A stretch of 64,000 nt of DNA from an uncultured Gammaproteobacteria bacterium. Lineage in GTDB: Bacteria; Patescibacteriota; Microgenomatia; 2-02-FULL-39-11. Below the pieces are notes generated by a model that did no database searches, was not told the DNA's origin, and worked only from the letters and a program-made list of their open reading frames with translations. Numbering within the stretch: the stretch's first letter is position 1; every line of letters starts with the position of its first letter. The position numbers and the translations under genes were made by a program. Shown piece by piece: positions 1-64,000 of the stretch. The stretch spans positions 67,468 to 131,467 of the forward strand of contig CAZJBV010000002.1 in the NCBI GenBank assembly GCA_964544585.1, given 5' to 3'.

Positions 1-1
1 A

Positions 2-628
2 GCTCAAAGGTCCAAAAACACAATTTTAGTCTACAGCTCAACCGGCTCAGTTTATGGAGAGCCTCAATACCAACCACAAGACGAAAATCATCCACAAGAG
101 CCGGTTTCACCTTATGGGATCACAAAACTTGCCGCCGAAAAAATGGTCCTCTTGTGGCACAAAATATACAAAGTAAAATCAGTTGCGCTCCGCTATTACA
201 ATGTCTACGGACCACGTCAAAATTACGGTCCCACTGGCGGCATAATCTCGATCTTTATAAGTCGGCTCTTGAAAGAATTACCTCCTGTAATCGAAGGAAC
301 GGGAAATCAAGCGAGGTGTTTTACGTTTATTACAGACGTAGTCCGCGCCAATATACTTGCAGCCGAAAAAAAAGACGCGCTTGGAAATGCTTTAAATATT
401 GGTACCACAGAAGTAACTACAATCAATAAACTTGCCTCTCTAATACTAAAATTTTTTCATAAAAACATAAAACCGGTCTATGCTAAAAAAAGATTGGGAG
501 ACATCGATGAATTCAGACCTTCGCTTAGGAAAGCCCAAAAAATATTAGGCTACAAACCACAAGTCAAACTTAAAGACGGATTAAAACAAACAATTCAGTG
601 GATCACAAAAAATGAGAATGCCAAATAA
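2..628 (+). CDS. NAD-dependent epimerase/dehydratase (extended SDR, UDP-sugar 4-epimerase-like); C-terminal part only, the 5' end lies outside the window
   Basis: The frame is open from position 2. The translation contains the YxxxK active-site region 'PYGITKLAAEK' and an extended-SDR C-terminal domain. Confidence 0.8.
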   Translation, partial: AQRSKNTILVYSSTGSVYGEPQYQPQDENHPQEPVSPYGITKLAAEKMVLLWHKIYKVKSVALRYYNVYGPRQNYGPTGGIISIFISRLLKELPPVIEGTGNQARCFTFITDVVRANILAAEKKDALGNALNIGTTEVTTINKLASLILKFFHKNIKPVYAKKRLGDIDEFRPSLRKAQKILGYKPQVKLKDGLKQTIQWITKNENAK

Positions 629-1325
629 AAATAAATTATCAATAGTTATCCCTGTCCATAATGAAGAAAAAATTCTTAAAAAAAGTTTGTCTTATCTTAT
701 CAGCAATCTAAAAAAAATAAATCTTTCATATGAACTTATCATCGTCGAAAATGGAAGTACAGACAAATCAAAAGAAATAATCAACGGATTTGCTAAAAAA
801 AATAAAAACATCCGCTATATCTCTTTATCATTCCCAAGTTACGGAAACGCAATTCTCCTCGGATATAAATTGGCCAATAATGAAATTGTCTGCAATTTTT
901 CTGTAGACTGGATAGATATCGAATTCTTAAAAAAAGCCTTGAAGTTAATACCAAAGTTTGATTTAGTCGTTGCCACCAAAAATGCATTTCAAAGCCAGGA
1001 TAAGCGTCCATCAATAAGACATATAGGAGGAAAAATTTATCACATAATGGTCCGCCTACTTTTCGGATTACCCATTTCCGATACTCACGGTATCAAAGTA
1101 TTCAAAAGATTAAAAATTCTTCCCATCGTCAAAATTTGCGGAAACGAAAGCGAGACTTTTGATACAGAATTAGTAGTTAGAGTATACAAAAATGGTTTGG
1201 CTATTACCGAGGTGCCGGTATTAATAAGAGAAATGCGTCCAACAAGGGTCAAAGTACTTTCTCGGGGAATCAAAGGATTTCTTCAGCTTATAAACCTTAA
1301 ATTTAAAATCAGCGCTTTGCTGTAA
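612..1325 (+). CDS. GT2 glycosyltransferase, polyprenyl-phosphate sugar synthase-like (DPM1/GtrB-like)
   Basis: N-terminal 'LSIVIPVHNEE' and 'ELIIVENGSTDKS' are typical of the GT-A fold GT2 family. Confidence 0.8.
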   Translation: MRMPNKNKLSIVIPVHNEEKILKKSLSYLISNLKKINLSYELIIVENGSTDKSKEIINGFAKKNKNIRYISLSFPSYGNAILLGYKLANNEIVCNFSVDWIDIEFLKKALKLIPKFDLVVATKNAFQSQDKRPSIRHIGGKIYHIMVRLLFGLPISDTHGIKVFKRLKILPIVKICGNESETFDTELVVRVYKNGLAITEVPVLIREMRPTRVKVLSRGIKGFLQLINLKFKISALL

Positions 1326-1367
1326 CTAAAGTATTGCCTTATAATGTCTCCTAAAAGGGAATAAAAA

Positions 1368-2357
1368 ATGAAAAAAGCGCACCTAGCAGTAATCGGTGTC
1401 GGAACTATGGGAATAAACCATGTCAGAATCCTGTCCCAGTCCGATCGTTGTGAATTGGTTTGCGTTGCTGACGTATCGAATGATCTCTTAAAAAAGGTAT
1501 CAGCTCAGTATAAAGTAAAAGGATATTCCGATTATCTCCAAATGGTCGACGATGAAAAACTGGACGCGGTCATAGTAGCCGTTCCCACAAAACTCCATTT
1601 TCAGGTAGGAAGTGACATTATAAACAAAAAAATTTCTCTTCTCATCGAAAAACCTCTAGCCGCAACCGTCTCCGAATGTAAAAAACTCATTTCCATGGCT
1701 AAAGAGAAAAATGTTCTCCTCGGAGTGGGCCACGTAGAGAGATTTAACCCCGTCATCAAGGAAGTTAAAAAGCGCATGGCTGAAAATATTTTAGGAAAAA
1801 TATTTCAGATTGCCATAAGAAGAATTGGTCCATTTCCCCAAAGAGTAACTGATGTTGGCGTAGTTTTAGACTTAGCCACACACGACATTGATATCATGAT
1901 ATATCTGATAGGTGACAAAATAATTCGTGCCTATTCAGAATCAAATAGACTCATTCATTCAAAACATGAAGATTTATCTGCTAGCCTTTTTCGCTTTAAT
2001 AATGGAATTATCGGCGTCTTGGTTGAGAACTGGCTAAGCCCAACCAAAATAAGAGATTTATCTCTAAGCGGCGAAAAGGGGATGCTCATAGCAGATTTTA
2101 TTACCCAGGATTTATTTTTTTACGAAAACAACTACACCCCAAGTACATGGGGAAGCCTAGAAGTTTTTCGTGGCATGGCCGAAGGAAATATGACTCGCTT
2201 TTATATAAAAAAGGAAGAACCATTGAAAGTGGAACTTAATGCATTTCTAGACGCCGTTCTCTTAAATAAAAAGTTCATGGTCACAGACGAAGAAGGTCTT
2301 GAAGTTGTCCGGATATCAGAACACTTAATCCGCAAATCCAAAAGAGACCGACTATAA
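1368..2357 (+). CDS. Gfo/Idh/MocA family sugar oxidoreductase
   Basis: N-terminal Rossmann motif 'LAVIGVGTMGINHV' and Gfo/Idh/MocA-like architecture, comparable to UDP-sugar 3-dehydrogenases. Confidence 0.8.
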   Translation: MKKAHLAVIGVGTMGINHVRILSQSDRCELVCVADVSNDLLKKVSAQYKVKGYSDYLQMVDDEKLDAVIVAVPTKLHFQVGSDIINKKISLLIEKPLAATVSECKKLISMAKEKNVLLGVGHVERFNPVIKEVKKRMAENILGKIFQIAIRRIGPFPQRVTDVGVVLDLATHDIDIMIYLIGDKIIRAYSESNRLIHSKHEDLSASLFRFNNGIIGVLVENWLSPTKIRDLSLSGEKGMLIADFITQDLFFYENNYTPSTWGSLEVFRGMAEGNMTRFYIKKEEPLKVELNAFLDAVLLNKKFMVTDEEGLEVVRISEHLIRKSKRDRL

Positions 2358-4018
2358 TGCAGACGAAGATTCGTAATCCACTTATTGCCACAGCAATTAT
2401 TATATTCATCCTCTTTGGAATTTCATTTATATCAGTGAAAAGTTACTACACCCAAGGTTTACCATATTATGATTCGATCGGCGCATATTGGAACATGTTT
2501 TCAATTATGAACATTACTAGATCCCAGGGATTTATAGCAGGTATAAATCAAGCCACTTTATATCCTCTCTCTTGGTTACAGTCCTTTTTTGCTGTTTTAG
2601 CAGCATTCTTTTTAGAAAAAAATCCACAACAATTAATAATTCTCAATTTTATCTGTCTTTTTATCCTCATTTTTTCATTACATAAAGTAACAAAAAGCCT
2701 TCAATTATCCAATTTTCAATCTTACCTAATTTTCCTCATCCCTCTTATACCAGCATCACTCTTCTGGTGGAAGGGGGGTTATATTGATTTAAGAAGAGAT
2801 GCGAGCTTTGTTACCCTTTTAGCTGCATCATATTTCTTTTTATCCTCATTTCTCTTCAAGCCAAAAGTATCGTCTGGATTAATCTGTGGGATTGTCTTAG
2901 GTCTAACGCAATGGTCACGGGGAAATGCTTTACCTCAAATTATTTTAACAGCGCTTACCGTTTATGGTACGTATTTTACTGATAAAAATATAAGAGCAAA
3001 TTGGCGCGATGTAGTTTCTAAAAGTTCTTTTATTATATTTTCATTCGCTACCCTTGCCATTCCCTTTTATTTATATAATATAGAAATTATTATCCTTCAG
3101 TATAGTAATAATTGGGCGATAAACGGAGATAGAATACGCTCTTTTATTGATTTTCTACCTGCCGGATTAGTATTTATGCTAGGGTATACCTCAAAGGAAA
3201 TTATAATAAGTTTTCTATTTTTCAGCTTAATACTATTCATATTTTTCTATCTTTTTTATAAAAAGAAAGTCACTTTCAATAATAATATTTTTAAACAAAA
3301 ATATTCATTCTATTTTAAATCGGGAGTTCTCTTATATTTATTGATATTTTTCTTTAATGTATTTGTTGTGGGTATTATGAAAAATCTTGGAGACCATCAG
3401 GCATATTTACCATTTTTTCCCTTAATTATAGGCTTATATTCTATATTAGTTTTCCTTGTCGCTAGCATGAAGTTTAAAAAAGCTCAGGAATCACATATTT
3501 TTAAAGTACTACTTATTCTTTCAATGATATTTATAGTAGCAACTACAATTCGCATAAAAGCAAATAAACCTCCCACTGATAAACAGCTTCACGATCAAGC
3601 AAAGCAAATAGTGAGAGATATAGGTAAAGATCTAGGCGGTAGGACGGTCGCCTACCTTTGGCTCGAAGATATAAATGTCCATACCCTAAATTTTTATTTA
3701 ACCCAAAGAGGATTTGAACCTATAAGGACATCATCAAGAATAAGCAAGAATGTAGATATCGAAAATCCCCCCGTCTCTTACATATCAATTGCCGACCAAC
3801 AAAAAGAATTTGCCGAAGGGTTACGCACCAAAGATTTTATAGTCTTTGCCCAAAATACATCTTTATACGAAAATAAAAACGCCTTTTTCTCCATGTTCGT
3901 CTTCGGAAAACCCGTCTTAGATGAGTTGCTGGTTGATGATAATTTTGCCAAATATCATACTTTCACTATTCGAGATACTCCCTTCATAGTTCTGAAAAAT
4001 CAAATAGAAAGAAAATAA
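2357..4018 (+). CDS. polytopic membrane protein of unknown function
   Basis: 553-aa ORF with many hydrophobic segments and a soluble C-terminal region. No motif recognised. Confidence 0.55.
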   Translation: MQTKIRNPLIATAIIIFILFGISFISVKSYYTQGLPYYDSIGAYWNMFSIMNITRSQGFIAGINQATLYPLSWLQSFFAVLAAFFLEKNPQQLIILNFICLFILIFSLHKVTKSLQLSNFQSYLIFLIPLIPASLFWWKGGYIDLRRDASFVTLLAASYFFLSSFLFKPKVSSGLICGIVLGLTQWSRGNALPQIILTALTVYGTYFTDKNIRANWRDVVSKSSFIIFSFATLAIPFYLYNIEIIILQYSNNWAINGDRIRSFIDFLPAGLVFMLGYTSKEIIISFLFFSLILFIFFYLFYKKKVTFNNNIFKQKYSFYFKSGVLLYLLIFFFNVFVVGIMKNLGDHQAYLPFFPLIIGLYSILVFLVASMKFKKAQESHIFKVLLILSMIFIVATTIRIKANKPPTDKQLHDQAKQIVRDIGKDLGGRTVAYLWLEDINVHTLNFYLTQRGFEPIRTSSRISKNVDIENPPVSYISIADQQKEFAEGLRTKDFIVFAQNTSLYENKNAFFSMFVFGKPVLDELLVDDNFAKYHTFTIRDTPFIVLKNQIERK

Positions 4019-5986
4019 TTACAATACTTTTTTTAAATACAAAGATGGATAGTAATACTCTGTGGTTTTCGGTGACCAAAATTTTTTATATAAGATGCCT
4101 TTATATTTGATTTCATCATCTTTAGTTCTCGATGAAACTATAATACAAGGATCAAAATCTTTATAAGAGTCTTTACTCGAAAATATTGAAGAGACGTTTT
4201 GAACTAATATATGTTCTATTCTATAGTTTTGCTTTTTGTGATTCAGTAAAAGCCAATAAAGATATTCAGGATCATCGCCCCAGACAAATAGACCAATATG
4301 TTTACACCGAGTTAAAGAGATTTCCTTTACCGTATCATTATAAATTTGTTTTAGATTTCTCATTTGGTTAAAGTATTGATCTGAACGATCAAATTTAGAA
4401 AATCCAAAATAGAGAAGAGATCGATCTTGATTATTGATTATATAAGGAAGAGAAGTAATCATGAGTATCGAAAGCAGAACTAAATATATTTTTTTTGGCA
4501 TCAAATAAAGAGTTATACCAATTGGGACTGATGACATTATAAAAAAGGGAAGGTGAAGGCGACTATGCCAGGGTTGCCACTTAAGATAAAAAGAAAAAAG
4601 AAGAAAACCTGTGGCTGTAGCAAAAATATATCCAAAAAATAAGAACCGCCTAGTCCTTTTAATATGCTTCACTGTTGGCAAAATCAAAATAATACTTATA
4701 ACAAAAAGAAATATATGTATAAAATTCCCTGCAGTTCCATCAGATGCCCCTATGGAAGATACAATATTTTGATATCCGAAAGTAGTATTACTCCAAGTAA
4801 TTCGCTTATCATTGGTATTTATTCCCATGAAACGATGTGTCTCAAGTACTGAGTGGTAAAAGAAGTCGTTTAGAAAATTACTCTGTGTTCCTAAATGAAG
4901 GCTAGTATTACGAAGTAGATTAGATATAAGAAATCTTATATCATGAGTTTCATTCGTATAACGAAGATTATCGTTTGAAAACTCTCTATTCGGTCCAAAA
5001 GGATTTGAAAAGGTTTTGAAATTACGTATATAAAAAAAAGAATTTATACAAATTACAACGATAATTAAAAAAATAACGAACAAGAATGCCTTAAATTTAA
5101 TTTTTTTGAATGAGCAAATACCAAATAAAACAATATAAGGAGTCAAAAAAAGATAGGCAGTCGGTTTCGTCAAAATAGCTAATCCGAGACTACATCCAGC
5201 CAACAATAGATAAAAAAAACTATAGTCACGTAATGATTGCCAAGAAAAGAACAAAGAACAGACAAGCCAGGCTGATAATATATAGTCATTATTTGTTCCA
5301 GTTGATTGAAGAATACCCATTGGAAGCGTAATAAGAATAAAGCCTGATATCAACTGGGCATTTCTGTCAGAAATAAAAAATTTAGTAATAAGTGAAATGC
5401 CGATGAGAGAAATAACCATGCCAAGCCATTGAGGAAGATTAAAAAATCTATCAGATGCAGATAAGATATAAAAATGAAGTAATAAGTATTCTGACCATGG
5501 ACTAGTATATAATTGACGCAAAATATGAGTGGGATAAAATTCAACAGTATGATTTTGAATCCAGTGCGTAATTTTCGGTAAATGATAAGAAATGACGTCT
5601 CCCGTATTCGGAGGATAACTGAGGGCGAGAAAAAGAGTAACTAATAAAACAAATAGTATAAAAGCAAAAATGATGATTTCAAATGGTGATTTAATGACTG
5701 AAAAATATAGAGATTTGATTTTATTGAAAAGAATCACTCTCAAAAATTTAATACGTGAGTGTTGTCGATTAGAAATGTAAATTAGGATTAAAATAACCGA
5801 TAACCAAAACAAGAGTATACTTTTAAATTCTAACAAACGAATCAAACTGAGAAGTTCTGTAATTATTGTTAAAATTATTCCGAAGAAAACTACAGATATA
5901 AGAACAGACTGTCGAATACCAAATTTCGCTTGATAGATGATTCGAAAGAGTAAAACAAATATAATTAACAAAAGTAAAAGTGCCAT
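4019..5986 (-). CDS. GT-C fold-like integral membrane glycosyltransferase
   Basis: 655-aa ORF with more than 10 predicted TM helices. Architecture and the 'LTKPTA' region are typical of polyprenyl-P-sugar dependent GT-C enzymes. Confidence 0.55.
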   Translation of the reverse strand: MALLLLLIIFVLLFRIIYQAKFGIRQSVLISVVFFGIILTIITELLSLIRLLEFKSILLFWLSVILILIYISNRQHSRIKFLRVILFNKIKSLYFSVIKSPFEIIIFAFILFVLLVTLFLALSYPPNTGDVISYHLPKITHWIQNHTVEFYPTHILRQLYTSPWSEYLLLHFYILSASDRFFNLPQWLGMVISLIGISLITKFFISDRNAQLISGFILITLPMGILQSTGTNNDYILSAWLVCSLFFSWQSLRDYSFFYLLLAGCSLGLAILTKPTAYLFLTPYIVLFGICSFKKIKFKAFLFVIFLIIVVICINSFFYIRNFKTFSNPFGPNREFSNDNLRYTNETHDIRFLISNLLRNTSLHLGTQSNFLNDFFYHSVLETHRFMGINTNDKRITWSNTTFGYQNIVSSIGASDGTAGNFIHIFLFVISIILILPTVKHIKRTRRFLFFGYIFATATGFLLFSFYLKWQPWHSRLHLPFFIMSSVPIGITLYLMPKKIYLVLLSILMITSLPYIINNQDRSLLYFGFSKFDRSDQYFNQMRNLKQIYNDTVKEISLTRCKHIGLFVWGDDPEYLYWLLLNHKKQNYRIEHILVQNVSSIFSSKDSYKDFDPCIIVSSRTKDDEIKYKGILYKKFWSPKTTEYYYPSLYLKKVL

Positions 5987-6019
5987 AAAATATATGCTAT
6001 CTAATATTAAGAAAATTAA

Positions 6020-8566
6020 TTGAAGTATAAAATAATGCAGAGAATTTTAATAGCAACATCTACAGGAGGACATAAAGTAGTAATCGAACTGGAAAGATTA
6101 CTTGCTGTTGCCCTAAAAGAACGTAAGGCAGACGTGCATTTGCTTTTATGTGATAAATTCTTGCCTGCATGTCTTATGGCAGCGGCTCAAGATTTCAAAG
6201 ATCAAAAAGAATATGCAGACTATGGTCCCAGAAAATCATTGTGCGATAGCTGCTACAAATATGGTCTTAGTAAATATGAAAATCTTGGATTGCCCATACA
6301 TCGTTATAGTGAGTTAACCACAGAGAGCGAAAATCAGCAATCGTATAAATTAGCATCCTCCTTACCTGTAGACAAAATCACCAATTTTATGAAAAATGAA
6401 GTAAAAATAGGAGAACACACTACAGCAGGAACTCTAAGATATTTTGCCAAAGGAGACTTAGCAGGCGAAGAATACGGAGAAAAGATTCTTCGGCGATATT
6501 TTCATGCGGGACTTCTTACATATTATGCCATTGAACGTCTAATAAAGATGGTTGATTTTGACGTCACTGTTTTCCATCATGGAATATATATTCCACAGGG
6601 TATTATTGGAGAAGTCTTAAGAAAGAATAAAATAAGAGTCGTAAATTGGAATCCGGCATACAGAAAACGTTGCTTCATATTTAGCCATAACGATACATAC
6701 CACCATACACTTTTAAGTGAACCTACAAATAAATGGGAAAGTATGCGCTGGACTAGAAAAATGGATTCACAGCTAACGGATTACCTCAAAAGTAGACTTG
6801 TAGGAACCAAAGACTGGATTTGGTTTCATGAAAACCCACTTTTTGAAGTCAATGTAATTGAGAAAGAATTAGGTATAGATTTCAAAAAACCCACAATCGG
6901 ACTTCTAACCAACGTCATGTGGGATGCCCAGTTGCACTATAAGTCCAATGCGTTTAAAAACATGATGGAGTGGTTAGTAGCAACAATCAAATATTTTAAA
7001 GAGAGGAAAGACCTCCAACTCGTTATAAGAGTACATCCAGCGGAAGTCAGAGGTACATTACCTTCCCGACAGAAAGTTGGAGACGAATTAAACAGACACT
7101 TTCCCAAACTTCCTCCTAATATTTTTATTATTCCCCCAGAGAGTAATATCAGTACCTATCCTGTAATTTACAACTGCAATGCAGTTTTGATTTATGGGAC
7201 AAAAACAGGTGTTGAATTGACAAGTATGGGAATACCAGTCATCGTCGCCGGAGAAGCATGGATTAGAAATAAAGGCATTACCTACGATGCAAAGAGCCCT
7301 AAAGACTATATAAAAATATTGGCCAAACTACCGTATAAAGCAAAAATGTCAAAGAGTAAAATTTTGAGAGCCAAAAAATATGCTTACCATTTTTTCTTTA
7401 GACGGATGATTCCTTTGACATCAATCGAGGAGAAAGTTGAATGGCCCCATTTTTTAGCTAATATAAGCACGAAGAAGAATTTGCTATACGGCAAAGACAA
7501 GGGCTTAGACACCATCTGTAATGGCATATTGAAAGGAACCGATTTTATATATAAAGCAGAGGAAGAAAAAGATTCTATTTATAAGTCAGGACTACCTAAG
7601 TTAAAAGCTTTTGCGCTTTCTTATCATTTAGATAAAAGTAAATCACACGAGGTGTTAGTGAAAGAACCTTTATCTAAGTATTGCCAGATTTTATTTGAAT
7701 CATCTGATGACCGAAATACTAAACCAAAGTATATAAACAAATCTTTTCTTTCCAGACCGATCATTTTTCACCAAAGGCCACCCCCTTCTGAATTTTTAGA
7801 GCAGGAAAACCTTAAACTTGTATGGATCCCCATGTGGGACCATATTAAAGATTACCCTAATTCTTGGTGGAATAGTTTGCCGAAAAATCTAAGAATAATA
7901 GCTTTCTCAGAAAAAGTATACGAGAAGGCAACCAAGTTTAATATACCATCGCTGCGTGTAAAGTATTATTTAAACCCTCATATAACCCAAAAAGCTTCAT
8001 GGGATCAAGGAAGAATACTTTTCTATTGGAATAGAGTTGGCCTCTTTAATAAAGCGTTTCTGGAAAGATTGTGCCGGGAAATTGCTATCACAAAACTTAT
8101 TTTTCAAAAGGAGATAGATCCTGGAATAAATAGTTATGCATATTTTAATTTGCCATCTAAATTTGGAAAGACTAAAGTAGAAATAATCTCCCGGCATTTA
8201 CCGAAGGAAAAGTATCACCAAAAACTCGAGGAAGCAAATATCTATCTTGCCCCAAGACCGATAGAAGGAGTAGGATTAACTTATCTTGAGGCTCTAGCAC
8301 GTGGGGCAGCAGTCTTAAGCATTGATGCCCCTAGCATGAATGAATATATCACCCATAAAAAAAATGGCTATTTTTTTAAAATAAAACAAAAAAGATGGTG
8401 GAATACTAGAAAAGCTACAGAAATAAATACGAATCAAAATTGGGCAGAATTAAGAAACTTAGATTATGAATCGCTGGGTTTGAACGGACTACATGAACAT
8501 GAAATTGGATTTGAGAGTTGGGTCAAAGATATTCCGAAATATTATAAATTCATTACAGACTGGTAA
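6020..8566 (+). CDS. two-domain glycosyltransferase: N-terminal GT-B domain with HP motif (sialyltransferase/KpsC-like) plus C-terminal GT4-like domain
   Basis: 848 aa. 'LVIRVHPAEV' is an HP motif; the C-terminal 'GVGLTYLEALARGAAVLS' resembles the GT4 donor-binding motif. The ORF begins at TTG 6020; the first ATG is at 6035. Confidence 0.6.
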   Translation: MKYKIMQRILIATSTGGHKVVIELERLLAVALKERKADVHLLLCDKFLPACLMAAAQDFKDQKEYADYGPRKSLCDSCYKYGLSKYENLGLPIHRYSELTTESENQQSYKLASSLPVDKITNFMKNEVKIGEHTTAGTLRYFAKGDLAGEEYGEKILRRYFHAGLLTYYAIERLIKMVDFDVTVFHHGIYIPQGIIGEVLRKNKIRVVNWNPAYRKRCFIFSHNDTYHHTLLSEPTNKWESMRWTRKMDSQLTDYLKSRLVGTKDWIWFHENPLFEVNVIEKELGIDFKKPTIGLLTNVMWDAQLHYKSNAFKNMMEWLVATIKYFKERKDLQLVIRVHPAEVRGTLPSRQKVGDELNRHFPKLPPNIFIIPPESNISTYPVIYNCNAVLIYGTKTGVELTSMGIPVIVAGEAWIRNKGITYDAKSPKDYIKILAKLPYKAKMSKSKILRAKKYAYHFFFRRMIPLTSIEEKVEWPHFLANISTKKNLLYGKDKGLDTICNGILKGTDFIYKAEEEKDSIYKSGLPKLKAFALSYHLDKSKSHEVLVKEPLSKYCQILFESSDDRNTKPKYINKSFLSRPIIFHQRPPPSEFLEQENLKLVWIPMWDHIKDYPNSWWNSLPKNLRIIAFSEKVYEKATKFNIPSLRVKYYLNPHITQKASWDQGRILFYWNRVGLFNKAFLERLCREIAITKLIFQKEIDPGINSYAYFNLPSKFGKTKVEIISRHLPKEKYHQKLEEANIYLAPRPIEGVGLTYLEALARGAAVLSIDAPSMNEYITHKKNGYFFKIKQKRWWNTRKATEINTNQNWAELRNLDYESLGLNGLHEHEIGFESWVKDIPKYYKFITDW

Positions 8567-9535
8567 ATGATAATTCAAAATCCAAATTTAAGTATCATTG
8601 TTACATCCAGAAATGATAATCACGATAATACGCTTCTCAAAAGAATGAGAATTTTTTATACAAATTTACTCTATCAACTGGAAAAATATAAGCTTCCGGG
8701 AGAATTAATTATTGTGGAATGGAATCCTCCACGAAACAAACCCCCGCTTGCTATGGTTTTACCAAAGATAGAGAAAAATCCATATGCAAAAGTAAAAATA
8801 ATTACAGTACCTAACTCCATCCATAAACGATTTCCGAATTCTAAAGTACTTGGACTTTATCAATTTATTGCTAAAAATGTTGGAATCAGAAGAGCAAAGG
8901 GCAAATTTATTCTGGTAACCAACATAGATATATTATTTTCAAGTAAAGTCATAGAATATCTAAACAAAAAAAAGCTAGATAGAGGTATTTTATTGCGATC
9001 AATCAGATTTGATATTCCGGCAAATATCAATGAAAAATGGCCAGTTTCTCAAAGGCTACAATTTTGTGAAAAAAATGCATTCAATGCATATCGGCCAAAT
9101 AATGACTCATCCATAATTAATTTTATTAGAAGGACTATTAATAATAGAGTATCGGAAGGAATATTCACGAATGCATGCGGTGATTTTACATTACTTTCGA
9201 AGGAAGCTTGGTTCTCACTTCGGGGTTATCCGGAATTTCCTTTGCACGGCGTAAAAATTGATGGATTATTGGTATATCAAGCATTCTTTGCTGGTAGCAA
9301 TCAGTTTATACTTCCAGAAAACGCATGTATCTACCACATAGAGCACGAAAATAGCTGGTCAAGTGACAAAAGTATAACTTTACAAGATAAACTGAGAAAA
9401 AAAGATATTCCTTTTCTGACATCAGAGAAATACAGAAATTACATCGAAAAAATGAGAAGAGGGAAGGGGAAATTTCTTTTTAATGATAATACTTGGGGGT
9501 TGAAGGATGAAAATTTAGTAGAATTAATACTCTAA
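8567..9535 (+). CDS. GT-A fold glycosyltransferase-like protein
   Basis: 'LSIIVTSRNDNHDN' and 'KFILVTNIDILF' resemble GT2 N-terminal and DxD regions. Confidence 0.5.
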   Translation: MIIQNPNLSIIVTSRNDNHDNTLLKRMRIFYTNLLYQLEKYKLPGELIIVEWNPPRNKPPLAMVLPKIEKNPYAKVKIITVPNSIHKRFPNSKVLGLYQFIAKNVGIRRAKGKFILVTNIDILFSSKVIEYLNKKKLDRGILLRSIRFDIPANINEKWPVSQRLQFCEKNAFNAYRPNNDSSIINFIRRTINNRVSEGIFTNACGDFTLLSKEAWFSLRGYPEFPLHGVKIDGLLVYQAFFAGSNQFILPENACIYHIEHENSWSSDKSITLQDKLRKKDIPFLTSEKYRNYIEKMRRGKGKFLFNDNTWGLKDENLVELIL

Positions 9536-9543
9536 TTATTCCA

Positions 9544-10242
9544 ATGATAAATATTAAAAATTTCTTGCCTTTAAGTAAAAATAAAATACCCACGTTAGAT
9601 CAAGAATTATGGCTAAAACAACAGGAAATTAAAACTTTTATCGATATAGGGGCGTATGTAGGAGAATACGTTGATTATGCCTACAGATTATATCCGAAAG
9701 CAAATATTTATGCTTTTGAACCTCTCCTTGATAGTTACAATTTATTAGTCAAGAAGAAAAATTACATAAAAAATCTTTATACATATAATATAGCTCTGGG
9801 AAATAAGAAATATAAAAGCACATTTTATCGAAGTTCATATGCCCCTTCCTCCTCAATCTTACAAATGGGCATATCTCATAAGAAAAACTTTCCCCATACT
9901 GCAAACCTAAAAAAAGAATACGTAAAAGTAGACACGTTAGATAATGTATTCAGGAAGGAAGAACTAAAGACAAAAATTTTTGTTAAGATTGATACGCAAG
10001 GTTATGAAGATAGGGTAATAAAAGGAGGGGAAAAAACATTAAAAAGAACTGCAATCATCCAAACGGAAGTAAGCTTCGTCCTTCTGTATAAAGGACAAAA
10101 ATTGTTTGGTGATATTTATAATTTACTTGCAAATTTAGGCTTTATTTTCTGTGGTTATCGCAATCAAATTTTATCTCCCAAGAATGGGAAACCTCTCCAG
10201 GCCCATGTTTATTTTATAAATCCTTTAAGACTAAAATTATGA
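9544..10242 (+). CDS. FkbM family methyltransferase
   Basis: 'FIDIGAYVGEY...AFEP' and 'KIDTQGYEDRVIKG' match the Methyltransf_21/FkbM pattern. Confidence 0.8.
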   Translation: MINIKNFLPLSKNKIPTLDQELWLKQQEIKTFIDIGAYVGEYVDYAYRLYPKANIYAFEPLLDSYNLLVKKKNYIKNLYTYNIALGNKKYKSTFYRSSYAPSSSILQMGISHKKNFPHTANLKKEYVKVDTLDNVFRKEELKTKIFVKIDTQGYEDRVIKGGEKTLKRTAIIQTEVSFVLLYKGQKLFGDIYNLLANLGFIFCGYRNQILSPKNGKPLQAHVYFINPLRLKL

Positions 10243-11204
10243 AAGATTTCACTATAGCGTTATGCACCTGCAACCGCTTATCGCTTCTAAAAAAATGTTT
10301 AAAAAGCATTATGGCAGATATTTCTCTCGAACAAATTGTAGTTTTGGATGCTGGCTCTATAGACGGTTCAGTTGAATTTCTAAGACGTCATCATAAAAAG
10401 GTCAAACTGGTACAATATCCGAAAATTGGACAAGCAAAAAGCCTCAATCGATTCTTCAAAACAGTTAGATCCAAATATGCTTGCTGGGTTAGTGATGATA
10501 ATATTATCAAAAAAGGAATGCTCAAAAAGGCAGAGAGAATCCTAGATGAAAATCCCCATATAGGTATGGTCGGATTGAAAGTCAAAGACGTCACTGGACC
10601 ATATAGAGACGAAGAATATATCGGAGGCATTTCCCAGGCTGGTATATTAAATGTAAATCAAGGTATGTTTCGCATGAACATTGCCCGAAAAGTGGGTTTT
10701 TTTGATGAAAAATTTCCAGATTATGGAATGGATGTAGATTTAACCACAAAAATTTTATTGGCTGGTCACAAAGTAGTCTATACAAAAAATATCGCCATAT
10801 TGCATTACCGCGATTACCATCAATATCCAGGGGCATTTGAGTTGGAAGATAGAAAAAAAAGATCCTTATTATCACACAAAATTTATGCTCGGAAATATCC
10901 AGTATTATGCAGAAAATATCGGCAAACAACTCTACTATATTACAGAACATATCTATTATTGCGATCGATAATCGTCATTCCGTTGCAATTAATCTATTCT
11001 TTTATATCCATCCCTTTGAGTAAAACAAGATTTATTTTTCTTCTTATCAATGCAAGGAGAAGGATAATCGATTTGAAAAATAGATATTTTGGTACAAAAC
11101 GAGATTGGAACAATATACTCCGCGGAAGATTTATCTCATACCTAGATCTCTGGTATAATCGGAACCGCGACTTTTACTTGGTTCAAAAAATAAAAAATCA
11201 TTGA
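10239..11204 (+). CDS. GT2 glycosyltransferase
   Basis: 'FTIALCTCNR' and 'VVLDAGSIDGS' are GT2 motifs; the C-terminal region has a TM segment. Confidence 0.75.
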   Translation: MKDFTIALCTCNRLSLLKKCLKSIMADISLEQIVVLDAGSIDGSVEFLRRHHKKVKLVQYPKIGQAKSLNRFFKTVRSKYACWVSDDNIIKKGMLKKAERILDENPHIGMVGLKVKDVTGPYRDEEYIGGISQAGILNVNQGMFRMNIARKVGFFDEKFPDYGMDVDLTTKILLAGHKVVYTKNIAILHYRDYHQYPGAFELEDRKKRSLLSHKIYARKYPVLCRKYRQTTLLYYRTYLLLRSIIVIPLQLIYSFISIPLSKTRFIFLLINARRRIIDLKNRYFGTKRDWNNILRGRFISYLDLWYNRNRDFYLVQKIKNH

Positions 11205-12262
11205 TAAAACACAAACCTAAACTAATCATCAAAAATAAAACTATTTCCCTTGAAAGCGATTGCTTTGTCGTGGCAGAAATAGGCCATAACCATCAGGGCA
11301 GTATCGAAATAGCCAAACAACTCTTTAAAGCAGCCAAAGAGTGTGGTGTCGATGCAGTCAAGTTACAAAAACGAAATAATAAAAAACTCTATACCCAGGA
11401 ATTTTATAATACTCCTTACAACAGCGAAAACGCATACGGACCAACATACGGCCGACACAGAGAAGCTCTCGAGTTTGGTGAAGGCCAGTTCAAGGAATTG
11501 AAAAAATATGCCGAGCATTTAGGATTAATCTTTTTTGCCACCCCATTTGATTTTGATAGCGTTGATTTTCTTGAGTCTATAGATACTCCCCTTTATAAAG
11601 TCGCATCAGGAGATTTGAGAAATATACCTCTTTTAGAATATATTGCCCGAAGGCAAAAGCCAATGCTTATTTCCACAGGCGGCGCGACCCTAGATGATGT
11701 CAAAAGAGCGTATAAGGTAGTAAGAGCCATCAATCCAAATTTTGCCATTCTACAATGCACCGCGTCATACCCGGCCGAGTTTTCAGAGCTAAATCTTCAT
11801 GTCATAAGTGAATATCAACGTCTCTTTCCTGACAACATCATTGGTTTTTCCGCTCATGACAACGGAATTGCCATGTCTGTAGCAGCCTATGTCCTAGGCG
11901 CAAGAGTTATCGAAAAACATTTTACCCTCAATAGAATCATGAAAGGTACAGATCACATATTTTCACTTGAGCCGGTTGGCATGAAGAAATTGGTCAGAGA
12001 TTTAAGAAGAGTCAAGGTGGGACTTGGAGATGGAGTTAAAAAAACGTATGAATCAGAAAAAGATCCAATACGCAAGATGAGTAAAACAATCGTCGCCGCA
12101 AAAGATATTCGTAAAGGACATGTTTTGACAAGTAAAGATTTAGCATTTAAATCACCAGGCGGTGGATTGCATCCCTATCAAATTGAAAAACTAATTGGAA
12201 AAAAAGTCAAAATACCTCTCAAAGAGGACGAGACAATAGCATTCGAACATCTTTATAAATGA
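11201..12262 (+). CDS. neuB: N-acetylneuraminate / nonulosonic acid synthase (NeuB family) with C-terminal SAF domain
   Basis: 'VVAEIGHNHQGS', 'FATPFD', 'YKVASGD', 'LISTGGATLDDV' and 'LQCTASYPAEF' align closely with the NeuB/PseI/LegI family. Confidence 0.85.
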   Translation: MIKHKPKLIIKNKTISLESDCFVVAEIGHNHQGSIEIAKQLFKAAKECGVDAVKLQKRNNKKLYTQEFYNTPYNSENAYGPTYGRHREALEFGEGQFKELKKYAEHLGLIFFATPFDFDSVDFLESIDTPLYKVASGDLRNIPLLEYIARRQKPMLISTGGATLDDVKRAYKVVRAINPNFAILQCTASYPAEFSELNLHVISEYQRLFPDNIIGFSAHDNGIAMSVAAYVLGARVIEKHFTLNRIMKGTDHIFSLEPVGMKKLVRDLRRVKVGLGDGVKKTYESEKDPIRKMSKTIVAAKDIRKGHVLTSKDLAFKSPGGGLHPYQIEKLIGKKVKIPLKEDETIAFEHLYK

Positions 12263-13083
12263 AAAAACCACTTGAATTATTTAAACTCGATGGCAATATA
12301 GCACTGGTTACTGGAGGCCTAGGAAATCTAGGGCCTTATTGGATAAAAGCGTTAAAAGGGGGTGGAGCAAAAGTAGTTTCGATTGATCTGCCGAACATAA
12401 AATCCTCTGACTATTACTTTTCCGTCGATATCACCGATATAAATCGTCTTCATAAATTACATACACAGATATCAAAAGATTTGGGAAGCGTTACAATACT
12501 TGTAAACAATGCCGGCATTGACGCACCACCCTCAAAGCACCTCGAAGGTGGCCGGCTTGCCCTGAGCGCAGTCGAAGGGGACTCCTTCGAGGTGAAGGAA
12601 ACAGGCTATGACTCCCCCGAGGTGAACAGGCTATATAAAAATATGTGGGATGTAAATGTCCAAGGTCTGGTAAATTGCATAGAAGTTTTTTCACCAGATA
12701 TGAAAAAGCAGAAGAAAGGAAGCATTATAAATATTGGCTCTCTCTATGGAGAAAAGTCACCAGACGAAAGATTATATAGCCATCTCGGTTTTGACAAGCC
12801 CTGGGCCTATGGAGCCACAAAAGCAGCGGTCCTTCAAGTTACTCGTCACTACTCCACCCGCCTTGCCAAATATAATATCAGAGTAAATACCTTATCACCG
12901 GGAGGAGTATTTAATAATCAAGATAAAGAATTTGTAAAAAAATATTCACAACACGTTCCCTTAGGCCGAATGGCAGAAAAAGTTACCGACCTTGCCGGCC
13001 CGCTTCTCTTTCTTGCCTCCGATGCATCAATCTATGTTACAGGCATAAATCTTCAAGTTAATGGCGGCTATACAGCTTGGTAA
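12259..13083 (+). CDS. SDR family oxidoreductase carrying an in-frame GC-rich palindromic element insertion
   Basis: 'ALVTGGLGNLG', 'NNAGI' and 'YGATKAAV' are SDR motifs. About 20 extra residues ('PPSKHLEGGRLALSAVEGDSFEV...') between NNAG and the catalytic region are encoded by the GC-rich repeat. Confidence 0.8.
   Translation: MKKPLELFKLDGNIALVTGGLGNLGPYWIKALKGGGAKVVSIDLPNIKSSDYYFSVDITDINRLHKLHTQISKDLGSVTILVNNAGIDAPPSKHLEGGRLALSAVEGDSFEVKETGYDSPEVNRLYKNMWDVNVQGLVNCIEVFSPDMKKQKKGSIINIGSLYGEKSPDERLYSHLGFDKPWAYGATKAAVLQVTRHYSTRLAKYNIRVNTLSPGGVFNNQDKEFVKKYSQHVPLGRMAEKVTDLAGPLLFLASDASIYVTGINLQVNGGYTAW
12538..12624. repeat. GC-rich nested palindromic element C1: arms CACCTCGAAGG/CCTTCGAGGTG plus an extra partial arm, in-frame inside the SDR gene
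   Basis: cacctcgaaggtggccgg...gggactccttcgaggtg at 12538-12594 and actcccccgaggtg at 12611-12624. A local GC spike in an AT-rich gene. Confidence 0.8.
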
Positions 13084-13087
13084 AAAT

Positions 13088-14518
13088 ATGAAATATCCCA
13101 CAAATATTTATCACTGGATTGGCAACAGAGAAACTGGAAATAAAGATACTAAATTAATTGCAAAAATAAATCCAAGAAACGGGCAAAAAATAGCCAAAAT
13201 AATTCAAGGAACCAATCAAGAGGTAAAATATGCAATTACCAAATCTTTAAATGCTTTTTCATCTTGGAGTCAAACTTCAATAATATCTCGTGCCAACATT
13301 CTCCGCGAGACCGCCATTTTGGTGCAAAAAAGAAAGGATGAAATAGCCCAAATAGTTCATCTGGAAACGGGAAAATCTTTAAAAGATGCAACAAACGAAG
13401 TAGAAGGAGCAATAGAATTAGGCTTTTTTATGGCAGGGGAGGGGAGAAGATATTATGGGAAAACAACCACATCGGCACAAGAAAATAGGTGGGCATACAC
13501 CATAAGACAACCAGTTGGAGTTTGCGCTTTAATAGTTCCTTTTAATACTCCTATTGCCAATGTAACCTGGAAAGCATTTCCAGCCCTTCTTTGCGGAAAT
13601 ACGTGTGTGGCAAAAGCTGCCTCAGATACGCCTTACACTCCCATTTGGTTTGGGAAAATTCTAAAAGAGGCAGGACTGCCTGACGGAATCTACAACGTCA
13701 TCCAAGGAAGCGGAGAGGAAATAGGAGGTGCTCTGCTTGATGACAGAAGAATAAATCTTATTAGCTTCACCGGATCGGTCGAAACCGGAAAATATATTCA
13801 AAAAAAGGTTGCAAATCGTTTGGTCAAAGTAAGTCTTGAATTGGGAGGAAAAAATCCTCTTATTGTCTGCGACGACGCCAATCTAGAAGAAGCTGCCAAC
13901 CAGGCAATACTTTCAGCATTTTCCAATGCCGGACAGCGCTGTTCTTCCGGAAGTAGAATTATAGTTTTCGAAAAAATATACGAACAATTCAAAAAGCTTT
14001 TTATAGAAAAAACAAAAACTTACAAAGTAGGACCAGTGATAAATGAAAAGCAATTAAACAAAATGATTTCAATCATGGACAGAGTTGTTAAGTCTGGAAA
14101 AGTTAAATTAATTTTAGGAGGAAATAGAAAAGTCGATAGACCAGGTTACTTTCTTGCTCCTACTATTCTCGAATCAAAACAAAAAAGCGAGTATGATGAC
14201 GAAGAATTATTTGGCCCAATCACTTCTCTCTATAAAGTAAAAAATTTAGATCAAGCTTTAGAATTAACAAACAACTCTCCCTATGGTTTAACCGCAGCAA
14301 TTCATACCGCAAGTATTCATAAAGAAGAGTATTTTATAAATCACGCCAGAGTAGGAGTAGTATCAGTAAACGGCCCGACCTATGGCAGCGAACCCCATTT
14401 GCCTTTCGGAGGCTTGAGAAATTCGGGTAATGGTCATCGAGAACCAGGCACAGAAGCCCTAGACTTCTATTCTGAATGGAAAACCGTTTATATAAAGCAC
14501 AGCCCCGAGAATATTTAG
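13088..14518 (+). CDS. aldehyde dehydrogenase family protein
   Basis: 'ELGGKNP' and 'GQRCSSGSR' are ALDH catalytic motifs. The alternative start at 13061 overlaps the upstream gene. Confidence 0.85.
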   Translation: MKYPTNIYHWIGNRETGNKDTKLIAKINPRNGQKIAKIIQGTNQEVKYAITKSLNAFSSWSQTSIISRANILRETAILVQKRKDEIAQIVHLETGKSLKDATNEVEGAIELGFFMAGEGRRYYGKTTTSAQENRWAYTIRQPVGVCALIVPFNTPIANVTWKAFPALLCGNTCVAKAASDTPYTPIWFGKILKEAGLPDGIYNVIQGSGEEIGGALLDDRRINLISFTGSVETGKYIQKKVANRLVKVSLELGGKNPLIVCDDANLEEAANQAILSAFSNAGQRCSSGSRIIVFEKIYEQFKKLFIEKTKTYKVGPVINEKQLNKMISIMDRVVKSGKVKLILGGNRKVDRPGYFLAPTILESKQKSEYDDEELFGPITSLYKVKNLDQALELTNNSPYGLTAAIHTASIHKEEYFINHARVGVVSVNGPTYGSEPHLPFGGLRNSGNGHREPGTEALDFYSEWKTVYIKHSPENI

Positions 14519-15295
14519 ATGATGAAAATTCCATCAATTATTGCTCTGATACCCGCACGCTCCGGATCTAAAAGAATTAAAGATAAAAATATAAATGAAC
14601 TTGCTGGCCATCCACTAATCGCCTACACCATAGCGGGAGCGTTAGAATCAGGAATATTTAAAAAAATAATAGTCTCAACCGATAGCCCACAATACGCCAA
14701 AATTGCAGAATATTATGGCGCAGAAGTTCCCTTTTTGCGTCCTTCCGAGTTTGCCAAGTCGACTTCACCTGACATCGAATGGCTCCATTACACTCTGAAA
14801 AAACTCCGGAATGATGAAAATGGCACAATTGAAGACTGTTTTGCCATTTTAAGACCCACAAGTCCGGGAAGGTTATCCGAAACCATAAAACGGGCTTGGA
14901 AGCTATTTCTCGATGATGGCAATGCAGATAGTCTTCGCGCAGTTGAAATTTGCTCTCAACATCCGGCTAAAATGTGGATTGTTGATAAAAAGATTAATCG
15001 CATCCATCCCGTAATGGTCAATCCTGACAAAAAAGATATACCATGGCACAGCCAGCAATTTCCCTCCCTTCCCAAAGTCTATGCTCAAAATGCCAGTCTG
15101 GAAATTGCCTGGACTCGCCTTCCTCTTGAAAAATATTCTCTATCAGGAGATAAAATCATGCCCTTCTTTACTAATGAATCAGAAGGATTTGATCTAAATT
15201 CTGAATGGGACTGGATAATTGCTGAAAATATGCTAAAGAGAGGCAGATTGATTCTGCCAAAAGTAAAGAAACCTCCGTATGAAAAATATTCTTAA
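14519..15295 (+). CDS. neuA: acylneuraminate (nonulosonate) cytidylyltransferase, CMP-sugar synthetase
   Basis: N-terminal 'IIALIPARSGSKRIKDKN' is the CTP_transf_3 signature. Confidence 0.8.
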   Translation: MMKIPSIIALIPARSGSKRIKDKNINELAGHPLIAYTIAGALESGIFKKIIVSTDSPQYAKIAEYYGAEVPFLRPSEFAKSTSPDIEWLHYTLKKLRNDENGTIEDCFAILRPTSPGRLSETIKRAWKLFLDDGNADSLRAVEICSQHPAKMWIVDKKINRIHPVMVNPDKKDIPWHSQQFPSLPKVYAQNASLEIAWTRLPLEKYSLSGDKIMPFFTNESEGFDLNSEWDWIIAENMLKRGRLILPKVKKPPYEKYS

Positions 15296-17195
15296 TCAAA
15301 CAGGGTATATAGGAGCTAATACATTCCAGCTACTTGAAAAAAAGAAGTATCTTGACACAATTGCCGATTGTATACGCTACAATACGCTTTTATCTGTAGC
15401 TCGCGCCGGCACAGGACACTTGGGAGCTTCTCTTTCAATAATAGAAACGCTAACTGAAATTTATTTTCGTTCTTTTAACTTTGATCTACAAAATTTAAAT
15501 AATCCCCACCGCGACATCTTTATCCTCTCCAAAGGTCATGCAGCTCCATCTCTCTATACAACTTTAGCCGCCAAAGGCTATTTTCCCATAGAATCGCTTG
15601 ACTCTCTTCGAAGACTCAATGGTCTTCAAGGTCATTGCGATATTGTAACGTTGGGTATTGAAGCAAATACCGGCTCTCTGGCCATGGGTCTATCCAAAGC
15701 AGTAGGCTACTCAATCTTAAAAAAAAGAATGGGATTAAAAGGTAATGTCCTGTGTTTAGTCGGAGATGGAGAATTACAAGAAGGCCAATGCTGGGAAGCC
15801 TTTCTTTCGGCAATAAGTTTCTCTTGTGACAATTTATTCGTTGTCATAGACGATAACCAAGTCCAGACAGATCAATACACCAATAATATTGTTAAGTACA
15901 ATGACATAATAAGTACGCTTTCCTCAATAGGTTTTGCAGTAGTTGAAAAAAACGGTCGGAAAAGCGATGAAATCTACAAAGGTTTTAACTCATTAAAAAA
16001 AGCCAAAATACCAAAACTCCTCTATCTTCATACAGTCAAAGGCCAGGGGGTTTCATATATGGAACACACGAATATATTGAATAAAAAAAATGCTAAATAT
16101 ATCTGGCACAACAAACCACCAACAAAAGAATTATTAAGAATTGCTCTCGAAGAAATTTTAAAAAGGATTAAAAATATTCTTAAATCAGAAAATCTTTCAT
16201 TCAATATAAACCCATCTCTACAGTCTATACCGAGGGAACCGGGAGAAACAGGTATCGAAGGAAAAAACATCATTGCTGGTTTTGCAGAAGGACTAAAAGA
16301 AATAGCCTCAAAAAATAAAAGAATCGTCGTCCTCGACGGAGATCTGGAAGAAGATTGTGGTTTCATCCCATTCCATAAATCATACCCCAAACGATTTTTT
16401 GAAATGGGGATTATGGAACAACACATTGTTTCAGCAGCATCAGCCTTTTCTCGACTTGGGTATATTCCTGTAATCTCCACATATGCCGCATTTCTCACCG
16501 CCAGAGCCAACGAGCAAATCTATAATTTAGTAACAGAAAGTGGAAAAGCCTTAATAGTCGGTAATATGGCAGGTATACTTCCGGCCACTCCAGGAAAGTC
16601 TCATCAAGCATTTCGGGATATTGCCTGCATGAAAAATATACCCGGAATTACCATGTACCAGCCAGTCTCGGCTCAAGATGTAAAAAACATCCTCAATAGA
16701 TATTTCCAAGGTTTATTAGGCAAAATTGTCTATATTCGTTTATCAATGGCCGCATCCCGCATTGAGTTGGCAACGTCACCCATTTCTTTAAAAAAAGGAG
16801 TTTCACATATACTCAAAAAAGGCAAAGATGCTCTCGCGATCGGGATAGGGCCTGTAGTTTTGGGAGAATGTCTAAAGTCAGCCGAAAATTTAAAAGAAAA
16901 TGGCATAAATGTCGAAATCTGGAATCATCCCTGGCTTATTGATTTTGACAAAAACCAATTGCGTCAAGCTTCAAAAAGGAAAATTCCTTTAATTATCATC
17001 GAAGATCACTATATAAAAGGAGGATTTGGTGAAAGCCTTTTGTCATTTTTAAGATTAAATAATATTTCCTTTAACAAAATAAAGCATATTGGGATAAAGA
17101 ATATTCCTCAGACAGGCTTTAGACAGGAGGCGCTCGAAACACAAGGGTTAGATAGCAACTCATTAATCTCCGGTATAAAAAGCTTGCTTCAATGA
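15279..17195 (+). CDS. transketolase (fused N-terminal TPP-binding and C-terminal pyrimidine-binding domains)
   Basis: 'GHLGASLS', 'SKGHAAPSLY' and 'GDGELQEGQCWEA' in the N-terminal half, plus a transketolase C-terminal half. Confidence 0.8.
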   Translation: MKNILNQTGYIGANTFQLLEKKKYLDTIADCIRYNTLLSVARAGTGHLGASLSIIETLTEIYFRSFNFDLQNLNNPHRDIFILSKGHAAPSLYTTLAAKGYFPIESLDSLRRLNGLQGHCDIVTLGIEANTGSLAMGLSKAVGYSILKKRMGLKGNVLCLVGDGELQEGQCWEAFLSAISFSCDNLFVVIDDNQVQTDQYTNNIVKYNDIISTLSSIGFAVVEKNGRKSDEIYKGFNSLKKAKIPKLLYLHTVKGQGVSYMEHTNILNKKNAKYIWHNKPPTKELLRIALEEILKRIKNILKSENLSFNINPSLQSIPREPGETGIEGKNIIAGFAEGLKEIASKNKRIVVLDGDLEEDCGFIPFHKSYPKRFFEMGIMEQHIVSAASAFSRLGYIPVISTYAAFLTARANEQIYNLVTESGKALIVGNMAGILPATPGKSHQAFRDIACMKNIPGITMYQPVSAQDVKNILNRYFQGLLGKIVYIRLSMAASRIELATSPISLKKGVSHILKKGKDALAIGIGPVVLGECLKSAENLKENGINVEIWNHPWLIDFDKNQLRQASKRKIPLIIIEDHYIKGGFGESLLSFLRLNNISFNKIKHIGIKNIPQTGFRQEALETQGLDSNSLISGIKSLLQ

Positions 17196-18088
17196 CTAAA
17201 AGTTTCGAGCTCTTAAGATTACTTCTGATCGGAATGAGCCTTAAACTCTATGCCGGCCTCAAATCCATTCCAGCAAATAATATTGATACATTTACTCGTA
17301 TATCAGCACTTCGGTCCTATAAAAATTTAGGTATTCAGCGAACTTTTGAATTGTTCATTCACCCGATTTCAACCATCAGGTATTTCGAATTTGACTTTGT
17401 CCAAAAAAATATAGAATTATCAAAGGTTCATAATATTTTGGATATATCGTCTCCTAGAATGTTTGGCCTTTATGTAGCCAAAAAAAATCCAAATATTAAA
17501 TATTTAATGATAAATCCTGATAAACATGATTTAACTGAAACTAATCAATTTAAAAATTCATTAAATCTGCATAATTTAACTCTTGATAGTTTAGATGCCC
17601 TAAAGCTTCCTTTTAAAAGTAATTCATTTGATATAGTTTTAAGCATCAGTGTCATCGAACACATTGCAGGAGTCGGTGACATGAAAGTAATAAAACAAAT
17701 ATGGCGGGTATTAAAGCCTGGCGGAAAATTAATAATTACTACTCATGTGGCAAAAAAAGAAAGATTGGAATACAGGGATTCAGACACCTATAATTTACAG
17801 GGAAAGAAAAAGAAATATTTTTTTCAAAGAATTTATAGTGGTGATTCATTAAAAAAGAGAATAATCAACGCAATTGGAATTAAGCCTAAATTAATCGAAA
17901 TCATTGGAGAAACTAAAAAGGGTTGGTTCGATTCATATATAACACGCTGGATTGAATACGATATAAAAGAAACAATTTTCGACCCATGGTACATGCTCAC
18001 CAAATTCAGAAAATATAATTCTATAGAGGAGTTACCTGGAATAGGTATAATCGCCGTAGTTTTTATTAAACCCCATCAACATTTATGA
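17192..18088 (+). CDS. class I SAM-dependent methyltransferase
   Basis: 'ILDISSP' followed by 'FDIVLSISVIEHI' and 'LKPGGKLII' is the Methyltransf_11 pattern. Confidence 0.75.
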   Translation: MTKSFELLRLLLIGMSLKLYAGLKSIPANNIDTFTRISALRSYKNLGIQRTFELFIHPISTIRYFEFDFVQKNIELSKVHNILDISSPRMFGLYVAKKNPNIKYLMINPDKHDLTETNQFKNSLNLHNLTLDSLDALKLPFKSNSFDIVLSISVIEHIAGVGDMKVIKQIWRVLKPGGKLIITTHVAKKERLEYRDSDTYNLQGKKKKYFFQRIYSGDSLKKRIINAIGIKPKLIEIIGETKKGWFDSYITRWIEYDIKETIFDPWYMLTKFRKYNSIEELPGIGIIAVVFIKPHQHL

Positions 18089-18921
18089 TATTTTCCAGAA
18101 AAATCGTTAACTCTATCAATACTTATCTCAAAAGACCAATCATCTATAAATTATTTCAGATGCAAAATGAATGGTTCAGAAAGCCTCCCTATGTATATTC
18201 TTATTATGGTTATAAAGTATATTATCCTCCACGAGACGACCTCATATACCTTTTGGCAACGGATGGCTCATACGAGCAAGGACTTTTAAACGCTTGTCAA
18301 AAACTTTTAAAAGACGATGCAGTTATTCTTGATGTAGGTGCCCATTTAGGTCTTATTACACTGGCATTATCAAGAATTCTGCCAAAAGCCCATTTCCACT
18401 GTTTCGAGCCTTCTCCACAAACCTTTAGATTACTCAAAACGACAGTCCGCAAAAATATTCTTTCAAAAAGAATATTTCTCAACAATATCGCCATCTTCAA
18501 ATCAAAAGATACTTCTACTTTCTTCGTTCATCGGGCAAAAGAGGCTTCAATAGATAGTATCAATATCCAAACAGGTCTTAAAATGATAAAAAAAATAAAA
18601 GTAAAAACCACAACTATAGACAGCTATGTTAAATCTTTAAATTTGCAAAAGGTAGATGCCATAAAAATCGATGCTGAAGGAGCTGAACTAGACATTCTCA
18701 AATCATCACTGATTACATTAAAAAAGTTTAAACCTGCCATTTTTTTCGAGACATGGCCGGAGGCGGCTGGCCTTTTTGGAATAAGTATGAAAGATATATA
18801 CAATTTTTTTTCTGGCAATGGTTATGCAGTATTTACCCAAAAAATAAAGCGCTTAAATCTGGATAATTTTTTAGACGCCACAAGAAGCGAAAGTAATTTC
18901 ATCTCTCTACCAAAATCATAA
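18085..18921 (+). CDS. FkbM family methyltransferase (tandem paralog 1)
   Basis: 'ILDVGAHLGLITL...HCFEPSP' and 'IKIDAEGAELDIL'. Confidence 0.8.
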   Translation: MIFSRKIVNSINTYLKRPIIYKLFQMQNEWFRKPPYVYSYYGYKVYYPPRDDLIYLLATDGSYEQGLLNACQKLLKDDAVILDVGAHLGLITLALSRILPKAHFHCFEPSPQTFRLLKTTVRKNILSKRIFLNNIAIFKSKDTSTFFVHRAKEASIDSINIQTGLKMIKKIKVKTTTIDSYVKSLNLQKVDAIKIDAEGAELDILKSSLITLKKFKPAIFFETWPEAAGLFGISMKDIYNFFSGNGYAVFTQKIKRLNLDNFLDATRSESNFISLPKS

Positions 18922-19769
18922 TGCCCAAATATTATTCCGACCTTTTTATAAAATCAGGCAAATTTATTTCCGGGAAAATAAAAGCCCCATTTTCGCTTTT
19001 GTTTCATCGCTTCAGAAATGAAATATTCAGAAAATCTCCCTACCATATGAAATATTTTGGTTTCAACTTGTATTATAAAAAGGGTGACGGAGGAATAAAT
19101 CATCTCGCCCGCGGATACTCATACGAACCAGACGTCATAGAGGCAATTATAAAAAATATACGCCCAAACTCTACCATAATCGATGTAGGAAGTAATATCG
19201 GCTTAATTACTCTTTCCGTGTTGCATTATTATCCCACCGCACACTTTCATTGTTTCGAACCATCTGGGTACTCTAATCAAATCTTTCAACAAACAATCTT
19301 GAAAAATAATTTAAACTCTAATATAAGATTGATAAAAAAAGGCCTCTACCACAAATCGGGAATCATTCCATTCTATACACACGGTATTCCTAACGCCCTA
19401 GGCGATGGTATTAAAGATACTAAAAGGGCTGGAATTTCAAAAAAGGCTCCAATCGAAGTAACTACTCTCGATAATTATGTTAAAAAATCTAAAATCCAAA
19501 AGATAGATCTCATCAAAATTGACGTCGAGGGTGCCGAGTTATTTGTCCTAAAAGGAGGAAGAAAATCAATTTTAAAATATCGTCCTCTTATCCTTTTTGA
19601 GGCAAACCCAGTAAACCTTCAAGCATATAATCTGATCCCGGGTGACATCTATCACTTCTTTTCAAAAATTGACTATAAAATCATTAGCCTTTCCGGAGAA
19701 ATATTAGATTTAGAAAAATTTGTAACTATGACCCAAAAAGTGGATAATTACTTGGCTTCTCCCATATGA
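18921..19769 (+). CDS. FkbM family methyltransferase (tandem paralog 2)
   Basis: 'IIDVGSNIGLITL...HCFEPSG' and 'IKIDVEGAELFVL'; paralogous to 18085..18921. Confidence 0.8.
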   Translation: MPKYYSDLFIKSGKFISGKIKAPFSLLFHRFRNEIFRKSPYHMKYFGFNLYYKKGDGGINHLARGYSYEPDVIEAIIKNIRPNSTIIDVGSNIGLITLSVLHYYPTAHFHCFEPSGYSNQIFQQTILKNNLNSNIRLIKKGLYHKSGIIPFYTHGIPNALGDGIKDTKRAGISKKAPIEVTTLDNYVKKSKIQKIDLIKIDVEGAELFVLKGGRKSILKYRPLILFEANPVNLQAYNLIPGDIYHFFSKIDYKIISLSGEILDLEKFVTMTQKVDNYLASPI

Positions 19770-21073
19770 AGGATATAGATATTCTTTGGTTCATCGAACA
19801 TATTGCCCGTGAGTTGGATGTAGCAGTCTTAGCAAGCTTAATTATCAACAAAAAATACGGCCTGACAGTAAAAATAGAACAGATATCAAATCTTAAGAAA
19901 ATAGAAAAGCTTTACAATCCCAAAATTATTCTCCTTCCTTATTGTTATGTTGCCACCGATGGTTATATAGAAAGAATAATTTCGATATGGCCAAAGAGTG
20001 TCTTTATCAATCTTGCTTGGGAGCAAATTTTTTATAATGCCAACAAAATATATAAATTGCCCCGCGACTATTTTGCTCGAAATTGCGTTTATCACCATGC
20101 CTGGAGCAAAACCAGAAAAAAAATACTTAAAAAGCTCGATATTCCAGACAAAAATATTTTTCTAAATGGCCAACCCGCCTATAAATTATATGATGAGCCA
20201 TACAAAAAACTTTTTATCAGTCGTAAAAATCTGGCAGAAAGATATCAATTAGATACTAACAAAACATGGATTTTCTTTCCCGAAAACTACAGTTGGTATT
20301 TCTATTCAAAAGAAACAATCCAAAAGATCATCCAGGATGGTCAAGGAGTAAAAACCATCAGCACTCTAAAAAATTATTGCAAAGACAGCTTTACAATTGC
20401 ACTTGAATGGTTAAACCAGATCGCAAAAAGATATGAAGATACTGTTGAAATCATCCTTCGTCCGCGTCCCTCATTTAGCCAAGAATATTTTTTATGGCAA
20501 GTACAGAAATTAAAACCGTCTCTATCCAAAAATATAAGAGTTATAAAAGATTTTTCCATCAGAGAATGGATTTTAGCAAGCGATATCGTAATTTCATCAT
20601 TTTCAACTTCACTTATCGAAGCCGCCATAGCTAAAAAAACTCTTTATATACTTGAACCTAATCCCATGCCAAATGAATTAATTGCAGAGTGGTATAAATA
20701 TGTCGAGAAAATAAAAAGTCTGAATGGATTATTCTCTATCCTGCCGGCCAGCCTGCCGGTAGGCATGGCAGGCAGGAATAATTACTTAAAGCTTCGTACC
20801 TGGGCACGGTCTAATTTTTATGTAAAAGATGATCCCATCCAAGGACTTGCGGATATTCTTGCAAAAATACCAGAAAAACAACTTCCAGAATTAAAAAATA
20901 CAAAAAGTCTATTCCGTCAAGCACAGAAAAAGGCATTCTCAATATTAAGTAAATTAAAAAAAGCAACAACAACCACGGATGCATATTTTAAATTAGATGA
21001 TGATAAAATCTTTGAGTCAGAATTAAAAGATAAAATGATTCGTTATAAAAACTTTATTGATAAATATCTATGA
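19766..21073 (+). CDS. hypothetical surface-carbohydrate biosynthesis protein (GT-B-like; candidate nonulosonate/ulosonate transferase)
   Basis: 435 aa. The 'IVISSFSTSLIEAAIAKK' region resembles the C-terminal domain of TagF/KpsC-type GT-B transferases. Carries an in-frame GC-rich palindrome at 20741-20776. Confidence 0.5.
   Translation: MKDIDILWFIEHIARELDVAVLASLIINKKYGLTVKIEQISNLKKIEKLYNPKIILLPYCYVATDGYIERIISIWPKSVFINLAWEQIFYNANKIYKLPRDYFARNCVYHHAWSKTRKKILKKLDIPDKNIFLNGQPAYKLYDEPYKKLFISRKNLAERYQLDTNKTWIFFPENYSWYFYSKETIQKIIQDGQGVKTISTLKNYCKDSFTIALEWLNQIAKRYEDTVEIILRPRPSFSQEYFLWQVQKLKPSLSKNIRVIKDFSIREWILASDIVISSFSTSLIEAAIAKKTLYILEPNPMPNELIAEWYKYVEKIKSLNGLFSILPASLPVGMAGRNNYLKLRTWARSNFYVKDDPIQGLADILAKIPEKQLPELKNTKSLFRQAQKKAFSILSKLKKATTTTDAYFKLDDDKIFESELKDKMIRYKNFIDKYL
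20741..20776. repeat. GC-rich palindromic element A1 (core CCTGCCGG..CAGGCAGG), in-frame in hypothetical CDS
   Basis: ctgccggccagcctgccggtaggcatggcaggcagg; encodes 'PASLPVGMAGRN'. Confidence 0.75.
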
Positions 21074-21915
21074 TTATAATGCGCATAACAGGAGGATTAG
21101 GCAATCAACTTTTTCAGTATGCCACAGGAAGGACCCTTTCGGAAAAGTTTAATACTACCTTAAAGCTTGATATCACTGAAGTATTGACCAAAAAATATCG
21201 AAAATTCTTATTAGATCGCTTTCGCATAAAAGCTCAAACCGCTTCTCCAGAAGTAGTAAAAAAATTCTGGAGATTCTCAGTTCACAATCTTTTCCGATCT
21301 CCCGAATATAAAGTATTCAAAGAAAAACACTTTCATTACGACCACGAATTTGAAAAAATAAAAGACAATACTTACATCGTAGGTTTTTTTCAGAGCGATA
21401 AATACTTCAACAATATCAAGCAGTTAATTAAAAGAGAATTCTCTCTCAAAAATGGGTTATCGACAGAAAGCAAAAAAATTGCTGCAAAAATAAAGTCAGT
21501 AAATGCCGTCTCTATAAATGTTAGAAGAGGAGATTATGTCAGTGATCCTATTATTCATAAGCGCCACGGATTTATAGGAGTAGACTATTTTTTGAAAGCC
21601 ATTAACTATATTAAAAAAAATACTTCCAATCCTCACTTTTTTTTATTTTCAGATGACATACAGTGGGTAAAAGAAAATCTTCATATCCCGCATCAATCGA
21701 CATACGTCGACCTAAACTTCCCAGATCATGTCGAAGAAAATCTTATTCTCGGTAGCCTTTGTAATCATAATATCATTACCAACAGCACCTTTAGTTGGTG
21801 GGTGGGCTGGTTAAATGCAAATAAAAAAAAGATCGTCGTCGCCCCTAAAAAATGGTTCAAAGATTTGGATGTTTCGACAAAAGATTTATTTCCAAAATCT
21901 TGGATTCTTCTTTAA
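21070..21915 (+). CDS. alpha-1,2-fucosyltransferase (GT11)
   Basis: 'ITGGLGNQLFQYA', 'NVRRGDY' and 'ITNSTFSWW' are the three GT11 signatures (FutC-like). Confidence 0.85.
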   Translation: MIIMRITGGLGNQLFQYATGRTLSEKFNTTLKLDITEVLTKKYRKFLLDRFRIKAQTASPEVVKKFWRFSVHNLFRSPEYKVFKEKHFHYDHEFEKIKDNTYIVGFFQSDKYFNNIKQLIKREFSLKNGLSTESKKIAAKIKSVNAVSINVRRGDYVSDPIIHKRHGFIGVDYFLKAINYIKKNTSNPHFFLFSDDIQWVKENLHIPHQSTYVDLNFPDHVEENLILGSLCNHNIITNSTFSWWVGWLNANKKKIVVAPKKWFKDLDVSTKDLFPKSWILL

Positions 21916-21917
21916 AA

Positions 21918-22943
21918 ATGGAAAATAATATTTTAGTCCGCATCATTAAAAATTATGACTGGCCAAATATCTTCCGTCAAACTCCCAAAGGTAAAGGGGT
22001 ATGGAGCGGAATAAAATTTACCGAAGATGAAATTTCGGATCCCGATTTTATTGTTGTCCTCAACTGGTCCTCCCAAAAAATATCCACCACAATTAACAAA
22101 AATAATGTCTGGCTTATTCTCCAGGAACCGCCTAACGAATTTTTTAAAATGATGCACAAAGGAAATAATGTATATTCACGAATATTTACCCAAGATATAA
22201 CATTAACAGGAAAAAGATTTGTTCATAGTCAGCCGGCAATTCCCTGGTTTATAAATATGACTTATGATGAGTTGAAAAAATGCAAAATTCCCAAGAAAAA
22301 TAAAACTGTTTCCCTTATTACCAGTCTTAAAAGTAATTTTTTAGGACACAAAAAAAGACTTGTATTTGCCCGGATGTTAAAAAGACAACTCGACGTCGAT
22401 ATTATCGCAACGAGTGATTACTACATCCGCCAAAATCCCCAAATTACACACAAAGAAATAGAAGCAAAATTATTAAATAAAGAATACACCAAAGTACTCA
22501 AGGATAAGTGGGATGCACTCGCTTCCTATAAATATAGTATCGTCATCGAAAATTATAAGGGTCCTCATTATTTCAGCGAAAAGCTAATTGATTGCTTTTT
22601 GACCTGGACTTTCCCCATCTACTTCGGCTGTATCAATTTAGGTCAGTATTTTCCCAAAGAGTCATTCATATCAATAGATATAGATAAACCAGATTCAATA
22701 AATAAAATAAAAGAAGTTTTAGGAAAAGACATCTGGAGTAGAAAGCTGAGAGCGTTAAACAAAGCCCGAACCCTTGTTTTAGAAAAATATCAATTTTTTC
22801 CTTATATGGCAAAATATGTAAAAGAGTGGCAAAAAATGGCAAAAACAAGAAAAAAAGAAAATATAATTATTCCTAAACAGGACTCTCTACTCTCCCAAGC
22901 TAAGATGAGTCTATTTTCTAAATTGAGAACGATAATAAAATGA
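21918..22943 (+). CDS. alpha-1,3/4-fucosyltransferase (GT10)
   Basis: 'YKYSIVIENYKGPHYFSEKLIDCFLTWTFPIYFG' matches the GT10 C-terminal motif. The ATG at 21918 avoids overlap with the upstream gene. Confidence 0.8.
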   Translation: MENNILVRIIKNYDWPNIFRQTPKGKGVWSGIKFTEDEISDPDFIVVLNWSSQKISTTINKNNVWLILQEPPNEFFKMMHKGNNVYSRIFTQDITLTGKRFVHSQPAIPWFINMTYDELKKCKIPKKNKTVSLITSLKSNFLGHKKRLVFARMLKRQLDVDIIATSDYYIRQNPQITHKEIEAKLLNKEYTKVLKDKWDALASYKYSIVIENYKGPHYFSEKLIDCFLTWTFPIYFGCINLGQYFPKESFISIDIDKPDSINKIKEVLGKDIWSRKLRALNKARTLVLEKYQFFPYMAKYVKEWQKMAKTRKKENIIIPKQDSLLSQAKMSLFSKLRTIIK

Positions 22944-23896
22944 CTAACCCCATCTTCTCCGTAGTTGTTTGCACTCTTAATCGAAAAGAGGCACTTGAAA
23001 AAAACATCGAAAGTCTATTAGACCAAACATTTGATTATCAAAAGTTTGAAATAATAGTTGTCGATGATGGATCTAACGATGGTACAGCCAATTATCTCAA
23101 AACCAAAGCACGAAAGACAAAAGAACCAAAAATAAGAGTCATAATGCATAAAAACAAAGGATTAGCTCATTCACGAAATATTGCCGTCAAAAAAGCTAGA
23201 GGGGAATTCATGGCTTTCATCGACGATGATGCCGTAGCCAGTAGAAACTGGCTCAAAAATGCCTACGGATGTATTAGTTCCGTAAATCCTAAACCTCAAG
23301 GAGTAACAGGTCCAGTAAAGTCCTATTATAAAGTTAAAAAACCTATCTGGTTTAAAGATGAATATGTCGATGACATTAAAGGAATAAAGGAGAGGTTCCT
23401 TAAAACTGGCGAAGCTTTTTCTGGACCAAATATGATCCTAAATAAAGAGATAATAAAAAAATACGGCGGCTTTGATGAATTAGTTGATATGAAAGGAGCC
23501 TTGTTAATGCTAGGCGAGGAGACAAAACTTTTTGAACGTATCTGGAAAAATAATATCGACAAAAAAATACTCTATTACTCTCCCCAAATTATTGTCAATC
23601 ACTTAATTCATCCCTTCAAGCTAACAATTTCATATACTCTAAAACGATGGTTTGCCACAGGTCAATCATATTACTTAAGACATAAAAGAAGCGGACTTCT
23701 AGAAAAAACGGGCATGACTTTTAGAATAGTTGGTTTTACAATTATATCGACGCTGCTGGCTGTTATACTCATTCCTTTTTATAGAAGATATCAAAATTGG
23801 CTGATAGAACGAATCGGACCAATTCTTTTCTGCCTAGGCTTCATCACTTCACTTGCACGCATTTCCTATAACATGAAACAATATAATCGGATATGA
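22940..23896 (+). CDS. GT2 glycosyltransferase with C-terminal TM anchor
   Basis: 'FSVVVCTLNR' and 'IIVVDDGSNDGT' are GT2 motifs. Confidence 0.8.
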   Translation: MTNPIFSVVVCTLNRKEALEKNIESLLDQTFDYQKFEIIVVDDGSNDGTANYLKTKARKTKEPKIRVIMHKNKGLAHSRNIAVKKARGEFMAFIDDDAVASRNWLKNAYGCISSVNPKPQGVTGPVKSYYKVKKPIWFKDEYVDDIKGIKERFLKTGEAFSGPNMILNKEIIKKYGGFDELVDMKGALLMLGEETKLFERIWKNNIDKKILYYSPQIIVNHLIHPFKLTISYTLKRWFATGQSYYLRHKRSGLLEKTGMTFRIVGFTIISTLLAVILIPFYRRYQNWLIERIGPILFCLGFITSLARISYNMKQYNRI

Positions 23897-25440
23897 AAAA
23901 ACTAGTTTTTCTACTGCTCTTTATTACATTTTTAAAAGAAATTGTTTGGATAGCGTTCGTACCTCTCTGGCATTTTCCCGACGAGCAGTCTCACTTTGGA
24001 CAAATTGCTTTCTTGGCCGAAAAAGGAAGAATGCCTTATGATGAAGAGCTAAGTCTCACTGAAGAAATAAGAAAATCAGAAGAATTATTGAGTACAGAAA
24101 GAGATGAATTAGGTATTAATAAATTTACTTATCATCATGAATACAGAATCGAGTACACCCAAAAACTGACAGGAAAATATGAATCTCAAATTAATAACCT
24201 GAAAAATAATCAAAAAGCTCGAAAAATGGTAAAAATAGAAGCTAGTCGATATCATCCTTTTTATTATGCAGTTTTGGGGAGTATCTATAGATTATTTTAT
24301 TACAATACTCTTATTAATAGAGTATTTATCAGTCGGATTTTCCAATCCCTCCTTTCGGTTTTGGTTGTTTTAATAGCTTTTAATGTAGGCAAATATATAT
24401 TCAGAAACCAATTACAATCTCTAACTCTCGCCATTCTTGTTTCCTTTCACCCTATGTTTTCTTTTGTCTCTGCCGGAGTCAACAGTGACAATTTAGGCAC
24501 ATTATTATTTAGCGCCTTCATTCTAATTACTCTTATCATTTTGCATAAAAAGATTAATTTCAAAAATATTTTTATTCTCGGCACAATATCATTATTAACA
24601 TTTATCATCAAACCCCAATATTTCATCGTTTTTCCCTTATCTGTCATGCTTTTTGTTTTCAAAATTTTAATAAGTCTGGAAAATATTCAAATAAAAATTA
24701 TAAAATCAGTTAGTCTAATTGCTCTTTCCTTTATCCTCTTATCCTTTATCCTGCGATTAGGTTTAGGTTCAGGAGTTCTAGTATCAAAATTTATTACTAA
24801 TTTTTCTCCTATTGAACTTACAGCTTATTTTCGCTCGTATGTCATACCCCATCTATATAGAGAAGTATTACCCTGGTATTGGGGAATATACAATTGGCTG
24901 GGTGTGACATACCCCAGAATCGTCCATCGGACTGTAAATTGGATCGGTTTAATTTCGATGGTCGGCCTTGGTCTCATCTTTATAAAAAATAAATTCCGAT
25001 TGACACAGTTTCCCTTAAAAGAAATTGTCTGGCTGATTATCATTAATATCTTTTTTGTCACCGGAATATATTCATATGACTTTCTTGAATGGAGTCAGAA
25101 AAATATTCATCTCGGAGTCCAAGGTAGATATTTTTTTCCAGCCATAATCACCCAAATGAGTCTCATCCTTACCGGATTATTGATACTTATTCCCAAGACA
25201 TGGATTAAATTTAAAAATTATTTCACACATGGAATCGGAATTTTGATGATCGTTTTCAATTTTTATGCTCTATATATTGTGGCGGAGGCTTATTATGATC
25301 TTTCATCATTTGACAGATTTATCATCCAGGCAAGCCAGTATAAACCATGGTTTTTTAAAAGCTGGTATCTACTAAGTATATTTGGAATATACACTTCAAG
25401 CCTTGGAATTTTTCTCTTCAAATATTTGAAGAATAAATGA
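23893..25440 (+). CDS. GT-C fold-like membrane protein (ArnT/PMT-like first-loop DE motif)
   Basis: Multi-TM ORF with 'PDEQSHFGQIAFL' after TM1. Confidence 0.55.
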   Translation: MKKLVFLLLFITFLKEIVWIAFVPLWHFPDEQSHFGQIAFLAEKGRMPYDEELSLTEEIRKSEELLSTERDELGINKFTYHHEYRIEYTQKLTGKYESQINNLKNNQKARKMVKIEASRYHPFYYAVLGSIYRLFYYNTLINRVFISRIFQSLLSVLVVLIAFNVGKYIFRNQLQSLTLAILVSFHPMFSFVSAGVNSDNLGTLLFSAFILITLIILHKKINFKNIFILGTISLLTFIIKPQYFIVFPLSVMLFVFKILISLENIQIKIIKSVSLIALSFILLSFILRLGLGSGVLVSKFITNFSPIELTAYFRSYVIPHLYREVLPWYWGIYNWLGVTYPRIVHRTVNWIGLISMVGLGLIFIKNKFRLTQFPLKEIVWLIIINIFFVTGIYSYDFLEWSQKNIHLGVQGRYFFPAIITQMSLILTGLLILIPKTWIKFKNYFTHGIGILMIVFNFYALYIVAEAYYDLSSFDRFIIQASQYKPWFFKSWYLLSIFGIYTSSLGIFLFKYLKNK

Positions 25441-26894
25441 TACTTTTTTTTATACTCGCCATCGCCTTTATTTTCCGCTTTTATAATGTCCAGGATTGGC
25501 TCTTTTTTGGCATGGACCAGGAGTATGAAGCATTTCTGGTAAAAAACATTCTTTCTGGTATTCACTTTCCCGCAATCGGCGTCAATGCCGGCGATACCGG
25601 ACTTTATCTCGGTCCACTCTTCATCTATTTTGCCGTGATCCCCTACGCCCTTTTTCAAGGCAGTCCCGTTGGAGGAGCCGTAGTCGCCTCCACTCTTGGA
25701 ATTCTAACTACATATTTCATTTATCTTCTCGGTAAACTCTGGTGGGATAAAAGTATAGGATTCATAGCTTCATTTTTATACGCGTCCTCATTTTTGGCAA
25801 CATTATACGACCGACAGTTTTGGAATCCCACTCCTATTCCTCTTGCAACAGTCATTCTTCTCTATTCTCTGACAAAGGTACTGAAGGATCAGCCAAAATA
25901 TTTGATCCTAAGTTCCGTCATTCTTGGCTTTGCCCTCCAAAGTCATTTACAGGCAGTCATCCTCTTAATAATCGCCATAGGTTTCATCGTCTATTTTCAT
26001 AAAAATATAAAAAAATCATTAATTCTTATTTTTTTTATCATTCTCATACTCTTTCAAGCGCCTTTGATCTTTTTCGATCTTCGCCACGAATTTACCAACA
26101 CCAAAGCTTTGGCAAAACTTATCATTCCATCGGAAAGAAAACAAAAGATAATCACCACAAATATTGGAGAAAGATTTAGGCTTTTTTTTAATTCACTGGG
26201 AAGATCTATTTATGTAAAAGGGCCTATCGATTTATATCTCGAAAATGGTCAGTGCGAAGAACTCATTCCCGAAAGAGGTAAAACCAATATCATCGCCATT
26301 GCCATAAGTGTAGCGATGATCTTAATATTTATTTACCGAACCCGTGCAAATCTACTGATCACATATATTTTAATAGCAACCTTCATAGGTCTTTTTATAT
26401 ACAATCACAGAATTTATGAATATTATTTTCTTTATCTATTGCCTCCATTATATTTAATCTATGCCTTTGTCCTCGTTAGTTTATTCAAAAAGAAAAAAAT
26501 TGTCTTTCTTTTTCTACTGTCTCTTTTCTTTTTATTAAACGCCAATGTATTTTTCACCGCCGGGAAAACATATTCTTTTCAAAATAAACTTCAAGCCATA
26601 AAATTTGCTTCCATTTATATAGAAGATGAAAACTACAATCTAAAAGCTTTTGGTGAATGTGGAAAGTACCAAGGATACAGATATCTTTTCGAGTATTTCG
26701 GGAAAATTCCCAACGCATCATATATGGATCCATATTTTTCATGGATTTACGGAGAGCCAAAAAAGAATAAAGTTGCCAAAGAGGTGATAGTAGCTTTAGA
26801 TGGGCGCGATTATCGCCCTTTTAAAGAAAAGGTGATCGCTGAGTCTCAATTTGGTAAGATACTAATATACATTACGAACAATGAAGAGAATTAA
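25437..26894 (+). CDS. GT-C glycosyltransferase (ArnT/PMT-like)
   Basis: Multi-TM ORF. 'DQEYEAFLVKNIL' is a first-loop acidic motif. Paralogous to 36581..38143(-). Confidence 0.65.
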   Translation: MILFFILAIAFIFRFYNVQDWLFFGMDQEYEAFLVKNILSGIHFPAIGVNAGDTGLYLGPLFIYFAVIPYALFQGSPVGGAVVASTLGILTTYFIYLLGKLWWDKSIGFIASFLYASSFLATLYDRQFWNPTPIPLATVILLYSLTKVLKDQPKYLILSSVILGFALQSHLQAVILLIIAIGFIVYFHKNIKKSLILIFFIILILFQAPLIFFDLRHEFTNTKALAKLIIPSERKQKIITTNIGERFRLFFNSLGRSIYVKGPIDLYLENGQCEELIPERGKTNIIAIAISVAMILIFIYRTRANLLITYILIATFIGLFIYNHRIYEYYFLYLLPPLYLIYAFVLVSLFKKKKIVFLFLLSLFFLLNANVFFTAGKTYSFQNKLQAIKFASIYIEDENYNLKAFGECGKYQGYRYLFEYFGKIPNASYMDPYFSWIYGEPKKNKVAKEVIVALDGRDYRPFKEKVIAESQFGKILIYITNNEEN

Positions 26895-28146
26895 GATACT
26901 TATTTTTTCCCCTACAGCCCTTTCTACTTACTATGTTTTTTCCGGAAACATCATCTCTGCCATATTGGCATTTCTATATACTGTCCTCCTTGTTCGCAAC
27001 CTCTCCCTCGCAGACATTGGCTATTTTTCTGCCCTCTGGTCATTTTTGCTTCTTATTGCCGATGTAGCCGAACTTGGCATTGGCACCTCTCTTTCAGCCT
27101 TCGTCCCCATAGCCAAAAGTATAAATGATAGGTTCAATGTAATTAAAACAGCCATGATAATCCAATTTGTTGTAGCTCTATTATTTTCGCTGCCAATATT
27201 TATATTTTCGGATATCATTGCTTCCTTTCTCTTTCATTCGGAGAATTTAAACATACTGGTAAAAGTTACCAGCGTAGGCATTTTTATAGCCGTCATTAAT
27301 TACTTTTATCAATTGGCACTTACATCAGAGGAACGCTTTCTCAAAGTCGCTCTTTTTTCTATTTCCGGAAGCCTGTTTCGCTTAGGGTCTGGTCTAATAC
27401 TCGTCCTGATTTCTCTATTTACTTTAAAAAATGCAGTCATGACACAAGTATTCTCATTAGGCTTATTATTTCTATTAGGAATATTATTGCACCGAAATTC
27501 CATTCTAAAGGGGAAACTTTTACCACTATTTATTAAGAATTTTCTTGCATTTTCTTCATTCCTGGGGATCGCCCGGGGAATGACAGCTTTAGCGTCCCGA
27601 CTTGATGTTCTCATGATTGTGGCAATACGTGGCCCGACAGAAGCAGGCATCTACGCCATTGCCGCAAGAGTAATCTCTCTCTATCCGCTTCTTTCCGGTA
27701 GTTTCAGCTCGGTTCTCGCCCCCAAAATAGCAGCGTTTCGAGAAAAACAGGAGCTCATCAAATTTACTAAAAAAGTTATCCTGGCAACTTTGGGAATAAT
27801 TTTTACCATCATAATTCTCATAATAATAGCCAATCCATTTATGACATTACTCTTTCAGGAAAAGGGAACACAAGCATCTGGCATCTTCCAAGTACTGCTT
27901 ATAAGCATGGTATTCTTTGTCTCCTCAATTCCACCCGTCACATTAGCAGTTTACAGTCTCAAAAAGCCTCATATTTTGACCATCAATAGTTTAATCCAGG
28001 TGACCATAGTATTTTTAGGAAATCTATTCCTCATTCCTCATTTTGGCTATTTTGGCGCCGCCTACTCACTCATCGCGGCTTATGCCATTTCATTAGTTTT
28101 AACCACAGTCTTAACTATTTATTATTTAAATAAAAGATATGGCTAA
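26881..28146 (+). CDS. wzx: oligosaccharide flippase (Wzx, MOP superfamily)
   Basis: 421 aa with about 12 TM segments and Wzx-like topology. Confidence 0.75.
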   Translation: MKRIKILIFSPTALSTYYVFSGNIISAILAFLYTVLLVRNLSLADIGYFSALWSFLLLIADVAELGIGTSLSAFVPIAKSINDRFNVIKTAMIIQFVVALLFSLPIFIFSDIIASFLFHSENLNILVKVTSVGIFIAVINYFYQLALTSEERFLKVALFSISGSLFRLGSGLILVLISLFTLKNAVMTQVFSLGLLFLLGILLHRNSILKGKLLPLFIKNFLAFSSFLGIARGMTALASRLDVLMIVAIRGPTEAGIYAIAARVISLYPLLSGSFSSVLAPKIAAFREKQELIKFTKKVILATLGIIFTIIILIIIANPFMTLLFQEKGTQASGIFQVLLISMVFFVSSIPPVTLAVYSLKKPHILTINSLIQVTIVFLGNLFLIPHFGYFGAAYSLIAAYAISLVLTTVLTIYYLNKRYG

Positions 28147-29026
28147 TCTAAAAATAACAGTTCATATGATAGTCAAAAATGAAGATAGATTCATTTGGTA
28201 TGCGATTAAGTCAGTCTTAGATTATATTGATAAATTATTGATATTTGATACAGGAAGTAAAGATAATACAGTTGAAATAATAAAAAATATAAATTCCCCC
28301 AAAATAGATTTCGAACAAAAAGGCAATGTAAATTCAAAAAAATTAGTAGAATTACGCCAAGAGCAGATAGAAAAGACTAAAACAGACTGGATTTGGATAG
28401 TCGATGGAGATGAAATCTATCCAGATGTAACCATAAAAGAGATATTAAAATATATAAACCAAAATCGCCATATAGGCGGAATCGTCAGGCGCTTCGATCT
28501 ACTCGGGGATATTTATCATTATCAGGATGAAAGCGTAGGTAGTTACCATCTTTTAGGCATGACAGGACATCTCGTACTTCGATGTCTAAACATTAAAAAA
28601 ATTGACGGCCTTCATCTCAAAGGTCTTTACCCAAACGAAGGCTATTATGACAGAAATGACCAAGTACTCATTGATTACCCCCGCAAAGATTTCTTTTTTA
28701 CCAGAAATAGATTATTTCATGCCATGTATTTAGAGAGATCAAGTCTAGGTAGAAATTTATTACAGACGTTACACAGAAGAAAATATAAAATAGAGGAAGG
28801 CAATTATTTTTCCGCAACCGAGGAATTCCCCAATATTTTTTTCCAAAAACATCCCCAACTTGTTTCAGATGTGACGGCAACCCGTGATGTCCGCTACGAT
28901 ATTGCCGCAAAACTAATTACTCCGATAAAAAAACTAAAACGAAATATCTTTAATACACCTGGAAGGTGGCCGGATGCCTGCCTGCCGGCAAGGCAGGGAC
29001 TCCTTCCAGGTGGAAAAAATAAATGA
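28139..29026 (+). CDS. GT2-like glycosyltransferase whose C-terminal tail is encoded by a GC-rich palindromic element
   Basis: 'VHMIVKNEDRFI' and 'DTGSKDNT' in the N-terminal part. The last ~20 codons ('GRWPDACLPARQGLLPGGKNK') are encoded by repeat 28956-29013. Confidence 0.6.
   Translation: MANLKITVHMIVKNEDRFIWYAIKSVLDYIDKLLIFDTGSKDNTVEIIKNINSPKIDFEQKGNVNSKKLVELRQEQIEKTKTDWIWIVDGDEIYPDVTIKEILKYINQNRHIGGIVRRFDLLGDIYHYQDESVGSYHLLGMTGHLVLRCLNIKKIDGLHLKGLYPNEGYYDRNDQVLIDYPRKDFFFTRNRLFHAMYLERSSLGRNLLQTLHRRKYKIEEGNYFSATEEFPNIFFQKHPQLVSDVTATRDVRYDIAAKLITPIKKLKRNIFNTPGRWPDACLPARQGLLPGGKNK
28956..29013. repeat. GC-rich nested palindromic element A2 (outer arms CACCTGGAAGG/CCTTCCAGGTG, inner core CCTGCCTGCCGGCAAGGCAGG), forming the 3' end of a GT2 gene
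   Basis: cacctggaaggtggccggatgcctgcctgccggcaaggcagggactccttccaggtgg. It shares 'gaaggtggccgg' and 'gggactccttc.aggtg' with C1. Confidence 0.85.
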
Positions 29027-30018
29027 AAATAGCCTTTTTAAATATCTACCACGGAATTGTCGAAAGGGGTTCCGAAGTATTTGTTGAAAATTTATCCCAA
29101 AAATTAGCCCAAAATCATACCGTCAGAGTTTTTCATCAAGATATAAATACTCCTATTCGTAAAAGCCAAGATTTTTTATATGATCTTTCAGTATTTTTGT
29201 TCACCCTTAGCTCTCTGCCTCAACTATGGAAAGAAAAATTCGACTGGATCATCCCCATAAACGGACGCCTGCAAGTATTACTCGTAAGAATACTGCGATT
29301 TTTTCGCGGAGGAAAAATTCTTATTTCTGGCCACGCAGGAGTAGGAGCAGAGGATAAATGGAATATTCTAATTGGAAAACCGGATATCTTTGTTGCTCTA
29401 AGCCCGACCGCATCTGCCTGGGCAAAAAAAATAAACTCCCGCACAAAATACATCCCAAACGGCGTAGATATTGAAAATTTCTCGCCAAATGGAAGAAAAG
29501 CAACAATTCCCTTAAAAAAGCCAATAGTTTTAGTTACGAGCGCACTTCTTCCCTATAAAAGAGTCGAATTGACAATTGAAGCCGTTTCCGAGCTTAAAAA
29601 CACTAGCCTTCTGGTAATAGGCGACGGTCCTTTAAAAAATAAAATAGAAAATTTAGGAAACAATAAATTACAAAATCGATTTCTTCTTATCCCTAAAGTT
29701 TCCTACCGAGAAATCCCTTCTTACTATCGATCAGTAGACGTCTTTACTCTTCCAAGTCGCGAGTCCGAAGCCTTTGGTATTGTCTATCTCGAGGCACTGG
29801 CAACAAATATCCCTGTTGTTGCACCAGATGATGAAAATAGAATCAAAATTATAGGAAATGCCGGCATCTTTTGTAATATCGAAAATACAAAGGAGTATAG
29901 TAAAGCTATTGAAAAAGCACTCAATACGAACTGGGCAAATATTCCACGCAGGGAAGCAGAAAAATTTTCCTGGGAAAAAATAGCCAAGAAGTATGAAGAA
30001 ATATTTCTCTCTTATTAA
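29023..30018 (+). CDS. GT4 glycosyltransferase
   Basis: 'ESEAFGIVYLEALATNIPVV' is the GT4 motif. Confidence 0.8.
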   Translation: MKIAFLNIYHGIVERGSEVFVENLSQKLAQNHTVRVFHQDINTPIRKSQDFLYDLSVFLFTLSSLPQLWKEKFDWIIPINGRLQVLLVRILRFFRGGKILISGHAGVGAEDKWNILIGKPDIFVALSPTASAWAKKINSRTKYIPNGVDIENFSPNGRKATIPLKKPIVLVTSALLPYKRVELTIEAVSELKNTSLLVIGDGPLKNKIENLGNNKLQNRFLLIPKVSYREIPSYYRSVDVFTLPSRESEAFGIVYLEALATNIPVVAPDDENRIKIIGNAGIFCNIENTKEYSKAIEKALNTNWANIPRREAEKFSWEKIAKKYEEIFLSY

Positions 30019-31432
30019 TATTATTCCACTTCTAGTAATTCTTTATGCCTTTATCATCTTTCTTCCCGGCTTTTCTCTGTTTTTTCATCAGGATGATTTT
30101 ATACATCTAGCAGTGAGCCAGCACCTCTCTCAAATAATAAACGCCTTTAATTTATTTTCCCAAGGCGAATTTGCCTTTTATCGCCCGCTCCCCACCCAAG
30201 TCTATTACTATTTAGGAAAATTAGTCTTTGGCCTTAATCCTTTCGGCTACCATAGCATCAATTTTCTTATCTTTTCCGCAAACATAATTTTAGTTTTTAT
30301 CCTAGGAATTCAACTTATAGGAAAAAAAATAATAGGCGCCCTCGCCTCAGTTTTCTATGGTATTAATAGCACTCACGTTGCTCCTCTATTTGCCGCGGCC
30401 TATGTTCATGAACTACTTTATACTTTTTTTGGTTTAGTTTGCATTTTAGCTTATATTAAAAAACGATATCTTTTATCCCTCATCGTTTTTATCCTTGCCC
30501 TCATGACAAAAGAAAATGCCCTCGCTCTTCCTGGTATCTTGGCTCTTTATGAAATAATTTTTAAAAAAAATTCAATTCCCAAAACAATAAGAATCATCAT
30601 TCCTTATGCTCTAATCCTTAGTATTTATCTTTTTGGTCATTTCTTCTTCTATGGAATTGCCCAAAGTTCTTCTTATCAAGTGATTATAGGTAAACCGACC
30701 CTCAACATTTTAATTTGGTATTTCCTCTGGGCGCTCTCGACCCCGAATATTTTAATTGATTTTCTGGGGTCAAAATTCGTTTTAAATCCAGTTTTTTTTG
30801 CCGTTTCCGGCTTCCATGGTTATACATATCTTATTTCCTTTTCTCTTTTTTTACTCTTCCTTTTAGTCTTTAGTTTTATATTTTTCAAAACAGATAATCT
30901 TTTGAAAAGATACATACTTTTTGCCTCCCTTTGGTTTATAGTTGGACTTATTCCACTTCTTCCATTTCCCCTTCATAAACTTGGTACCGAGCAAGCATTT
31001 TCTCTAGTCGGATTGTCATTGGGTCTAGCCACAATTTTATCTTTTATATGGCAAAAAAAGTGGGGCAGACCTTTTGTCGGTCTATCTCTCTTTTTCTTTT
31101 TACTAATTTCTACAAATTCAATTATTCTCGCAAGAAAAACTCATTGGATCGTCAAAAGCAGCAGGGAGGGAGAGAAAGTAATTAATTATTTCCGGCAAAG
31201 GTATAACCAAATACCAAAAGATTCTATTATATATTTTGAAAACGGTGAAATTGTTATCCCCGAATATGGTTCTTCAAAACAATTATATTATTCTTTGGGT
31301 GGGGGAGAAGCATTGCGAATTTTCTTAGAAAAGCCAGAACTACAAATCTATTTTGAGGATATAAACCCTCCCCCCAAAAATACTGACCCAAATAAAATTA
31401 TTCCCATAGATTCTTCCCAATTTATAAATTAA
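29993..31432 (+). CDS. GT-C-like membrane protein, paralog family with the 'F(H/Q)QDDF ... YRP' first-loop motif
   Basis: Multi-TM ORF with 'FFHQDDF' and 'FYRPLP'. Paralogous to 31437..32789 and 42978..44282. Confidence 0.55.
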   Translation: MKKYFSLINIIPLLVILYAFIIFLPGFSLFFHQDDFIHLAVSQHLSQIINAFNLFSQGEFAFYRPLPTQVYYYLGKLVFGLNPFGYHSINFLIFSANIILVFILGIQLIGKKIIGALASVFYGINSTHVAPLFAAAYVHELLYTFFGLVCILAYIKKRYLLSLIVFILALMTKENALALPGILALYEIIFKKNSIPKTIRIIIPYALILSIYLFGHFFFYGIAQSSSYQVIIGKPTLNILIWYFLWALSTPNILIDFLGSKFVLNPVFFAVSGFHGYTYLISFSLFLLFLLVFSFIFFKTDNLLKRYILFASLWFIVGLIPLLPFPLHKLGTEQAFSLVGLSLGLATILSFIWQKKWGRPFVGLSLFFFLLISTNSIILARKTHWIVKSSREGEKVINYFRQRYNQIPKDSIIYFENGEIVIPEYGSSKQLYYSLGGGEALRIFLEKPELQIYFEDINPPPKNTDPNKIIPIDSSQFIN

Positions 31433-31436
31433 GTCA

Positions 31437-32789
31437 ATGAAAAGATTATTATTATTACTCATCTTAATATTAAATTTTTTTCTTTTTCGCAATTCCTTTC
31501 AGACTTACTTCTTCCAAGATGATTTTTTTATGTTGTCAGAAACAAATACAAATAATCTTCAGGATGTCATTTCTTTTTTTGTCCCACGGTCAGATGTCCA
31601 ATTTTATCGACCACTTTCACACGAACTCTTTTATTTTTCAGCAAGATTCCTCTTCGGTTGGAATCCAATACTTTTTCATTTAGCTATTTACACGGTCTTT
31701 ATAGGAGTAATCTTTCTATTCTATAAATTAAGCAGATACTTCCTCACTGCTGAGTCAATCAGGCTCTTTGCCACTTTTCTTTTTGCTACTTCGGCCATCC
31801 ATTACAATAGTCTCAACTGGGTTGTAAATTTCTCCTATATCCTCGTTGCCTTTTTCTATTTTCTGGGATTTTTATTGTTTCTTAAAAAAGCGCCAGCTTT
31901 TCAAGTAGTTCTAATTTATATAGCCGGTCTACTTTCAAATGAGTTTATGATCACATTTCCAGTTGTCTTGGCAATATATACTCTTCTATTTAAACCGAAA
32001 ATTAAACAAACAAAATCACTTTTTATAACCCTTGTAATTATAACGGCTCTATATTTATTTTTTCGCTTTTTCCTCTTTTCTCCACAAATAGGCAGTTACA
32101 AATATTCTTTCGGAAAAGAAATCCTCTCATCTTATCGGTTCTTTTTCCTCTTCTTTCTTAATTTCCCCGAAACCATCAAAGACCAAATGCTCTCATTAGT
32201 CAAAATCAAGAATGAATTTATTCAATCTTTTAAATGGGAAATAATTATATTTTTTACCAATGCTATAGTAATTATTTTTCTTTTCATTATTTCTATAATT
32301 AAAGCCCAAAGAAAATTGATAAAGACACATCTTTTTCTGTTTTCCTGGTTTATCTTTACACTTCTACCTATCGTCGGTATACCGCATCATACTTCCCCAC
32401 ACCAAGGGACTATCGCTTTTGCCGGTTTTCTCATTTTTATCTTATTACCTCTTGATTCAATTTGGCCTAAATATTATAAAATTGGCGCCATAACTATATT
32501 TATATCTGGAATAATATGGGTCTATTCTTCCTTTTTAAATATTGATCTCAATGATCGAATCCACTGGATAAAAAGAAGAAGCGATATCGTCAAAGACTGG
32601 ATTTCCAAGATAGACAAAGAAAGAAATGCCATAACTGACAATTCAATTTTGATAATAGGCGACTACGACAAAGAAACTAAAGTAGCCTTAAAAAATGGGG
32701 AAGGTATAAGAGAGTATGTTCAATTACCTAATATTAAGGTAGAATTTTCTTCTAACCCTGTATATAAAGGAAAATTAATTGTAAAATGA
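31437..32789 (+). CDS. GT-C-like membrane protein (paralog of 29993..31432)
   Basis: 'YFFQDDFF' and 'FYRPLSHE'; multi-TM. Confidence 0.55.
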   Translation: MKRLLLLLILILNFFLFRNSFQTYFFQDDFFMLSETNTNNLQDVISFFVPRSDVQFYRPLSHELFYFSARFLFGWNPILFHLAIYTVFIGVIFLFYKLSRYFLTAESIRLFATFLFATSAIHYNSLNWVVNFSYILVAFFYFLGFLLFLKKAPAFQVVLIYIAGLLSNEFMITFPVVLAIYTLLFKPKIKQTKSLFITLVIITALYLFFRFFLFSPQIGSYKYSFGKEILSSYRFFFLFFLNFPETIKDQMLSLVKIKNEFIQSFKWEIIIFFTNAIVIIFLFIISIIKAQRKLIKTHLFLFSWFIFTLLPIVGIPHHTSPHQGTIAFAGFLIFILLPLDSIWPKYYKIGAITIFISGIIWVYSSFLNIDLNDRIHWIKRRSDIVKDWISKIDKERNAITDNSILIIGDYDKETKVALKNGEGIREYVQLPNIKVEFSSNPVYKGKLIVK

Positions 32790-33508
32790 AGATTTCAATC
32801 ATCATTCCCGTTTATAATGAAGTAAAGACAATTATCCCAGTCTTAAAAAAAGTTATTGATGTTAGCCTTCCTTATTCTACCAAGAAGGAAATTATCATAG
32901 TCGATGATGGATCAACAGACGGTACCGCAGAAAAAATAAGAAATTACGGACAAAAAAATGCTTCCCTAAAAATCATTTTCCATAATAAAAATTTGGGAAA
33001 AGGAAGAGCAATAAAGACTGGCTTAAACAAAAGTACCGGTGACTATATTCTGATTCAAGATGCAGATTTAGAATATAATCCTGAGGAAATACCTCTTCTC
33101 ATCGAAACACTAATTAGGACGAAAAAAAAGAAAAACTATAATATAGCAGTATACGGATCTCGATTTATAAACAAGAACTTTCACATACCTTTTATTTACT
33201 TCTGGGGAAATAAATTCTTAACAATATTGATAAATTTACTCTACGGCGTAAATCTCACAGATATGGAAACTGGATATAAGTTGTTACCACTTCCTATTTT
33301 GAAAAATACGAATATTTCTTCTGCGCACTTCGATTTCGAACCAGAAGTAACCGCCAAATTAGTAAAAAGCAGAGTAAAAATTATCGAAGTACCAATTTCT
33401 TATAAAGGGCGATCACATTTTGCCGGAAAGAAGTTAACTCCCGCTGATGCATTCGAGGCAATCAAAGCTATTATTCGCTACCGTTTTTTTGACCATTCAT
33501 ATAAGTAA
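32786..33508 (+). CDS. GT2 polyprenyl-phosphate glycosyltransferase (DPM1/GtrB-like)
   Basis: 'ISIIIPVYNE', 'IIIVDDGSTDGT' and 'ILIQDADLEY'. Confidence 0.85.
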   Translation: MKISIIIPVYNEVKTIIPVLKKVIDVSLPYSTKKEIIIVDDGSTDGTAEKIRNYGQKNASLKIIFHNKNLGKGRAIKTGLNKSTGDYILIQDADLEYNPEEIPLLIETLIRTKKKKNYNIAVYGSRFINKNFHIPFIYFWGNKFLTILINLLYGVNLTDMETGYKLLPLPILKNTNISSAHFDFEPEVTAKLVKSRVKIIEVPISYKGRSHFAGKKLTPADAFEAIKAIIRYRFFDHSYK

Positions 33509-34994
33509 ACCAGTATGGTTTGCCTTTATTTGAATAATAACTTATGTCAGATAAAAGCGGGAAAGACTGGTTGAAATATTCATTCAGGACAATTCGAAAA
33601 GTGTTGACTGGACTAACAGTCTGGTACAATAAATCCTCTTCTATCCCGGGTAAATAATAAGCATTTAAAATTTGCATCTTCTCCAATCTTTCTTTGTCTG
33701 TTGCCGTAGACCAATCGAACTTTTGTGTACTCTTTTCATACCGTATTGGATACGGACCTTCATCTGCTTGAATGATAATAATTGGCTGGTACCCCGATGT
33801 TTCCGCAAGAATAACATCAATAATTTTTAATATTTGATCATTTGTATACTTTAATTGATTTATATAATTAATCTTTTCATTCCTGAATTCTATCTCCTTT
33901 TCTGGCAAATAATTTCCATCCGCATCAAACACATATGGCGGATGGGGAAGAAGAAAATGCCCAAATACAAAGTTCGGATTAGCATCTTCCGGAATTAATC
34001 TCAATTCATTAAACTGATATACGATCCGCTTCCAATTATTAAATCTATTATTAAAAATGGGTATTTCCAGCCGACTTGCAATTGGAAAAAGAATTGATCG
34101 ATTAAATATTGATTCAGAAAACTCAGACAGAGAAAGTATATTGATATTCCGATCAGCATAGCGATTGAGAGACGTCGGAGCCCACCACGATCCAAGATGG
34201 ATATATGAATAACCTTGAGTCTTTAAAAACCTCACCACAGAATTATTTTCCATATATTCATGTAATGGTTGGAGAGATCCGGACTCGCTGCCTATTTTTT
34301 GAATTAAGTCATCAAGATATACAAGGTTTAACGACGAAGAAAGTGACAGTTCGGTAGATATATAATTGGCTCGGCTTTGATTTGCTACATAAAAACCCCT
34401 TTTCTTAAGCTCATCCAAAAATGGAAAATTGTCATAATTATAAACTTCTTCCAGAGTATCTACCCCAGCATACCGATCAAAAATAAGATAATATATATCT
34501 GGTTTGGAAGATTTAACCACATCTTTAAAATCATGTGTTACCCTATAATCAATACCTGTTTGGCTTAAATAAGATATCTGAAATTTGACAATATCTGTTA
34601 TTGGAAAAATTATAAGAGCAATGGCTATTACATTTACAATAGGCACTATATTCACCAAATTGTTCTTGCTTTTTTTAAGTACATAACCCAAAATTATGCC
34701 AATAAAAATAAAAATAAACAAAAAAAAGTCATTAGTTTCCAAAAAATCAATTATATTCTTATAACTCAGTCCAAAATAAATTATATAAGAAGTAAGAAAT
34801 GAGGCCTTAATCAAATTCTTAAACAATCTATTTAAAAGAAAAAATGTTAAGCCACAAATTAACAAAATCACTAGAATCGGGACGAGAAGCACTGTATATT
34901 GTAACGCCTTTATGTTTCCGGAAAATGTATAAAGTACCGGATAAATACTAAAAATAAACGGATGAATTAGAGGAGAATAAAAAATCTGCTTCAT
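33471..34994 (-). CDS. membrane-anchored sulfatase/alkaline-phosphatase superfamily transferase (LTA synthase / phosphoglycerol-transferase-like)
   Basis: N-terminal TM helices plus a soluble domain with 'YYLIFDRYAG' and 'GHFLLPHPPY', typical of the LtaS/MdoB/EptA family. Confidence 0.65.
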   Translation of the reverse strand: MKQIFYSPLIHPFIFSIYPVLYTFSGNIKALQYTVLLVPILVILLICGLTFFLLNRLFKNLIKASFLTSYIIYFGLSYKNIIDFLETNDFFLFIFIFIGIILGYVLKKSKNNLVNIVPIVNVIAIALIIFPITDIVKFQISYLSQTGIDYRVTHDFKDVVKSSKPDIYYLIFDRYAGVDTLEEVYNYDNFPFLDELKKRGFYVANQSRANYISTELSLSSSLNLVYLDDLIQKIGSESGSLQPLHEYMENNSVVRFLKTQGYSYIHLGSWWAPTSLNRYADRNINILSLSEFSESIFNRSILFPIASRLEIPIFNNRFNNWKRIVYQFNELRLIPEDANPNFVFGHFLLPHPPYVFDADGNYLPEKEIEFRNEKINYINQLKYTNDQILKIIDVILAETSGYQPIIIIQADEGPYPIRYEKSTQKFDWSTATDKERLEKMQILNAYYLPGIEEDLLYQTVSPVNTFRIVLNEYFNQSFPLLSDISYYSNKGKPYWFTYMNGQKNGSE

Positions 34995-36394
34995 TTTCTC
35001 TGCATAAGATAAAGAGTACGTTTACTGTCTGGAATAAATTCTTTGTTAAGTATTTTGAAATTCTTTTCAAATTCATTTTCGAAAAATTCTTCACTATACT
35101 TGGTAAAAATGTCTTCTCGACTAGATAAGATTCTCTGAGTTTGAGAGTCTGATTTAGGTACAAACTCAATAATTAAATAATTTGCAATTGACTGAAAATA
35201 AGAGGCAATTAGATCAAAAGGAATATTATGTCCTATCGCTAAATGATGTATCAAAGCCAAGGCCATAATGCAGTCCACCGGCCCTCTCTCAAACAAACTT
35301 TCTCTTTCCTCACTAGCCCATCCAATTCCCGGCGATGGATTGGTAAAATCAACTCTTAAAGGAAGGATATTTTCTAAATTTTGATCTCTTACTTTCCTGT
35401 ATAATCTTTCCACTGCTCCATAATCAAAATCCATCGCCACTGTGTCTATACCATTTTTGGCGCTTATATTACTAAATTCACCCGTATTCGCTCCCAGATC
35501 CCATACAGATTTTGCCCCCGTTTTCCCTAAAAAGGAAGCTACAATTTTTCGCTTTCCCTCCATAGCCGTCGGAGTATAATTTGTTTCCTGATAATAATTA
35601 CTCCAGACTGTCTTTTTTTCCGGCAGTCGAAGATTTCTTATTGCCGACTCCAGACTATCTATAATCCCCAAAAGCCCATGTTTAGAAAGCTTGGCCGATT
35701 TTTCTTCTATGTATTTTCTGGGTGAAATTTTTTGTGACCGCGCATGAAAATAAATATGCAAAAGAAGCGGCATCGACAGCCTTGCTTTCAGAGGTAAAAG
35801 TTTAACTGCCAAGTCGAGTGGTATTCCCTCCAAAAAGACCCGGAGGTAAGACAGCAATCTATCATCTAAATAAGCTGCCAGGCAAAGGGGAGCCAGAAAC
35901 ATTTCACAAAATTGTCTATAGGCAATCCAAGGTTTACCTTCTTCATATTTTTCAAATGATAAAGTATCAATCAGTATTGGATCACCTTTATAAAACTGGA
36001 TGTTATAAGGCGTCGCATCCTTTAAGATCATATCGTGAATCAAGGCTTTTTTTTGGATAGATAGAGTCAATATAGCCGCATCTTTTAACTGTGAGAAACA
36101 CCACTCATATGGATACGAAACAAAAGACAGCTGCACTGGTTCAATCACTTTGTATATTTCAAAGCTGAATTTTTCCTTAAAAATGGGAGTCACGTCGCGA
36201 TGAGAAATTAACATCCCATTTTTTGTTAAATCATCATATAAACCAGAAGAAAATACTGTATCAAAATGATGCTTATAGATTGGAGAAATAGTCCTATATA
36301 TCTTCCCATTATCGCGAAAAAGAAATCCGCTTGGATCTCTAAAAGACGAGGAAATAGGGGAAAGCTTATTTCCTAAAGATTTTCCTAATCGCAT
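34991..36394 (-). CDS. SAM-dependent methyltransferase (two-domain)
   Basis: C-terminal 'VWDLGANTGEFS', 'DFDYGAVE' and 'VDCIMALALIHHL' form a class I MTase fold. The start is set at M20 (36394); the ORF extends to 36451. Confidence 0.65.
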   Translation of the reverse strand: MRLGKSLGNKLSPISSSFRDPSGFLFRDNGKIYRTISPIYKHHFDTVFSSGLYDDLTKNGMLISHRDVTPIFKEKFSFEIYKVIEPVQLSFVSYPYEWCFSQLKDAAILTLSIQKKALIHDMILKDATPYNIQFYKGDPILIDTLSFEKYEEGKPWIAYRQFCEMFLAPLCLAAYLDDRLLSYLRVFLEGIPLDLAVKLLPLKARLSMPLLLHIYFHARSQKISPRKYIEEKSAKLSKHGLLGIIDSLESAIRNLRLPEKKTVWSNYYQETNYTPTAMEGKRKIVASFLGKTGAKSVWDLGANTGEFSNISAKNGIDTVAMDFDYGAVERLYRKVRDQNLENILPLRVDFTNPSPGIGWASEERESLFERGPVDCIMALALIHHLAIGHNIPFDLIASYFQSIANYLIIEFVPKSDSQTQRILSSREDIFTKYSEEFFENEFEKNFKILNKEFIPDSKRTLYLMQRK

Positions 36395-36554
36395 TTGAAA
36401 TTTGTTTCCAAAACATTTTAACTCCGACACTAATTCCCAAAAAACCAGCAATCAAAATCTGGAAAATATAACTACCACTCCCCGGATCTATATAAGCATG
36501 AGATGGAGTCGGAAACAGGAGCGCCACTATAATCAAAATAAAAGCAAGCCTCAT
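36366..36554 (-). CDS. possible small membrane protein (62 aa)
   Basis: ORF lying in the gap between two minus-strand genes, with a hydrophobic N-terminus and a second TM segment. Overlaps the N-terminal extension of the methyltransferase ORF. Confidence 0.25.
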   Translation of the reverse strand: MRLAFILIIVALLFPTPSHAYIDPGSGSYIFQILIAGFLGISVGVKMFWKQISNAIRKIFRK

Positions 36555-36580
36555 ACAAAATAAAAGACCACTTTATAATA

Positions 36581-38143
36581 TCATGGGAAAATATAAACTT
36601 CAATTGCGCCAAAAGTCTTTTTCTGCTGTTTTTTAAGCGTGTTTCTGAATTCTTCATATCTCCTTGGTTGAATACCTACGATTTCCGGTGTAAGAATAGT
36701 AATTGTTTTAACTTGTTTCTCCCTTGAGTTAACATTGTAGTACTCTAAAAGATACTGGTCCATATAGCTTTTAACTGGCTCTTTCCCAAAATAAGTAAAA
36801 AGATAGCGATATCCTCCCGAATACCAGCATGTTTGAAATGAGGCAAGATCAAAATTTTCTTTTCCGACAGTCTTTAGAGCATATTTTACGGCTTCTTCTT
36901 TATAAGAAAGACCATAGGAATTAACTGTCCCCAAAAGTTCGCTCGTATTTAAATATGAAAAAAGTATTAATAGGAAAACAATCCCGTATCGAAAAAGTGG
37001 TTTCTTTAAAGTCGAAATAATTGTTGCCAATACAATAAAAAAATAAGCAAACAAAAATAAATAATAATACTCAGCCATTTCACCTTGTAATACATATGTG
37101 TAGATAACGGACCCGACAGTTACAATTACAAAGAAAATAAAAATAGTTTTTTGTATGAAAAGAGAATTTGAATTATCAGGCCATTTTCTCAAAACTTTAT
37201 ACCCAAAAAATATTAGACTCATAACGACAAAAATACTCAAAATAAACGGAACTCTTTCCTGTTTAAATTTCAAATATTGTGGGCAATTAGCATATTCTAT
37301 AGCCACATTTTTTGATCGGCTCGGTAAAAGTGTTCGGGCTAGGGTACTCGATAGCAGATTATGTGTTAAATAAACTTCCCGTATCCCCGTAAGTGGAACA
37401 TTTTCTTTTATTCTTTCTGGCCCAGAAGAGATAAAATAATTTACTAGATATTTTGAATTAATAAAATTATGTCTCAAATCAAAAATTAAAAGGCTGGACT
37501 GACTTACTAAAAAAATCAAAACGCCTATCACGATATATTTTTTTGGGATAGTTACTTTAAAGAGTAGAATTACTAAAATTGAAAAGGGAATAAAAAGTAT
37601 AATAGCCACCTCAAATTGAGAACAGGCAATAAGAGTCGCTACCAAAACCCAAAAGTATTTTTTTCGCCCTTCTTTAAGTTTGAGAAGACTGTAAAGGACA
37701 AGTAGTGCCAGAAAAGAATGAAAACTTACCTGCCAACCGCGTCTGTCATAAAGAATTGTCAAATACGAAAATACATATAAAAATAGAGCAACAAATCCTG
37801 CTTTTTTTGAAATATATGAACCGATCTTAAATATTAAAATCATCGACGCCACACTTGTCACCACACTCACATACCCCCAAACGACAGGATGAGGACCAAA
37901 TAAAAAATAAAAAGGAGCAATCAAATAATAGAGAAGTGGTCCCAGCCGAAAACCTATTGAAGAGGGATGTCCGACGGTTGGAAAATGTGCAGCATCTGCG
38001 ATACCCTTTATAATATATGCTGCCTTTTCTTCATCAATTGCAAAGTAGAAGAGGTTATGGTAATTCCATAATCGAAGGAAGAGTCCAATGAATATAAGAA
38101 GAATCACTAACCAAAAACTTCGTCTACTGAACAATCTTTTCAT
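36581..38143 (-). CDS. GT-C glycosyltransferase (ArnT/PMT-like)
   Basis: 'DEEKAAYIIKGI' first-loop motif; paralogous to 25437..26894. Confidence 0.65.
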   Translation of the reverse strand: MKRLFSRRSFWLVILLIFIGLFLRLWNYHNLFYFAIDEEKAAYIIKGIADAAHFPTVGHPSSIGFRLGPLLYYLIAPFYFLFGPHPVVWGYVSVVTSVASMILIFKIGSYISKKAGFVALFLYVFSYLTILYDRRGWQVSFHSFLALLVLYSLLKLKEGRKKYFWVLVATLIACSQFEVAIILFIPFSILVILLFKVTIPKKYIVIGVLIFLVSQSSLLIFDLRHNFINSKYLVNYFISSGPERIKENVPLTGIREVYLTHNLLSSTLARTLLPSRSKNVAIEYANCPQYLKFKQERVPFILSIFVVMSLIFFGYKVLRKWPDNSNSLFIQKTIFIFFVIVTVGSVIYTYVLQGEMAEYYYLFLFAYFFIVLATIISTLKKPLFRYGIVFLLILFSYLNTSELLGTVNSYGLSYKEEAVKYALKTVGKENFDLASFQTCWYSGGYRYLFTYFGKEPVKSYMDQYLLEYYNVNSREKQVKTITILTPEIVGIQPRRYEEFRNTLKKQQKKTFGAIEVYIFP

Positions 38144-39605
38144 AAAAGATATCCCAATTATACTTCTTTTTCTGACAATTGTTGCCTCTCTTTACGCCTT
38201 CATGTCAGTCCATATCCACAACAAATTCATGACCTTTGCTCTGGATCTGGGGACATTTGACGAGTCAATTTGGAAAATAAGCGCCTTTCGTTTTCCTTAT
38301 AGCAGTTCTGGTTGTAACTGGCTGATTGAGGATCATTTCCAACTCATCTTTTATCTTCTTGCCCCTCTTTTCTGGATCTGGGACAATGTCAGAATTCTTC
38401 TTATAGCTCAGAGCTTTGCCATGGTCGCGGCCAGCTTTCCCCTTTATATACTCTCTAAAAAAATTACTGGCAATAAAATTTTTTCTTTTGGGATAGTCTT
38501 TTCCTATCTTTTTTTTATCGGCACCCAGTTTGCCATCCTCAACGAATTTCACCAGATAACTTTTGCTCCCGTATTTATTGCTACGCTCTTTTTAGCTCTC
38601 GAAAACAAAAACTGGAAATGGTATCTCTATTCACTATTCTTTCTTTTTATTATCAAAGAGGATGTCTCTTTACTCATTGGCGGCATCGGGCTCGGACTGC
38701 TATTTCGTAAGGGATATAGAAAACTTGGCCTAGCAACCGCAATTATCGGTATCAGTTTTTTCTTCTTTCTTGTTTATATCTTTATGCCTTTTATAGCAAT
38801 AAAAGGAGTCTATGGGCATTTTCATTTTGGTGCTGCAGGAAAAAATCCCGAAGAAGTTATCAAAAATATTATCATCAGGCCTGATTTCTTTTTAAAATCA
38901 ATGATTTATCCCGACGCAAAAATAAGGACTTGGTTTATCTCCTTTTTTACATACGGATTTCAGCCAATATTTGCACCGGTTTTCATACTAATTCCTCTCC
39001 TTGAGGATTTCGCAACTCGATTTATATATGCAGGTCCCCAATATACAAAATGGGGACTAGTCAACCATCACGCCGCAACATCCGCCATTTTGCTTGCCAT
39101 AACTTCAATCTATGCAGTAAAAAAAATAACCACCAGATTTAGTCTCATTGGAGTAATTCTTATTACCACAACTATAGTCTCAGACATTGTTTTTCACGGA
39201 CCAATCAACTCACTATTAAAAACTCAATTTTATCAAAAAGAGCAATGGATGTTGGATAACGAGGAAGTTTTAAAAAGAATACCAAAAGATCCAAATATAT
39301 CTGTTACTGCTCAAAACAATCTTGTTCCTCATATTACTCACAGAGAAAGTGCATATAGAATTCCCTATGGATTGAATAGTCAATATATGTTTTTCGATCT
39401 TCACGATGGCCCGAATAAATATTCTCCTTTAAATCACAAACAAACGACTGAATTCGTAGATGAACTCCTAAAAACTAAGCGCTATTGGCTCGTCTACCAA
39501 AAAGGCAAAGCCATGCTTCTAAAGAGAAACTACAAAACAGACATCACCAAAAGCCCATACTACAACGACACTCGCTATTGCTATTATTCGTACGAAGAAA
39601 GATGA
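38088..39605 (+). CDS. DUF2079-like polytopic membrane protein
   Basis: A TM helix followed by 'FALDLGTFDESIW', as in the DUF2079 family. Its 5' end overlaps the divergent gene 36581..38143 by 56 bp. Confidence 0.5.
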   Translation: MNIRRITNQKLRLLNNLFIKDIPIILLFLTIVASLYAFMSVHIHNKFMTFALDLGTFDESIWKISAFRFPYSSSGCNWLIEDHFQLIFYLLAPLFWIWDNVRILLIAQSFAMVAASFPLYILSKKITGNKIFSFGIVFSYLFFIGTQFAILNEFHQITFAPVFIATLFLALENKNWKWYLYSLFFLFIIKEDVSLLIGGIGLGLLFRKGYRKLGLATAIIGISFFFFLVYIFMPFIAIKGVYGHFHFGAAGKNPEEVIKNIIIRPDFFLKSMIYPDAKIRTWFISFFTYGFQPIFAPVFILIPLLEDFATRFIYAGPQYTKWGLVNHHAATSAILLAITSIYAVKKITTRFSLIGVILITTTIVSDIVFHGPINSLLKTQFYQKEQWMLDNEEVLKRIPKDPNISVTAQNNLVPHITHRESAYRIPYGLNSQYMFFDLHDGPNKYSPLNHKQTTEFVDELLKTKRYWLVYQKGKAMLLKRNYKTDITKSPYYNDTRYCYYSYEER

Positions 39606-40469
39606 ATGTATAGTACAATGGCTTCAATGATCTCTATTATTATTCCTGTCTATAATGAAGAAAAAAACATCATAGACTGCCTCAATTCTCTGTCTAGACA
39701 GTCATATCAAGATTTTGAAATAATCGTCGTTGACGACGGTTCATCCGATAAAACACAGGAAGTGTTATCAAACTACAAACTACCAACTACCAACTATCAA
39801 CTACTCAAACAGCCCCATCTCGGTCCAGGCAAAGCGCGCAATCTTGGTGTTTCGAAGGCAAAAGGCGATATTTTAGTCTTTGTCGATGCTGATATGACCT
39901 TCGACAAGGATTTTATCAAAAACTTGATTGCACCAATTGAAAAGGGGCAAACAAAAGGTACATTTACCCGCCTTGAATATGTTTCAAATTGGGCCAATCC
40001 CGTGGCTCGAGCATGGAATTATAATCAAGGGAGAAGTGACCGGCAAAGAGTAGCCTTAAATGATCCATTCGAGGGTTCAGTATTTAGAGCCATTCTCAAA
40101 AGTGAGTTTGATAGTGTGGGCGGCTTCGAACAAAAAATAGGCTACACCGACGACTGGTCTCTTTCCCGAAAATTACGGTATAGAGCTACATCTGCCCCAA
40201 ACGCAATTTGTTATCATAAAAACCCCGAAACGCTTAAAGAAGTATTTCTCCAAGCAAGATGGATAGGAAAAAATGAGTTTATCACCGGTTCTTTTCTAAG
40301 AAAACTGTTCAACCTATTTCGTTATAATCCCATAATCCAAATTCCCAGAAGCATTCTCTATACTCTCAAATATAAGGAATTATCAATCATACCAGTCTAT
40401 TGGGTTTATTCTCTAGCCATACAAACTAGCATATTGGGATCCTTTGTAAGGGAAAACAAATATAAATGA
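39606..40469 (+). CDS. GT2 glycosyltransferase
   Basis: 'ISIIIPVYNEE', 'IIVVDDGSSDKT' and 'VFVDADM'. Confidence 0.8.
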   Translation: MYSTMASMISIIIPVYNEEKNIIDCLNSLSRQSYQDFEIIVVDDGSSDKTQEVLSNYKLPTTNYQLLKQPHLGPGKARNLGVSKAKGDILVFVDADMTFDKDFIKNLIAPIEKGQTKGTFTRLEYVSNWANPVARAWNYNQGRSDRQRVALNDPFEGSVFRAILKSEFDSVGGFEQKIGYTDDWSLSRKLRYRATSAPNAICYHKNPETLKEVFLQARWIGKNEFITGSFLRKLFNLFRYNPIIQIPRSILYTLKYKELSIIPVYWVYSLAIQTSILGSFVRENKYK

Positions 40470-41854
40470 AGAAATATTATCTAAGTCTTATTCTTCTAAT
40501 CGCTCTTATATTGCGTCTTATAAATCTCAACCAATCTCTCTGGCTTGATGAAGCTGCCCAAGCCCTCGAGTCCGCCCGCCCTCTTTCCCAACAGCTCAAT
40601 ATCGTTGCCGATTTTCATCCGCCGCTCTATCATATTTTTCTTCATTTTTGGATGCTGGGAGGCAAAAGTGAAATTTGGTTGCGCACCCCCTCAGTTTTAT
40701 TCGGAATAGGCGCTATCTTTCTCTTAATCAAAATAGGTAGATTACTCGGGCATGAAAAAGCATCACTATTGGGAGGACTTTTTTTTGCCATATCGCCATT
40801 TGCCATTTGGTACTCACAAGAAATCCGCCCCTATATATTTTTTACTTTCTTTTCTCTCCTATCAACATATTTTCTCTTAAAAAAGAACTGGTCATGGTAT
40901 ACCGCGACTTCAGTTTTAACAATATATTCCAATTACTTCGCCCCCTTTTTATTCCTTTCACAAATACTGTATGTCTTATTTTTCGACAAAAAAAATATAA
41001 AGATTCTTTTGGCTTTACTCATCATTATTGGTTTGGCCTTTTTACCATGGTTTCCCTTTTTTCTCGATCAACTTAAAGTTGGAACGGCAGGAGTATTCCG
41101 CGGCTGGAGCCAAATTGTTTCTGTTGAGGCAATAAAAGTTATTCCTCTCACACTGGCCAAATTCATCTTTGGCAGAGGAACAATTGACAATCAGCTATTA
41201 TACGCCCTCATTCTCTCCCCAATCCTAATAATATTTTTATATTCAGTCATTATCCTTGGAAAGGAAAAAAGTAATTGGAAACTCTTTTTTTTCTTTTTTA
41301 TTCCTCTCTTATCTGTCACTTTCATAACAGCAATCATACCCATTGCCGCCCCCCAGCGTCTCCTCTTTATCTCACCTTATTTTCTCCTTATTATTGCCGC
41401 ATCGATCGAGAAATTACCACCAAAAGAAAAATATTTTTGTATTTTATTAGTAGTTGCAGTTTCCCTTGCTGGATTGTGGCAGTATTATACCGATGAAAAA
41501 GTCCAAAGAGAAAAATGGAGAGAGGCAGTTCTCTATATTGAAAAATCGACGCCAAAAGACAGCGTAGCTCTATTTATTTTTCCCACACCATTTGCCCCAT
41601 GGCAGTGGTACAACCGGAATATCATTACAGGAAAAGGAATAGCACCTGCTTTTATAGTCAGGGACGAAGATCTTATAAATCTGGAAAAGGAAATATTTGA
41701 TAAAAAAGGAATTTTCCTTTTCCAATACTTAAGCGGACTGACCGATCCTGAAGGCAAAACCCTGGCCAAATTAAACGATTTAGGATATAAACAATCTGAT
41801 ATTAAAAACTTTGCCGGAGTAGGGTTTATATACGTTTTGGAAAAGCCTTTATGA
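40466..41854 (+). CDS. GT39/GT83-like GT-C glycosyltransferase (ArnT/PMT family)
   Basis: 'LWLDEAAQALESA' first-loop DE motif; multi-TM with a C-terminal soluble domain. Confidence 0.75.
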   Translation: MKKYYLSLILLIALILRLINLNQSLWLDEAAQALESARPLSQQLNIVADFHPPLYHIFLHFWMLGGKSEIWLRTPSVLFGIGAIFLLIKIGRLLGHEKASLLGGLFFAISPFAIWYSQEIRPYIFFTFFSLLSTYFLLKKNWSWYTATSVLTIYSNYFAPFLFLSQILYVLFFDKKNIKILLALLIIIGLAFLPWFPFFLDQLKVGTAGVFRGWSQIVSVEAIKVIPLTLAKFIFGRGTIDNQLLYALILSPILIIFLYSVIILGKEKSNWKLFFFFFIPLLSVTFITAIIPIAAPQRLLFISPYFLLIIAASIEKLPPKEKYFCILLVVAVSLAGLWQYYTDEKVQREKWREAVLYIEKSTPKDSVALFIFPTPFAPWQWYNRNIITGKGIAPAFIVRDEDLINLEKEIFDKKGIFLFQYLSGLTDPEGKTLAKLNDLGYKQSDIKNFAGVGFIYVLEKPL

Positions 41855-42981
41855 TTAAAGTCGCCATAGACATAACACAAATAATTCACAAAGGTACAGG
41901 TGTGGCAAACTATGTCAGAAACCTATGCATCCACCTAGCCAAAAATAGAGACATATCTCTCGTACTCTTTGGTTATTCTTACTCAAAATTTAACGAGCTT
42001 CTAAATTTTACAAACGATATAAAAAGAATAAACCAAACTGTTGAAGTAAAACTATTTAAAATTCCAGAAAGATTTTTCAATATTTTATGGAATACACTAC
42101 ACATTATCGCGGTCGAAAGATTGATAGGTCCAGTGGATATCATCCATACCTCAGACTGGATAGAACCTCCCTCCCATGCTCCCAAAGTTACTACAATTCA
42201 TGATCTCATCATATACAAATATTCAGATACATCCCATCCATATATCATCAAAACACAATCCAAAAAGCTGGCATGGGTAAAAAAAGAGACAGAAACGATC
42301 TTTGCTGACTCAGAAACAACGAAAAAGGACATAGTTGATCTTTTAAAAATATCTTCAGAGAAAATAAAAGTAGTCTATCCTGGTCTTGATAAAGATATTT
42401 ATCCTCGTGGAAACCATATTATAGTCGGAGTCGAAAAAAGATATAAAATAAGAGGAGATTATATTCTCTCTGTAGGTACTCAGGAACCACGCAAAAACTT
42501 AAAAGCCGCCATCGATGCTTTTACTTTATATCAACAGCATCCTCTTGTCCAAATAAAAAAACCCCCAGTCGAGCTCATTATTATCGGCAAGTATGGCTGG
42601 GGAGAAGGAGCATACGTTCCGCCCGGAGTCAGAAATATTGGTTTTATAGAAACCAGAGAATTATCAGCGCTCTATAGCGGATCTTTAATGCTGGTTTACA
42701 CCTCTCTTTATGAAGGATTCGGATTTCCCGCTCTTGAAGCAATGAAATGTGGCTGTCCGGTAATTTTATCAGATAGGGGGAGTCTAGCCGAAATAGGAAA
42801 AAATGCGGCAATATTGGTCAACCCCCACGACGTCCGTGAAATAGCAAGACAGATGGTCACGCTGACAGTCAATAAAAAACAGAGAGATCAATGGAGGGAA
42901 AAGGGATTAAAAAATGCCGAAAAATACAAATGGGAAAGCGCGATTGATAAAATAATCTCTCACTATAAGAAAATTGCATGA
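41851..42981 (+). CDS. GT4 glycosyltransferase
   Basis: 'YEGFGFPALEAMKCGCPVILS'. Confidence 0.8.
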   Translation: MIKVAIDITQIIHKGTGVANYVRNLCIHLAKNRDISLVLFGYSYSKFNELLNFTNDIKRINQTVEVKLFKIPERFFNILWNTLHIIAVERLIGPVDIIHTSDWIEPPSHAPKVTTIHDLIIYKYSDTSHPYIIKTQSKKLAWVKKETETIFADSETTKKDIVDLLKISSEKIKVVYPGLDKDIYPRGNHIIVGVEKRYKIRGDYILSVGTQEPRKNLKAAIDAFTLYQQHPLVQIKKPPVELIIIGKYGWGEGAYVPPGVRNIGFIETRELSALYSGSLMLVYTSLYEGFGFPALEAMKCGCPVILSDRGSLAEIGKNAAILVNPHDVREIARQMVTLTVNKKQRDQWREKGLKNAEKYKWESAIDKIISHYKKIA

Positions 42982-44282
42982 ACAAAAAGGATACCCTTTT
43001 TTTAATCACCGCATGCCTTCTGACCTTAGTCATTTTCTTCAAAGCCCTTTCCAACTTTTTCTTCATGGACGATTTCGTCAATATGTATATCGGCTGGGTC
43101 CAAAATTGGGACGACCTCAGAACCATGCTCTTCTCATTTCAAACTTATCCTTACACCGCCTATCGTCCCATACCTTATTTTCTCTACGGATATATAATCA
43201 TCAATATTTTTCATCTCAATCCCATCATTACTCATCTTGCCATGTTTTCACTTCATATATTTAATGCCTATCTTGTCTATAAATTATCAAAATCTATTAT
43301 TACTGCACTCATTTACTCAACCGCGGCTATTCACTTCGGTTCTCTCTATTGGTGGAGCGGACATTATGTCACAGTAGGCACTACCTTTTTCCTCCTCTCA
43401 ATTCTTACTTATCCTAAATGGAAAACGTTACTACTATATGTCCCAATGCTTCTCTCAAATGAAAGTCTACTTTTGATACCAATTATTTATTTATTTATTT
43501 CTAAACTTCAAAAAAAGCACCCACCATACAAATTATTATCGTTAATGATTATAATGAGTCTTGCTTCGTTTATTTTTCGCCTTCGCATCAGTAAATTTGG
43601 CCAACTACCCGATTATGCCATTGGAAACATCACTCAAATAATTCAAACAATCCGTTGGTACTTTTTACGCTTGACTAACCTTCCAGAGGCAGTCCAAAGT
43701 ATGCCCACCGCCGAAAGAAATGTTTTATATACAATAGTCGCCATGTTCATTATCACTTTAGTTATCCTCGTCTTTAAATTCTGGAAAAAAATAATAAAAA
43801 ACTCTTCAATTCATCTCGGATCAATCATTTTTATTACTACCGCATCAGCCTTTTTCCTTCTTCCCAAACATCTTTCCAGTTATTATTTAAATACAGGTTT
43901 TGTCGGTGCTGGCCTAATTTTGGGGACAATCATTAGTTTCGGATTTTCCTCACAAAAATTTCAACTCAAAGCCATTTCCCTCATATCCATAATCACATTT
44001 CTCACCGGATCATTTATAAGCGTCCAATATATGAGTAAAACATCGCCTCTTGTCTGGCGCGGGGAAATTGCACGCAACTATATAGAAAAAGTAAGATCGG
44101 CCCATCCGGTTATTCTCAAAAATGCAACCATTATTTTTCAAAACACCAAAGTCCCTCTTGGAGAATTAAGTATTACCCTATACCATGATAAAGCACTCCG
44201 TTTATATTACAATGATAAGACAATAAAAGTATTGTATGGAAAGAAGTCCAAAGATAAAAATTTATTCGTTATTCAAGATTAA
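42978..44282 (+). CDS. GT-C-like membrane protein (third paralog of the FxxDDF/YRP family)
   Basis: 'FFFMDDFV' and 'AYRPIP'. Confidence 0.55.
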   Translation: MNKKDTLFLITACLLTLVIFFKALSNFFFMDDFVNMYIGWVQNWDDLRTMLFSFQTYPYTAYRPIPYFLYGYIIINIFHLNPIITHLAMFSLHIFNAYLVYKLSKSIITALIYSTAAIHFGSLYWWSGHYVTVGTTFFLLSILTYPKWKTLLLYVPMLLSNESLLLIPIIYLFISKLQKKHPPYKLLSLMIIMSLASFIFRLRISKFGQLPDYAIGNITQIIQTIRWYFLRLTNLPEAVQSMPTAERNVLYTIVAMFIITLVILVFKFWKKIIKNSSIHLGSIIFITTASAFFLLPKHLSSYYLNTGFVGAGLILGTIISFGFSSQKFQLKAISLISIITFLTGSFISVQYMSKTSPLVWRGEIARNYIEKVRSAHPVILKNATIIFQNTKVPLGELSITLYHDKALRLYYNDKTIKVLYGKKSKDKNLFVIQD

Positions 44283-44296
44283 ATTCATAATTCATA

Positions 44297-44317
44297 CCTG
44301 CCTGACCGGCAGGCAGG
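44297..44317. repeat. GC-rich palindromic element A3 (core only), intergenic, flanked by TTCATAATTCATA direct repeats; possible terminator hairpin
   Basis: cctgcctgaccggcaggcagg, lying between ...attcataattcata and cttcataattcataattc, 15 bp after the stop of the upstream CDS. Confidence 0.75.
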
Positions 44318-44341
44318 CTTCATAATTCATAATTCAATTTT

Positions 44342-45421
44342 ATGCACATAGGCATAGATGGCTACGAAATAAATGCCCACAAATTGGTGGGCGTTGGAGT
44401 CTGGGGGCTAGAAATAATAAAAAAACTATATTGGTTAGATGATCAAAACAGTTATATTATCTATCTGCCATCTTCTCCTCAAAATCTTCCCCCGGAAAGA
44501 ATAAATTGGAAATATCGAATTATTCCCTCTCTCGGATTCTGGACATTTACATCCTTACCATTTGGCATTTGGTCAGGCAAAAAACTTAACGTTTTTTTTA
44601 GCCCCACTCATTACATTCCCAGATTTGTAAATATTCCACGCGTCGTATCTATAATGGATCTGTCTTATCTACACTATCCAGAGATGTTTCTTCCCAAAGA
44701 TTTGTATCAGCTGAAAAACTGGACAGACTATTCAATCAAAAATTCTCAAAAGATAATTACCATTAGCCAGTTTACTAAATCTGAAATAGTAAAATACTAT
44801 AGCGTTTCCCCTGATAAAATTGTTGTTGTTTACCCAGGCTTAAATGAAATTTATCTGAAAAAAAATACCGAAAAACCAATTATTCCAGGCAATTATTTAC
44901 TCTTCATCGGCACCATCCAACCCAGAAAGAATATTGAAAGACTCATTGATGCATTTGCACAAGGCCCCGCCAGGCAGAATTCGAAATTGGTCATTGTAGG
45001 CAAAAAAGGCTGGCTTTATCAAAGCATCTTTGCCAAAGTAAAGAAACTCAATCTTGAAAACAAGGTCCAATTCTTAGACTATATCCCCGAGACTGACATG
45101 CCCAACATTTATCAAAATGCTAAAGCCTTTATCCTACAGAGCTTCTATGAGGGTTTTGGTATTCCTGTAGTTGAAGCTATGGCTTCTGGCATTCCCACAA
45201 TTATTTCAAATACTTCTAGTCTTCCCGAAGTCGGAGGCAAAGCAAGTATTTATGTGGATCCAGACAGTGTAGACTCAATAAAAAATGGTATTATTAAAGC
45301 TCTAACTTTAAAAGACTTCGAAAGAAAAAAACTTATTCAAGCTGGCTTTGCCCAAATCAAAAAATTCTCCTATCGCAAAAGCGCCGAAATTGTACTCAAA
45401 ACCCTAAAAGATATAAAATAA
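44342..45421 (+). CDS. GT4 glycosyltransferase
   Basis: 'FYEGFGIPVVEAMASGIPTI'. Confidence 0.85.
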   Translation: MHIGIDGYEINAHKLVGVGVWGLEIIKKLYWLDDQNSYIIYLPSSPQNLPPERINWKYRIIPSLGFWTFTSLPFGIWSGKKLNVFFSPTHYIPRFVNIPRVVSIMDLSYLHYPEMFLPKDLYQLKNWTDYSIKNSQKIITISQFTKSEIVKYYSVSPDKIVVVYPGLNEIYLKKNTEKPIIPGNYLLFIGTIQPRKNIERLIDAFAQGPARQNSKLVIVGKKGWLYQSIFAKVKKLNLENKVQFLDYIPETDMPNIYQNAKAFILQSFYEGFGIPVVEAMASGIPTIISNTSSLPEVGGKASIYVDPDSVDSIKNGIIKALTLKDFERKKLIQAGFAQIKKFSYRKSAEIVLKTLKDIK

Positions 45422-45440
45422 CAAAGGAGGGCGAATCCGA

Positions 45441-45477
45441 CACCTCCGAGGTGTGCGCATGCACTCCTCGGACGGTG
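45441..45477. repeat. GC-rich palindromic element B1 (CACCTCCGAGGTGTGCGCATGCACTCCTCGGACGGTG), intergenic/5' of the acetyltransferase
   Basis: Near-identical to B2 at 51244-51283, with about 33/37 positions matching. Confidence 0.85.
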
Positions 45478-45491
45478 TTGCATTAAGATCT

Positions 45492-46088
45492 ATGTTTAAA
45501 GACAAAGATGGTCGGAGTCTAAGCGTCCATGAGGCTAGCGTCAAGGGCGTAAATAGATTATTCAATATAATTCTCGATTTTGAACTCATGCTTCTTAGAT
45601 GGGTAGGGCATTTTCCCATCCATTTCATCCGCCGCTTTTTTTATCGACTCGCTGGTATAAAAATAGGCAACGGCTCCACTATCCACATGTGGGCAAACTT
45701 TTTCTATCCCCCAAACATCACAATTGGAGATGACACCACTATTGGTGACCACGCCTTTCTAGACGGGCGCGCCCCATTAACTATCGGCAATCACGTCGAT
45801 ATCGCCTCCCAAGTATTAATTTATAACTCTGAGCACGATATAAATGATCCTACATTCAAAGCTATAGTGCAAAATGTAGTCATAGAAGACTATGTATTTA
45901 TTGGTCCCCGCTCAATCATTCTTCCCGGTGTCACTATCGGCAAAGGTGCAATTATTGGCGCCGGAGCCGTAGTAACCGGTGACATTGACCCATTCACGGT
46001 AGTTGGTGGAGTTCCAGCAAAACCTATAACCAAACGCACTCTTCAAAACCCATCTTACCGCATTGGCCGCGCCCGACTCTTTCAATGA
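45492..46088 (+). CDS. left-handed beta-helix (hexapeptide repeat) sugar O-acetyltransferase (WcaF/WbbJ-like)
   Basis: Repeated 'IGD...IG' hexapeptide units ('ITIGDDTTIGDHAFLDG', 'VTIGKGAIIGAGAVVTG'). The ORF extends upstream to 45453 through GC-rich repeat B1, so the ATG at 45492 is the preferred start. Confidence 0.7.
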   Translation: MFKDKDGRSLSVHEASVKGVNRLFNIILDFELMLLRWVGHFPIHFIRRFFYRLAGIKIGNGSTIHMWANFFYPPNITIGDDTTIGDHAFLDGRAPLTIGNHVDIASQVLIYNSEHDINDPTFKAIVQNVVIEDYVFIGPRSIILPGVTIGKGAIIGAGAVVTGDIDPFTVVGGVPAKPITKRTLQNPSYRIGRARLFQ

Positions 46089-46987
46089 AACTCTCCATTA
46101 TTATTGTCAGTTTCAATACCAAAGATCTTTTAAAAGATTGCCTTAACTCAATTTCCCAAAAAACGTCAAAAGAATTTTTAAAAAAAATTGAGATAATGGT
46201 CGTAGACAACTCTTCCACCGATGGATCAGTCGAAATGCTAAAAAAAGAATATCCAACAGTATTAATCATCGAAAATAGAGAAAACCTGGGATTTTCTAAG
46301 GCAAATAATATTGCTATAAGAAAATCAAAAGGGGATTACATTCTCCTTCTTAATAGTGATACGCTTTGCAAAAAAAATACCCTGGAAAAAACTTTAAACT
46401 ATATTGAAACTCGTCCTGAAGTTGGCGTTCTCGGTTGTCGCCTCAAAAATAAAGATGGCTCCATTCAATATTCGGCAGGATATCTTCCAAATATTATCAA
46501 TCTATCTCTGTGGATGAAATTTATTGACGACGTTCCAGTTCTCAATAAATTTCTATTTCCCTACCACATAAATTTTCCAGATTTTTATAAAAAGTCTTCA
46601 GATGTAGGCTGGGTGAGCGGCGCATTTTTTTTAGTCAGGAAAAAATTATTTACAGTAGTAGGTTTATTTGACGAAAACCTTTTCATGTATGGTGAGGAAG
46701 TAGAGTATTGCCTACGCATAGCTAAAAGTGGTTGGAAAGCTAATTTTTTTAGTGAGACAGAAATAATACACCTCAAAGGACAGTCCGGAGAAGGGGAAAA
46801 AGCGGGATTATTAGAAGAATTCAAAGCTTTAAAATATATTTGGCATAAGCACTATCCCTCTTGGCAATTCCCACTTCTTATCCTAATTTTAAAATTCGGA
46901 GCTTTATTACGACTCGTTCTCTTTGGTATAATTTTAGGAGACTCCCATAAAAAGGAAATTTATGCGAAAGCTTTTAAGTTGGCTTGA
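46085..46987 (+). CDS. GT2 glycosyltransferase (rhamnosyltransferase/WbbL-like)
   Basis: 'LSIIIVSFNT', 'VVDNSSTDGS', 'ENLGFSKANN' and 'LLLNSDT'. Confidence 0.8.
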   Translation: MKLSIIIVSFNTKDLLKDCLNSISQKTSKEFLKKIEIMVVDNSSTDGSVEMLKKEYPTVLIIENRENLGFSKANNIAIRKSKGDYILLLNSDTLCKKNTLEKTLNYIETRPEVGVLGCRLKNKDGSIQYSAGYLPNIINLSLWMKFIDDVPVLNKFLFPYHINFPDFYKKSSDVGWVSGAFFLVRKKLFTVVGLFDENLFMYGEEVEYCLRIAKSGWKANFFSETEIIHLKGQSGEGEKAGLLEEFKALKYIWHKHYPSWQFPLLILILKFGALLRLVLFGIILGDSHKKEIYAKAFKLA

Positions 46988-49900
46988 CGACAATCTTATT
47001 TCGATACTAGCCGGATTCCTTCTTGTCTTTATTCCTCTATACCCTAAATTGCCTCTATTTGAGGCTCTTCCAGGTTATATAGTCCGAGTCAGACTCGAAG
47101 ACTTCTTTGTTTTTACAACCGCATTTTTATGGCTCATTTGGCTCATAAGAGGCAAAATAAGCCTCGACCAAAATCCGATAATTAAATGGATCGGCATCTA
47201 TCTCGCAATCGGGATTCTCTCGATGGTCTCGGCCATCTTCATCATCCAGACTGTTCCTTTCGAAGCCCTACATATAGGCAAAATGGTCCTCCATTTTCTT
47301 CGCCGCATTGAATATTTTTCCCTTTTTTTTATTTTTTATACCACCATTCGCTCAATGCGACAGGTTAAAATCTATCTTCTACTTCTTATTGCCGTAGTTG
47401 TAGCCGTGACTTTGTACGGTTATGGCCAGAAATACCTCTATTGGCCGGCGTTCTCTACCATGAATCGCGAGTTTTCCAAAGGCTGGGTTCTCTATCTTAC
47501 AGCCCACGCCCGAGTTTTATCTACTTTCGGCGGCCATTATGACTTGGCTGCATTTACCATGATGATATTGATTATTCTCTGGAGTCTATTTCTTGGTGTT
47601 AAAAATCTTCTCTACAAGGCATTAATTTTTCTTATTCTGTCAGGGGCCTTTTGGCTTCTTATACTGACTGCCTCAAGGACTTCATTTTTAGCTTATCTAG
47701 CCGGAATAACCATCATGTGCTTTCTTTGGGCATTTAGACAAGGTTTACGTTGGTCATTCCTTTCCTGGATTGCCATAACTTTCTTAAGTATTTTTATCAT
47801 GCTCTCATTTGGAGATCTTTCCGACCGCTTTATGAAACTTTTAAAACTCGATGAAAGACTGGGAGGTATAAGAACGCTAGTCCTCAACCCTTTCGGAAAA
47901 CCGCCCGATGACCTATCCGCCTTATTTTTGGAAAACAATCCGGCTACAATTGCTGACGTCACCTCCAAAACGGACCAACCACCTTCTCCCGTTAGACCTG
48001 TGGATGTCACAGAGGATATTCCCCTCAAAATCCCATCAGCAAGCGGAATAGTTACAGTTAAAAGGACTTATTCCCAAAATGCCATTATGTATGATCTCTC
48101 CACGGGTATCAGATTCGATGCCCTCTGGCCGCGGGCAATTGCCGGTTTTAAAAGAAATCCCATTTTAGGTAGCGGCTATTCCACCCTTACCAAAGTCCAG
48201 GTAGAGGAATTTACAGAAGCAGAATCTACAGACAATGATTTTCTCCGAAGCTTGGGTGAAACCGGTTTACTTGGCTTTATTGCTTTCTATGGCATACTTA
48301 TTTCCATGCTTGTTGCTATCTGGAAGACATTTACCAAAGTAAAAGATCCAGTTTTTTATAGCTTTATTGTAGGCTTTGCTGGACTCATTATTGGCCTTCT
48401 TGTAAACGCAGCCTATATTGACGTATTTGAAGCCTCAAAAGTGGCTTACGCCTTCTGGGCCCTGGCAGGCATAACTTTTGGCGGCCTCAAAGTTTTAAAA
48501 AAAGATATCCAGAATTCAAATCAAAAACCATACATTCCCGATATCCATCGATTCCAAGTTTCGGCAAAGATAAAAGTTTTAAACTTTATAAAAAGTGACG
48601 TCTTCCGACTCATCCTCCTACTTCTTCTTGCCTTTCTTTTACGCAATTACAAAATAAATATGCCACTTGCCGACTGGCACTCCTGGCGGCAGTCAGATAC
48701 ATCATCTGTCACCCGAGATTTTATTAAAAATGGCATCAATCTTCTTTATCCTACTTATCAAGATTTGTCAAATGTAGCATCAGGGAAAGACAATCTCAAG
48801 GGACTACGTATGGTAGAATTTCCCCTTTACAATGCTTATGCCACATTTATAGACAAAATATTTGTCGGTTGGAATATAGAGTTTTCTGGAAGATTAGCAT
48901 CAGTCTTTGCTTCTCTTTTATCACTTATCTTTTTATTCAAATTCGTCAGGCGCTATTTAGGCAGAACCGGTGCATTTTTTGCCGCCCTTTTCTTTGCCAT
49001 CATCCCTTATAATATTTATTTCTCGCGTGTTATACTTCCGGAACCATTTCTTGTTACCTTATCTCTTGGTTTTCTTTATTATCTTGATCGATTCTTATTC
49101 GATAACGTCAAAATCTTCAAGCGCTTTTTACTCTTGATAATTTCTTTAATATTTTTATCTCTAGCCCTTTTAGTCAAACCATTTGCTATCTTTATGTTTA
49201 TACCCGCAGTCTATCTTTGGTATAGAAAGTATGGTTTTTCAAAGAAATTTTTCCTCGGACTATTGGTTTATTGGCTTATTGCTTTATTGCCTTTATGGTG
49301 GTGGCGTCAATGGATAAGCAATTTTCCTGAAGGCGTCCCTGCCTATGAATGGCTTTTAAACGGCGACGGAATTAGATTTAAAGGAGCATTTTTTCAATGG
49401 CTCTTTGCCGAAAGAATCACCAAACTAATCTTGGGATATTGGGGAGTGTCATTCCTTCTTCTTGGAATCCTCGTTAAATTTCCTAAAGAAACAAACGTAT
49501 TTTACTTTTATCTTTTGGGAATGTTAACTTATATTTCTGTAGTAGCCACAGGCAACGTCCGTCATGATTATTATCAAACATTTATAGTTCCACTCCTTTG
49601 CATTTTTTTGGCAAAGGGAGTAATGTTTCTTCTTTCCCATACAGCCGAAATATTTTCCCAAACCCGCAATTTAATTACCATAATATTAGTTATTGCTTTC
49701 ATGGAAGCATTTGGTTGGTACCAAATCCGCGATTTTTACAATATCAATCATCCCGAAATAGTCGAGGCTGGTCGCACTCTTGATAGGCTTACCCCTCAAA
49801 AAGCTCTTGTCATTGCCCCATACGAAGGAGACACCGCCTTTCTTTATCAGACAGGCAGAAAAGGCTGGCCCATCGTCCAAGACCCAATCGATATCATGGT

Positions 49901-50069
49901 CAAAAAGGGAGCTGACTACTATGTCAGCACCAAATTTGATGACCAGACCCGCGAATTAATATTAGAAGCCCAGAAAAAAACTACCGATAAAAAGCCATAT
50001 AAAATAATTGAATTTACCGACAAATTTGTCATCATCCAGCTTGTTCCAGATAAAGACCTTCCTAAATGA
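46962..50069 (+). CDS. fusion membrane protein: N-terminal O-antigen ligase/polymerase-like (Wzy_C) domain plus C-terminal GT-C (ArnT-like) domain
   Basis: 1035 aa. The 'ASRTSFLAYLAG' region is typical of the Wzy_C/O-antigen ligase family. The C-terminal half has 'DWHSWRQSDTS' and a multi-TM ArnT-like arrangement. Confidence 0.6.
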   Translation: MRKLLSWLDDNLISILAGFLLVFIPLYPKLPLFEALPGYIVRVRLEDFFVFTTAFLWLIWLIRGKISLDQNPIIKWIGIYLAIGILSMVSAIFIIQTVPFEALHIGKMVLHFLRRIEYFSLFFIFYTTIRSMRQVKIYLLLLIAVVVAVTLYGYGQKYLYWPAFSTMNREFSKGWVLYLTAHARVLSTFGGHYDLAAFTMMILIILWSLFLGVKNLLYKALIFLILSGAFWLLILTASRTSFLAYLAGITIMCFLWAFRQGLRWSFLSWIAITFLSIFIMLSFGDLSDRFMKLLKLDERLGGIRTLVLNPFGKPPDDLSALFLENNPATIADVTSKTDQPPSPVRPVDVTEDIPLKIPSASGIVTVKRTYSQNAIMYDLSTGIRFDALWPRAIAGFKRNPILGSGYSTLTKVQVEEFTEAESTDNDFLRSLGETGLLGFIAFYGILISMLVAIWKTFTKVKDPVFYSFIVGFAGLIIGLLVNAAYIDVFEASKVAYAFWALAGITFGGLKVLKKDIQNSNQKPYIPDIHRFQVSAKIKVLNFIKSDVFRLILLLLLAFLLRNYKINMPLADWHSWRQSDTSSVTRDFIKNGINLLYPTYQDLSNVASGKDNLKGLRMVEFPLYNAYATFIDKIFVGWNIEFSGRLASVFASLLSLIFLFKFVRRYLGRTGAFFAALFFAIIPYNIYFSRVILPEPFLVTLSLGFLYYLDRFLFDNVKIFKRFLLLIISLIFLSLALLVKPFAIFMFIPAVYLWYRKYGFSKKFFLGLLVYWLIALLPLWWWRQWISNFPEGVPAYEWLLNGDGIRFKGAFFQWLFAERITKLILGYWGVSFLLLGILVKFPKETNVFYFYLLGMLTYISVVATGNVRHDYYQTFIVPLLCIFLAKGVMFLLSHTAEIFSQTRNLITIILVIAFMEAFGWYQIRDFYNINHPEIVEAGRTLDRLTPQKALVIAPYEGDTAFLYQTGRKGWPIVQDPIDIMVKKGADYYVSTKFDDQTRELILEAQKKTTDKKPYKIIEFTDKFVIIQLVPDKDLPK

Positions 50070-51301
50070 AAATTCTAATGCTCACTCCCTACCTTCCTTA
50101 CCCACTCCTCTCAGGTGGACAAATAAGAACATACAATCTTTTAAAAAATCTTGCCAAAAAGCACGACATCACCCTATTCTCATTTATAAGGCTTGAATCA
50201 GAAAAAAAATATATTCCTGAACTGCTAAAATTTTGCCAAAACGTTAGTACATTTAAACGACGTCCTGCATGGTCACATATAAACATCGCTTTATCTCTCC
50301 TCACCCCATTTCCTTTTTTGGTTTCCATTTATTATTCCCGCACACTACGCCGCGCTATTCAAAAGGAACTTCATAAAAACCATTATCATCTCATCCACTC
50401 CGAAACATTTTATGTCATGCCCAATATTCCTAAAACAACTGTTCCCATCCTTCTTGTGGAACAGACAATTGAATTTCTCGTCTACCAGCATTTCGTAGAA
50501 AATATTAAAATTCCTTTAAACCTCCTCTTATCCATCGACGTTGCCAAAATTCGCTTTTGGGAAAAATATTACTGGCGAAAAGCTGATAAAGTTGTGGCCA
50601 TGTCCAAAGCCGATGCCGACGTCATGGAAAAATTATCTCCTCACTTAGACGTCGATATCGTCCCCAATGGAGTCGACACCGATGAGTTTTTTAAAATCCA
50701 AAAGAAAAAAACGCGGGCTAAAACCATATTATTCGTCGGTAATTTTAAATGGCTACAAAATAAAGAAGCAGTGAAACTTTTAGTTGAAAAGATCTTTTCC
50801 CTGATTCATAAAAAACTACCAGAAGTCAAACTCTGGATAGTAGGCCGGTATCCTCCCTGGGAAATTAAAAAATATGAAAGCGGCAATATAAAAGTTTCAG
50901 ATAATATCGACGACATTAAAATAGCTTATGGTAACTCTGACGTACTTTTGGCCCCCATCTACGGACCGGGTGGCACCCGGTACAAAATTCTCGAGGCCAT
51001 GGCCGCGGGTCTTCCGGTAGTAACTACTACTCGTGGAATAGAAGGTCTCAACGCCAAAGACGGTACAGATGTCTTAGTCCGCGATTCAGTCGAAAGTCTA
51101 GCCAAGGCTACGATTGATGTCCTTATCAAAGAGAATCTTGCAAATAAATTGGCCACAAATGGTAAAAAGCTCATCGCCCAAAATTATGACTGGAAAGAAA
51201 TATCGCAAAAACTTGACAATCTCTACGAAGAAGTCGCCTCAAAACACCTCCGAGGTGTGCGCATGCACTCCTCGGAGGTGGAGGAATCTGGAAAAAGTTG
51301 A
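50066..51301 (+). CDS. GT4 glycosyltransferase with a repeat-encoded C-terminal extension
   Basis: 'GGTRYKILEAMAAGLPVV'. The last ~17 codons ('HLRGVRMHSSEVEESGKS') are encoded by GC-rich repeat B2. Confidence 0.8.
   Translation: MKILMLTPYLPYPLLSGGQIRTYNLLKNLAKKHDITLFSFIRLESEKKYIPELLKFCQNVSTFKRRPAWSHINIALSLLTPFPFLVSIYYSRTLRRAIQKELHKNHYHLIHSETFYVMPNIPKTTVPILLVEQTIEFLVYQHFVENIKIPLNLLLSIDVAKIRFWEKYYWRKADKVVAMSKADADVMEKLSPHLDVDIVPNGVDTDEFFKIQKKKTRAKTILFVGNFKWLQNKEAVKLLVEKIFSLIHKKLPEVKLWIVGRYPPWEIKKYESGNIKVSDNIDDIKIAYGNSDVLLAPIYGPGGTRYKILEAMAAGLPVVTTTRGIEGLNAKDGTDVLVRDSVESLAKATIDVLIKENLANKLATNGKKLIAQNYDWKEISQKLDNLYEEVASKHLRGVRMHSSEVEESGKS
51244..51283. repeat. GC-rich palindromic element B2 (CACCTCCGAGGTGTGCGCATGCACTCCTCGGAGGTGGAGG), forming the 3' end of a GT4 gene
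   Basis: Perfect arms cacctccgagg/cctcggaggtg around gtgtgcgcatgcact; encodes 'HLRGVRMHSSEVEE'. Confidence 0.85.
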
Positions 51302-51311
51302 TTAATTATAT

Positions 51312-52208
51312 ATGAAACTCTCAATCATCATCGTCAATTTTAATTCAGGAAAATATTTAAAAGAATGTTTGGAGTCCATTAAAAAATCTACTCTTTCACC
51401 AAATGACTATGAGGTAACAATCGTTGATAATGATTCGACAGATTCATCTTTAAAACAAGGCCTAAATGTCCAATTTTCATCTCTCCATCTTGTCAAAAAT
51501 GGCAAAAATGTCGGCTTCTCCAAGGCCAACAATCAAGGCATCAAAAAATCAGGTGGTGATTATATCCTCCTTTTAAATCCGGACACTTTACTTCAAAAAA
51601 ACACCTTAAAAATTATGATAGATTACATGGATAATAATCCAAACGTCGGAGTCTCCACTTGTAAATTACTTCTTCCAGATGGTTCATTAGATGACGCCTG
51701 TCACCGAGGTTTTCCTACTCCCTGGAATGCCTTCTGTCATTTTTCCGGAATCTCAAGTTTTTTTCCCAAAAGTAAATTCCTCAATGGTTATCATCTTGGC
51801 TACAGTAATTTAGATAAAATTCATGAAATAGACAGTTGTGTCGGTGCATTTATGCTCATCCGCAAAACAGTCGGTGAATCTCTCGGCTGGCTCGACGAAG
51901 ACTATTTTTGGTACGGAGAGGATATTGATTTTTGCTTTCGGGTAAAAGAAAAAGGCTCCACAGTAATGTTTGTTCCCACTACTTCAATCGTACACCACAA
52001 AGGCATCTCCAGTGGCATCAAAAATCACTCTAAAGATATTTCAACCGCAGACGAAACAACCCGCCTCCGCGCCTCCCACTCCCGCTTCGACGTCATGAGA
52101 ATTTTTTATAAAAAACACTATCAACACAGATACCCATTCTTATTGACAACTCTGGTTCTAAGCGGTATTAGATTAAAGCAACTTGCAAATAAATACGCAA
52201 ATCTATGA
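51312..52208 (+). CDS. GT2 glycosyltransferase (paralog of 46085..46987)
   Basis: 'LSIIIVNFNS', 'VDNDSTDSS', 'KNVGFSKANN' and 'LLLNPDT'. Confidence 0.8.
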   Translation: MKLSIIIVNFNSGKYLKECLESIKKSTLSPNDYEVTIVDNDSTDSSLKQGLNVQFSSLHLVKNGKNVGFSKANNQGIKKSGGDYILLLNPDTLLQKNTLKIMIDYMDNNPNVGVSTCKLLLPDGSLDDACHRGFPTPWNAFCHFSGISSFFPKSKFLNGYHLGYSNLDKIHEIDSCVGAFMLIRKTVGESLGWLDEDYFWYGEDIDFCFRVKEKGSTVMFVPTTSIVHHKGISSGIKNHSKDISTADETTRLRASHSRFDVMRIFYKKHYQHRYPFLLTTLVLSGIRLKQLANKYANL

Positions 52209-52915
52209 AATTTCTCATCTTTCAGCACGTCCATAACGAATCTCCCGGCTTTATAAGCGATTGGGCCAAAAAACGCAATATAAAACTCGATATCATTAAA
52301 GTCTGGAAACCTTACAAAGCGCCTCCAATTGGAAAACACGACGCTTTAATAGTCATGGGTGGGCCTATGGAAGTCTATCATGGTCCAGATAAGTATCCAT
52401 CAAAAGAGGATGAATTAAATTTTATAAAAAAGGCGATGGGGAAAATACCCATAATAGGATTTTGTCTGGGTTCTCAATTACTTGCTCATTCGCTCGGTGC
52501 AGACGTGCACAAAAATATTATTAATGGAAAATGGATCAAAGAAATAGGTTTCTACCACATAACTCTCACCAAAGAAGGACTAAAAAACCCCATTTTTAAA
52601 GGATTTCCCCCCAAAATAAAAGTACTCCAATGGCATGGGGGGGCGTTTGATCTACCTAAAAAATCTATTCTTCTGGCCACATCTCCCCTCTGCCAAAATC
52701 AGGTGTTTTCATACAAAAATGCATTTGGTTTTCTTTGTCACTTTGAATTTACTCCCCAAATGATCAAAACCCAAATAAAAAATGACCGAAAATGGATACA
52801 TGAAGAATTTGATATGGATGAGAAAAAATTACTCCGAGAGGCCGAAGAATACAAAATCCTCATGAAATCCCAATGCTTTCGATTTATGGATAGTTTTTTG
52901 GCAAACTTAAAATAA
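52205..52915 (+). CDS. class I glutamine amidotransferase-like protein
   Basis: 'ALIVMGGPM' and 'GFCLGSQLLA' (catalytic Cys in a GxCxG context). Confidence 0.7.
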   Translation: MKFLIFQHVHNESPGFISDWAKKRNIKLDIIKVWKPYKAPPIGKHDALIVMGGPMEVYHGPDKYPSKEDELNFIKKAMGKIPIIGFCLGSQLLAHSLGADVHKNIINGKWIKEIGFYHITLTKEGLKNPIFKGFPPKIKVLQWHGGAFDLPKKSILLATSPLCQNQVFSYKNAFGFLCHFEFTPQMIKTQIKNDRKWIHEEFDMDEKKLLREAEEYKILMKSQCFRFMDSFLANLK

Positions 52916-52932
52916 ATGTATAATATAGCTAT

Positions 52933-54048
52933 ATGCGTATTGGTATTGATGCTAGGCTCTGGAATGAGACTGGGGTAGGCAGGTATATTAGAAGTATATT
53001 TGAATATCTACCTCAAGTAGATGACAAAAATGAATATATTTGGTTTTTCCGTCAAAAAGAATTCAATGAAATAAAGTTTCCCCTTCCTCACTGGAAAAAA
53101 ACACTCGCCGATATCCGCTGGCATTCACTAAAAGAGCAGCTTTTACTCCCTAAAATATTCACAAAAGAGCAGCTTGATCTTCTTCACTTTCCTTACTTTT
53201 CCTTCCCCATTTTCTACAAAGGAAAGTTTGTTATTACTATCCACGATCTTATTTTTGACCACTACAAATCAGGTAGAGCCTCGACCCTTCCTTATCCCAT
53301 TTATCTCATAAAAAAAATCGGCTACCATTTCATCCTCCAAAAAGCCATAGATAAGGCCTCCAAAATAATCACCATTTCCGAAAATTCAAAGCACGAGATT
53401 ATTAATCATTATCATGCAGATCCCGGAAAAATCGTCGTCACCTACGAATCTGGATCTCTGGAAATTCCCGAAAATGCAACAAGCAATAATTCCAAAATCA
53501 AAAAACAAAAACCCTATATTCTTTACGTCGGCAATGCCCATCCCCACAAAAATGTCGAATCTCTTATTAATTCAATGTCGCTTATTCGTAAAAGACTTCC
53601 CAAACTAAAACTTATTATTATTGGTTCCGACAATTTCTTTTTCCCAAAATTAGCCAATTATATAAAAGTTCAAAAAATGCAAAATGCCGCTATATTAATC
53701 GGAGAAGTCCCAAATCAAAAATTGAGCCTTTGGTACCAAAACGCCGAATGCTTTGTTTCCGCCTCTTACATGGAAGGATTCGGCATTCCTATTCTTGAAT
53801 CCATGTCAGTCGGCTGTCCGACCGTTCTTTCTGATATCCCCATCTTTCACGAAATAGCTGGGCCTGCGGCAGCTTATTTTGATCCAGAGAGTCCCCAATC
53901 GATAGCAAATAAAATCGTCGAAGTGGTAAAAAACCTCAATACCCGAAAAAATCTACAGCAAAAAGGGTATGAAAGACTAAAACTTTTTTCTTGGAGAAAG
54001 ATGGTAGAAGAGACAGTATCAATCTACAAAGATGTGGGGAATAAATAA
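52933..54048 (+). CDS. GT4 glycosyltransferase
   Basis: 'YMEGFGIPILESMSVGCPTV'. Confidence 0.8.
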   Translation: MRIGIDARLWNETGVGRYIRSIFEYLPQVDDKNEYIWFFRQKEFNEIKFPLPHWKKTLADIRWHSLKEQLLLPKIFTKEQLDLLHFPYFSFPIFYKGKFVITIHDLIFDHYKSGRASTLPYPIYLIKKIGYHFILQKAIDKASKIITISENSKHEIINHYHADPGKIVVTYESGSLEIPENATSNNSKIKKQKPYILYVGNAHPHKNVESLINSMSLIRKRLPKLKLIIIGSDNFFFPKLANYIKVQKMQNAAILIGEVPNQKLSLWYQNAECFVSASYMEGFGIPILESMSVGCPTVLSDIPIFHEIAGPAAAYFDPESPQSIANKIVEVVKNLNTRKNLQQKGYERLKLFSWRKMVEETVSIYKDVGNK

Positions 54049-55148
54049 TGAAAGTTGTTCTTGTCTATGACAGGATAAATAAATTCGGCGGAGCCGAAAG
54101 AATTCTTCTTGCCCTTCACGAAATCTTTCCCTCGGCCCCCTTATATACGGCAGTATACGACGAAAAAAAAGCACCATGGGCCAAAATCTTCTCCCAAATT
54201 AATCCCTCTTTTTTACAAAAATTCCCACTCGCCAAATCCCACCATGAACTCTATCCCTATCTTATGCCTCTTGCCTTCGAAACATTTGACTTTGCCAATT
54301 TCGATATCGTAATTTCAGTTACCTCAGAGGCAGCCAAAGGAATAATTACCCGTCCACCTACGGTTCACATAAGCTACATACTTACCCCAACGCGCTATAT
54401 TTGGAGCGGGGAAAAGGACTATTTACAAAATCCAGGTTTTGGCCCAATCGATCCTTTATTGAAATTATTATTGCCAACACTTTTTGCCAAGTTAAGACCT
54501 ATCGACTACATTCTCGCACATCGTCCGGATAAACTTATAGCCATATCAAATAATGTAATGAATAGAATTAAAAAGTATTACCACCGCGATGCAGACGTCT
54601 TATATCCACCAATAGATACAGATTTCTTTCGTCCTAAACTCCGGAAAATTCGAACTAACTATTTCCTTCTTGTTTCTCGTCTGGTTCCTTATAAAAGGGT
54701 AGACGTTGCCATCCAAGCCTTCAATAGACTAAAATATAAGCTTGTAATCATCGGAACCGGATCCGAGAAGGATAGACTCAAAAAACTCGCCAATAAAAAT
54801 ATTCAATTCGTCGGCAGTTTGACAGACGAGAAGCTTCTAGGCTACTATCAAGATTGTATTGCTCTTATATTTACGTCAGATGAAGATTTAGGTTTGGTAC
54901 CAATCGAAGCCCAAAGTTGCGGCAAACCAGTGGTGGCCCTTAAAGGTGGGGGAGCTCTCGAGACTGTTATAGAAGGGAATACTGGCGAATTTTATGACAA
55001 GCAAGTTCCCGACAGCCTTACAAAAACCATAAATCGATTTTTAAAAAAATCATATTCGCCCGACGATTGTCGCAATAATGCTTTAAGATTTAATAAAGAG
55101 AGATTTAAAAAAGAATTTTCTATTATGATTAAAAAAATAAAAATATGA
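54048..55148 (+). CDS. GT4 glycosyltransferase
   Basis: 'EDLGLVPIEAQSCGKPVVAL'. Confidence 0.8.
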   Translation: MKVVLVYDRINKFGGAERILLALHEIFPSAPLYTAVYDEKKAPWAKIFSQINPSFLQKFPLAKSHHELYPYLMPLAFETFDFANFDIVISVTSEAAKGIITRPPTVHISYILTPTRYIWSGEKDYLQNPGFGPIDPLLKLLLPTLFAKLRPIDYILAHRPDKLIAISNNVMNRIKKYYHRDADVLYPPIDTDFFRPKLRKIRTNYFLLVSRLVPYKRVDVAIQAFNRLKYKLVIIGTGSEKDRLKKLANKNIQFVGSLTDEKLLGYYQDCIALIFTSDEDLGLVPIEAQSCGKPVVALKGGGALETVIEGNTGEFYDKQVPDSLTKTINRFLKKSYSPDDCRNNALRFNKERFKKEFSIMIKKIKI

Positions 55149-56227
55149 GATTTGTCATTTTTGCAGGAGGAGTTGGCACCAGACTTTGGCCCCTATCGCG
55201 TAAAAAATCTCCCAAACAGTTTGAAAAAGTATTAGGAGACAAATCTACTTTAGAGCTTACTGTAGAAAGAATTCTTCCTTTATCCTCGTGGGATGACATT
55301 TATCTCGCCACCGGTAGTCGTTACACCGAATTGGTTAAAAAAATTCTCCCTGGCCTTCTCCTAGAAAATATTATTGGAGAACCTGAGATGAGAGACGTCG
55401 GTCCGGCCGTGGGACTCATGGTGTCCATTTTAGCAAAAACTTCACCCCACGACCCAATTGCCATCATCTGGAGCGACCATATTATCAAAAATGAGAATAT
55501 TTTTCACAATTGTTTAAAAACGGCAGAAACATTGGTATCACAGAAAAAGGCAAATTTGGTCTTTATCACTCAAAAAGCCAGGTTCCCAAGCCAAAACCTA
55601 GGCTGGATAGAATATGGCCATAAGATTGCCAAAGTTTCGGATGTAGAAATTTATGAATTTAAAAGTTTAACATATAGACCCGATTTAGGTCTTGCCCAAA
55701 ATTTTTTTAGCAGCGGACATCACGCCTGGAATGTGGGTTATTTTGTCACTACCCCGGTATTTTTGTTGGAAAAATATCGTCAGTTTAATCCAGATCTTTA
55801 TAGTGGCCTGAAAAAAATCCAGGAATCGTTTGCGACCTCTTCTTTTACAAAAGTGCTGCGGCAAATCTATCCCAAACTCGAAAAGATTTCTTTTGACGAA
55901 GCTATTCTTTCAAAGTTGGCTCCAAAAGAGGCGCTTGTCTTGGCCGAAGAACTTGGCTGGAGCGACGTCGGCGCCTGGGAGGCTCTAAAAGAAGCGCTTC
56001 AAACTTCTCCAGATCAAAATGTCGTCCAAGGAAAAGTACTAGTTGAAGGAAGCAAAGACAGTCTAATTTATAATTACACCAATCAAATGATCGTATCCAT
56101 CGACCTAAATGGTCTTTTGGTCGTCAATACCAAAGACGTCCTTCTCATCTGCCATAAAAATTCCGTCCCCAAAATAAAAAAAGTTGTCGAAAGTTTACAA
56201 GGCAGTAAAAACGACCATCTGACATAA
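55145..56227 (+). CDS. sugar-phosphate nucleotidyltransferase (mannose-1-phosphate guanylyltransferase-like, no cupin domain)
   Basis: 'FVIFAGGVGTRLWPLSRKKSPKQF' is the ManC/CpsB N-terminal signature. Confidence 0.75.
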   Translation: MRFVIFAGGVGTRLWPLSRKKSPKQFEKVLGDKSTLELTVERILPLSSWDDIYLATGSRYTELVKKILPGLLLENIIGEPEMRDVGPAVGLMVSILAKTSPHDPIAIIWSDHIIKNENIFHNCLKTAETLVSQKKANLVFITQKARFPSQNLGWIEYGHKIAKVSDVEIYEFKSLTYRPDLGLAQNFFSSGHHAWNVGYFVTTPVFLLEKYRQFNPDLYSGLKKIQESFATSSFTKVLRQIYPKLEKISFDEAILSKLAPKEALVLAEELGWSDVGAWEALKEALQTSPDQNVVQGKVLVEGSKDSLIYNYTNQMIVSIDLNGLLVVNTKDVLLICHKNSVPKIKKVVESLQGSKNDHLT

Positions 56228-56233
56228 TACATA

Positions 56234-56890
56234 ATGTTTATTAAAGGTAAATTATACGATGCTACCCTAAAGCGTCTCGTCGACATTATCGGCGCATCTC
56301 TACTTCTTATTGTATTCTCGCCAGTATGCGCCATTATTGCCATCATGATAAAAATTGATTCCCATGGTCCAATTTTGGCCGATACTCCGCAAAGAGTAGG
56401 TAAGGGTGGCAAACTTTTTAAAATGTACAAATTCCGCTCCATGATCAATAAAGCCCACGATATTTTAAGAAAAGATCCAGATTATAAAAATCTCTACGAA
56501 CAGTACAAAAGAAATAGCTATAAGTTATTAAAAGATCCCCGCGTGACACTCATAGGACGATTTATTAGAAAGCATTCGCTGGATGAGATTCCCCAACTTA
56601 TAAATATTTTAAAGGGAGATATGAGCCTGGTAGGACCTCGGGCTTATTATCCCGACGAACTGCAAAATCAGCAAAAAAAATATCCCCATACTAGAGATAT
56701 GGTCAAGGAAGTGCTTTCCATAAAACCAGGCATTACCGGTTATTGGCAAGTATCTGGAAGAAGCGAAGTAAATTTCGATAAAAGAATTGCCATGGATAGA
56801 GATTACGTACAAAGGCGATCCCTTCTCTATGATTTAAAGATCCTCCTGAAGACTCCCTGGGCAATGATTTCTGGCAAAGGAGCAGTCTAA
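56234..56890 (+). CDS. initiating polyprenyl-phosphate sugar phosphotransferase (monotopic PglC/WbaP-C-terminal type)
   Basis: 'YKFRSM', 'DEIPQL' and 'MSLVGPR' are bacterial sugar-transferase motifs. Confidence 0.85.
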   Translation: MFIKGKLYDATLKRLVDIIGASLLLIVFSPVCAIIAIMIKIDSHGPILADTPQRVGKGGKLFKMYKFRSMINKAHDILRKDPDYKNLYEQYKRNSYKLLKDPRVTLIGRFIRKHSLDEIPQLINILKGDMSLVGPRAYYPDELQNQQKKYPHTRDMVKEVLSIKPGITGYWQVSGRSEVNFDKRIAMDRDYVQRRSLLYDLKILLKTPWAMISGKGAV

Positions 56891-56941
56891 ATTTGACTTT
56901 ATTTCCAACTATTAGCTAAAATATATTTTTATTCCCTACCC

Positions 56942-58939
56942 ATGCCCATTAATGACGGTTTCTCAAAAATAAATGTAGAAACTACTCCACCGGAGAACCA
57001 ACCCGCGGCAGAAATACAGGCAAATCAAAATAAAATTGAAAATCCTGTCAAAGAGTCAAAAATTGAAATGAAAAAGACACCCAGACTACCAATCCCCAAA
57101 AAATTTCTCCTTATTCCGGCAGCATTTATTCTTTTTATCATCTTTCTTATCGGAGTAACCATTATAATGGGTAGGGATTTTTACTATTCCGTAAAAAAAG
57201 TCCAAACAACAGGTAGAGAAGCCCTTGCCGCCGCTAAAACCCAAAATCTAGATGAAACCCAAAAAAAATTTAAACAGTTGGAACTAGAAATTGTCGATGC
57301 CCAAAACAATTACCAGAAGCTAGCTTTCTTAGGATATATTCCTCTTATCAACGCCTACTATAATGATGGTCGCCACGCTCTAAATGCCGGCCTAAACGGC
57401 GTCCAGGCAGGCATAATATCGGTTTCGGCCGTTACTCCCTATGCCGATCTTTTAGGCCTCAAAGGCAAATCTAAATTTGTCTCCGGCTCAGCAGATCAGC
57501 GCATTCAAACAGCGGTCAAAACCTTGGACAAAGTGACTCCACAGATTGGCAAAATATCAGAAAAAATTGCCGTTGTCAAAAATGAACTCGACGAAATAGA
57601 CCCCAATCGCTATCCGGAAAAAATCGGCAATACCAGTGTTAAACCACGTCTGATATCCTATCGCGAACTTTTTGATAATACCGCCAATTTATTTTTAAAC
57701 GCCACTCCACTTTTGGAAGAGTTGCCCAAACTTCTAGGAGAGCCAAAGCCAAAGCGATATCTAGTTCTTTTTCAAAACGATAAAGAACTTCGCCCCACAG
57801 GAGGCTTTATCACGGCCTATGCCGTATTCAAAGTCGAAGGTGGAAAACTCACCGTTGAAAAATCTGATGATATTTATAAACTCGACGAAATGAAACCAAA
57901 AAAATTCCCTGCTCCGCCCGAAATCCTTAAATACCATAAGGGAGTCTATTCTCTCGAACTTCGTGATAGCAACCTTTCCCCTGACTTTGATACCTCGATG
58001 AAAAAATTTGAAGAACTATTATCTTCAGTCGATGGATTTCCCGAATATGATGGAATCATCGCTCTCGATACTCATGTTTTAGTATCATCAGTGGAAATTT
58101 TAGGCGAATTTAATATTGCTGGAAGAAAATTCTCGGCAGAAATTGACGAACGCTGCGATTGTCCCAAAGTAGTTTATGAATTGGAAGACTATGCCACTCG
58201 TCCGGTTGCATATGTCAGGGCAGACCGAAAAGATATAATATCGACCCTCCTTTATGAAATTATGCAGAGAGCTCTTGGCGTTTCTCCTTCACAATATTGG
58301 GGCAGGCTTTTCCAGATGGGGCTAGAGGAAATGGAACAAAAACACATCCTTTTTGCCCTCAAAGATGCCAAAGCTCAAAAAGGTATCGAAAACCTCAATT
58401 TTGGCGGCCACATCAAGGCTTTTGACGGAAATTATCTGCACATCAACGACGCTAATATGGCGGGCGCCAAATCAAATCTTTTTGTCAAAGAATCCATAGA
58501 TTATGACTTGAACGTTGACGGAAATGGACAGGGGACTGTCACTCTTACCATAGATTATAAAAATCCCGCTCCTCCTTCAGACTGTAACCTAGAATCTGGC
58601 GGTCTTTGTCTCAATGGACTTCTTAGAAATTGGGTTCGCATTTATGTCCCCAAAGGCTCCCAGCTTATAGAATTTAAGGGATCAGAAGTGGATACTACAT
58701 CTTATACGGATCTTGGTCATACCGTCTTTGAAGGCTTCCTCACCGTCAAACCTCAAGGATCGGGAAAATTAACCGTCAAATATAAACTCCCAAGTAAAAT
58801 TGAAAGTGGCATAGACCTACCACTTCTAATTCAAAAACAGCCCGGAACCAATGGCAATAAGTACACTATCAAAGTCAATGGTCGTCAAATTGACAAATTT
58901 CCTCTCCTGACAGATAAAAAGATAATATACAAAATATAA
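56942..58939 (+). CDS. DUF4012 domain membrane-anchored protein
   Basis: N-terminal TM segment plus 'NDKELRPTGGFITAY', the conserved DUF4012 block. Confidence 0.7.
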   Translation: MPINDGFSKINVETTPPENQPAAEIQANQNKIENPVKESKIEMKKTPRLPIPKKFLLIPAAFILFIIFLIGVTIIMGRDFYYSVKKVQTTGREALAAAKTQNLDETQKKFKQLELEIVDAQNNYQKLAFLGYIPLINAYYNDGRHALNAGLNGVQAGIISVSAVTPYADLLGLKGKSKFVSGSADQRIQTAVKTLDKVTPQIGKISEKIAVVKNELDEIDPNRYPEKIGNTSVKPRLISYRELFDNTANLFLNATPLLEELPKLLGEPKPKRYLVLFQNDKELRPTGGFITAYAVFKVEGGKLTVEKSDDIYKLDEMKPKKFPAPPEILKYHKGVYSLELRDSNLSPDFDTSMKKFEELLSSVDGFPEYDGIIALDTHVLVSSVEILGEFNIAGRKFSAEIDERCDCPKVVYELEDYATRPVAYVRADRKDIISTLLYEIMQRALGVSPSQYWGRLFQMGLEEMEQKHILFALKDAKAQKGIENLNFGGHIKAFDGNYLHINDANMAGAKSNLFVKESIDYDLNVDGNGQGTVTLTIDYKNPAPPSDCNLESGGLCLNGLLRNWVRIYVPKGSQLIEFKGSEVDTTSYTDLGHTVFEGFLTVKPQGSGKLTVKYKLPSKIESGIDLPLLIQKQPGTNGNKYTIKVNGRQIDKFPLLTDKKIIYKI

Positions 58940-58942
58940 CCA

Positions 58943-59497
58943 ATGTCCCGTTACTCCTGCGAATGTATTATTCTCAAAAGACAAAATTTTGGTGAAGGCG
59001 ATAAAATAATCACAGTTTTTGCCAAGAAATTCGGCAAAATGAAAGTTTTGGCAAAAGGAATCCGTAAAATCTACAGTCGCCGTGCTCCTCACCTCGAACT
59101 TTTCAATCAAACCCGTTTACACCTTTATAAAGGCAAAAACTTTGATATCATCACCGAGGCAGAAAACGTCAGCGTCAACGAAAATCTAAAAAAGGATATT
59201 AATAAAATTGCCACGGCCTATTTTTTAGTCGAAATTGTTGACAGACTTTGTCCCGAGGGGGTTGTTCATGATGATATCTACGCCTCTCTTGTCAATGCAT
59301 TAACGCTATTAAATCATAATAGACCCGAAGACCAAAACCTCATCAAGGATGCTTTTGCCAATAATTTACTCCATTATTTGGGCTTTTTACCCTTCAGTCA
59401 AAACCTAAAAGGCACCACACTCGTAAATTATATAGAATCCATTTTGGAAGGTCGCCTCAAGACTCCCGGCATCTTGACAAAAGTTGCTCAAGATTAG
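58943..59497 (+). CDS. recO: DNA repair protein RecO (short form)
   Basis: RecO N-terminal OB-fold pattern 'CIILKRQNFGEGDKIITVFAKKFGKMKVLAKG'. Confidence 0.65.
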   Translation: MSRYSCECIILKRQNFGEGDKIITVFAKKFGKMKVLAKGIRKIYSRRAPHLELFNQTRLHLYKGKNFDIITEAENVSVNENLKKDINKIATAYFLVEIVDRLCPEGVVHDDIYASLVNALTLLNHNRPEDQNLIKDAFANNLLHYLGFLPFSQNLKGTTLVNYIESILEGRLKTPGILTKVAQD

Positions 59498-59533
59498 TAT
59501 AGTCGAATTTCAAATTTAGAGTATACTTAAATT

Positions 59534-60865
59534 ATGGATCTCATGGATAAAATAGTTTCACTTGCAAAGCGCCGGGGATTTATATATCCCGGATCAGAAA
59601 TCTATGGTGGATTATCCAATTCTTGGGATTACGGTCCCGTAGGTACCGAGCTCAAAAAAAATATCAAAGATCTCTGGTGGAAGACCTACGTTCACAGAAG
59701 AGATGACATTGTCGGCATTGATGCCGCCCTCATCATGAATCCCAAAGTCTGGGAAGCCTCGGGTCATATCGAGGGTTTTGTTGATCCGCTCAGAGAATGT
59801 AAAGTTTGCCACAAAAGATTTCGTGAAGATGCCTTTGACCCCGAAAATCCAGTTTTTATCTGTCTTGACGGAAAGCCCCACAAAAAAGAAAATTTGACAG
59901 AAACAAAGAATTTTAACCTTATGTTTAAAACTTTTGTCGGTCCAACAGAGGATTCGGAATCAAAAGCTTTTCTTCGTCCCGAGACAGCTCAGGCTATGTT
60001 TGTGGACTTTCAAAATGTATTGTCTACCCACCCCAAAAAACTTCCATTTGGTATCGCCCAAATAGGAAAAGCCTTCAGAAATGAAATAACCACCGGCCAT
60101 TTTCTTTTTAGACTTCGTGAGTTTGAACAAATGGAAATAGAATATTTCATCAGACCTCCGCAAAAAGAGGCCGAATGGCAAAATCATTTTGAAACTTGGC
60201 GAAAAGCAATGTGGGACTGGTTTACTCTCGTTGGAATTGATAAATCAAAAGTCAAAGAGCATGAAATTCCGGATGGTGAACGCGCCCATTACTCAAAAAG
60301 GACCATAGATTTTGAGTTTGAATACCCCTTTGGTTTGAAAGAACTTTACGGTCTAGCATACCGGACCGATTATGACCTCTCCCGCCACCAAAAATATTCA
60401 GGAAGAGATCTGACCTATACAGACCAGGAAACCGCAGAGAAATTTATTCCCCATGTCATCGAACCAACGTGGGGCGTAGACAGGACTATACTGGCAATAC
60501 TTCTATCTTCCTATTTCGAAGATGGAAAAAGGATTGTATTGAGGCTTCCTTCCCAAATTGCACCATATAAAGCTGCAATCTTTCCACTTGTTGCCAACAA
60601 GGAAGATCTAGTAGCTAAAGCTCGGTCCGTTTACGAGAAAATGAAAAAATCCTTGATGGTAGTTTGGGATGACCGGGGAAACATCGGCAAACGCTATTTT
60701 GCCCAGGATGAGATCGGTACCCCCTTCTGTTTGACTATTGACTATACGACATTGGATGATGATACAATAACAATACGTCATAGAGACACAACAAAGCAAG
60801 AAAGAATAAAAATTGATAAAGTAAAAGACTATATAGACAAAAACATCAATCTGTCCACCCCATGA
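59534..60865 (+). CDS. glyQS: glycine--tRNA ligase (dimeric class II type)
   Basis: 'RRGFIYPGSEIYGGL...DYGPVG' and full-length colinearity with Thermus/eukaryal-type GlyRS. Confidence 0.9.
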   Translation: MDLMDKIVSLAKRRGFIYPGSEIYGGLSNSWDYGPVGTELKKNIKDLWWKTYVHRRDDIVGIDAALIMNPKVWEASGHIEGFVDPLRECKVCHKRFREDAFDPENPVFICLDGKPHKKENLTETKNFNLMFKTFVGPTEDSESKAFLRPETAQAMFVDFQNVLSTHPKKLPFGIAQIGKAFRNEITTGHFLFRLREFEQMEIEYFIRPPQKEAEWQNHFETWRKAMWDWFTLVGIDKSKVKEHEIPDGERAHYSKRTIDFEFEYPFGLKELYGLAYRTDYDLSRHQKYSGRDLTYTDQETAEKFIPHVIEPTWGVDRTILAILLSSYFEDGKRIVLRLPSQIAPYKAAIFPLVANKEDLVAKARSVYEKMKKSLMVVWDDRGNIGKRYFAQDEIGTPFCLTIDYTTLDDDTITIRHRDTTKQERIKIDKVKDYIDKNINLSTP

Positions 60866-61347
60866 TCGTCAAACTCAAAAAATTTAATGTCGTCATCGTC
60901 ATTATTGTTCTCATTGTCTTAATTATTCTAGCACTCATTATAAAAACTATTACGACCCCTAGAAGCTCATCAGACGAAGATATCACTCCTACTCCAATAG
61001 AAGCCCTTCCCACTATAGATGAAAATTCTGTTGACGTTTCGCTAGATTTTGTCGACAACAATCGCGCCATGATCCTATCAATTAAAAACATTCCCGATGC
61101 TACAGAATCAATTGACTATGAAGTCTCATATACAACAGGAGAAGGGATTCCTAAAGGCAATATTGGTACCATTCGCCTCAAGGCATCCCAAAAAGAAGTT
61201 GAAAGAAGGGGTGAAGAATTGACTCTCGGCACCTGCTCCCGCGGCCGCTGTGTTTACTATCAGGGCGTCGATAATGTAAATTTAAGCCTCAAATTCAATT
61301 TTTCCAACGGCTCCTCCGCCATCTTCCAAAAAGAATATTCTCCCTAA
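60862..61347 (+). CDS. hypothetical membrane-anchored protein
   Basis: 161-aa ORF with an N-terminal TM anchor and a soluble domain of unknown function. Confidence 0.5.
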   Translation: MIVKLKKFNVVIVIIVLIVLIILALIIKTITTPRSSSDEDITPTPIEALPTIDENSVDVSLDFVDNNRAMILSIKNIPDATESIDYEVSYTTGEGIPKGNIGTIRLKASQKEVERRGEELTLGTCSRGRCVYYQGVDNVNLSLKFNFSNGSSAIFQKEYSP

Positions 61348-61413
61348 ATTCATAATTCATACTTTATAATTTTAAAGCCCTATCTGTAGTGCTCTAAAGC
61401 AAGCTTTAACCCC

Positions 61414-61442
61414 TTGACATCGGCCTAAAATTGGTTCATCAT
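61414..61442 (+). promoter_or_regulatory. candidate sigma70-type promoter for mraZ (TTGACA, 17-bp spacer, weak -10 CATCAT)
   Basis: TTGACA at 61414-61419 and CATCAT at 61437-61442. A TATAAT is also present at 61368-61373. Confidence 0.3.
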
Positions 61443-61466
61443 GGTGTAAGATGGTGAAAATTGGTT
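61431..61466 (+). promoter_or_regulatory. putative MraZ operator: four direct repeats (TTGGTT, ATGGTG, ATGGTG, TTGGTT) at exact 10-bp phasing
   Basis: Direct repeats at 61431, 61441, 61451 and 61461, 40-70 bp upstream of mraZ. MraZ proteins are known to bind phased short direct repeats upstream of their own gene. Confidence 0.6.
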
Positions 61467-61503
61467 AGAATAGTAGAATTTAAAGGCATTTTAATAGCGG
61501 GAT

Positions 61504-61899
61504 ATGTTTTTAGGTACATACGAGCACAATTTAATGGAGGAGGGGAGAATTGCCCTTCCTAAAAAATTAAGAAATGCACTAGGTGGACAAAGATTAATAG
61601 TCAGAATCGGTCTAGAACCATGTATCGTAGGGTTTAGAGAATCGGACTGGATAGAAAACACAAAAGGAGAGCTGGCAAGACCATTTTTTTCTGACAAAGA
61701 AGGGAGGGATATCAGAAGAAAAATATTCTCAGACGCCGAGTATGCAGAATTGGATAATCAAGGCAGGTTTGTCCTGCCGCGATCAATGATAAATCACGCC
61801 AGAATAAGAGATAAAGTTACGATAATTGGAGCCGGTGATCACTTTGAGATTTGGGAGACAAAAATTTGGCAAGCATATCAAAAGGGTTTGACCAATTAA
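61504..61899 (+). CDS. mraZ: transcriptional regulator MraZ
   Basis: 'MFLGTYEHNLMEEGRIALPKKLR' and a duplicated MraZ domain. Confidence 0.85.
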   Translation: MFLGTYEHNLMEEGRIALPKKLRNALGGQRLIVRIGLEPCIVGFRESDWIENTKGELARPFFSDKEGRDIRRKIFSDAEYAELDNQGRFVLPRSMINHARIRDKVTIIGAGDHFEIWETKIWQAYQKGLTN

Positions 61900-61917
61900 T
61901 TTCGGATTTCACTGCCT

Positions 61918-62829
61918 ATGATCCGAAATGAAAACGAATTTCATACTCCCGTCTTACTCTCACAGGTGATTGTCGGCCTCAATATAAAAAAAGGTGGCCT
62001 TTATATAGATGCCACAATCGGAGGGGGAGGTCACACAAGAGAAATATTGCAACTTGAAGGAAAAGTATTAGGCATTGATCAAGATCCAAACGCCGTTGAA
62101 TATGTAAAAGATCATATTCAAAATCCAAATCTCCTCCTCCAAGTGGGCAATTTTAGAGATATAAAAGAAATTGCCCAAAAATTTGGCTTTAATAAAGTAG
62201 ACGGAATTTTATTTGACCTTGGCATATCGAGCTATCAGTTAGACAAGGGTAGTAAGGGATTTTCCTTTCTCAAAGATGAACCGCTCGATATGCGGATGGA
62301 TAAAAGAAGTTGGCCCGTAACAGCTGAGAAAGTGGTAAATAAATATTCTGTGAGTGAGCTTTATGACATATTTACGTTATTTGCTGAGGAAATCGATTCT
62401 CGGGATGTTTCTAAAAATATTGTTCGCGCCCGTAAAATAAAGCCGATAAAAACCACGGCAGATTTAGTTTCGGCCGCAGGTCTGGATCTAGCTAAGATTG
62501 AAGATATCGGCAAAGCTGCGCGCATTTTTCAAGCAGTGAGAATCGAGGTGAACCAGGAGTTAGAAAATTTAAAAAGGGCTATCCCAGAGGCAACGGCTCT
62601 ATTAGTTAGGGGCGGAAGATTGTTATTTATCAGCTTTCATTCCCTGGAAGATAGAATCATCAAGTTACAAATGAGAAAGGCCATGCCTGCCGGCAGGCAG
62701 GGCCTGCCTGCCGGTAGGCAGGAAAAAATTCAGGAACTGACAAAAAAACCAATAGTTCCAGATGAAAAAGAACAAAGGATAAACCCGAGATCAAGATCGG
62801 CCAAATTAAGAATCTATGAGAAAATATAG
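61918..62829 (+). CDS. rsmH: 16S rRNA (cytosine1402-N4)-methyltransferase RsmH, with an in-frame GC-rich palindromic insertion near the C-terminus
   Basis: 'HTPVLL', 'YIDATIGGGGH', 'FDLGISSYQLD' and 'LDMRMD'. The extra 'AMPAGRQGLPAGRQ' is encoded by repeat 62685-62722. Confidence 0.9.
   Translation: MIRNENEFHTPVLLSQVIVGLNIKKGGLYIDATIGGGGHTREILQLEGKVLGIDQDPNAVEYVKDHIQNPNLLLQVGNFRDIKEIAQKFGFNKVDGILFDLGISSYQLDKGSKGFSFLKDEPLDMRMDKRSWPVTAEKVVNKYSVSELYDIFTLFAEEIDSRDVSKNIVRARKIKPIKTTADLVSAAGLDLAKIEDIGKAARIFQAVRIEVNQELENLKRAIPEATALLVRGGRLLFISFHSLEDRIIKLQMRKAMPAGRQGLPAGRQEKIQELTKKPIVPDEKEQRINPRSRSAKLRIYEKI
62685..62722. repeat. GC-rich palindromic element A4 (tandem double core), in-frame in rsmH
   Basis: gcctgccggcaggcagggcctgcctgccggtaggcagg. 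Confidence 0.8.
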
Positions 62830-63142
62830 CGACAAAGAAAAAGAAATAAAAAGAAGATCCCTATTACCTATAGTATTAATAATAATGGTAGTCGTTCTTG
62901 CCGTGGTACAGATGTTTATTCTCAATAGTCTTGCCACTAAAGGAGCAAAACTGACCAAAACAGAAAAAGAAGTAGAAAAGATTGCCAAAGAGAATGAACT
63001 ATTTCAGGCCAAAGTCGCTTCCTCATCATCAATGACTACAATTTTTGCCCGCGCCAAACTGCTTGGTCTTGTTAATTCTCCCGAAACCAGATCCCTGACA
63101 TCTCCTCTACCGGTAGCCCAAATTGATAAGGTCTTCAATTGA
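62816..63142 (+). CDS. ftsL: cell division protein FtsL-like (TM plus coiled coil)
   Basis: 108 aa with a single TM and a charged helical tail, placed between rsmH and ftsI. Confidence 0.55.
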   Translation: MRKYSDKEKEIKRRSLLPIVLIIMVVVLAVVQMFILNSLATKGAKLTKTEKEVEKIAKENELFQAKVASSSSMTTIFARAKLLGLVNSPETRSLTSPLPVAQIDKVFN

Positions 63143-64000
63143 TGATGGAGAGACGAATTCGTTTAATTTTTATCTTCTTTATTCTCATTTTTATATTCAT
63201 CCTTCTTAAACTTTTCTACTGGCAAATTTTTATGTCCGATGAATTCGGAGGAGAAGCGGTAAATCAAAGAACTCGTACATTAAAGATTCCAAGTCAAAGA
63301 GGGACAATCATGTCTTCCTTCGAAACTTCAATTATCTCAAATGAAAGGGCTTATCTTCTCTATGCCGAACCAAAAAAAGTAGATGACCCAATTTTATTGA
63401 GACAAAAGTTGGCCGAACTTCTCGAGGTTGATGAGGCCTCAATAAGTAGTAATCTGGGCGACAAGAAAAAAGCCTGGGTATCAGTATGGAGAAAAGTTCC
63501 CGAGGGAAAAAAGGATAAAATCGAAAGCCAAAATCTTCAGGGAGTAGGTTTTGAGGAAGAATCAATTAGATTCTATCCCGAATCTTCCATGGCAGCTCAC
63601 CTTATGGGTTTTGTCGGTCTTGATGCCAAAGGCGATGACAAAGGCTATTTTGGCCTCGAAGGCTATTACGATAGACAATTAAGAGGAAGAGATGGCATCT
63701 TAAAGCAGGAAACAGACGCTTTTGGCCTTCCTATCCTTATGGGACTGCAAAATCGCCTAGAACCAATAGACGGCCGCTCCCTAATTCTTCATTTGGATAA
63801 AAGCGTCCAGTTTATTATCGAGGAAAAGCTTAAAAAGGCGCTAGAAAAATACGAGGCTAAAGGAGGTTGGGTAATAGTCATGGACCCCAAAACAGGCGGC
63901 ATACTTGGCATGGCCTCCTATCCCAATTATGACCCGAAAAATTATACCAGTTTTGAAAGTTTTCTCTATAAAAATCCAGTGGTGGCAGAAACCTACGAAC
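63142..64000 (+). CDS. ftsI: peptidoglycan D,D-transpeptidase FtsI (PBP), N-terminal part; continues beyond the window
   Basis: Frame 1 is open from the ATG at 63142 to the window end. It has an N-terminal TM, 'RGTI', and a PBP dimerisation domain ('LHLDKSVQFIIEE', 'GGWVIVMDPKTGGILGMAS'). Not in the ORF track because there is no stop in the window. Confidence 0.8.
   Translation, partial: MMERRIRLIFIFFILIFIFILLKLFYWQIFMSDEFGGEAVNQRTRTLKIPSQRGTIMSSFETSIISNERAYLLYAEPKKVDDPILLRQKLAELLEVDEASISSNLGDKKKAWVSVWRKVPEGKKDKIESQNLQGVGFEEESIRFYPESSMAAHLMGFVGLDAKGDDKGYFGLEGYYDRQLRGRDGILKQETDAFGLPILMGLQNRLEPIDGRSLILHLDKSVQFIIEEKLKKALEKYEAKGGWVIVMDPKTGGILGMASYPNYDPKNYTSFESFLYKNPVVAETYE

Follow-up and report, generated by a model that had tools for sequence, protein, structure and literature searches.

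The window, the whole 64,000-nucleotide stretch of DNA analyzed here, carries a compact set of five genes in which a NANS-like ulosonate synthase and a CMP-sugar synthetase are joined by an SDR, an aldehyde dehydrogenase, and a transketolase-like enzyme. The set recurs in more than 12 phyla. We tentatively suggest, with somewhat less than even confidence, that this apparent operon builds a CMP-activated, side-chain-trimmed dicarboxylic ulosonic acid from a Kdn-type nonulosonate. We found no published description of the five-gene pathway in the literature.

Gene content and conservation of the locus

An earlier note had described this region as a NeuB...NeuA module interrupted by an SDR and an aldehyde dehydrogenase and followed by a full-length transketolase. 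We confirmed all five ORFs on the + strand at 11201-17195, as follows.

11201..12262, + strand: NANS-like NeuB-family ulosonate synthase with a C-terminal SAF domain (PF03102 NeuB, 263 bits; SAF, 41 bits)
12259..13083, + strand: classical SDR (Pfam adh_short / adh_short_C2)
13061..14518, + strand: NAD(P)-dependent aldehyde dehydrogenase, ALDH (PF00171 Aldedh, 474 bits)
14519..15295, + strand: CMP-ulosonate synthetase of the acylneuraminate cytidylyltransferase family (PF02348 CTP_transf_3)
15279..17195, + strand: fused transketolase-like TPP enzyme (TK), 638 aa, with Transketolase_N, Transket_pyr, and Transketolase_C in a single chain

The five genes look like one operon, because adjacent ORFs either overlap by 4 to 23 bp or abut. 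TK overlaps the preceding ORF by 17 bp and is translationally coupled to it. Motif inspection found the catalytic motifs intact in the synthase, SDR, ALDH, and TK. The start codon of the synthase (TTG, 11201) is uncertain: the NCBI copy of the protein has 330 aa, versus 353 aa here.

Gene content was counted in 48 related loci with at least 7.5 kb of downstream flank, drawn from more than 12 phyla. The CMP synthetase is present in 44 of them and TK in 37, and the SDR adjoins the synthase in 36. ALDH, found in about 43 of the 48, is the most consistently retained accessory gene. All five genes occur together in 21/48 loci, and at least NeuB, ALDH, CMP synthetase, and TK in 31/48. The gene order is mostly constant and the genes often overlap, and the glycan clusters in which these loci are embedded are otherwise unlike one another. 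The order is identical in two CPR relatives (L005 and L008), in a Verrucomicrobiota locus (L013), and in a Latescibacteria locus with a split TK (L014). This five-gene arrangement is far beyond chance.

The earlier note had held that the SDR, ALDH, and TK belong with the NeuB/NeuA module, a claim that would fall if they were absent from this locus in close relatives. Our synteny comparison found them in place there, and conservation of the set across phyla bears the claim out. We give very little credence to the alternative that the three genes are unrelated metabolic neighbors beside an ordinary module for Kdn or sialic acid. All three families are common, with many housekeeping members, but such a reading is contradicted by five-gene synteny, often with overlapping genes, across more than 12 phyla and differing glycan clusters, and by a TK clade distinct from housekeeping TK.

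The synthase, the KdsC-type phosphatase, and the predicted tailoring enzymes

The synthase is a member of the NeuB superfamily, with the PF03102 TIM-barrel domain, an SAF/AFP-like C terminus, and the metal-binding His pair, His219 and His240, which align with the SDH and ERH motifs of NmeNeuB. It scored below the NCBIfam cut-offs for both the NeuB/LegI equivalog (TIGR03569, 315.3 bits against 399.65) and the PseI equivalog (TIGR03586, 257.6 bits against 340.25). It matched human NANS (reference sequence verified as NP_061819.2) with 43% identity, 304 bits, and one gap; identity to NmeNeuB, PseI, and annotated NeuB was lower, at 31 to 38%. In a neighbor-joining tree, the NeuB-family phylogeny that the earlier note had called for, the synthase clade is sister to animal NANS and lies outside NeuB/LegI/PseI. 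The scores and the tree position together rule out a NeuB/LegI or PseI identity. All members of the clade have Asp at the NmeNeuB Glu134 column, as in NANS; this E134D change has been reported for eukaryotic NanS (PMC8208679). Because the synthase falls outside NeuB/LegI/PseI, an unusual ulosonic acid is reasonably expected.

Animal NANS is a sialic acid-9-phosphate synthase that converts sugar 6-phosphates to Neu5Ac-9-P and Kdn-9-P, and hexose 6-phosphates are, to our knowledge, the only characterized substrates of the NANS lineage. Sequence affinity thus predicts a phosphosugar-using synthase of the animal NANS / Kdn-9-P type that condenses a hexose 6-phosphate with PEP. The earlier note had not foreseen a synthase of this type. 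A KdsC-type phosphatase lies inside the module in 15 of the 48 related loci (about a third). It passes the KdsC-family TIGR01670 cut-off (117.5 against 106.95) and also matches the Kdn-9-P phosphatase model. Among the loci examined, it is seen only where TK is present; the window and its CPR relatives have none in the module, which counts against the scheme proposed below.

The TK might instead make an unusual aldose for the synthase, for example a tetrose leading to a C7 ulosonate whose end is then oxidized by the SDR and ALDH. Such a route would also give a heptulosaric acid and employ all of the enzymes. A pathway-specific TK feeding a PEP-condensing enzyme has precedent, which speaks for it, and the AHBA/rifamycin pathways, in which a transketolase forms imino-erythrose-4-P, offer an analogy. 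However, the synthase is NANS-like, of a lineage with known activity on hexose 6-phosphates, and a KdsC-type phosphatase implies that the substrate carries a phosphate, for which the TK has no site. We consider this route improbable.

For the SDR and ALDH, the family-level matches all fall far short of the curated cut-offs, which counts against the roles proposed for them. The SDR has the Rossmann TGxxxGxG motif and Y184xxxK188; its best NCBIfam match is the gluconate 5-dehydrogenase subfamily, far below the curated cut-off. The ALDH retains LELGGKNP, the catalytic Cys294 in GQRC(294)S, and the Glu motif, and is predicted to oxidize a sugar-acid aldehyde to a second carboxylate. Its best NCBIfam matches, all far below cut-off, are the alpha-ketoglutaric semialdehyde, 2,5-dioxovalerate, and succinate semialdehyde dehydrogenases. 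The CMP synthetase exceeds the gathering cut-off of CTP_transf_3 (PF02348, 77.9 bits against 22.6) and is no PseF or KdsB equivalog (NCBIfam PseF, 122.6 bits against 205.7; KdsB models, 30 to 40 bits).

The Kdn pathway of Bacteroides thetaiotaomicron consists of a Kdn-9-P synthase, a Kdn-9-P phosphatase, and a CMP-Kdn synthetase. Likened to it by description alone, and to animal NANS, the module shares a NANS-sister synthase, a CMP-ulosonate synthetase, and, in its relatives, a KdsC-family phosphatase. However, it adds the conserved SDR, ALDH, and TK-like enzyme, and the window has no phosphatase. With the canonical NulO clusters (NeuBCA, LegB-I/LegF, and PseB-I/PseF), it has in common a NeuB-family synthase with a CTP_transf_3 enzyme, a surface-glycan locus, and a TIGR04396/BFO_1060-type transferase, but its synthase is below their equivalog cut-offs and outside their clades. 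Genes that would make hexosamine precursors (NeuC, aminotransferase, acetyltransferase, or hydrolase) were not found. A separate canonical NeuB-NeuC-NeuA set adjoins the module in five loci (L010, L014, L028, L042, and L063). Therefore, the two are not redundant.

The phosphate-binding site of the transketolase-like enzyme

The nearest solved structure to the window TK is human TK (225 bits, about 30% identity). The window TK scored below the NCBIfam cut-offs for transketolase (NF004559, 355.8 bits against 488; TIGR00232, 104 against 682) and for DXP synthase (TIGR00204, 174.7 against 466). It keeps the TPP/Mg GDG...N motif, the Glu that activates the cofactor, and the His residues that bind the donor. 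Across the module TKs, the equivalents of human H37, H77, H110, D155, N185, H258, and E366 are invariant, and the residues in contact with TPP and with the C1-OH of the donor are kept. However, the equivalents of human R318, S345, H416, D424, and R474 are absent from 35/35 module TKs; in the window TK they are replaced by I, D, M, P, and M, respectively. We take the E. coli equivalents R358, S385, H461, and R520 to form the sugar-phosphate site and D469 to be the Asp that contacts the acceptor C2-OH. The module TKs thus form a clade distinct from housekeeping TK, with about 30% identity to human TK and an altered pocket.

The E. coli TktA variant R358I/H461S/R520Q has enhanced activity on non-phosphorylated 5-keto-D-gluconate (PMC12016104). 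At these three phosphate-binding positions the window TK has I, M, and M. Beyond the module, a wider family of TK-like proteins (P0036, P0065, and P0101) has lost the phosphate site as well. Therefore, its loss is no pathway-specific adaptation. We predict that the TK-like enzyme cleaves the terminal ketol (C8-C9) from an 8-oxo sugar acid.

There is a partial model for such a cleavage. A proposed route to L-tartrate, whose natural enzymes are still unconfirmed, uses a penultimate-carbon dehydrogenase, then C2 removal by TK, and then a semialdehyde dehydrogenase (PMC7970118). The three enzyme classes of this conversion of 5-keto-D-gluconate to L-tartrate (gluconate or idonate 5-dehydrogenase, TK, and tartaric semialdehyde dehydrogenase) are co-encoded in the module, and the three positions changed in the engineered TK already carry non-basic residues in the module TK. 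The best family matches of the SDR (gluconate 5-dehydrogenase) and of the ALDH (2-keto-acid semialdehyde dehydrogenases), all below cut-off, are in line with this logic. However, the tartrate route is catabolic or engineered, involves a C6 acid, and relies on a promiscuous housekeeping TK, whereas the module genes are part of one operon that also encodes an ulosonate synthase and an enzyme for CMP activation. By analogy, the TK active site, the relatives' KdsC-type phosphatase, and the tartrate precedent point to C2 removal followed by oxidation, with a shorter diacid sugar as the expected outcome. The earlier note had expected a variant ulosonic acid or a branched or extended-chain sugar. The phylogeny makes the first reasonable; the second is not supported, since the same three lines of evidence point to shortening.

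Chain extension would have the terminal alcohol oxidized to an aldehyde, to which the TK adds a two-carbon ketol, giving an 11-carbon ulosonic acid. Lengthening of aldehydes by C2 is natural TK chemistry, a non-phosphorylated acceptor would suit a pocket that has lost its phosphate site, and higher-carbon sugars could be reached economically by combining NeuB (+C3) with TK (+C2). Also in its favor is a Streptomyces natural-product cluster in which a NeuB-like gene, an SDR, and a TK recur without ALDH. The same cluster also lends support to trimming, because it encodes a class-III aminotransferase that could use up an aldehyde. Against chain extension, the ALDH and the TK would draw on the same aldehyde and the ALDH would be left without a function, although it accompanies the TK in all but one or two loci (L070 has TK without ALDH). 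The donors that TKs commonly use carry a phosphate and would depend on the pocket that is missing here. Furthermore, no bacterial glycan is known to us to contain an 11-carbon ulosonic acid. We regard extension as quite unlikely.

Proposed pathway and downstream genes

What we observed is the gene content, the intact motifs, the recurrence of the set, the affinity of the synthase to NANS, and the altered TK pocket; beyond this, we infer the substrates, the SDR regiochemistry, the order of steps (on the free sugar or the CMP-sugar), and the product. The NANS-like synthase would condense PEP with a hexose 6-phosphate, mannose-6-P by analogy with NANS and Kdn-9-P synthase, to give a 9-phospho-nonulosonate. 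A KdsC-family phosphatase would free the C9 hydroxyl; here its gene would have to sit elsewhere in the genome. The SDR is predicted to turn the penultimate hydroxyl, at C8 of the nonulosonate, into a ketone. The resulting terminal alpha-hydroxy-ketone would have the D-threo configuration seen in transketolase donors. By our derivation from established carbohydrate chemistry, 8-oxo-Kdn and 8-oxo-Neu5Ac have the D-threo C3'/C4' that TK donors require. The TK-like enzyme would then take off C8-C9 as a TPP-bound glycolaldehyde unit, leaving a C7 aldehyde on the pyranose ring, and the ALDH would oxidize that aldehyde to a carboxylate. The product would be 3-deoxy-hept-2-ulosaric acid (C7H10O8), which from Kdn would be the L-arabino isomer of Dha. 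The cytidylyltransferase would make the CMP-sugar, and the TIGR04396/BFO_1060-like transferase (19766-21073) would place the sugar on a surface glycan.

The loci with incomplete sets bear on this scheme. In nine Anaerolineales loci, ALDH and TK occur without an SDR beside them, which counts against the C8-oxidation reading, as the 8-oxo group has no explained source there. Locus L070, which has TK but lacks ALDH, also counts against the scheme. Eight of the 48 loci have SDR and ALDH but no TK. They count against trimming, because the aldehyde must arise otherwise in them, for example by oxidation of the C9-OH. In this scenario, the SDR and ALDH would turn the C9 alcohol into a carboxylate without shortening, the product would be a nine-carbon "nonulosaric" diacid, and the TK would be auxiliary, serving precursor supply or recycling. 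Such terminal oxidation would naturally explain the loci with NeuB, SDR, ALDH, and CMP synthetase without TK (six to eight of the 48), as well as the steadier retention of ALDH than of any other accessory gene. However, the TK-less loci all belong to derived Desulfobacterales or Actinomycetota sub-lineages, and the absence of TK is not ancestral. A TK that is otherwise kept so widely, and is translationally coupled in the window, is too consistent for an optional helper. A precursor-supplying TK should also retain its phosphate-binding residues, and no module TK does; mannose-6-P requires no TK at all. The SDR-less loci with ALDH and TK speak against terminal oxidation as well. We judge it unlikely.

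Returning to trimming, we consider it possible, though clearly short of an even chance, that the module represents a widespread unrecognized pathway in which a Kdn-type acid is trimmed by a naturally phosphate-independent TK to a CMP-activated seven-carbon "ulosaric" sugar. If so, the enzyme would be without precedent as a natural transketolase devoted to sugar-acid cleavage, and the pathway would be the first to account for the biosynthesis of a heptulosaric acid. Surface sugars of a new class would also be implied for CPR bacteria, Chloroflexota, Desulfobacterota, Acidobacteriota, Melainabacteria, and others.

Tailoring of an ulosonic acid before incorporation has a parallel in the Shewanella Kdo8N pathway, where the oxidase KdnB and the aminotransferase KdnA act on C8 of Kdo. 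There too the terminal carbon is modified via an aldehyde, but by other enzyme families, with no loss of carbon, and with the aldehyde aminated rather than oxidized. We know of no described biosynthetic route to Dha. The predicted product would share its formula, its 2-keto-3-deoxy pyranose form, and its carboxylate at each end, but Dha is D-lyxo, versus L-arabino by derivation for the Kdn-derived product. The occurrence of ulosaric acids in bacterial glycans lends the scheme some support: Dha is present in the LPS core of Acinetobacter haemolyticus (PMC4019464) and, according to the title of a 1991 paper cited in PMC5713287, in LPS cores of Rhizobiaceae. We found no link between the module and Dha-producing organisms; a split TK on a Rhizobium plasmid lies in an unrelated context.

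Four further genes follow the TK.

17192..18088, + strand: SAM-dependent methyltransferase, an accessory gene (Pfam Methyltransf_11/31), overlapping the TK stop codon by 4 bp
18085-18921 and 18921-19769, + strand: two tandem FkbM-family methyltransferases (Pfam Methyltransf_21)
19766..21073, + strand: candidate glycosyltransferase for the CMP-sugar, of the TIGR04396 "surface carbohydrate biosynthesis" / BFO_1060-like family

The candidate glycosyltransferase has no Pfam match and falls below the cut-offs of NCBIfam TIGR04396 (96 bits against 125) and BFO_1060_trans (71 bits against 200). Its family, f22, directly follows TK in six loci (L016, L022, L039, L053, L056, and L072), and a member of f5, f7, or f22 lies within three genes of the module in 31/65 loci. 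The first methyltransferase has a 54%-identical counterpart directly after TK in the CPR relative L008 and was not seen beside the module in the other phyla examined. The tandem FkbM genes possibly serve glycan O-methylation, and it is uncertain whether they belong to the module; in 12 of the 65 loci, a gene of the FkbM family is found no more than three genes away from it.

A conserved five-gene module

Five open reading frames at 11201-17195 encode the NeuB-family synthase, SDR, aldehyde dehydrogenase (ALDH), CMP-sugar synthetase, and fused transketolase-like enzyme (TK) that the earlier note had described there, and their domains agree with that description.

11201-12262, + strand: NeuB-family synthase with a SAF domain
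12259-13083, + strand: classical SDR
13061-14518, + strand: aldehyde dehydrogenase
14519-15295, + strand: CTP_transf_3 cytidylyltransferase
15279-17195, + strand: 638-aa protein in which the three transketolase domains are fused

Neighboring reading frames abut or share 4 to 23 bp, and the catalytic motifs are complete in all five proteins. The longest synthase frame starts with a TTG at 11201, overlapping the stop codon of the upstream GT2 gene. Its start codon is ambiguous, with 353 aa in the window frame versus 330 aa in the NCBI protein.

An identical copy of the TK is found on short Logan contigs and on an NCBI MAG contig of 198 kb. A Candidatus Gottesmanbacteria groundwater MAG has the closest relatives of both the TK (62% identity) and the synthase (73%), and sequencing run SRR12113383 contains both this relative and the window organism. 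The window organism is thus probably a CPR (Microgenomates-like) bacterium. The order NeuB-SDR-ALDH-cytidylyltransferase-TK is kept in the Gottesmanbacteria locus L005 and in locus L008 (TK identity of about 61 to 62%). It is kept again in loci from Verrucomicrobiota (L013) and Latescibacteria (L014), where the synthases are about 62% identical. Both of the latter loci have an additional small HAD gene after the synthase gene, and the TK of L014 is split in two. In L005, a 669-aa gene (7220-9229) is inserted between the ALDH and cytidylyltransferase genes; its product looks like a polytopic membrane protein by sequence and has only a weak match, to DUF6541.

We scanned one genome per GTDB species with clade-specific synthase motifs and found at least 590 pattern-confirmed synthase relatives among the species representatives. 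Nearly all of the relatives examined are uncultured, and the best 80 of these 590 or more loci are all from MAGs and come from more than 12 phyla. A tblastn gene census then covered the 48 of the best 80 loci whose sequence extends 7.5 kb or more beyond the synthase gene on its downstream side. All five genes were present in 21 of the 48 loci, and at least NeuB, ALDH, cytidylyltransferase, and TK in 31. Counted singly, the cytidylyltransferase was found in 44 loci, ALDH in about 43, TK in 37, SDR in 36, and HAD in 15. The genes surrounding the module vary from phylum to phylum, and therefore the conserved unit is the module itself.

The module genes are linked. The earlier note suggested that the SDR, ALDH, and TK belong with NeuB and NeuA, and this view stands, because the set is not absent from relatives but is kept in more than 12 phyla. 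That the three are unrelated neighbors is very improbable. A search for Rosetta-stone fusions (P0128, P0034, and P0184) gave none that was informative.

The sole plasmid-database match above 40% identity is on a 1.6-Mb replicon of the cultured Streptomyces sp. NBC_01237 (L098; NZ_CP108509.1, 812709-831740, a record without annotation). There, NeuB-like (48%), SDR (40%), and TK (33%) genes are adjacent, and the cluster has no ALDH or cytidylyltransferase. Their neighbors are RraA-like, RmlD-like, HAD, class-III aminotransferase, AMP-binding, and O-methyltransferase genes, together with hydroxyphenylglycine-type genes (a glyoxalase-fold HmaS-like gene, FMN_dh, and an aminotransferase). Because of these neighbors, the hydroxyphenylglycine-type genes among them, we regard L098 as a natural-product cluster. 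The recurrence of the NeuB-SDR-TK trio in it supports a functional unit, and an omega-aminotransferase replacing the ALDH would fit a TK-generated aldehyde.

The synthase and its likely first product

The synthase scored below the curated cut-offs for NeuB/LegI (315 against 400) and PseI (258 against 340), and the solved NmeNeuB, PseI, and SpsE are about equally far from it (160 to 170 bits). Human NANS (N-acetylneuraminate-9-phosphate synthase, NP_061819.2) is 43% identical to it over 342 residues, with a single gap and 304 bits. The NeuB phylogeny that the earlier note had called for was run as an NJ tree, and it placed the synthase outside annotated NeuB and PseI. The module clade plus the Streptomyces homolog is sister to animal NANS, and the module clade lies apart from annotated NeuB, PseI, and NmeNeuB. 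The canonical NeuB paralogs found beside NeuC in some of the same genomes also fall outside the module clade. A canonical NeuB/LegI/PseI assignment is therefore ruled out by the cut-offs and the tree.

Five loci (L010, L014, L028, L042, and L063) have a second, canonical NeuB-NeuC(Epimerase_2)-NeuA set a few kb from the NANS-like module, and their genomes apparently encode the synthesis of two different ulosonic acids.

NANS substrates are sugar 6-phosphates (ManNAc-6-P and Man-6-P). Human NANS Met42, which we take to be a specificity determinant, corresponds to an Ala in the window synthase, which is uninformative. The position of NmeNeuB Glu134 is Asp in all module-clade synthases, and Asp there has been reported for eukaryotic and archaeal NanS in a published survey (PMC8208679). 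The in-module HAD of the relatives is above the KdsC-family cut-off and also matches the Kdn-9-P phosphatase model. We found no NeuC/GNE, ManNAc kinase, or Leg/Pse precursor genes in the window. The simplest first product would be a Kdn-type nonulosonate 9-phosphate derived from mannose-6-P.

The transketolase-like enzyme and a possible trimming route

To our knowledge, the known biosynthesis of nonulosonic and ulosonic acids involves no TPP chemistry. Among solved structures, the window TK is nearest to human TK (225 bits) and to a split bacterial TK, and DXP synthases reach about half that score. Human TKT and E. coli TktA (from NC_000913.3) served as references in an alignment of 35 module TKs. 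The TPP/Mg, cofactor-activation, and donor C1-OH residues (human H37, H77, H110, D155, N185, H258, and E366) are invariant in the 35 module TKs. The sugar-phosphate site is absent from all of them: human R318 is replaced by I/V/S/A, S345 by an invariant Asp, H416 by M/Y/L/F, and R474 by M/L/I/S. Human D424, which reads the acceptor C2-OH, is an invariant Pro. An independent HMMER alignment concurs for the window TK. Judged by these residues, the module TK is not a classical sugar-phosphate TK. An extension of the sugar by a C2 unit to a C11 acid is improbable.

Outside the module, more distant TK-like proteins have undergone the same phosphate-site losses; the losses therefore mark a wider family and are not a module-specific adaptation. 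Because the site is lost family-wide, a housekeeping or precursor-supplying TK is disfavored, and we likewise give little credence to the idea that the TK supplies the synthase with an unusual aldose. A TK from locus L007 (P0036) is 48% identical to the window TK and has no adjoining NeuB, so TK relatives below about 50% identity fall outside the module. In L007 (10001-12709), a KdsC-like HAD gene comes directly after the TK-like gene; its product is 49% identical to the module phosphatase, and no NeuB gene lies close by. Sugar phosphatases may also be partners of the phosphate-site-less TK family in other pathways.

For the conversion of 5-keto-D-gluconate to tartrate, three enzymes have been proposed, namely a dehydrogenase, a TK, and a semialdehyde dehydrogenase; cleavage of the terminal ketol by the TK gives a C4 aldehyde-acid plus a C2 unit, and oxidation of the aldehyde follows (PMC7970118). 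An E. coli TK variant engineered for 5-keto-D-gluconate cleavage (R358I/H461S/R520Q; PMC12016104) is mutated at three phosphate-binding positions, where the window TK naturally has I, M, and M. We suggest that the module may trim a nonulosonate. In this scenario, a phosphatase would free the C9-OH, the SDR would then oxidize the C8-OH, the TK-like enzyme would cut off C8-C9, and the ALDH would oxidize the C7 aldehyde. The product would be 3-deoxy-hept-2-ulopyranosaric acid (C7H10O8), a C7 diacid that the cytidylyltransferase would activate and a TIGR04396/BFO_1060-like transferase would install.

The best family match of the SDR is gluconate 5-dehydrogenase, and those of the ALDH are alpha-ketoglutaric, 2,5-dioxovalerate, and succinate semialdehyde dehydrogenases, all under cut-off. 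By the Fischer projections that we derived, 8-oxo-Kdn and 8-oxo-Neu5Ac have the D-threo configuration that TK donors need, and Kdn would yield the L-arabino isomer of Dha, the known 3-deoxy-heptulosaric acid of bacterial glycans. Going by the title of a cited reference, Dha is reportedly present in Rhizobiaceae LPS cores. It occurs in the LPS core of Acinetobacter haemolyticus (PMC4019464). Given these reports, ulosaric acids in bacterial glycans are not without precedent. We looked for a tie to the Dha-producing Rhizobiaceae and found none: the best Rhizobium plasmid TK matches were split TKs (29% identity) that sit among siderophore and lipid genes.

Some loci have only part of the set. Eight of the 48 have the SDR and ALDH without TK, and the SDRs and ALDHs of these TK-less loci are derived sub-clades (Desulfobacterales and two Actinomycetota loci). 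A few loci retain just the SDR. Nine Anaerolineales loci have ALDH and TK without an adjacent SDR, and no substitute dehydrogenase was found adjacent to these modules. One locus (L070) has TK without ALDH, and a search of its neighbors for an aldehyde-consuming replacement gave no informative Pfam matches. The in-module phosphatase is absent from the window's clade. The incomplete loci may be functional offshoots, in which C9 might for example be oxidized to give a nonulosaric acid, or their genomes may have the missing genes elsewhere. As an explanation of the module, terminal oxidation that yields a C9 diacid, with the TK in an auxiliary role, is unlikely. Because of the incomplete loci and the lack of an in-module phosphatase in the window's clade, we hold trimming to the C7 diacid tentatively, at somewhat less than an even chance.

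The families of each part are already known, and a synthase with CMP activation is a known type of system. What is new in this variant is the conserved SDR/ALDH/TK tailoring set and its NANS-type synthase; a full-text literature search found no description of a NeuB, TK, and ALDH module. Nonulosonic and ulosonic acids (sialic acids, Leg, Pse, Kdn, and Kdo, for example) have a key role as surface determinants. The clade-specific module is found in several hundred species-level genomes, which implies that its surface sugar is a common one. Nonulosonic acid surveys and annotation pipelines would mislabel the module as "N-acetylneuraminate synthase" plus "transketolase." If trimming is correct, the module would be a route to heptulosaric acids, of whose biosynthesis we know no description. 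It would also be a natural template for TKs acting on non-phosphorylated sugar acids in biocatalysis, such as tartrate production, and a marker of an unexplored glycan in CPR, the probable wider group of the window organism, and other environmental bacteria.

The surrounding glycan island

The module is part of a glycan island that spans more than 55 kb, lies nearly all on one strand, and has about 35% GC; its genes encode many glycosyltransferases and methyltransferases as well as ArnT/PMT-like membrane proteins, a flippase, and a priming transferase.

9544-10242: FkbM-family methyltransferase
17192-18088: SAM Methyltransf_11 methyltransferase
18085-18921: FkbM-family methyltransferase
18921-19769: FkbM-family methyltransferase
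19766-21073: TIGR04396/BFO_1060-like transferase
21070-22943: GT11 (alpha-1,2-fucosyltransferase family, 118 bits) adjoining GT10 (alpha-1,3/4-fucosyltransferase C-terminal domain)
55145-56227: ManC-like nucleotidyltransferase
56234-56890: Bac_transf priming enzyme

Window positions 1-59000 are nearly one whole island, with more than 15 glycosyltransferases and four PMT_2 (ArnT-like) membrane proteins (three on the + strand and one on the - strand); DUF2079, flippase, and DUF4012 proteins are also encoded. The island is probably a very large share of a likely small CPR genome.

In several phyla the TIGR04396/BFO_1060-like family comes directly after the TK, and 31 of 65 loci have it no more than three genes away from the module. 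Four methyltransferases (three FkbM and one SAM Methyltransf_11) flank the window module. The SAM methyltransferase gene overlaps the TK stop codon and is kept after the TK in L008, and 12 of 65 loci have FkbM genes close to the module. The module sugar or the glycan may be O-methylated or methyl-esterified. The GT11 and GT10 pair lies just downstream of the window module and also after the module in the Gottesmanbacteria locus L005, a hint that the window organism, likely a CPR bacterium, makes a fucosylated, H/Lewis-like glycan.

Eight Desulfobacterales loci (L025, L044, L052, L065-L067, L081, and L084) share a conserved set before the module. Read from representative sequences, it comprises acyl-AMP ligase-like, NAD-epimerase, AONS/serine-palmitoyltransferase-like, and MsbA-like ABC transporter genes, to which several of these loci add LptF/LptG-like and nucleotidyltransferase-like genes. 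This set suggests that the sugar may decorate an LPS-like or aminolipid-anchored glycan in Desulfobacterales.

Follow-up and report, generated by a model that had tools for sequence, protein, structure and literature searches.

Rickettsia palindromic elements (RPEs) occur in frame in protein genes, at positions compatible with the fold of the encoded protein (PMC10969869; PMC3733652). Families of REPs are lineage-specific, with some copies lying inside genes (PMC3733652), and bacterial MITEs sometimes yield in-frame fusions (PMC10969869). For the GC42 cluster of yeast mitochondria, both the co-conversion of flanking sequence and the merger of modules have been described (PMC4478555).

The DNA analysed here is a 64,000-nt stretch (contig CAZJBV010000002.1, assembly GCA_964544585.1, positions 67,468–131,467; hereafter the window), the host lineage of which belongs to the Gottesmanbacteria of the candidate phyla radiation (CPR). 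An SDR gene in the window carries an insertion of ~20 extra residues in the disordered loop between β4 and α4. Rather than native SDR coding sequence, the segment responsible is probably one copy of a tiny selfish DNA element that is modular and forms hairpins.

Results

Palindromes in the window

All seven GC-rich palindromes named in the original prediction were found (Table 1), one of them at 51245 instead of 51244, and they occur far above shuffle expectation. Matches to CACCTNNNAGGTG (≤1 mismatch; 8 observed, 0.53 expected), CCTGCCGGCAGG (≤1 mismatch; 4 observed, 0.05 expected), and GACTCCYYSGAGGTG (≤2 mismatches; 9 observed, 0.20 expected) were in each case as numerous in none of 100 dinucleotide shuffles. 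Folded as single-stranded DNA, seven of eight stretches were better than all 200 of their shuffles (z, −3.1 to −8.3), the exception being the 87-nt stretch spanning the focal copy and the relic arm next to it (z, −1.6). The low-GC setting that had been described was likewise borne out (GC content of the elements, 0.65–0.72; of the background, 0.29–0.42).

The seven copies had been taken for a single family, which they are not. They fall into three modular families (A/B, C, and D) that nest, and a covariance model of the outer arms recovers only four sites in the window (12539, 28957, 45441, and 51245). The A/B consensus is CACCTnnnRGGTG-loop-CTCCYn'n'n'AGGTG (34–36 nt), the C module is CCTGCCTGCCGGCAGGCAGG (21 nt), and the D module is CCyGAGCGwAGTCGArGG (about 24 nt). 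C and D modules nest in the loops of A copies, and composite elements measure 43–60 nt. The CCTGCC..GGCAGG core is a separate module, and the inner part of the focal copy is another; the D module recurs within 8 further A-type copies and stands free at 10 places in other CPR loci.

The A/B stem comprises 11 bp with fixed ends (CACCT...AGGTG) and a loop of 8–12 nt, and each A/B arm is itself a CACCT-nnn-AGGTG palindrome. Between the fixed ends lies a core of 3–4 bp that is hypervariable yet complementary, together with one conserved T.T mismatch. At the four stem positions left free by the search pattern, 98.7% of cells pair, with two-sided changes in 82 stem cells, a level not matched in any of 500 shuffles; pairing in slid controls was ≤55%.

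Five of the seven window copies are in frame within ORFs (SDR, ORF435, RsmH, GT2, and GT4), in line with the predicted minimum of five, but not all of them are internal: the SDR and ORF435 copies are mid-gene and the RsmH copy is near the C-terminus, whereas the GT2 and GT4 copies lie in the last 20–25 codons, as C-terminal tails. In GT2, the element lies within the last 23 codons and ends 10 nt ahead of the ATG of the next gene. The copy at 45441 is intergenic, upstream of the probable ATG (45492) of a hexapeptide-transferase gene, and matches the copy at 51245 save for its one extra C; the loop found twice, TGCGCATGCA, is the window's own.

Table 1. Features of the SDR locus and palindromic elements in the window (window positions)
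Feature	Position	Strand	Description
SDR host gene	12259..13083	+	274 aa; Pfam adh_short + adh_short_C2
Focal composite element	12538..12594	+	57 nt, 19 codons (HLEGGRLALSAVEGDSFEV); A-type outer hairpin with nested D-type module
Focal 5' arm, CACCTCGAAGGTG	12538..12550	+	Arm itself a CACCT-nnn-AGGTG mini-palindrome
Focal nested D-type module, CTTGCCCTGAGCGCAGTCGAAGGG	12556..12579	+	Sits where the basic 36-nt loop has ATG
Focal 3' arm, GACTCCTTCGAGGTG	12580..12594	+	Peptide DSFEV
Relic 3' arm of older copy, GACTCCCCCGAGGTG	12610..12624	+	Peptide DSPEV
C-type composite	20740..20776	+	In frame mid-ORF435 (LPASLPVGMAGRN); z −3.7
A-type copy (core GGAA/TTCC)	28956..29012	+	Nested 21-nt C-type module at 28977–28997; z −4.8
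C-type single 21-nt unit	44297..44317	.	Intergenic; z −4.1
B-type copy	45441..45477	+	Loop TGCGCATGCA, one extra C in 3' arm; z −6.0; 35.1 bits
B-type copy, 36 nt	51245..51280	+	GT4 glycosyltransferase C-terminal tail (HLRGVRMHSSEV); z −8.3; 47.3 bits
C-type dimer	62678..62722	.	42-nt in-frame insertion in rsmH (AMPAGRQGLPAGRQ); missing from ~99.9% identical sister genome

The SDR locus

Annotation of the neighbouring genes places the SDR in a sugar operon (NeuB–SDR–aldehyde dehydrogenase–cytidylyltransferase–transketolase). The Pfam domains and an AlphaFold model agree with the claim that ~20 residues are added to a loop of an otherwise normal SDR; the model is a Rossmann fold (pTM, 0.86) that is confident except for the insert, a low-confidence surface loop between β4 and α4 (pLDDT, <50). 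The focal element has a perfect 11-bp stem (CACCTCGAAGG/CCTTCGAGGTG), folds as DNA at −15.6 kcal/mol (z, −3.1), and scores 26.1 bits against the covariance model (E, 1e-4). Its D-type module adds a net 21 nt relative to the basic 36-nt unit. Downstream, the relic arm would be expected to have paired with a CACCTCGGGGG arm that is lost. The relic arm and its junction (GCTATGACTCCCCCGAGGTGAAyArGyTATATAAAAA) also occur in one orthologue (L003) and the arm also in another (L005). The locus records at least two events, an older copy marked by the relic common to both orthologues and a younger, complete copy adjoining it.

The loop is variable in length across this SDR family. The closest orthologue (L006) lacks the element and has an AT-rich loop of 16 residues in its place, while short orthologues are missing the whole loop. 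Related copies occupy the same loop in three scattered orthologues, and the four filled orthologues are dispersed on a neighbour-joining tree. An alignment of SDR orthologues had been proposed as a check on a clean in-frame indel; it gave the empty closest relative, but no clean filled/empty pair.

Distribution among genomes and genes

A pattern scan for the A-type element across species-representative genomes (one per species) returned at least 116 stretches, more than 100 of them further copies. About 105 of those listed belonged to low-GC MAGs, mostly titled as Microgenomates. Neither outcome named beforehand as refuting the original prediction, an AT-rich version of the segment in orthologous SDRs or a lack of further copies, was observed. 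Among the matches listed, the commonest record titles were Davies-, Gottesman-, Curtiss-, Levy-, Shapiro-, and Beckwithbacteria or 'Patescibacteria group', with many titled 'uncultured Gammaproteobacteria' and a few Omnitrophota or Planctomycetia; roughly 10 of the listed matches, from high-GC genomes, lacked stem complementarity. A scan of viral sequences for the A-type returned only chance matches on GC-rich contigs without complementarity, and a metagenome scan for the window-specific loop variant gave one real extra copy and one chance match. The subfamilies are lineage-specific, with a 34-nt loop type in Daviesbacteria assemblies and a 35–36-nt type in the Gottesmanbacteria assembly JACREK01.

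The elements are widespread in Microgenomates and occur in surface loops of housekeeping proteins. About 85 of the 121 copies listed (~70%) are intragenic, lying in long ORFs of housekeeping enzymes with ≥40 open codons to either side. Found in loops or at termini, the copies are read through, adding 7–20 residues. Among the matches listed, the 34-nt type runs with the gene in 19 cases and opposite to it in 31, five of the six reading frames are used over both orientations, and the net added length, counted with flanking bases, is 36, 39, 48, 57, or 60 nt, always a multiple of three. All listed intragenic copies are free of stops in the frame used, none of those inside ORFs uses the only stop-containing frame (TGA; frame 0 on the same strand, in the 34-nt type), and no ORF broken by an element carrying an in-frame stop was found. 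Each frame gives a different peptide (HLEGGRMDSFEV, TSKVGFDSFEV, HLEGVKAHLRGV, TSKESKPTFEV, and PRRSQSPPSRW) and the peptides share no sequence, so that it is not the peptide on which selection acts. Some intergenic copies are embedded in larger conserved multi-stem structures.

The same loops are occupied in orthologues of PurL, MurB, AspRS, a pfkB kinase, the CCA enzyme, TrpRS, TsaD, and TlyA. At one turn of MurB (120 homologues), some sequences have an element in one or the other orientation, some have one with nested modules, some keep a remnant, and some are empty; the remnant (SHLGGV), read from protein sequence, is a putative solo arm. Old insertions retained by selection fit this repeated filling as well as mobility does. 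At orthologous sites the nucleotide sequence of the element is strongly conserved while the flanks have diverged, a pattern not expected of neutral junk DNA that leaves room for a host function.

Presence, absence, and diverged patches

Presence and absence at a given site are patchy on the tree of the host gene. In three near-identical gene pairs (MurB, SDR, and rsmH), the element difference falls within a short, strongly diverged patch. Two MurB sequences (L125 and L126) are 98–100% identical, but 64–70% over ~200 nt around the element. For rsmH, the window and L168 have 28 mismatches over the shared 11 kb (excluding a divergent boundary at 52.9–53.6 kb), and 19 of these, along with the 42-nt indel, lie at 62,600–62,800, in a span of ~95 nt about the indel. 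All upstream changes are synonymous. The SDR pair (L004 and L123) also differs in presence within a diverged patch, but is a weaker case than the other two, since the same tract has diverged between two empty alleles (L123 and L124). Such patches at sites of presence and absence indicate that the elements may be spread or lost by short-patch homologous recombination. No pair of a clean filled site and an untouched empty site, from which the inserted unit could be delimited, was found, every pair differing by a whole diverged patch, and the other element-bearing genes of the window were all singletons when near-identical relatives were sought at 90% identity.

Mobiliser, target duplication, and known families

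A Pfam search of essentially all of the ~55 ORFs in the window identified no transposase, RAYT, integrase, or IS, and annotated only glycan-biosynthesis, RecO, aaRS, and MraZ/RsmH genes. Among the matches listed, a 2-nt flanking direct repeat (GA..GA or AA..AA) shows only a modest excess, at 30 of 121 copies (17.4 expected), a count inflated by orthologous copies. Rfam held no family at gathering score and only chance-level hits in permissive searches, and a tRNA scan of the window was negative. The family had been proposed as possibly undescribed and apparently is so: a targeted full-text literature search and Rfam yielded no prior description, which falls short of proof.

The arms resemble Shine-Dalgarno and anti-Shine-Dalgarno sequences (GGAGGTG and CACCTCC), an idea that was dropped, since variants differ in the CCTCC core and the spacing to start codons is inconsistent. 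A role as intrinsic terminator was also rejected; downstream flanks run G/A then A with no T-run, and most copies are mid-ORF.

Discussion

If the elements are selfish, new sites would be colonised by an in-trans, hairpin-dependent process, probably acting on single-stranded DNA. In gene-dense genomes the survivors would be only those insertions that are stop-free, a multiple of three in length, and located in loops. Homologous recombination over short patches, following DNA uptake for instance, could then carry a filled or empty allele from one related lineage to another. The complementarity of the stem may be maintained by selection on the hairpin or because quasi-palindromes undergo templated correction. 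The original prediction had left the choice between a selfish and a regulatory family; the selfish reading is favoured, and nothing supports the regulatory alternative.

Four other explanations were weighed. That the segment arose by chance as GC-rich coding sequence, or is a lineage-specific loop of the usual kind, could be argued from the variable length of the β4–α4 loop in the SDR family, but this has effectively been refuted already by the shuffle tests, by the >100 homologous copies in unrelated genes, by the covariation, and by the absence of the segment from the closest orthologue. Net lengths that are always multiples of three, at conserved positions in essential enzymes, would also suit mini-introns or mini-inteins, intervening sequences that are taken out of the transcript or the protein and so are missing from the mature product. 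This is very improbable, as intragenic copies are stop-free in the frame used, avoid the TGA frame inside ORFs, and were not found to interrupt an ORF with an in-frame stop; moreover, they match nothing in Rfam, show none of the features of inteins or introns, and encode peptides that share no common sequence. RNA hairpins acting as mRNA stabilisers, processing sites, terminators, or translational pause sites, with the coding copies as by-products, would suit the four of seven window copies that are intergenic or lie at the end of a gene (28956, 44297, 45441, and 51245), the great stability of the hairpins, and the multi-stem structures around some intergenic copies, and REPs are thought to act in such ways (PMC3733652). 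Against this, ~70% of the copies listed are mid-ORF, where ribosomes would unwind the hairpin, the use of both orientations turns the conserved T.T mismatch into either U.U or A.A in RNA, and the elements have neither a T-run downstream nor a match in Rfam, which together make an RNA function distinctly improbable.

Somewhat less remote, though still unlikely, is that the hairpins are DNA signals beneficial to the host or favoured by drive (uptake or recombination signals, or sites for nucleoid or repair proteins), enriched in genes through transformation and short-patch recombination. CPR bacteria are dependent on DNA uptake, and such a signal would be consistent with a nucleotide sequence kept at orthologous sites despite diverged flanks, with copies indifferent to orientation and reading frame, with presence and absence always tied to a short imported patch, and with palindromic CACCT-nnn-AGGTG arms shaped like the site of a dimeric protein. 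However, the uptake sequences that are known have a density of about one per kb, whereas the density here is low (four A/B and three C copies in the 64-kb window, none in the 20 kb searched of the sister genome). Uptake sequences also arise by point mutation, while these elements are insertions of 21–57 nt; strict complementarity in a hypervariable core would be superfluous for a binding site in double-stranded DNA, and the sequence types vary by lineage.

The fixed stem ends and the free but complementary core point to specific recognition machinery. It is conceivable, though speculative, that the A/B hairpins are the substrate of an undescribed hairpin-specific DNA system of the CPR, which would write 12-codon insertions into loops of essential enzymes and drive the replacement of alleles between lineages in short patches; candidates would be a single-strand transposase or nuclease, or uptake or recombination machinery recognising CACCT-nnn-AGGTG stems. 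If true, variation in protein length and gene mosaicism in Microgenomates would owe much to hairpins that have been overlooked. More broadly, selfish palindromes of the Rickettsia type inside protein genes would extend to the CPR, where genomes are tiny and gene-dense, so that the elements have almost no other place to settle. Few units reported with such behaviour are as small, and these are also modular and nesting. Since they mark sites of short-patch recombination between lineages, they may serve as tracers of gene flow in unculturable organisms. In practice, they inflate and distort alignments of CPR proteins, create spurious N- or C-terminal extensions, and could be mistaken for lineage-specific functional loops.

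Comparison with known systems

The elements lie outside the RPE, tagged-REP, and MITE families, from which they are set apart by their described features. Like bacterial MITEs (Correia/NEMIS, ERIC, RUP, and BOX), they would be non-autonomous, form hairpins, and occasionally produce in-frame fusions. MITEs, however, measure 70–300 bp, derive from a parent IS, have a non-palindromic interior between terminal inverted repeats of 15–30 bp, and show a clear target-site duplication, whereas here the entire unit is a single hairpin of 34–36 nt with no IS in the window. Tagged REPs (GTAG/CGTC; RAYT-mobilised) are also imperfect palindromes of 20–40 nt with stems of 5–13 bp in lineage-specific families. 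Among the matches listed, though, a GTAG/CGTC tag lies within 8 nt of the end in only 0–3 of 121 copies, and ~70% of copies are intragenic, while REPs are mostly extragenic and downstream of ORFs. REPs further occur as head-to-head dimers and go with a RAYT, whereas these elements are usually single and the 64-kb window has no RAYT.

The predicted resemblance to RPEs stands for behaviour: both are in-frame palindromic repeats in many unrelated, apparently functional genes, at fold-compatible positions, in a bacterium with a reduced genome. Membership fails, because size, peptide conservation, and taxon all differ. RPEs measure ~100–150 bp, against units of 34–36 nt and nested modules of 21–24 nt; each RPE family encodes one conserved peptide in one frame, against five frames, both orientations, and unrelated peptides; and, unlike RPEs, these elements have a hypervariable complementary core and a CPR host in place of Rickettsia.

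With the GC clusters of yeast mitochondria (e.g., GC42), the elements share a GC-rich palindrome of 30–60 nt in an AT-rich genome, a constrained stem, a putative 2-nt target duplication, modules that merge or nest into new composites, diverged co-conversion tracts beside filled sites, and exchange between lineages that would proceed by homologous recombination. GC clusters are organellar, lie mostly between genes, and are unrelated in sequence, whereas these elements lie mostly within genes and in every case add a multiple of 3 nt. The genomes here being bacterial, the likeness is one of analogy and not of membership. The elements are best read as selfish hairpin DNA that would behave like RPEs and yeast mitochondrial GC clusters.

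Three families of palindromic module in the window

All seven of the GC-rich palindromes in the original prediction were found where they had been placed, in a gene-dense sequence (GC per kb 0.29–0.42) that carries almost all genes on the + strand. Counts of CACCTNNNAGGTG (≤1 mismatch; 8 found, 0.53 expected from shuffles), CCTGCCGGCAGG (≤1 mismatch; 4 found, 0.05 expected), and GACTCCYYSGAGGTG (≤2 mismatches; 9 found, 0.20 expected) were equalled by none of the shuffles in each test. Folded as ssDNA, seven of eight stretches were better than 200 of 200 shuffles (z = −3.1 to −8.3), while the eighth, 87 nt spanning the focal copy and its relic arm, reached a z of only −1.6. The single family first proposed resolved into three modular ones, A/B, C, and D. 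The A/B unit (CACCT-nnn-R-GGTG, a loop, then CTCC-Y-n'n'n'-AGGTG) has an 11-bp stem adjoined by one conserved T.T mismatch, and a covariance model trained on copies from other genomes and run over the 64 kb with filters off returned the four A/B copies in the table and nothing more. A loop specific to the window, TGCGCATGCA, is present in two copies that differ by one inserted C alone. The C type is a 21-nt unit, CCTGCCTGCCGGCAGGCAGG, also present in eight other CPR loci, and the D type (CCyGAGCGwAGTCGArGG) occurs, among the loci fetched in the genome scan, nested in eight more A-type copies and on its own at ten places. Nested modules bring a gain of 21 or 24 nt.

Palindromic modules in the window, with type, strand, and gene context
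Position	Type	Strand	Context
12538-12594	A/B, 57-nt composite with D nested (12556-12579)	+	Middle of SDR gene
12610-12624	Lone 3' arm (relic), GACTCCCCCGAGGTG		SDR gene, after a 15-nt spacer
20740	C		Middle of unannotated 435-aa ORF
28956	A/B with C unit nested in loop	+	Last 20–25 codons of GT2 glycosyltransferase gene
44297	C		Intergenic
45441	A/B	+	Upstream of likely ATG (45492) of hexapeptide transferase gene
51245	A/B	+	Last 20–25 codons of GT4 glycosyltransferase gene
62678	C, dimer		RsmH gene, close to C-terminus

Pfam annotation of nearly every ORF revealed a large glycan-biosynthesis cluster (GT2, GT4, PMT_2, FkbM methyltransferases, a Wzy-like protein, a flippase, and a sugar transferase), then RecO, a class II aaRS, MraZ, and RsmH, but neither a transposase nor a RAYT, an integrase, or a reverse transcriptase. 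The variable glycan cluster holds six of the seven copies; no relatives of its proteins were found at ≥90% identity, and 20 kb of the dcw region in the sister genome was free of both A/B copies and GC-rich palindromes.

Distribution and stem covariation

As had been anticipated, further copies exist elsewhere: a scan that took a single genome from each species and used a pattern leaving four core positions per arm free matched at least 116 stretches, ~105 of the matches listed being in low-GC MAGs. These were mostly titled Davies-, Gottesman-, Curtiss-, Levy-, Shapiro-, or Beckwithbacteria, ‘Microgenomates’, or ‘Patescibacteria group’; a few listed matches were titled Omnitrophota or Planctomycetia, and many ‘uncultured Gammaproteobacteria ... 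binchicken’, yet with Daviesbacteria-like genes. About 10 listed matches in genomes >0.6 GC had non-complementary cores and are expected chance matches. Two loops dominate among the matches listed, GGGCTTTGA (34-nt form) and GGCCGAATGGA (36-nt form), and are lineage-specific, all copies from Daviesbacteria assemblies being of the 34-nt type and all copies in the Gottesmanbacteria assembly JACREK01 of the 35–36-nt type.

At least 17 different cores were observed (CGAA, CCGA, GGAA, CGGG, TCCA, CGGA, GGGA, CCCA, ACGA, and others), each with its matching complement. Pairing held in 98.7% of stem cells, with both-side changes in 82 cells, a result equalled by 0 of 500 shuffles and compared to ≤55% pairing in slid controls; the test is fair because the scan pattern demanded no complementarity. 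The hairpin is either maintained or generated. The flanks of A-type copies lack G at −1 and have R then A at +1 and +2, without a conserved tag; the GTAG/CGTC tag was absent and no T-run was seen 3' of the hairpins. A 2-nt direct repeat accompanied 30 copies (17.4 expected).

Many records with A-type copies (L007, L009, L012–L014, L017, L023, L027, L032, L081, L091, and others; GC 0.36–0.47) bear ‘uncultured Gammaproteobacteria bacterium ... binchicken/SRP...’ titles that look wrong; a MurB (P0131) on one contig so titled, CAZJNI010000001, has 63% identity to a Daviesbacteria MurB. Variants beyond the named CPR lineages (L029, L090, and L107, titled Omnitrophota; L064, L094, and L100, titled Planctomycetia, low GC) are found between genes; their cores (ACGA/TCGT) are lineage-specific, the sequence downstream is conserved (GTTCAGGTTCTT or GCGAAGCACGGTTGAAG), and one in L094 follows a tRNA-like sequence. 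At L010, L040 (e.g. 4950-5090), L087, and L114, and at L013, L079, L110, and L119, some intergenic copies lie within larger conserved non-coding composites that have one additional arm (CACCTGGAAGGAG...) as well as a long outer stem (TTCAGTTCTTTCC / GGGAAAAACTGAA), and others are preceded by a common upstream motif, ACCTCGCAGGAGTCGAGGTCGTTGCCTCGC; the composites, for which an Rfam search gave no match, could be structured RNAs or bigger parent elements. The exact C-type 20-mer CCTGCCTGCCGGCAGGCAGG recurs in 35 stretches of IMG/VR contigs, mostly GC-rich, including L134. At L157:2239-2330 (IMGVR_UViG_3300033148_008720) ARAGORN calls a 92-nt tRNA-Met in which it makes up the long variable arm, and at L164 it lies apparently in the seeming D-loop of a tRNA-like sequence that has no ARAGORN call. 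The C module therefore extends far beyond the CPR and is able to land in tRNA genes.

The SDR locus

The SDR is a normal gene in an operon (11201-17195) of a NeuB-like synthase, SDR, aldehyde dehydrogenase, CMP-sugar-type cytidylyltransferase, and transketolase/DXS-like protein. This operon is conserved in the related CPR contigs L001, L003, and L005 and may represent a nonulosonic-acid-like sugar pathway in this Gottesmanbacteria genome. Among 43 SDR homologues, the loop following NNAGID varies in length, from none in the shortest proteins to ~21 residues in most and 39 in the window SDR. In agreement with the predicted in-frame insertion, the closest relative (P0002, locus L006) has an AT-rich loop of 16 residues without the element. 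A-type copies occupy the equivalent loop of three orthologues (L003, L004, L005), and the DSPEV arm keeps its frame in all three; the L004 copy is minimal (36 nt, CACCTCGGGGGTGGCCGGATGGATTCCCCCGAGGTG), and those of L003 and L005 are longer, with a different inner palindrome, CCGCCAGCTGGCGG, in L005. The relic arm is complementary to CACCTCGGGGG, not to the present focal 5' arm, and together with the downstream junction is almost base-for-base as in L003, the rest of the genes being far less similar. On a neighbour-joining tree of conserved columns, three filled genes (the window gene, P0004, and P0008) each adjoin empty ones, and a fourth, P0017, has no close neighbour. At least two events make up the history of the locus.

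An AlphaFold model built from the alignment (pTM 0.86; confident Rossmann fold) renders insert residues 94–122 as coil between β4 (80–83) and α4 (from 120), with pLDDT <50 for residues 91–110. The focal element is therefore an in-frame insertion, in what is predicted to be a tolerant surface loop.

Three SDR homologues (P0009, P0016, P0029) have called N-terminal extensions, e.g. MADPSTQPALSQVEGVG, that look like D-type modules just upstream of the true start codon; these starts are probable miscalls, owing to the absence of stops in the GC-rich element. The listed ORF 45453-46088, which starts at a GTG within the B-type hairpin (VRMHSSDGV) and has its probable true start at the ATG at 45492, is another ORF call lengthened by a stop-free element.

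Position in genes and encoded peptides

At least 40 open codons lie on either side of ~85 of the 121 copies. The net added length, including flanking bases, is 36, 39, 48, 57, or 60 nt, invariably a multiple of 3. Copies of the 34-nt type divide into 19 in the orientation of the gene and 31 opposite, as predicted from two against three stop-free frames, and the sole stop-bearing frame (TGA) is never used inside ORFs. No element carrying an in-frame stop was found to break an ORF. The encoded peptides vary with frame and orientation (HLEGGRMDSFEV, TSKVGFDSFEV, HLEGVKAHLRGV, TSKESKPTFEV, PRRSQSPPSRW), which speaks against peptide-level selection and against a role tied to a single RNA strand.

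The copies reside in ordinary enzymes, an equivalent loop being filled repeatedly in orthologues of different genomes (PurL, MurB, AspRS, pfkB kinase, CCA-adding enzyme, TrpRS, TsaD, TlyA). Five PurL loci include 34-nt copies in both orientations, one 36-nt copy, and one nested 58-nt copy. By rough counts made by eye from an alignment of 120 Daviesbacteria-like MurB proteins, one β-turn contains a full element in ~45 (either orientation, D- or C-type modules nested), SHLGGV or SHPRGV in ~20, read from the protein sequence as a single CACCTnnnAGGTG arm, and no element in ~50. Columns 198–236 of this alignment mark another site of frequent insertion in Daviesbacteria MurB, with recurrent GC-rich-looking peptides (SEPESIQIYGSRVK, DSGQAR, AKAGIYTNN..YGSRI, PKGVAISIKKDSHVA), suggesting, from the peptides, additional element families.

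Filled and empty alleles

Three near-identical gene pairs differing by an element were found. The MurB genes of L125 (filled) and L126 (empty) are 98–100% identical in DNA, compared to 64–70% for ~200 nt around the element. The SDR genes of L004 (filled) and L123 (empty) are 94–100% identical over most of their length (88% in one 50-nt stretch) and only 40–82% over ~300 nt beginning at the element, a weaker case because this stretch also diverges between two empty alleles. The window shares 11 kb with the sister Gottesmanbacteria genome GCA_016186845.1 (L168), with mismatches in two clusters, one at 52.9–53.6 kb, where the glycan cluster starts diverging, and one at 62,600–62,800, where 19 of the other 28 mismatches fall together with a 42-nt indel in rsmH. 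This indel is exactly the C-type dimer, present in the window and absent from L168. The eight codons upstream hold seven changes, all synonymous, which indicates a diverged homologous donor and not local mutagenesis. None of ~120 other RsmH homologues carries the insert, and alignment to Thermus RsmH (1wg8) leaves a 14-residue gap at its position. At occupied sites, the presence or absence of an element, whether by gain or by loss, therefore moves together with a short patch of recombination.

From 53.6 to 64 kb the two genomes are ~99.9% identical. The sharp drop in identity at 52900-53600 (L168 278-980; 99 mismatches), shortly before the end of the sister contig, suggests a recombination boundary bordering the strain-specific glycan cluster.

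Interpretation and comparison with known systems

The best-supported reading of the A/B, C, and D palindromes is selfish, modular hairpin DNA. Fixed stem ends, a free but complementary core, a conserved mismatch that lends polarity, modules nested in loops, and subfamilies specific to lineages suggest that new sites would be colonised by an ssDNA-acting, hairpin-dependent process; occupied sites would afterwards be spread or erased via short-patch homologous recombination. Copies persist in genes because they are multiples of 3 nt, stop-free in five frames, and placed in loops or tails. Confidence in this reading is limited mainly by an unlikely rival, that the hairpins act as a DNA signal which uptake or recombination favours. 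A function as RNA hairpins is less probable still, as the copies' two orientations and five frames argue against it, and excision of the elements from the product is very improbable, given that no ORF is broken by a stop-bearing element and nothing therefore suggests it. Chance GC-rich coding sequence, or an ordinary lineage-specific SDR loop, is scarcely credible when no shuffle reaches the observed pattern counts.

Rfam holds no model for the elements, and targeted full-text searches turned up no account of them from CPR, Patescibacteria, or Microgenomates, nor did a broader search list anything relevant, though a description may exist outside the searched literature. The elements behave like known palindromic systems but fail the defining features of their families. 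The proposed likeness to Rickettsia palindromic elements (RPEs) stands for behaviour but not for membership, as the size and conserved peptide that define RPEs have no match here. Tagged REPs differ in their GTAG/CGTC tag and extragenic location, and MITEs in overall architecture. The likeness to the GC clusters of yeast mitochondria is closer than that to RPEs: GC42 exhibits exchange between species, module merger, and flanking co-conversion of the same kind as the filled and empty patches in the CPR (PMC4478555).

Follow-up and report, generated by a model that had tools for sequence, protein, structure and literature searches.

Coupled GT11 and divergent GT10-like glycosyltransferase genes in a surface-glycan cluster of a Gottesmanbacteria-type CPR bacterium

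Two consecutive, translationally coupled genes, which by their sequences encode a clear member of glycosyltransferase family GT11 and a GT10-like protein whose donor-binding half is canonical and whose acceptor-binding half is divergent, lie inside a surface-glycan cluster of the Wzx/Wzy type. The cluster spans about 59 kb, runs almost entirely in one direction, and fills most of the 64-kb stretch of DNA analysed here (the window). On balance, we favor the explanation that both proteins are soluble, cytoplasmic, inverting GT-B transferases using a GDP-activated 6-deoxyhexose, most probably GDP-beta-L-fucose, and coupled within a Gottesmanbacteria glycan cluster. Their product, we propose, is a complex, lineage-conserved surface glycan that is not demonstrably a Lewis or H epitope. 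A sequence-only reading of the window had supposed a CPR-like host, and this agrees with the window's GlyRS and ManC, which are NCBI proteins of Candidatus Gottesmanbacteria (a groundwater CPR MAG). The genes on which our argument draws are these:

11201-17195, plus strand: ulosonic-acid-type pathway, comprising a NeuB-family synthase, an SDR, an aldehyde dehydrogenase, a PseF-like cytidylyltransferase and a transketolase-like enzyme (Pfam and NCBIfam)
17192-19769, plus strand: three SAM-methyltransferase genes, candidate sugar O-methyltransferases, one class I (17192-18088) and two of the FkbM family (18085-18921 and 18921-19769) (Pfam, TIGR01444)
19766-21073, plus strand: 435-aa soluble protein of the "surface carbohydrate biosynthesis protein" type, candidate ulosonic-acid transferase (weak NCBIfam matches)
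21070-21915, plus strand: GT11-family glycosyltransferase, 281 aa, putative GDP-L-fucose-dependent fucosyltransferase (PF01531, motifs, AF2 fold)
21918-22943, plus strand: GT10-like glycosyltransferase, 341 aa, soluble, putative GDP-fucose-dependent transferase (PF00852, GT10 PDB matches, AF2 fold)
22940-23896, plus strand: GT2 glycosyltransferase, 318 aa, two C-terminal TM helices (PF00535 at 5e-31)
23893-26894, plus strand: two polytopic membrane proteins, one of 515 aa (relatives' equivalents carry DUF2142) and one of 485 aa, PMT_2/GT-C type
26881-28146, plus strand: Wzx-type flippase of the MOP family (Pfam Polysacc_synt and Polysacc_synt_3)
46962-50069, plus strand: 1035-aa membrane protein, fusion of Wzy_C (polymerase/ligase type) and PMT_2 (GT-C)
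55145-56227, plus strand: ManC-like mannose-1-phosphate guanylyltransferase without a PMI domain, GDP-mannose source
56234-56890, plus strand: small polyprenyl-phosphate glycosyl-1-phosphate transferase, the initiating enzyme (Bac_transf 5.6e-61)

The initiating Bac_transf enzyme (56234), the flippase (26881) and the Wzy_C protein (46962) share the locus with the glycosyltransferases, and the cluster also holds the CMP-ulosonic-acid pathway, several methyltransferases, and about 20 other glycosyltransferases. Between 9544 and 33508, 22 consecutive plus-strand genes are spaced by intergenic gaps of only -26 to +4 nt; the stop of the 435-aa gene overlaps the GT11 start, and the GT2 start (22940) overlaps the GT10-like stop. 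The initiating enzyme has a TIGR03025/WbaP-type catalytic domain (248 bits), the flippase has 11 TM segments and a weak NCBIfam MOP flippase match, and the Wzy_C-PMT_2 fusion has 19 TM-like segments (Pfam, 8.7e-13 and 9.7e-10, respectively). The 515-aa and 485-aa proteins contain 10 and 9 TM-like segments, the latter matching PMT_2 at E=8e-11. The methyltransferases match Pfam Methyltransf_11/31/12/25 and Methyltransf_21 (FkbM), with TIGR01444 above its cut-off at 93.7 bits. For the 435-aa protein both NCBIfam matches are weak, TIGR04396 at 96 bits (cut-off 125) and the BFO_1060-family glycosyltransferase at 71 bits (cut-off 200), and the best NCBIfam models for the GT2 enzyme, AglG/EpsD-type lipid-linked-glycan GT2s, all score under their cut-offs. 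The gene at 55145, proposed earlier to be GDP-mannose pyrophosphorylase-like, is indeed so: it combines Pfam NTP_transferase with the ManC beta-helix, carries the NCBI name mannose-1-phosphate guanylyltransferase, and reaches 223 bits against TIGR01479, falling short of the cut-off since it lacks the PMI half.

What identifies the two transferases? The GT11 protein matches Pfam Glyco_transf_11 (PF01531) with E=6e-34 and 118 bits (cut-off 23.9), its residues 5-279 aligning with profile positions 36-295 of 298, or nearly the full length. It contains ITGGLGNQLFQYA (residues 6-18), NVRRGDY (150-156) and ITNSTFSWW (236-244), and in an alignment of 45 homologues the RRGD, GGLGNQxFQYA and NSxFSWW elements are unchanged. 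Residue by residue, G9, G11, N12, Q13, F15, Q16, Y17, N238, S239, W243 and W244 are invariant in the 45 sequences and the query, as are R152, R153 and G154 of the HxRRxD(Y/F) motif, and D155, which the query also has, occurs in 43 of the 45 homologues. The His of this motif is present in 34 of the 45; the query and the five sequences closest to it have Asn instead. A search of PDB sequences with the GT11 protein found no GT11 structure. Its AF2 model (pLDDT 93.8) points to the fucosyltransferase superfamily, with the GT-B variant common to GT23/37/65/68: the top 50 Foldseek PDB matches are all GDP-fucose fucosyltransferases (FUT8, POFUT1, AtFUT1, NodZ, POFUT2), with E as low as 3.5e-7 and TM near 0.5. 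Neither this protein nor its GT10-like partner has a TM segment, and both are predicted to be soluble.

The GT10-like gene required a corrected start. As called mechanically, the ORF (21852-22943) runs into the GT11 gene; its true start codon is the ATG at 21918, 2 nt past the GT11 stop, which gives the 341 aa of database protein P0001 and agrees with the N-termini of homologues. With that correction, both genes are real ORFs on the plus strand where the sequence-only reading had placed them, and all of the signature motifs it quoted are present, including YKYSIVIENYKGPHYFSEK...PIYFG in the GT10-like protein. The motif similarity also survives profile searches, in which both proteins score well outside anything expected by chance, the GT10-like protein matching Pfam Glyco_transf_10 (PF00852) with E=2.8e-7 and 30.8 bits, again above a cut-off of 23.9. 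This match is partial, spanning only profile positions 3-110 of 182, the C-terminal donor half, and a precomputed PF00852 match is found in 110 of the 120 listed homologues. In a phmmer search of the PDB the five best matches are GT10 fucosyltransferases, led by HpFucT (2nzw) at 2e-7, and the next ranks are two unrelated chains with E of 0.25 and 0.8; the family profile finds human FUT9 first (2e-17), then HpFucT and AtFUT11 (both 4e-15). For single sequence and profile alike, everything in the PDB with E < 0.1 is a GT10 fucosyltransferase.

These alignments place the donor contacts of HpFucT in the GT10-like protein: E211/N212 correspond to E239/N240, Y218 to Y246, and E221/K222 to E249/K250. 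E211, N212, E221 and K222 do not vary among 68 subfamily sequences, and R147, at least 90% conserved, aligns in an S-x-R with the Arg of the FUT9 S-N-x-R motif and is probably the equivalent of HpFucT R195. The GDP-fucose contacts of HpFucT (R195, N240, Y246, E249, K250) thus all appear to have counterparts. E70, at a beta-strand end in a QEPP motif, is invariant or nearly so in the subfamily, and we propose it as a candidate catalytic base and counterpart of HpFucT E95. The N-terminal half is another matter. Residues 1-147 match no Pfam family, this acceptor half shows no sequence match to canonical GT10, and the PDB sequence alignments begin only at query residue ~112-194. The AF2 model (pLDDT 95.5) has HpFucT entries at PDB fold ranks 1-7 (E 5e-8 to 1e-6), at a global TM of only 0.41-0.44 and with other GT-B enzymes close behind.

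By sequence comparison, then, the protein belongs to a divergent, uncharacterised and widespread bacterial branch of GT10. The subfamily occurs in at least 578 species genomes, and literature searches found no characterised enzyme from it. In Gram-negative phyla its genes share clusters with GT9 heptosyltransferase genes and genes of the Wzy_C/WaaL type, that is, they lie in LPS-type glycan contexts. In 4 of 80 genomes a gmd plus fcl(-like) pair lies within 10 kb of a subfamily member, against 1 of 80 for the control RmlA; each of the four gmd genes exceeds the TIGR01472 cut-off, and none of these four loci has a GT11 gene.

The neighborhood of the pair is conserved among CPR-type bacteria. 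A block consisting of the 435-aa protein, GT11, a methyltransferase that is not in this position in the window, GT10, GT2, DUF2142 and PMT_2 can be found again on at least five further CPR-type contigs (loci L003/L014, from Gottesmanbacteria JACPKY01; L005/L011; L010, from Patescibacteria; L093; and L094). In the relatives, a DUF268 methyltransferase lies between GT11 and GT10. The 435-aa protein shares 49% identity with its positional counterpart in Gottesmanbacteria JACPKY01 and has homologues upstream of GT11 in L093 and L094; a GT2 homologue directly follows the GT10-like gene in L014, L010, L013, L015, L019, L085 and L039; DUF2142 and PMT_2 keep their positions in L003, L005, L093 and L094; and an ulosonic-acid block precedes the GT11/GT10 genes also in L003 and L093. 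The ulosonic-acid pathway of the conserved block includes a transketolase and an aldehyde dehydrogenase. Such recurrence marks the block as a lineage feature rather than a one-off acquisition and softens the earlier remark that mimicry-type glycans would be unexpected in a CPR-like bacterium.

Is the pair a means of making Lewis- or H-type epitopes? H. pylori FutC (GT11) and FutA/FutB (GT10; 2NZW/2NZX/2NZY) come from the same two CAZy families, and the two genes had been read as that Lewis X/Y pair, with alpha1,2-fucosylated Gal and alpha1,3/4-fucosylated GlcNAc on a LacNAc-type chain serving partner interaction. Their adjacency and coupling speak for this reading, as do 21 non-CPR loci in which the gene right after the GT10-like one encodes a GT2 bearing a beta4GalT-like Glyco_transf_7C domain, implying a galactosyltransferase-plus-fucosyltransferase logic somewhere in the subfamily. 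The GT2 downstream in the window, however, is of another type, with no Glyco_transf_7C domain in Pfam or NCBIfam searches, and, unlike in a H. pylori-type system, Pfam recognised no GT25 or other LacNAc synthase in the 64 kb. The nearest LacNAc-type signal is a sub-threshold Glyco_transf_7N match at 612-1325 (21.6 bits, cut-off 27); the generic GT2 and GT4 enzymes of the cluster could make a Gal-beta1,3/4-GlcNAc acceptor. Overall identity to the H. pylori enzymes is about 13-14%, the divergent acceptor domain not being alignable by sequence, and the window genes lack the poly-C phase-variation tracts and C-terminal heptad repeats of their H. pylori counterparts. They are adjacent, co-oriented and in one operon, unlike the H. 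pylori fut genes, which are dispersed, and their conserved neighbors are ulosonic-acid, methyltransferase and GT-C genes. The source organism is presumably a monoderm-type CPR bacterium without LPS, and the partners of a groundwater CPR bacterium are likely bacteria or archaea rather than mammals. Moreover, linkage and acceptor are not predictable from either family: GT11 includes the alpha1,3-enzyme Hh0072 of Helicobacter hepaticus (PMC4202792), and the human GT10 members FUT10 and FUT11 are protein O-fucosyltransferases (PMC11949838). The "alpha-1,2" and "alpha-1,3/4" labels are therefore unproven even as the family assignments beneath them stand, and we consider a Lewis- or H-like product quite improbable.

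Our preferred reading also depends on the donor. In the 64-kb window and about 7 kb to its right there is no gmd, fcl or Fkp-like gene (at the left edge, the one extended SDR resembles RmlB/GalE and is not gmd), nor do any of the five CPR-type relatives have one less than 10 kb from the module; GDP-fucose supply is consequently unproven. Since the organism makes GDP-mannose, ManC being in the cluster, but may not make GDP-fucose, the donor might instead be GDP-colitose, GDP-D-rhamnose, GDP-6-deoxytalose or GDP-mannose. Patescibacteria phages have been reported with gmd and rmd, the GDP-D-rhamnose route (PMC12911398), and replacement of His by Asn in the donor motif of the GT11 protein is peculiar to this CPR subclade. 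We nevertheless think another donor unlikely, if worth serious consideration: the solved relatives of both proteins are all fucosyltransferases, the HpFucT contacts are retained, the subfamily in other phyla adjoins gmd and fcl rather than rmd-only sets, and every alternative 6-deoxy donor needs gmd too, which is equally missing from the window. The activity of FUT10 and FUT11, the divergent N-terminal domain, and the several PMT_2-type protein- or lipid-glycosylating enzymes of the cluster might suggest that the GT10-like protein fucosylates a protein side chain directly, or another non-glycan acceptor. This seems very improbable for a cytoplasmic protein without signal peptide or TM segment, whose gene sits between those of lipid-linked-glycan glycosyltransferases with overlapping stop and start codons and whose Gram-negative relatives occupy LPS-type contexts. 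It is scarcely credible that the pair are recently acquired or decaying passengers without a role. Phyla are intermixed in the family tree, a sign of frequent horizontal transfer, and at 0.33 the two genes have a GC slightly under the window mean (0.36); yet this GC is in line with that of the surrounding cluster genes, the ORFs are intact with every family-invariant residue retained, and protein identities of 38-51% for the block across at least five CPR-type contigs indicate long-term retention.

Other known systems offer parallels. The soluble GT11 enzymes WbsJ (O128), WbwK (O86) and WbiQ (O127) of E. coli resemble the window protein in length (about 280-300 aa), in their RRxD and in their Wzx/Wzy-type clusters (PMC4202792); the window protein differs in having Asn for His in HxRRxD and in being paired with a GT10-like gene and an ulosonic-acid pathway. 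The polycistronic 27-kb protein O-glycosylation cluster of Tannerella forsythia encodes CMP-nonulosonic-acid synthesis and a transferase, three methyltransferases, a fucosyltransferase, further glycosyltransferases and Wzx, and yields a surface glycan that is fucosylated, O-methylated and capped with ulosonic acid (PMC6120980). The window cluster has the same set of components, and its 435-aa protein weakly matches the T. forsythia BFO_1060 glycosyltransferase family. The likeness is one of system architecture only, between different phyla, the window cluster being about twice as long and having two fucosyltransferase-family genes. By this analogy, a Tannerella-type complex surface glycan would be a better comparison than Lewis/H mimicry.

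Finally, we propose how the cluster may work. The phosphoglycosyl transferase (56234) would start a polyprenyl-PP-linked oligosaccharide that GT2 and GT4 enzymes lengthen. The GT11 and GT10-like enzymes would attach two fucose-type branches or caps, in an order and to acceptors that we can only suppose, while O-methylation of sugars would fall to the neighboring methyltransferases and addition of the CMP-activated ulosonic acid to the 435-aa protein. Wzx would then flip the glycan unit, and the Wzy_C/GT-C membrane enzymes would polymerise it or move it to the cell surface. As a more speculative extension, to which we give a rather small chance, the CPR block as a whole (ulosonic-acid pathway, 435-aa transferase, GT11, methyltransferase, GT10-like, GT2, DUF2142 and PMT_2) might produce an undescribed fucosylated, O-methylated, acidic-sugar-capped glycan that is the episymbiont's main determinant of surface identity or attachment. 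If so, the GT10-like subfamily would represent a functionally new class of bacterial fucosyltransferases with its own acceptor specificity.

What do the two adjacent fucosyltransferase-like genes of this Candidatus Gottesmanbacteria genome encode? We propose that they most likely specify two GDP-fucose-type transferases catalyzing consecutive steps of a complex, lineage-conserved surface-glycan pathway. The interval 21070-22943 is filled by two + strand ORFs:

21070-21915, + strand, GT11-family protein of 281 aa; Pfam Glyco_transf_11, E=6e-34, 118 bits, almost the whole profile
21918-22943, + strand, GT10-like protein; Pfam Glyco_transf_10 (C-terminal domain), 30.8 bits, gathering score 23.9

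Every motif string quoted in the sequence-only reading is found in these proteins, and its GT11 and GT10 family assignments are upheld in Pfam profile searches (118 bits and, over a partial profile, 30.8 bits); NCBIfam models match neither protein. The second ORF as mechanically called begins at 21852, within the GT11 gene. Translation from the ATG at 21918, two bases past the stop codon of GT11, yields 341 aa; this protein is identical to a database entry (P0001), and its N-terminus lines up with those of its homologues.

In an alignment of the GT11 protein with 44 homologues (41-59% identity), Arg152, Arg153, Gly154 and the motifs GGLGNQxFQYA and NSxFSWW are invariant; the His position of the HxRRxD motif is His in 34 of the 45 sequences and Asn in this protein and the sequences nearest to it. 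Searches of PDB sequences with the single sequence and with a profile matched no solved structure. The AF2 model has a pLDDT of 93.8, and its top 50 PDB fold matches are exclusively GDP-fucose-dependent fucosyltransferases (FUT8, POFUT1, AtFUT1, NodZ and POFUT2). With more than 3,400 homologues, the GT11 protein thus belongs to a very large family and is unexceptional within it.

The GT10-like protein matches Glyco_transf_10 at profile positions 3-110 of 182 only. When its single sequence was searched against the PDB, the five best matches, all over residues 188-267, were GT10 fucosyltransferases, including the Helicobacter pylori enzyme HpFucT (2nzw, E=2e-7); the remaining two (E 0.25 and 0.8) were unrelated chains. 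A 68-member profile retrieved only human FUT9 (2e-17), HpFucT (4e-15), Arabidopsis FUT11 (4e-15) and mango FUT13. Residues Glu211/Asn212, Tyr218 and Glu221/Lys222 align on HpFucT Glu239/Asn240, Tyr246 and Glu249/Lys250, and Glu211, Asn212, Glu221 and Lys222 are invariant across the GT10-like family. Conservation of Arg147 is at least 90%, and FUT9 has the Arg of its S-N-x-R motif at the aligned position. The invariant Glu70 of a QEPP motif in the N-terminal domain is, by its conservation, a candidate catalytic base; the role of HpFucT Glu95 has been described (PMC4202792). The AF2 model (pLDDT 95.5) has HpFucT entries as its seven best PDB fold matches, with TM-scores of only ~0.44 and generic GT-B enzymes close behind, and no sequence similarity to canonical GT10 was found for the N-terminal, acceptor-binding half in the Pfam searches or in the single-sequence and profile searches of the PDB. 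Relatives comprise 222 representatives at 50% identity (E<=1e-30) and occur in at least 578 GTDB species genomes in a scan of genome contigs, ranging over Patescibacteria, Chloroflexota, Desulfobacterota, Planctomycetota, Cyanobacteria, Bacteroidota, Acidobacteriota and one methanogen. The GT10-like subfamily is therefore sizeable, and it is uncharacterised.

Pfam and NCBIfam annotation of all large window ORFs shows that window positions 1 to ~58,900 (1-58939) form one almost one-directional glycan cluster of ~45 genes that runs past the left window end. It includes the following:

1-58939, ~20 GT2/GT4 glycosyltransferase genes (Pfam/NCBIfam)
1-58939, at least 5 PMT_2/GT-C-type or related polytopic membrane proteins
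9544, 17192, 18085 and 18921, four FkbM-family or class I methyltransferases
11201-17195, acidic-sugar pathway: NeuB-family synthase, SDR, aldehyde dehydrogenase, PseF-like cytidylyltransferase and transketolase-like enzyme
26881, Wzx flippase
within 33471-38143, - strand, sulfatase/phosphoethanolamine-transferase-like membrane protein
within 33471-38143, - strand, 486-aa protein with a weak methyltransferase match
within 33471-38143, - strand, 520-aa polytopic membrane protein with no family match
46962, Wzy_C-PMT_2 fusion, 1035 aa
55145, ManC (mannose-1-phosphate guanylyltransferase-like)
56234, small phosphoglycosyl transferase

The three - strand genes at 33471-38143 interrupt the cluster. 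A run of 22 consecutive + strand genes (9544-33508) has spacings of -26 to +4 nt; a promoter and terminator scan of 10000-29900 returned counts at chance level and was uninformative. The stop of the gene for a 435-aa protein, which weakly resembles TIGR04396 ("surface carbohydrate biosynthesis protein") and a Tannerella BFO_1060-family glycosyltransferase, overlaps the GT11 start, and the GT10-like stop is overlapped by the start of a GT2 gene whose product has two TM helices at its C-terminus. This GT2 may be a GtrB-type synthase of polyprenyl-phosphate sugars for the GT-C enzymes, although its best matches are AglG/EpsD-type oligosaccharide-elongating GT2s. Since TM segments are found in neither the GT11 nor the GT10-like protein, action of both in the cytoplasm on a lipid-linked intermediate would fit. 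The five-gene set at 11201-17195 is kept in the Gottesmanbacteria locus L003 (1-6947) and the metagenomic contig L093 (1059-6977), and its transketolase-like enzyme is full-length. No member scores above an NCBIfam equivalog cut-off, the set has no neighbouring genes for Pse or Leg precursors, and a literature search found nothing on a pathway combining NeuB, transketolase and aldehyde dehydrogenase; the product of the set may be a ulosonic (possibly ulosaric) acid, CMP-activated and as yet undescribed.

Is GDP-fucose the donor? The 64-kb window contains no gmd, fcl or Fkp-like gene, and neither gmd nor fcl lies within 10 kb in the CPR relatives; to the right of the window, as the same-species contig JACPKX010000011.1 shows, is the dcw cell-wall cluster. 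An SDR at the left edge, truncated in the window and full-length in L009, was rejected as gmd: its best NCBIfam matches are RmlB, GalE, TviC and LegB, with no gmd match at E<=1e-20, though the broad Pfam GDP_Man_Dehyd model matches. For the relatives' loci, local phmmer searches used E. coli Gmd, Fcl and RmlA as queries and were accepted only once four gmd matches had passed NCBIfam TIGR01472. Four of 80 genome loci (L020, L036, L064 and L085) have a gmd gene that scores above the TIGR01472 cut-off and lies next to an fcl(-like) gene, where one fcl match passes NF047922 and three fall below its cut-off; the RmlA control occurs in one of 80. By our own estimate, which takes ~20 kb per genome and ignores the clustering of glycan genes, ~0.4 gmd and fcl co-occurrences are expected by chance. 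This excess lends modest support to GDP-fucose as the donor of the GT10-like subfamily, a statement about the subfamily and not about GDP-fucose synthesis by this organism; the GT11 gene is absent from all four loci. Patescibacteria phages have been reported with gmd and rmd (PMC12911398).

The sequence-only reading likened the pair to the FutC and FutA/B enzymes of H. pylori and proposed Lewis/H-antigen-like mimicry. Such mimicry, read from family names alone, is not borne out: the GT10-like protein has a divergent acceptor half, and none of the window's enzymes can be recognised as LacNAc-forming. The H. pylori enzymes also have heptad repeats and poly-C tracts, neither of which is present in the GT10-like gene. 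Family membership covers other chemistries: an alpha1,3-enzyme belongs to GT11 (PMC4202792), and FUT10/11, which are GT10 members, transfer fucose to proteins (PMC11949838). Other members of the subfamily may follow a GalT-plus-FucT logic, because in 21 non-CPR loci the GT10-like gene is followed directly by a ~267-aa GT2 with a beta4GalT-like Glyco_transf_7C domain; the partner GT2 in the window is of another type. That conserved two-gene module (for example L056:10978-11781, L087, L079, L044, L036 and L064) often lies near GT9 heptosyltransferase and Wzy_C/WaaL-type genes. A closer architectural analogue of the window cluster is the O-glycosylation cluster of Tannerella forsythia, in which a fucosyltransferase, three methyltransferases and Wzx occur together with the synthesis and transfer of nonulosonic acid (PMC6120980).

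The gene order of the window is shared by other contigs. The sister assembly GCA_016186795.1 (JACPKY01) has a 1.118-Mb contig that may represent most of its genome. Gottesmanbacteria contig JACPKY010000002.1 (L003/L014) reads SDR-AldDH-x-cytidylyltransferase-transketolase-433aa-GT11-DUF268 methyltransferase-GT10, then GT2-MT-DUF2142-PMT_2-DegT-Wzx-GT2-GT4, with identities to the window proteins of 49% (435-aa protein), 38% (GT11), 44% (GT10) and 51% (GT2). The synteny of L093 with window 9.5-27 kb extends to almost every gene, L094 reads 432aa-GT11-GT10-GT2-DUF2142-PMT_2-DegT, and GT11-GT2-DUF268-GT10-GT2 recurs in CAZFNL010000137.1 (L005/L011) and Patescibacteria JAMCUI010000009.1 (L010). Only three of the 80 best genome loci have a GT11 gene no more than 10 kb from the GT10-like gene, and these (L010, L011 and L014) are all CPR-type. 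A neighbour-joining tree, built without bootstrap support, clusters the window GT10-like protein with these three and unassigned metagenomic sequences; a Saccharibacteria member falls on another branch, and the tree as a whole intermixes phyla. One CPR lineage has thus retained the pairing of GT11 with GT10, in a family whose genes move horizontally.

A DUF268-family methyltransferase gene lies directly 5' of the GT10-like gene in L003 (9096-10004), L005 (9084-10004), L013 (6068-6979) and the GT11-GT10 interval of L010, one of these four loci being binned as Bacteroidota. From this position, the sugar that the GT10-like enzyme adds or uses may be methylated. The window lacks this gene and has FkbM-type methyltransferases upstream instead; the window methyltransferase at 17192-18088 was rejected as a displaced DUF268 equivalent, its match being weak (32% over 78 residues). 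CAZFNL010000137.1 carries a second GT10-family gene ~9 kb upstream. It is labelled "uncultured Gammaproteobacteria", its gene order is CPR-type and the tree places it with L010; the bin label may be wrong.

The source organism itself was correctly called CPR-like, because NCBI lists the window GlyRS and ManC under "Candidatus Gottesmanbacteria bacterium", on a 197,736-bp contig, and identical genes occur in the same-species assembly GCA_016186845.1 (JACPKX010000011.1, L090). Position 1 of L090 is a contig end at ~window 52.6 kb, which places a break of this assembly within the glycan cluster. In public Logan assemblies the region is covered only by 2-12 kb fragments; both could reflect strain-level variation in the cluster.

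Finally, because CPR bacteria are attached to other microbes and have very small genomes, the composition of their surface matters for partner recognition. The literature searched held nothing relevant on fucosyltransferases or GDP-fucose in CPR, Patescibacteria or Gottesmanbacteria, so the two proteins are new to discussion of the phylum while their families are already known; present evidence reveals neither host-glycan mimicry nor a new kind of enzyme, and gives no pointer to a new mechanism. Two fucosyltransferase-family enzymes conserved across related CPR lineages are nevertheless concrete candidates. More interesting than the pair is the whole cluster with its unusual NeuB/transketolase/aldehyde-dehydrogenase set: a genome of probably ~1 Mb gives ~59 kb to a single assembly line for a surface glycan, which for a CPR bacterium is a very high proportion.
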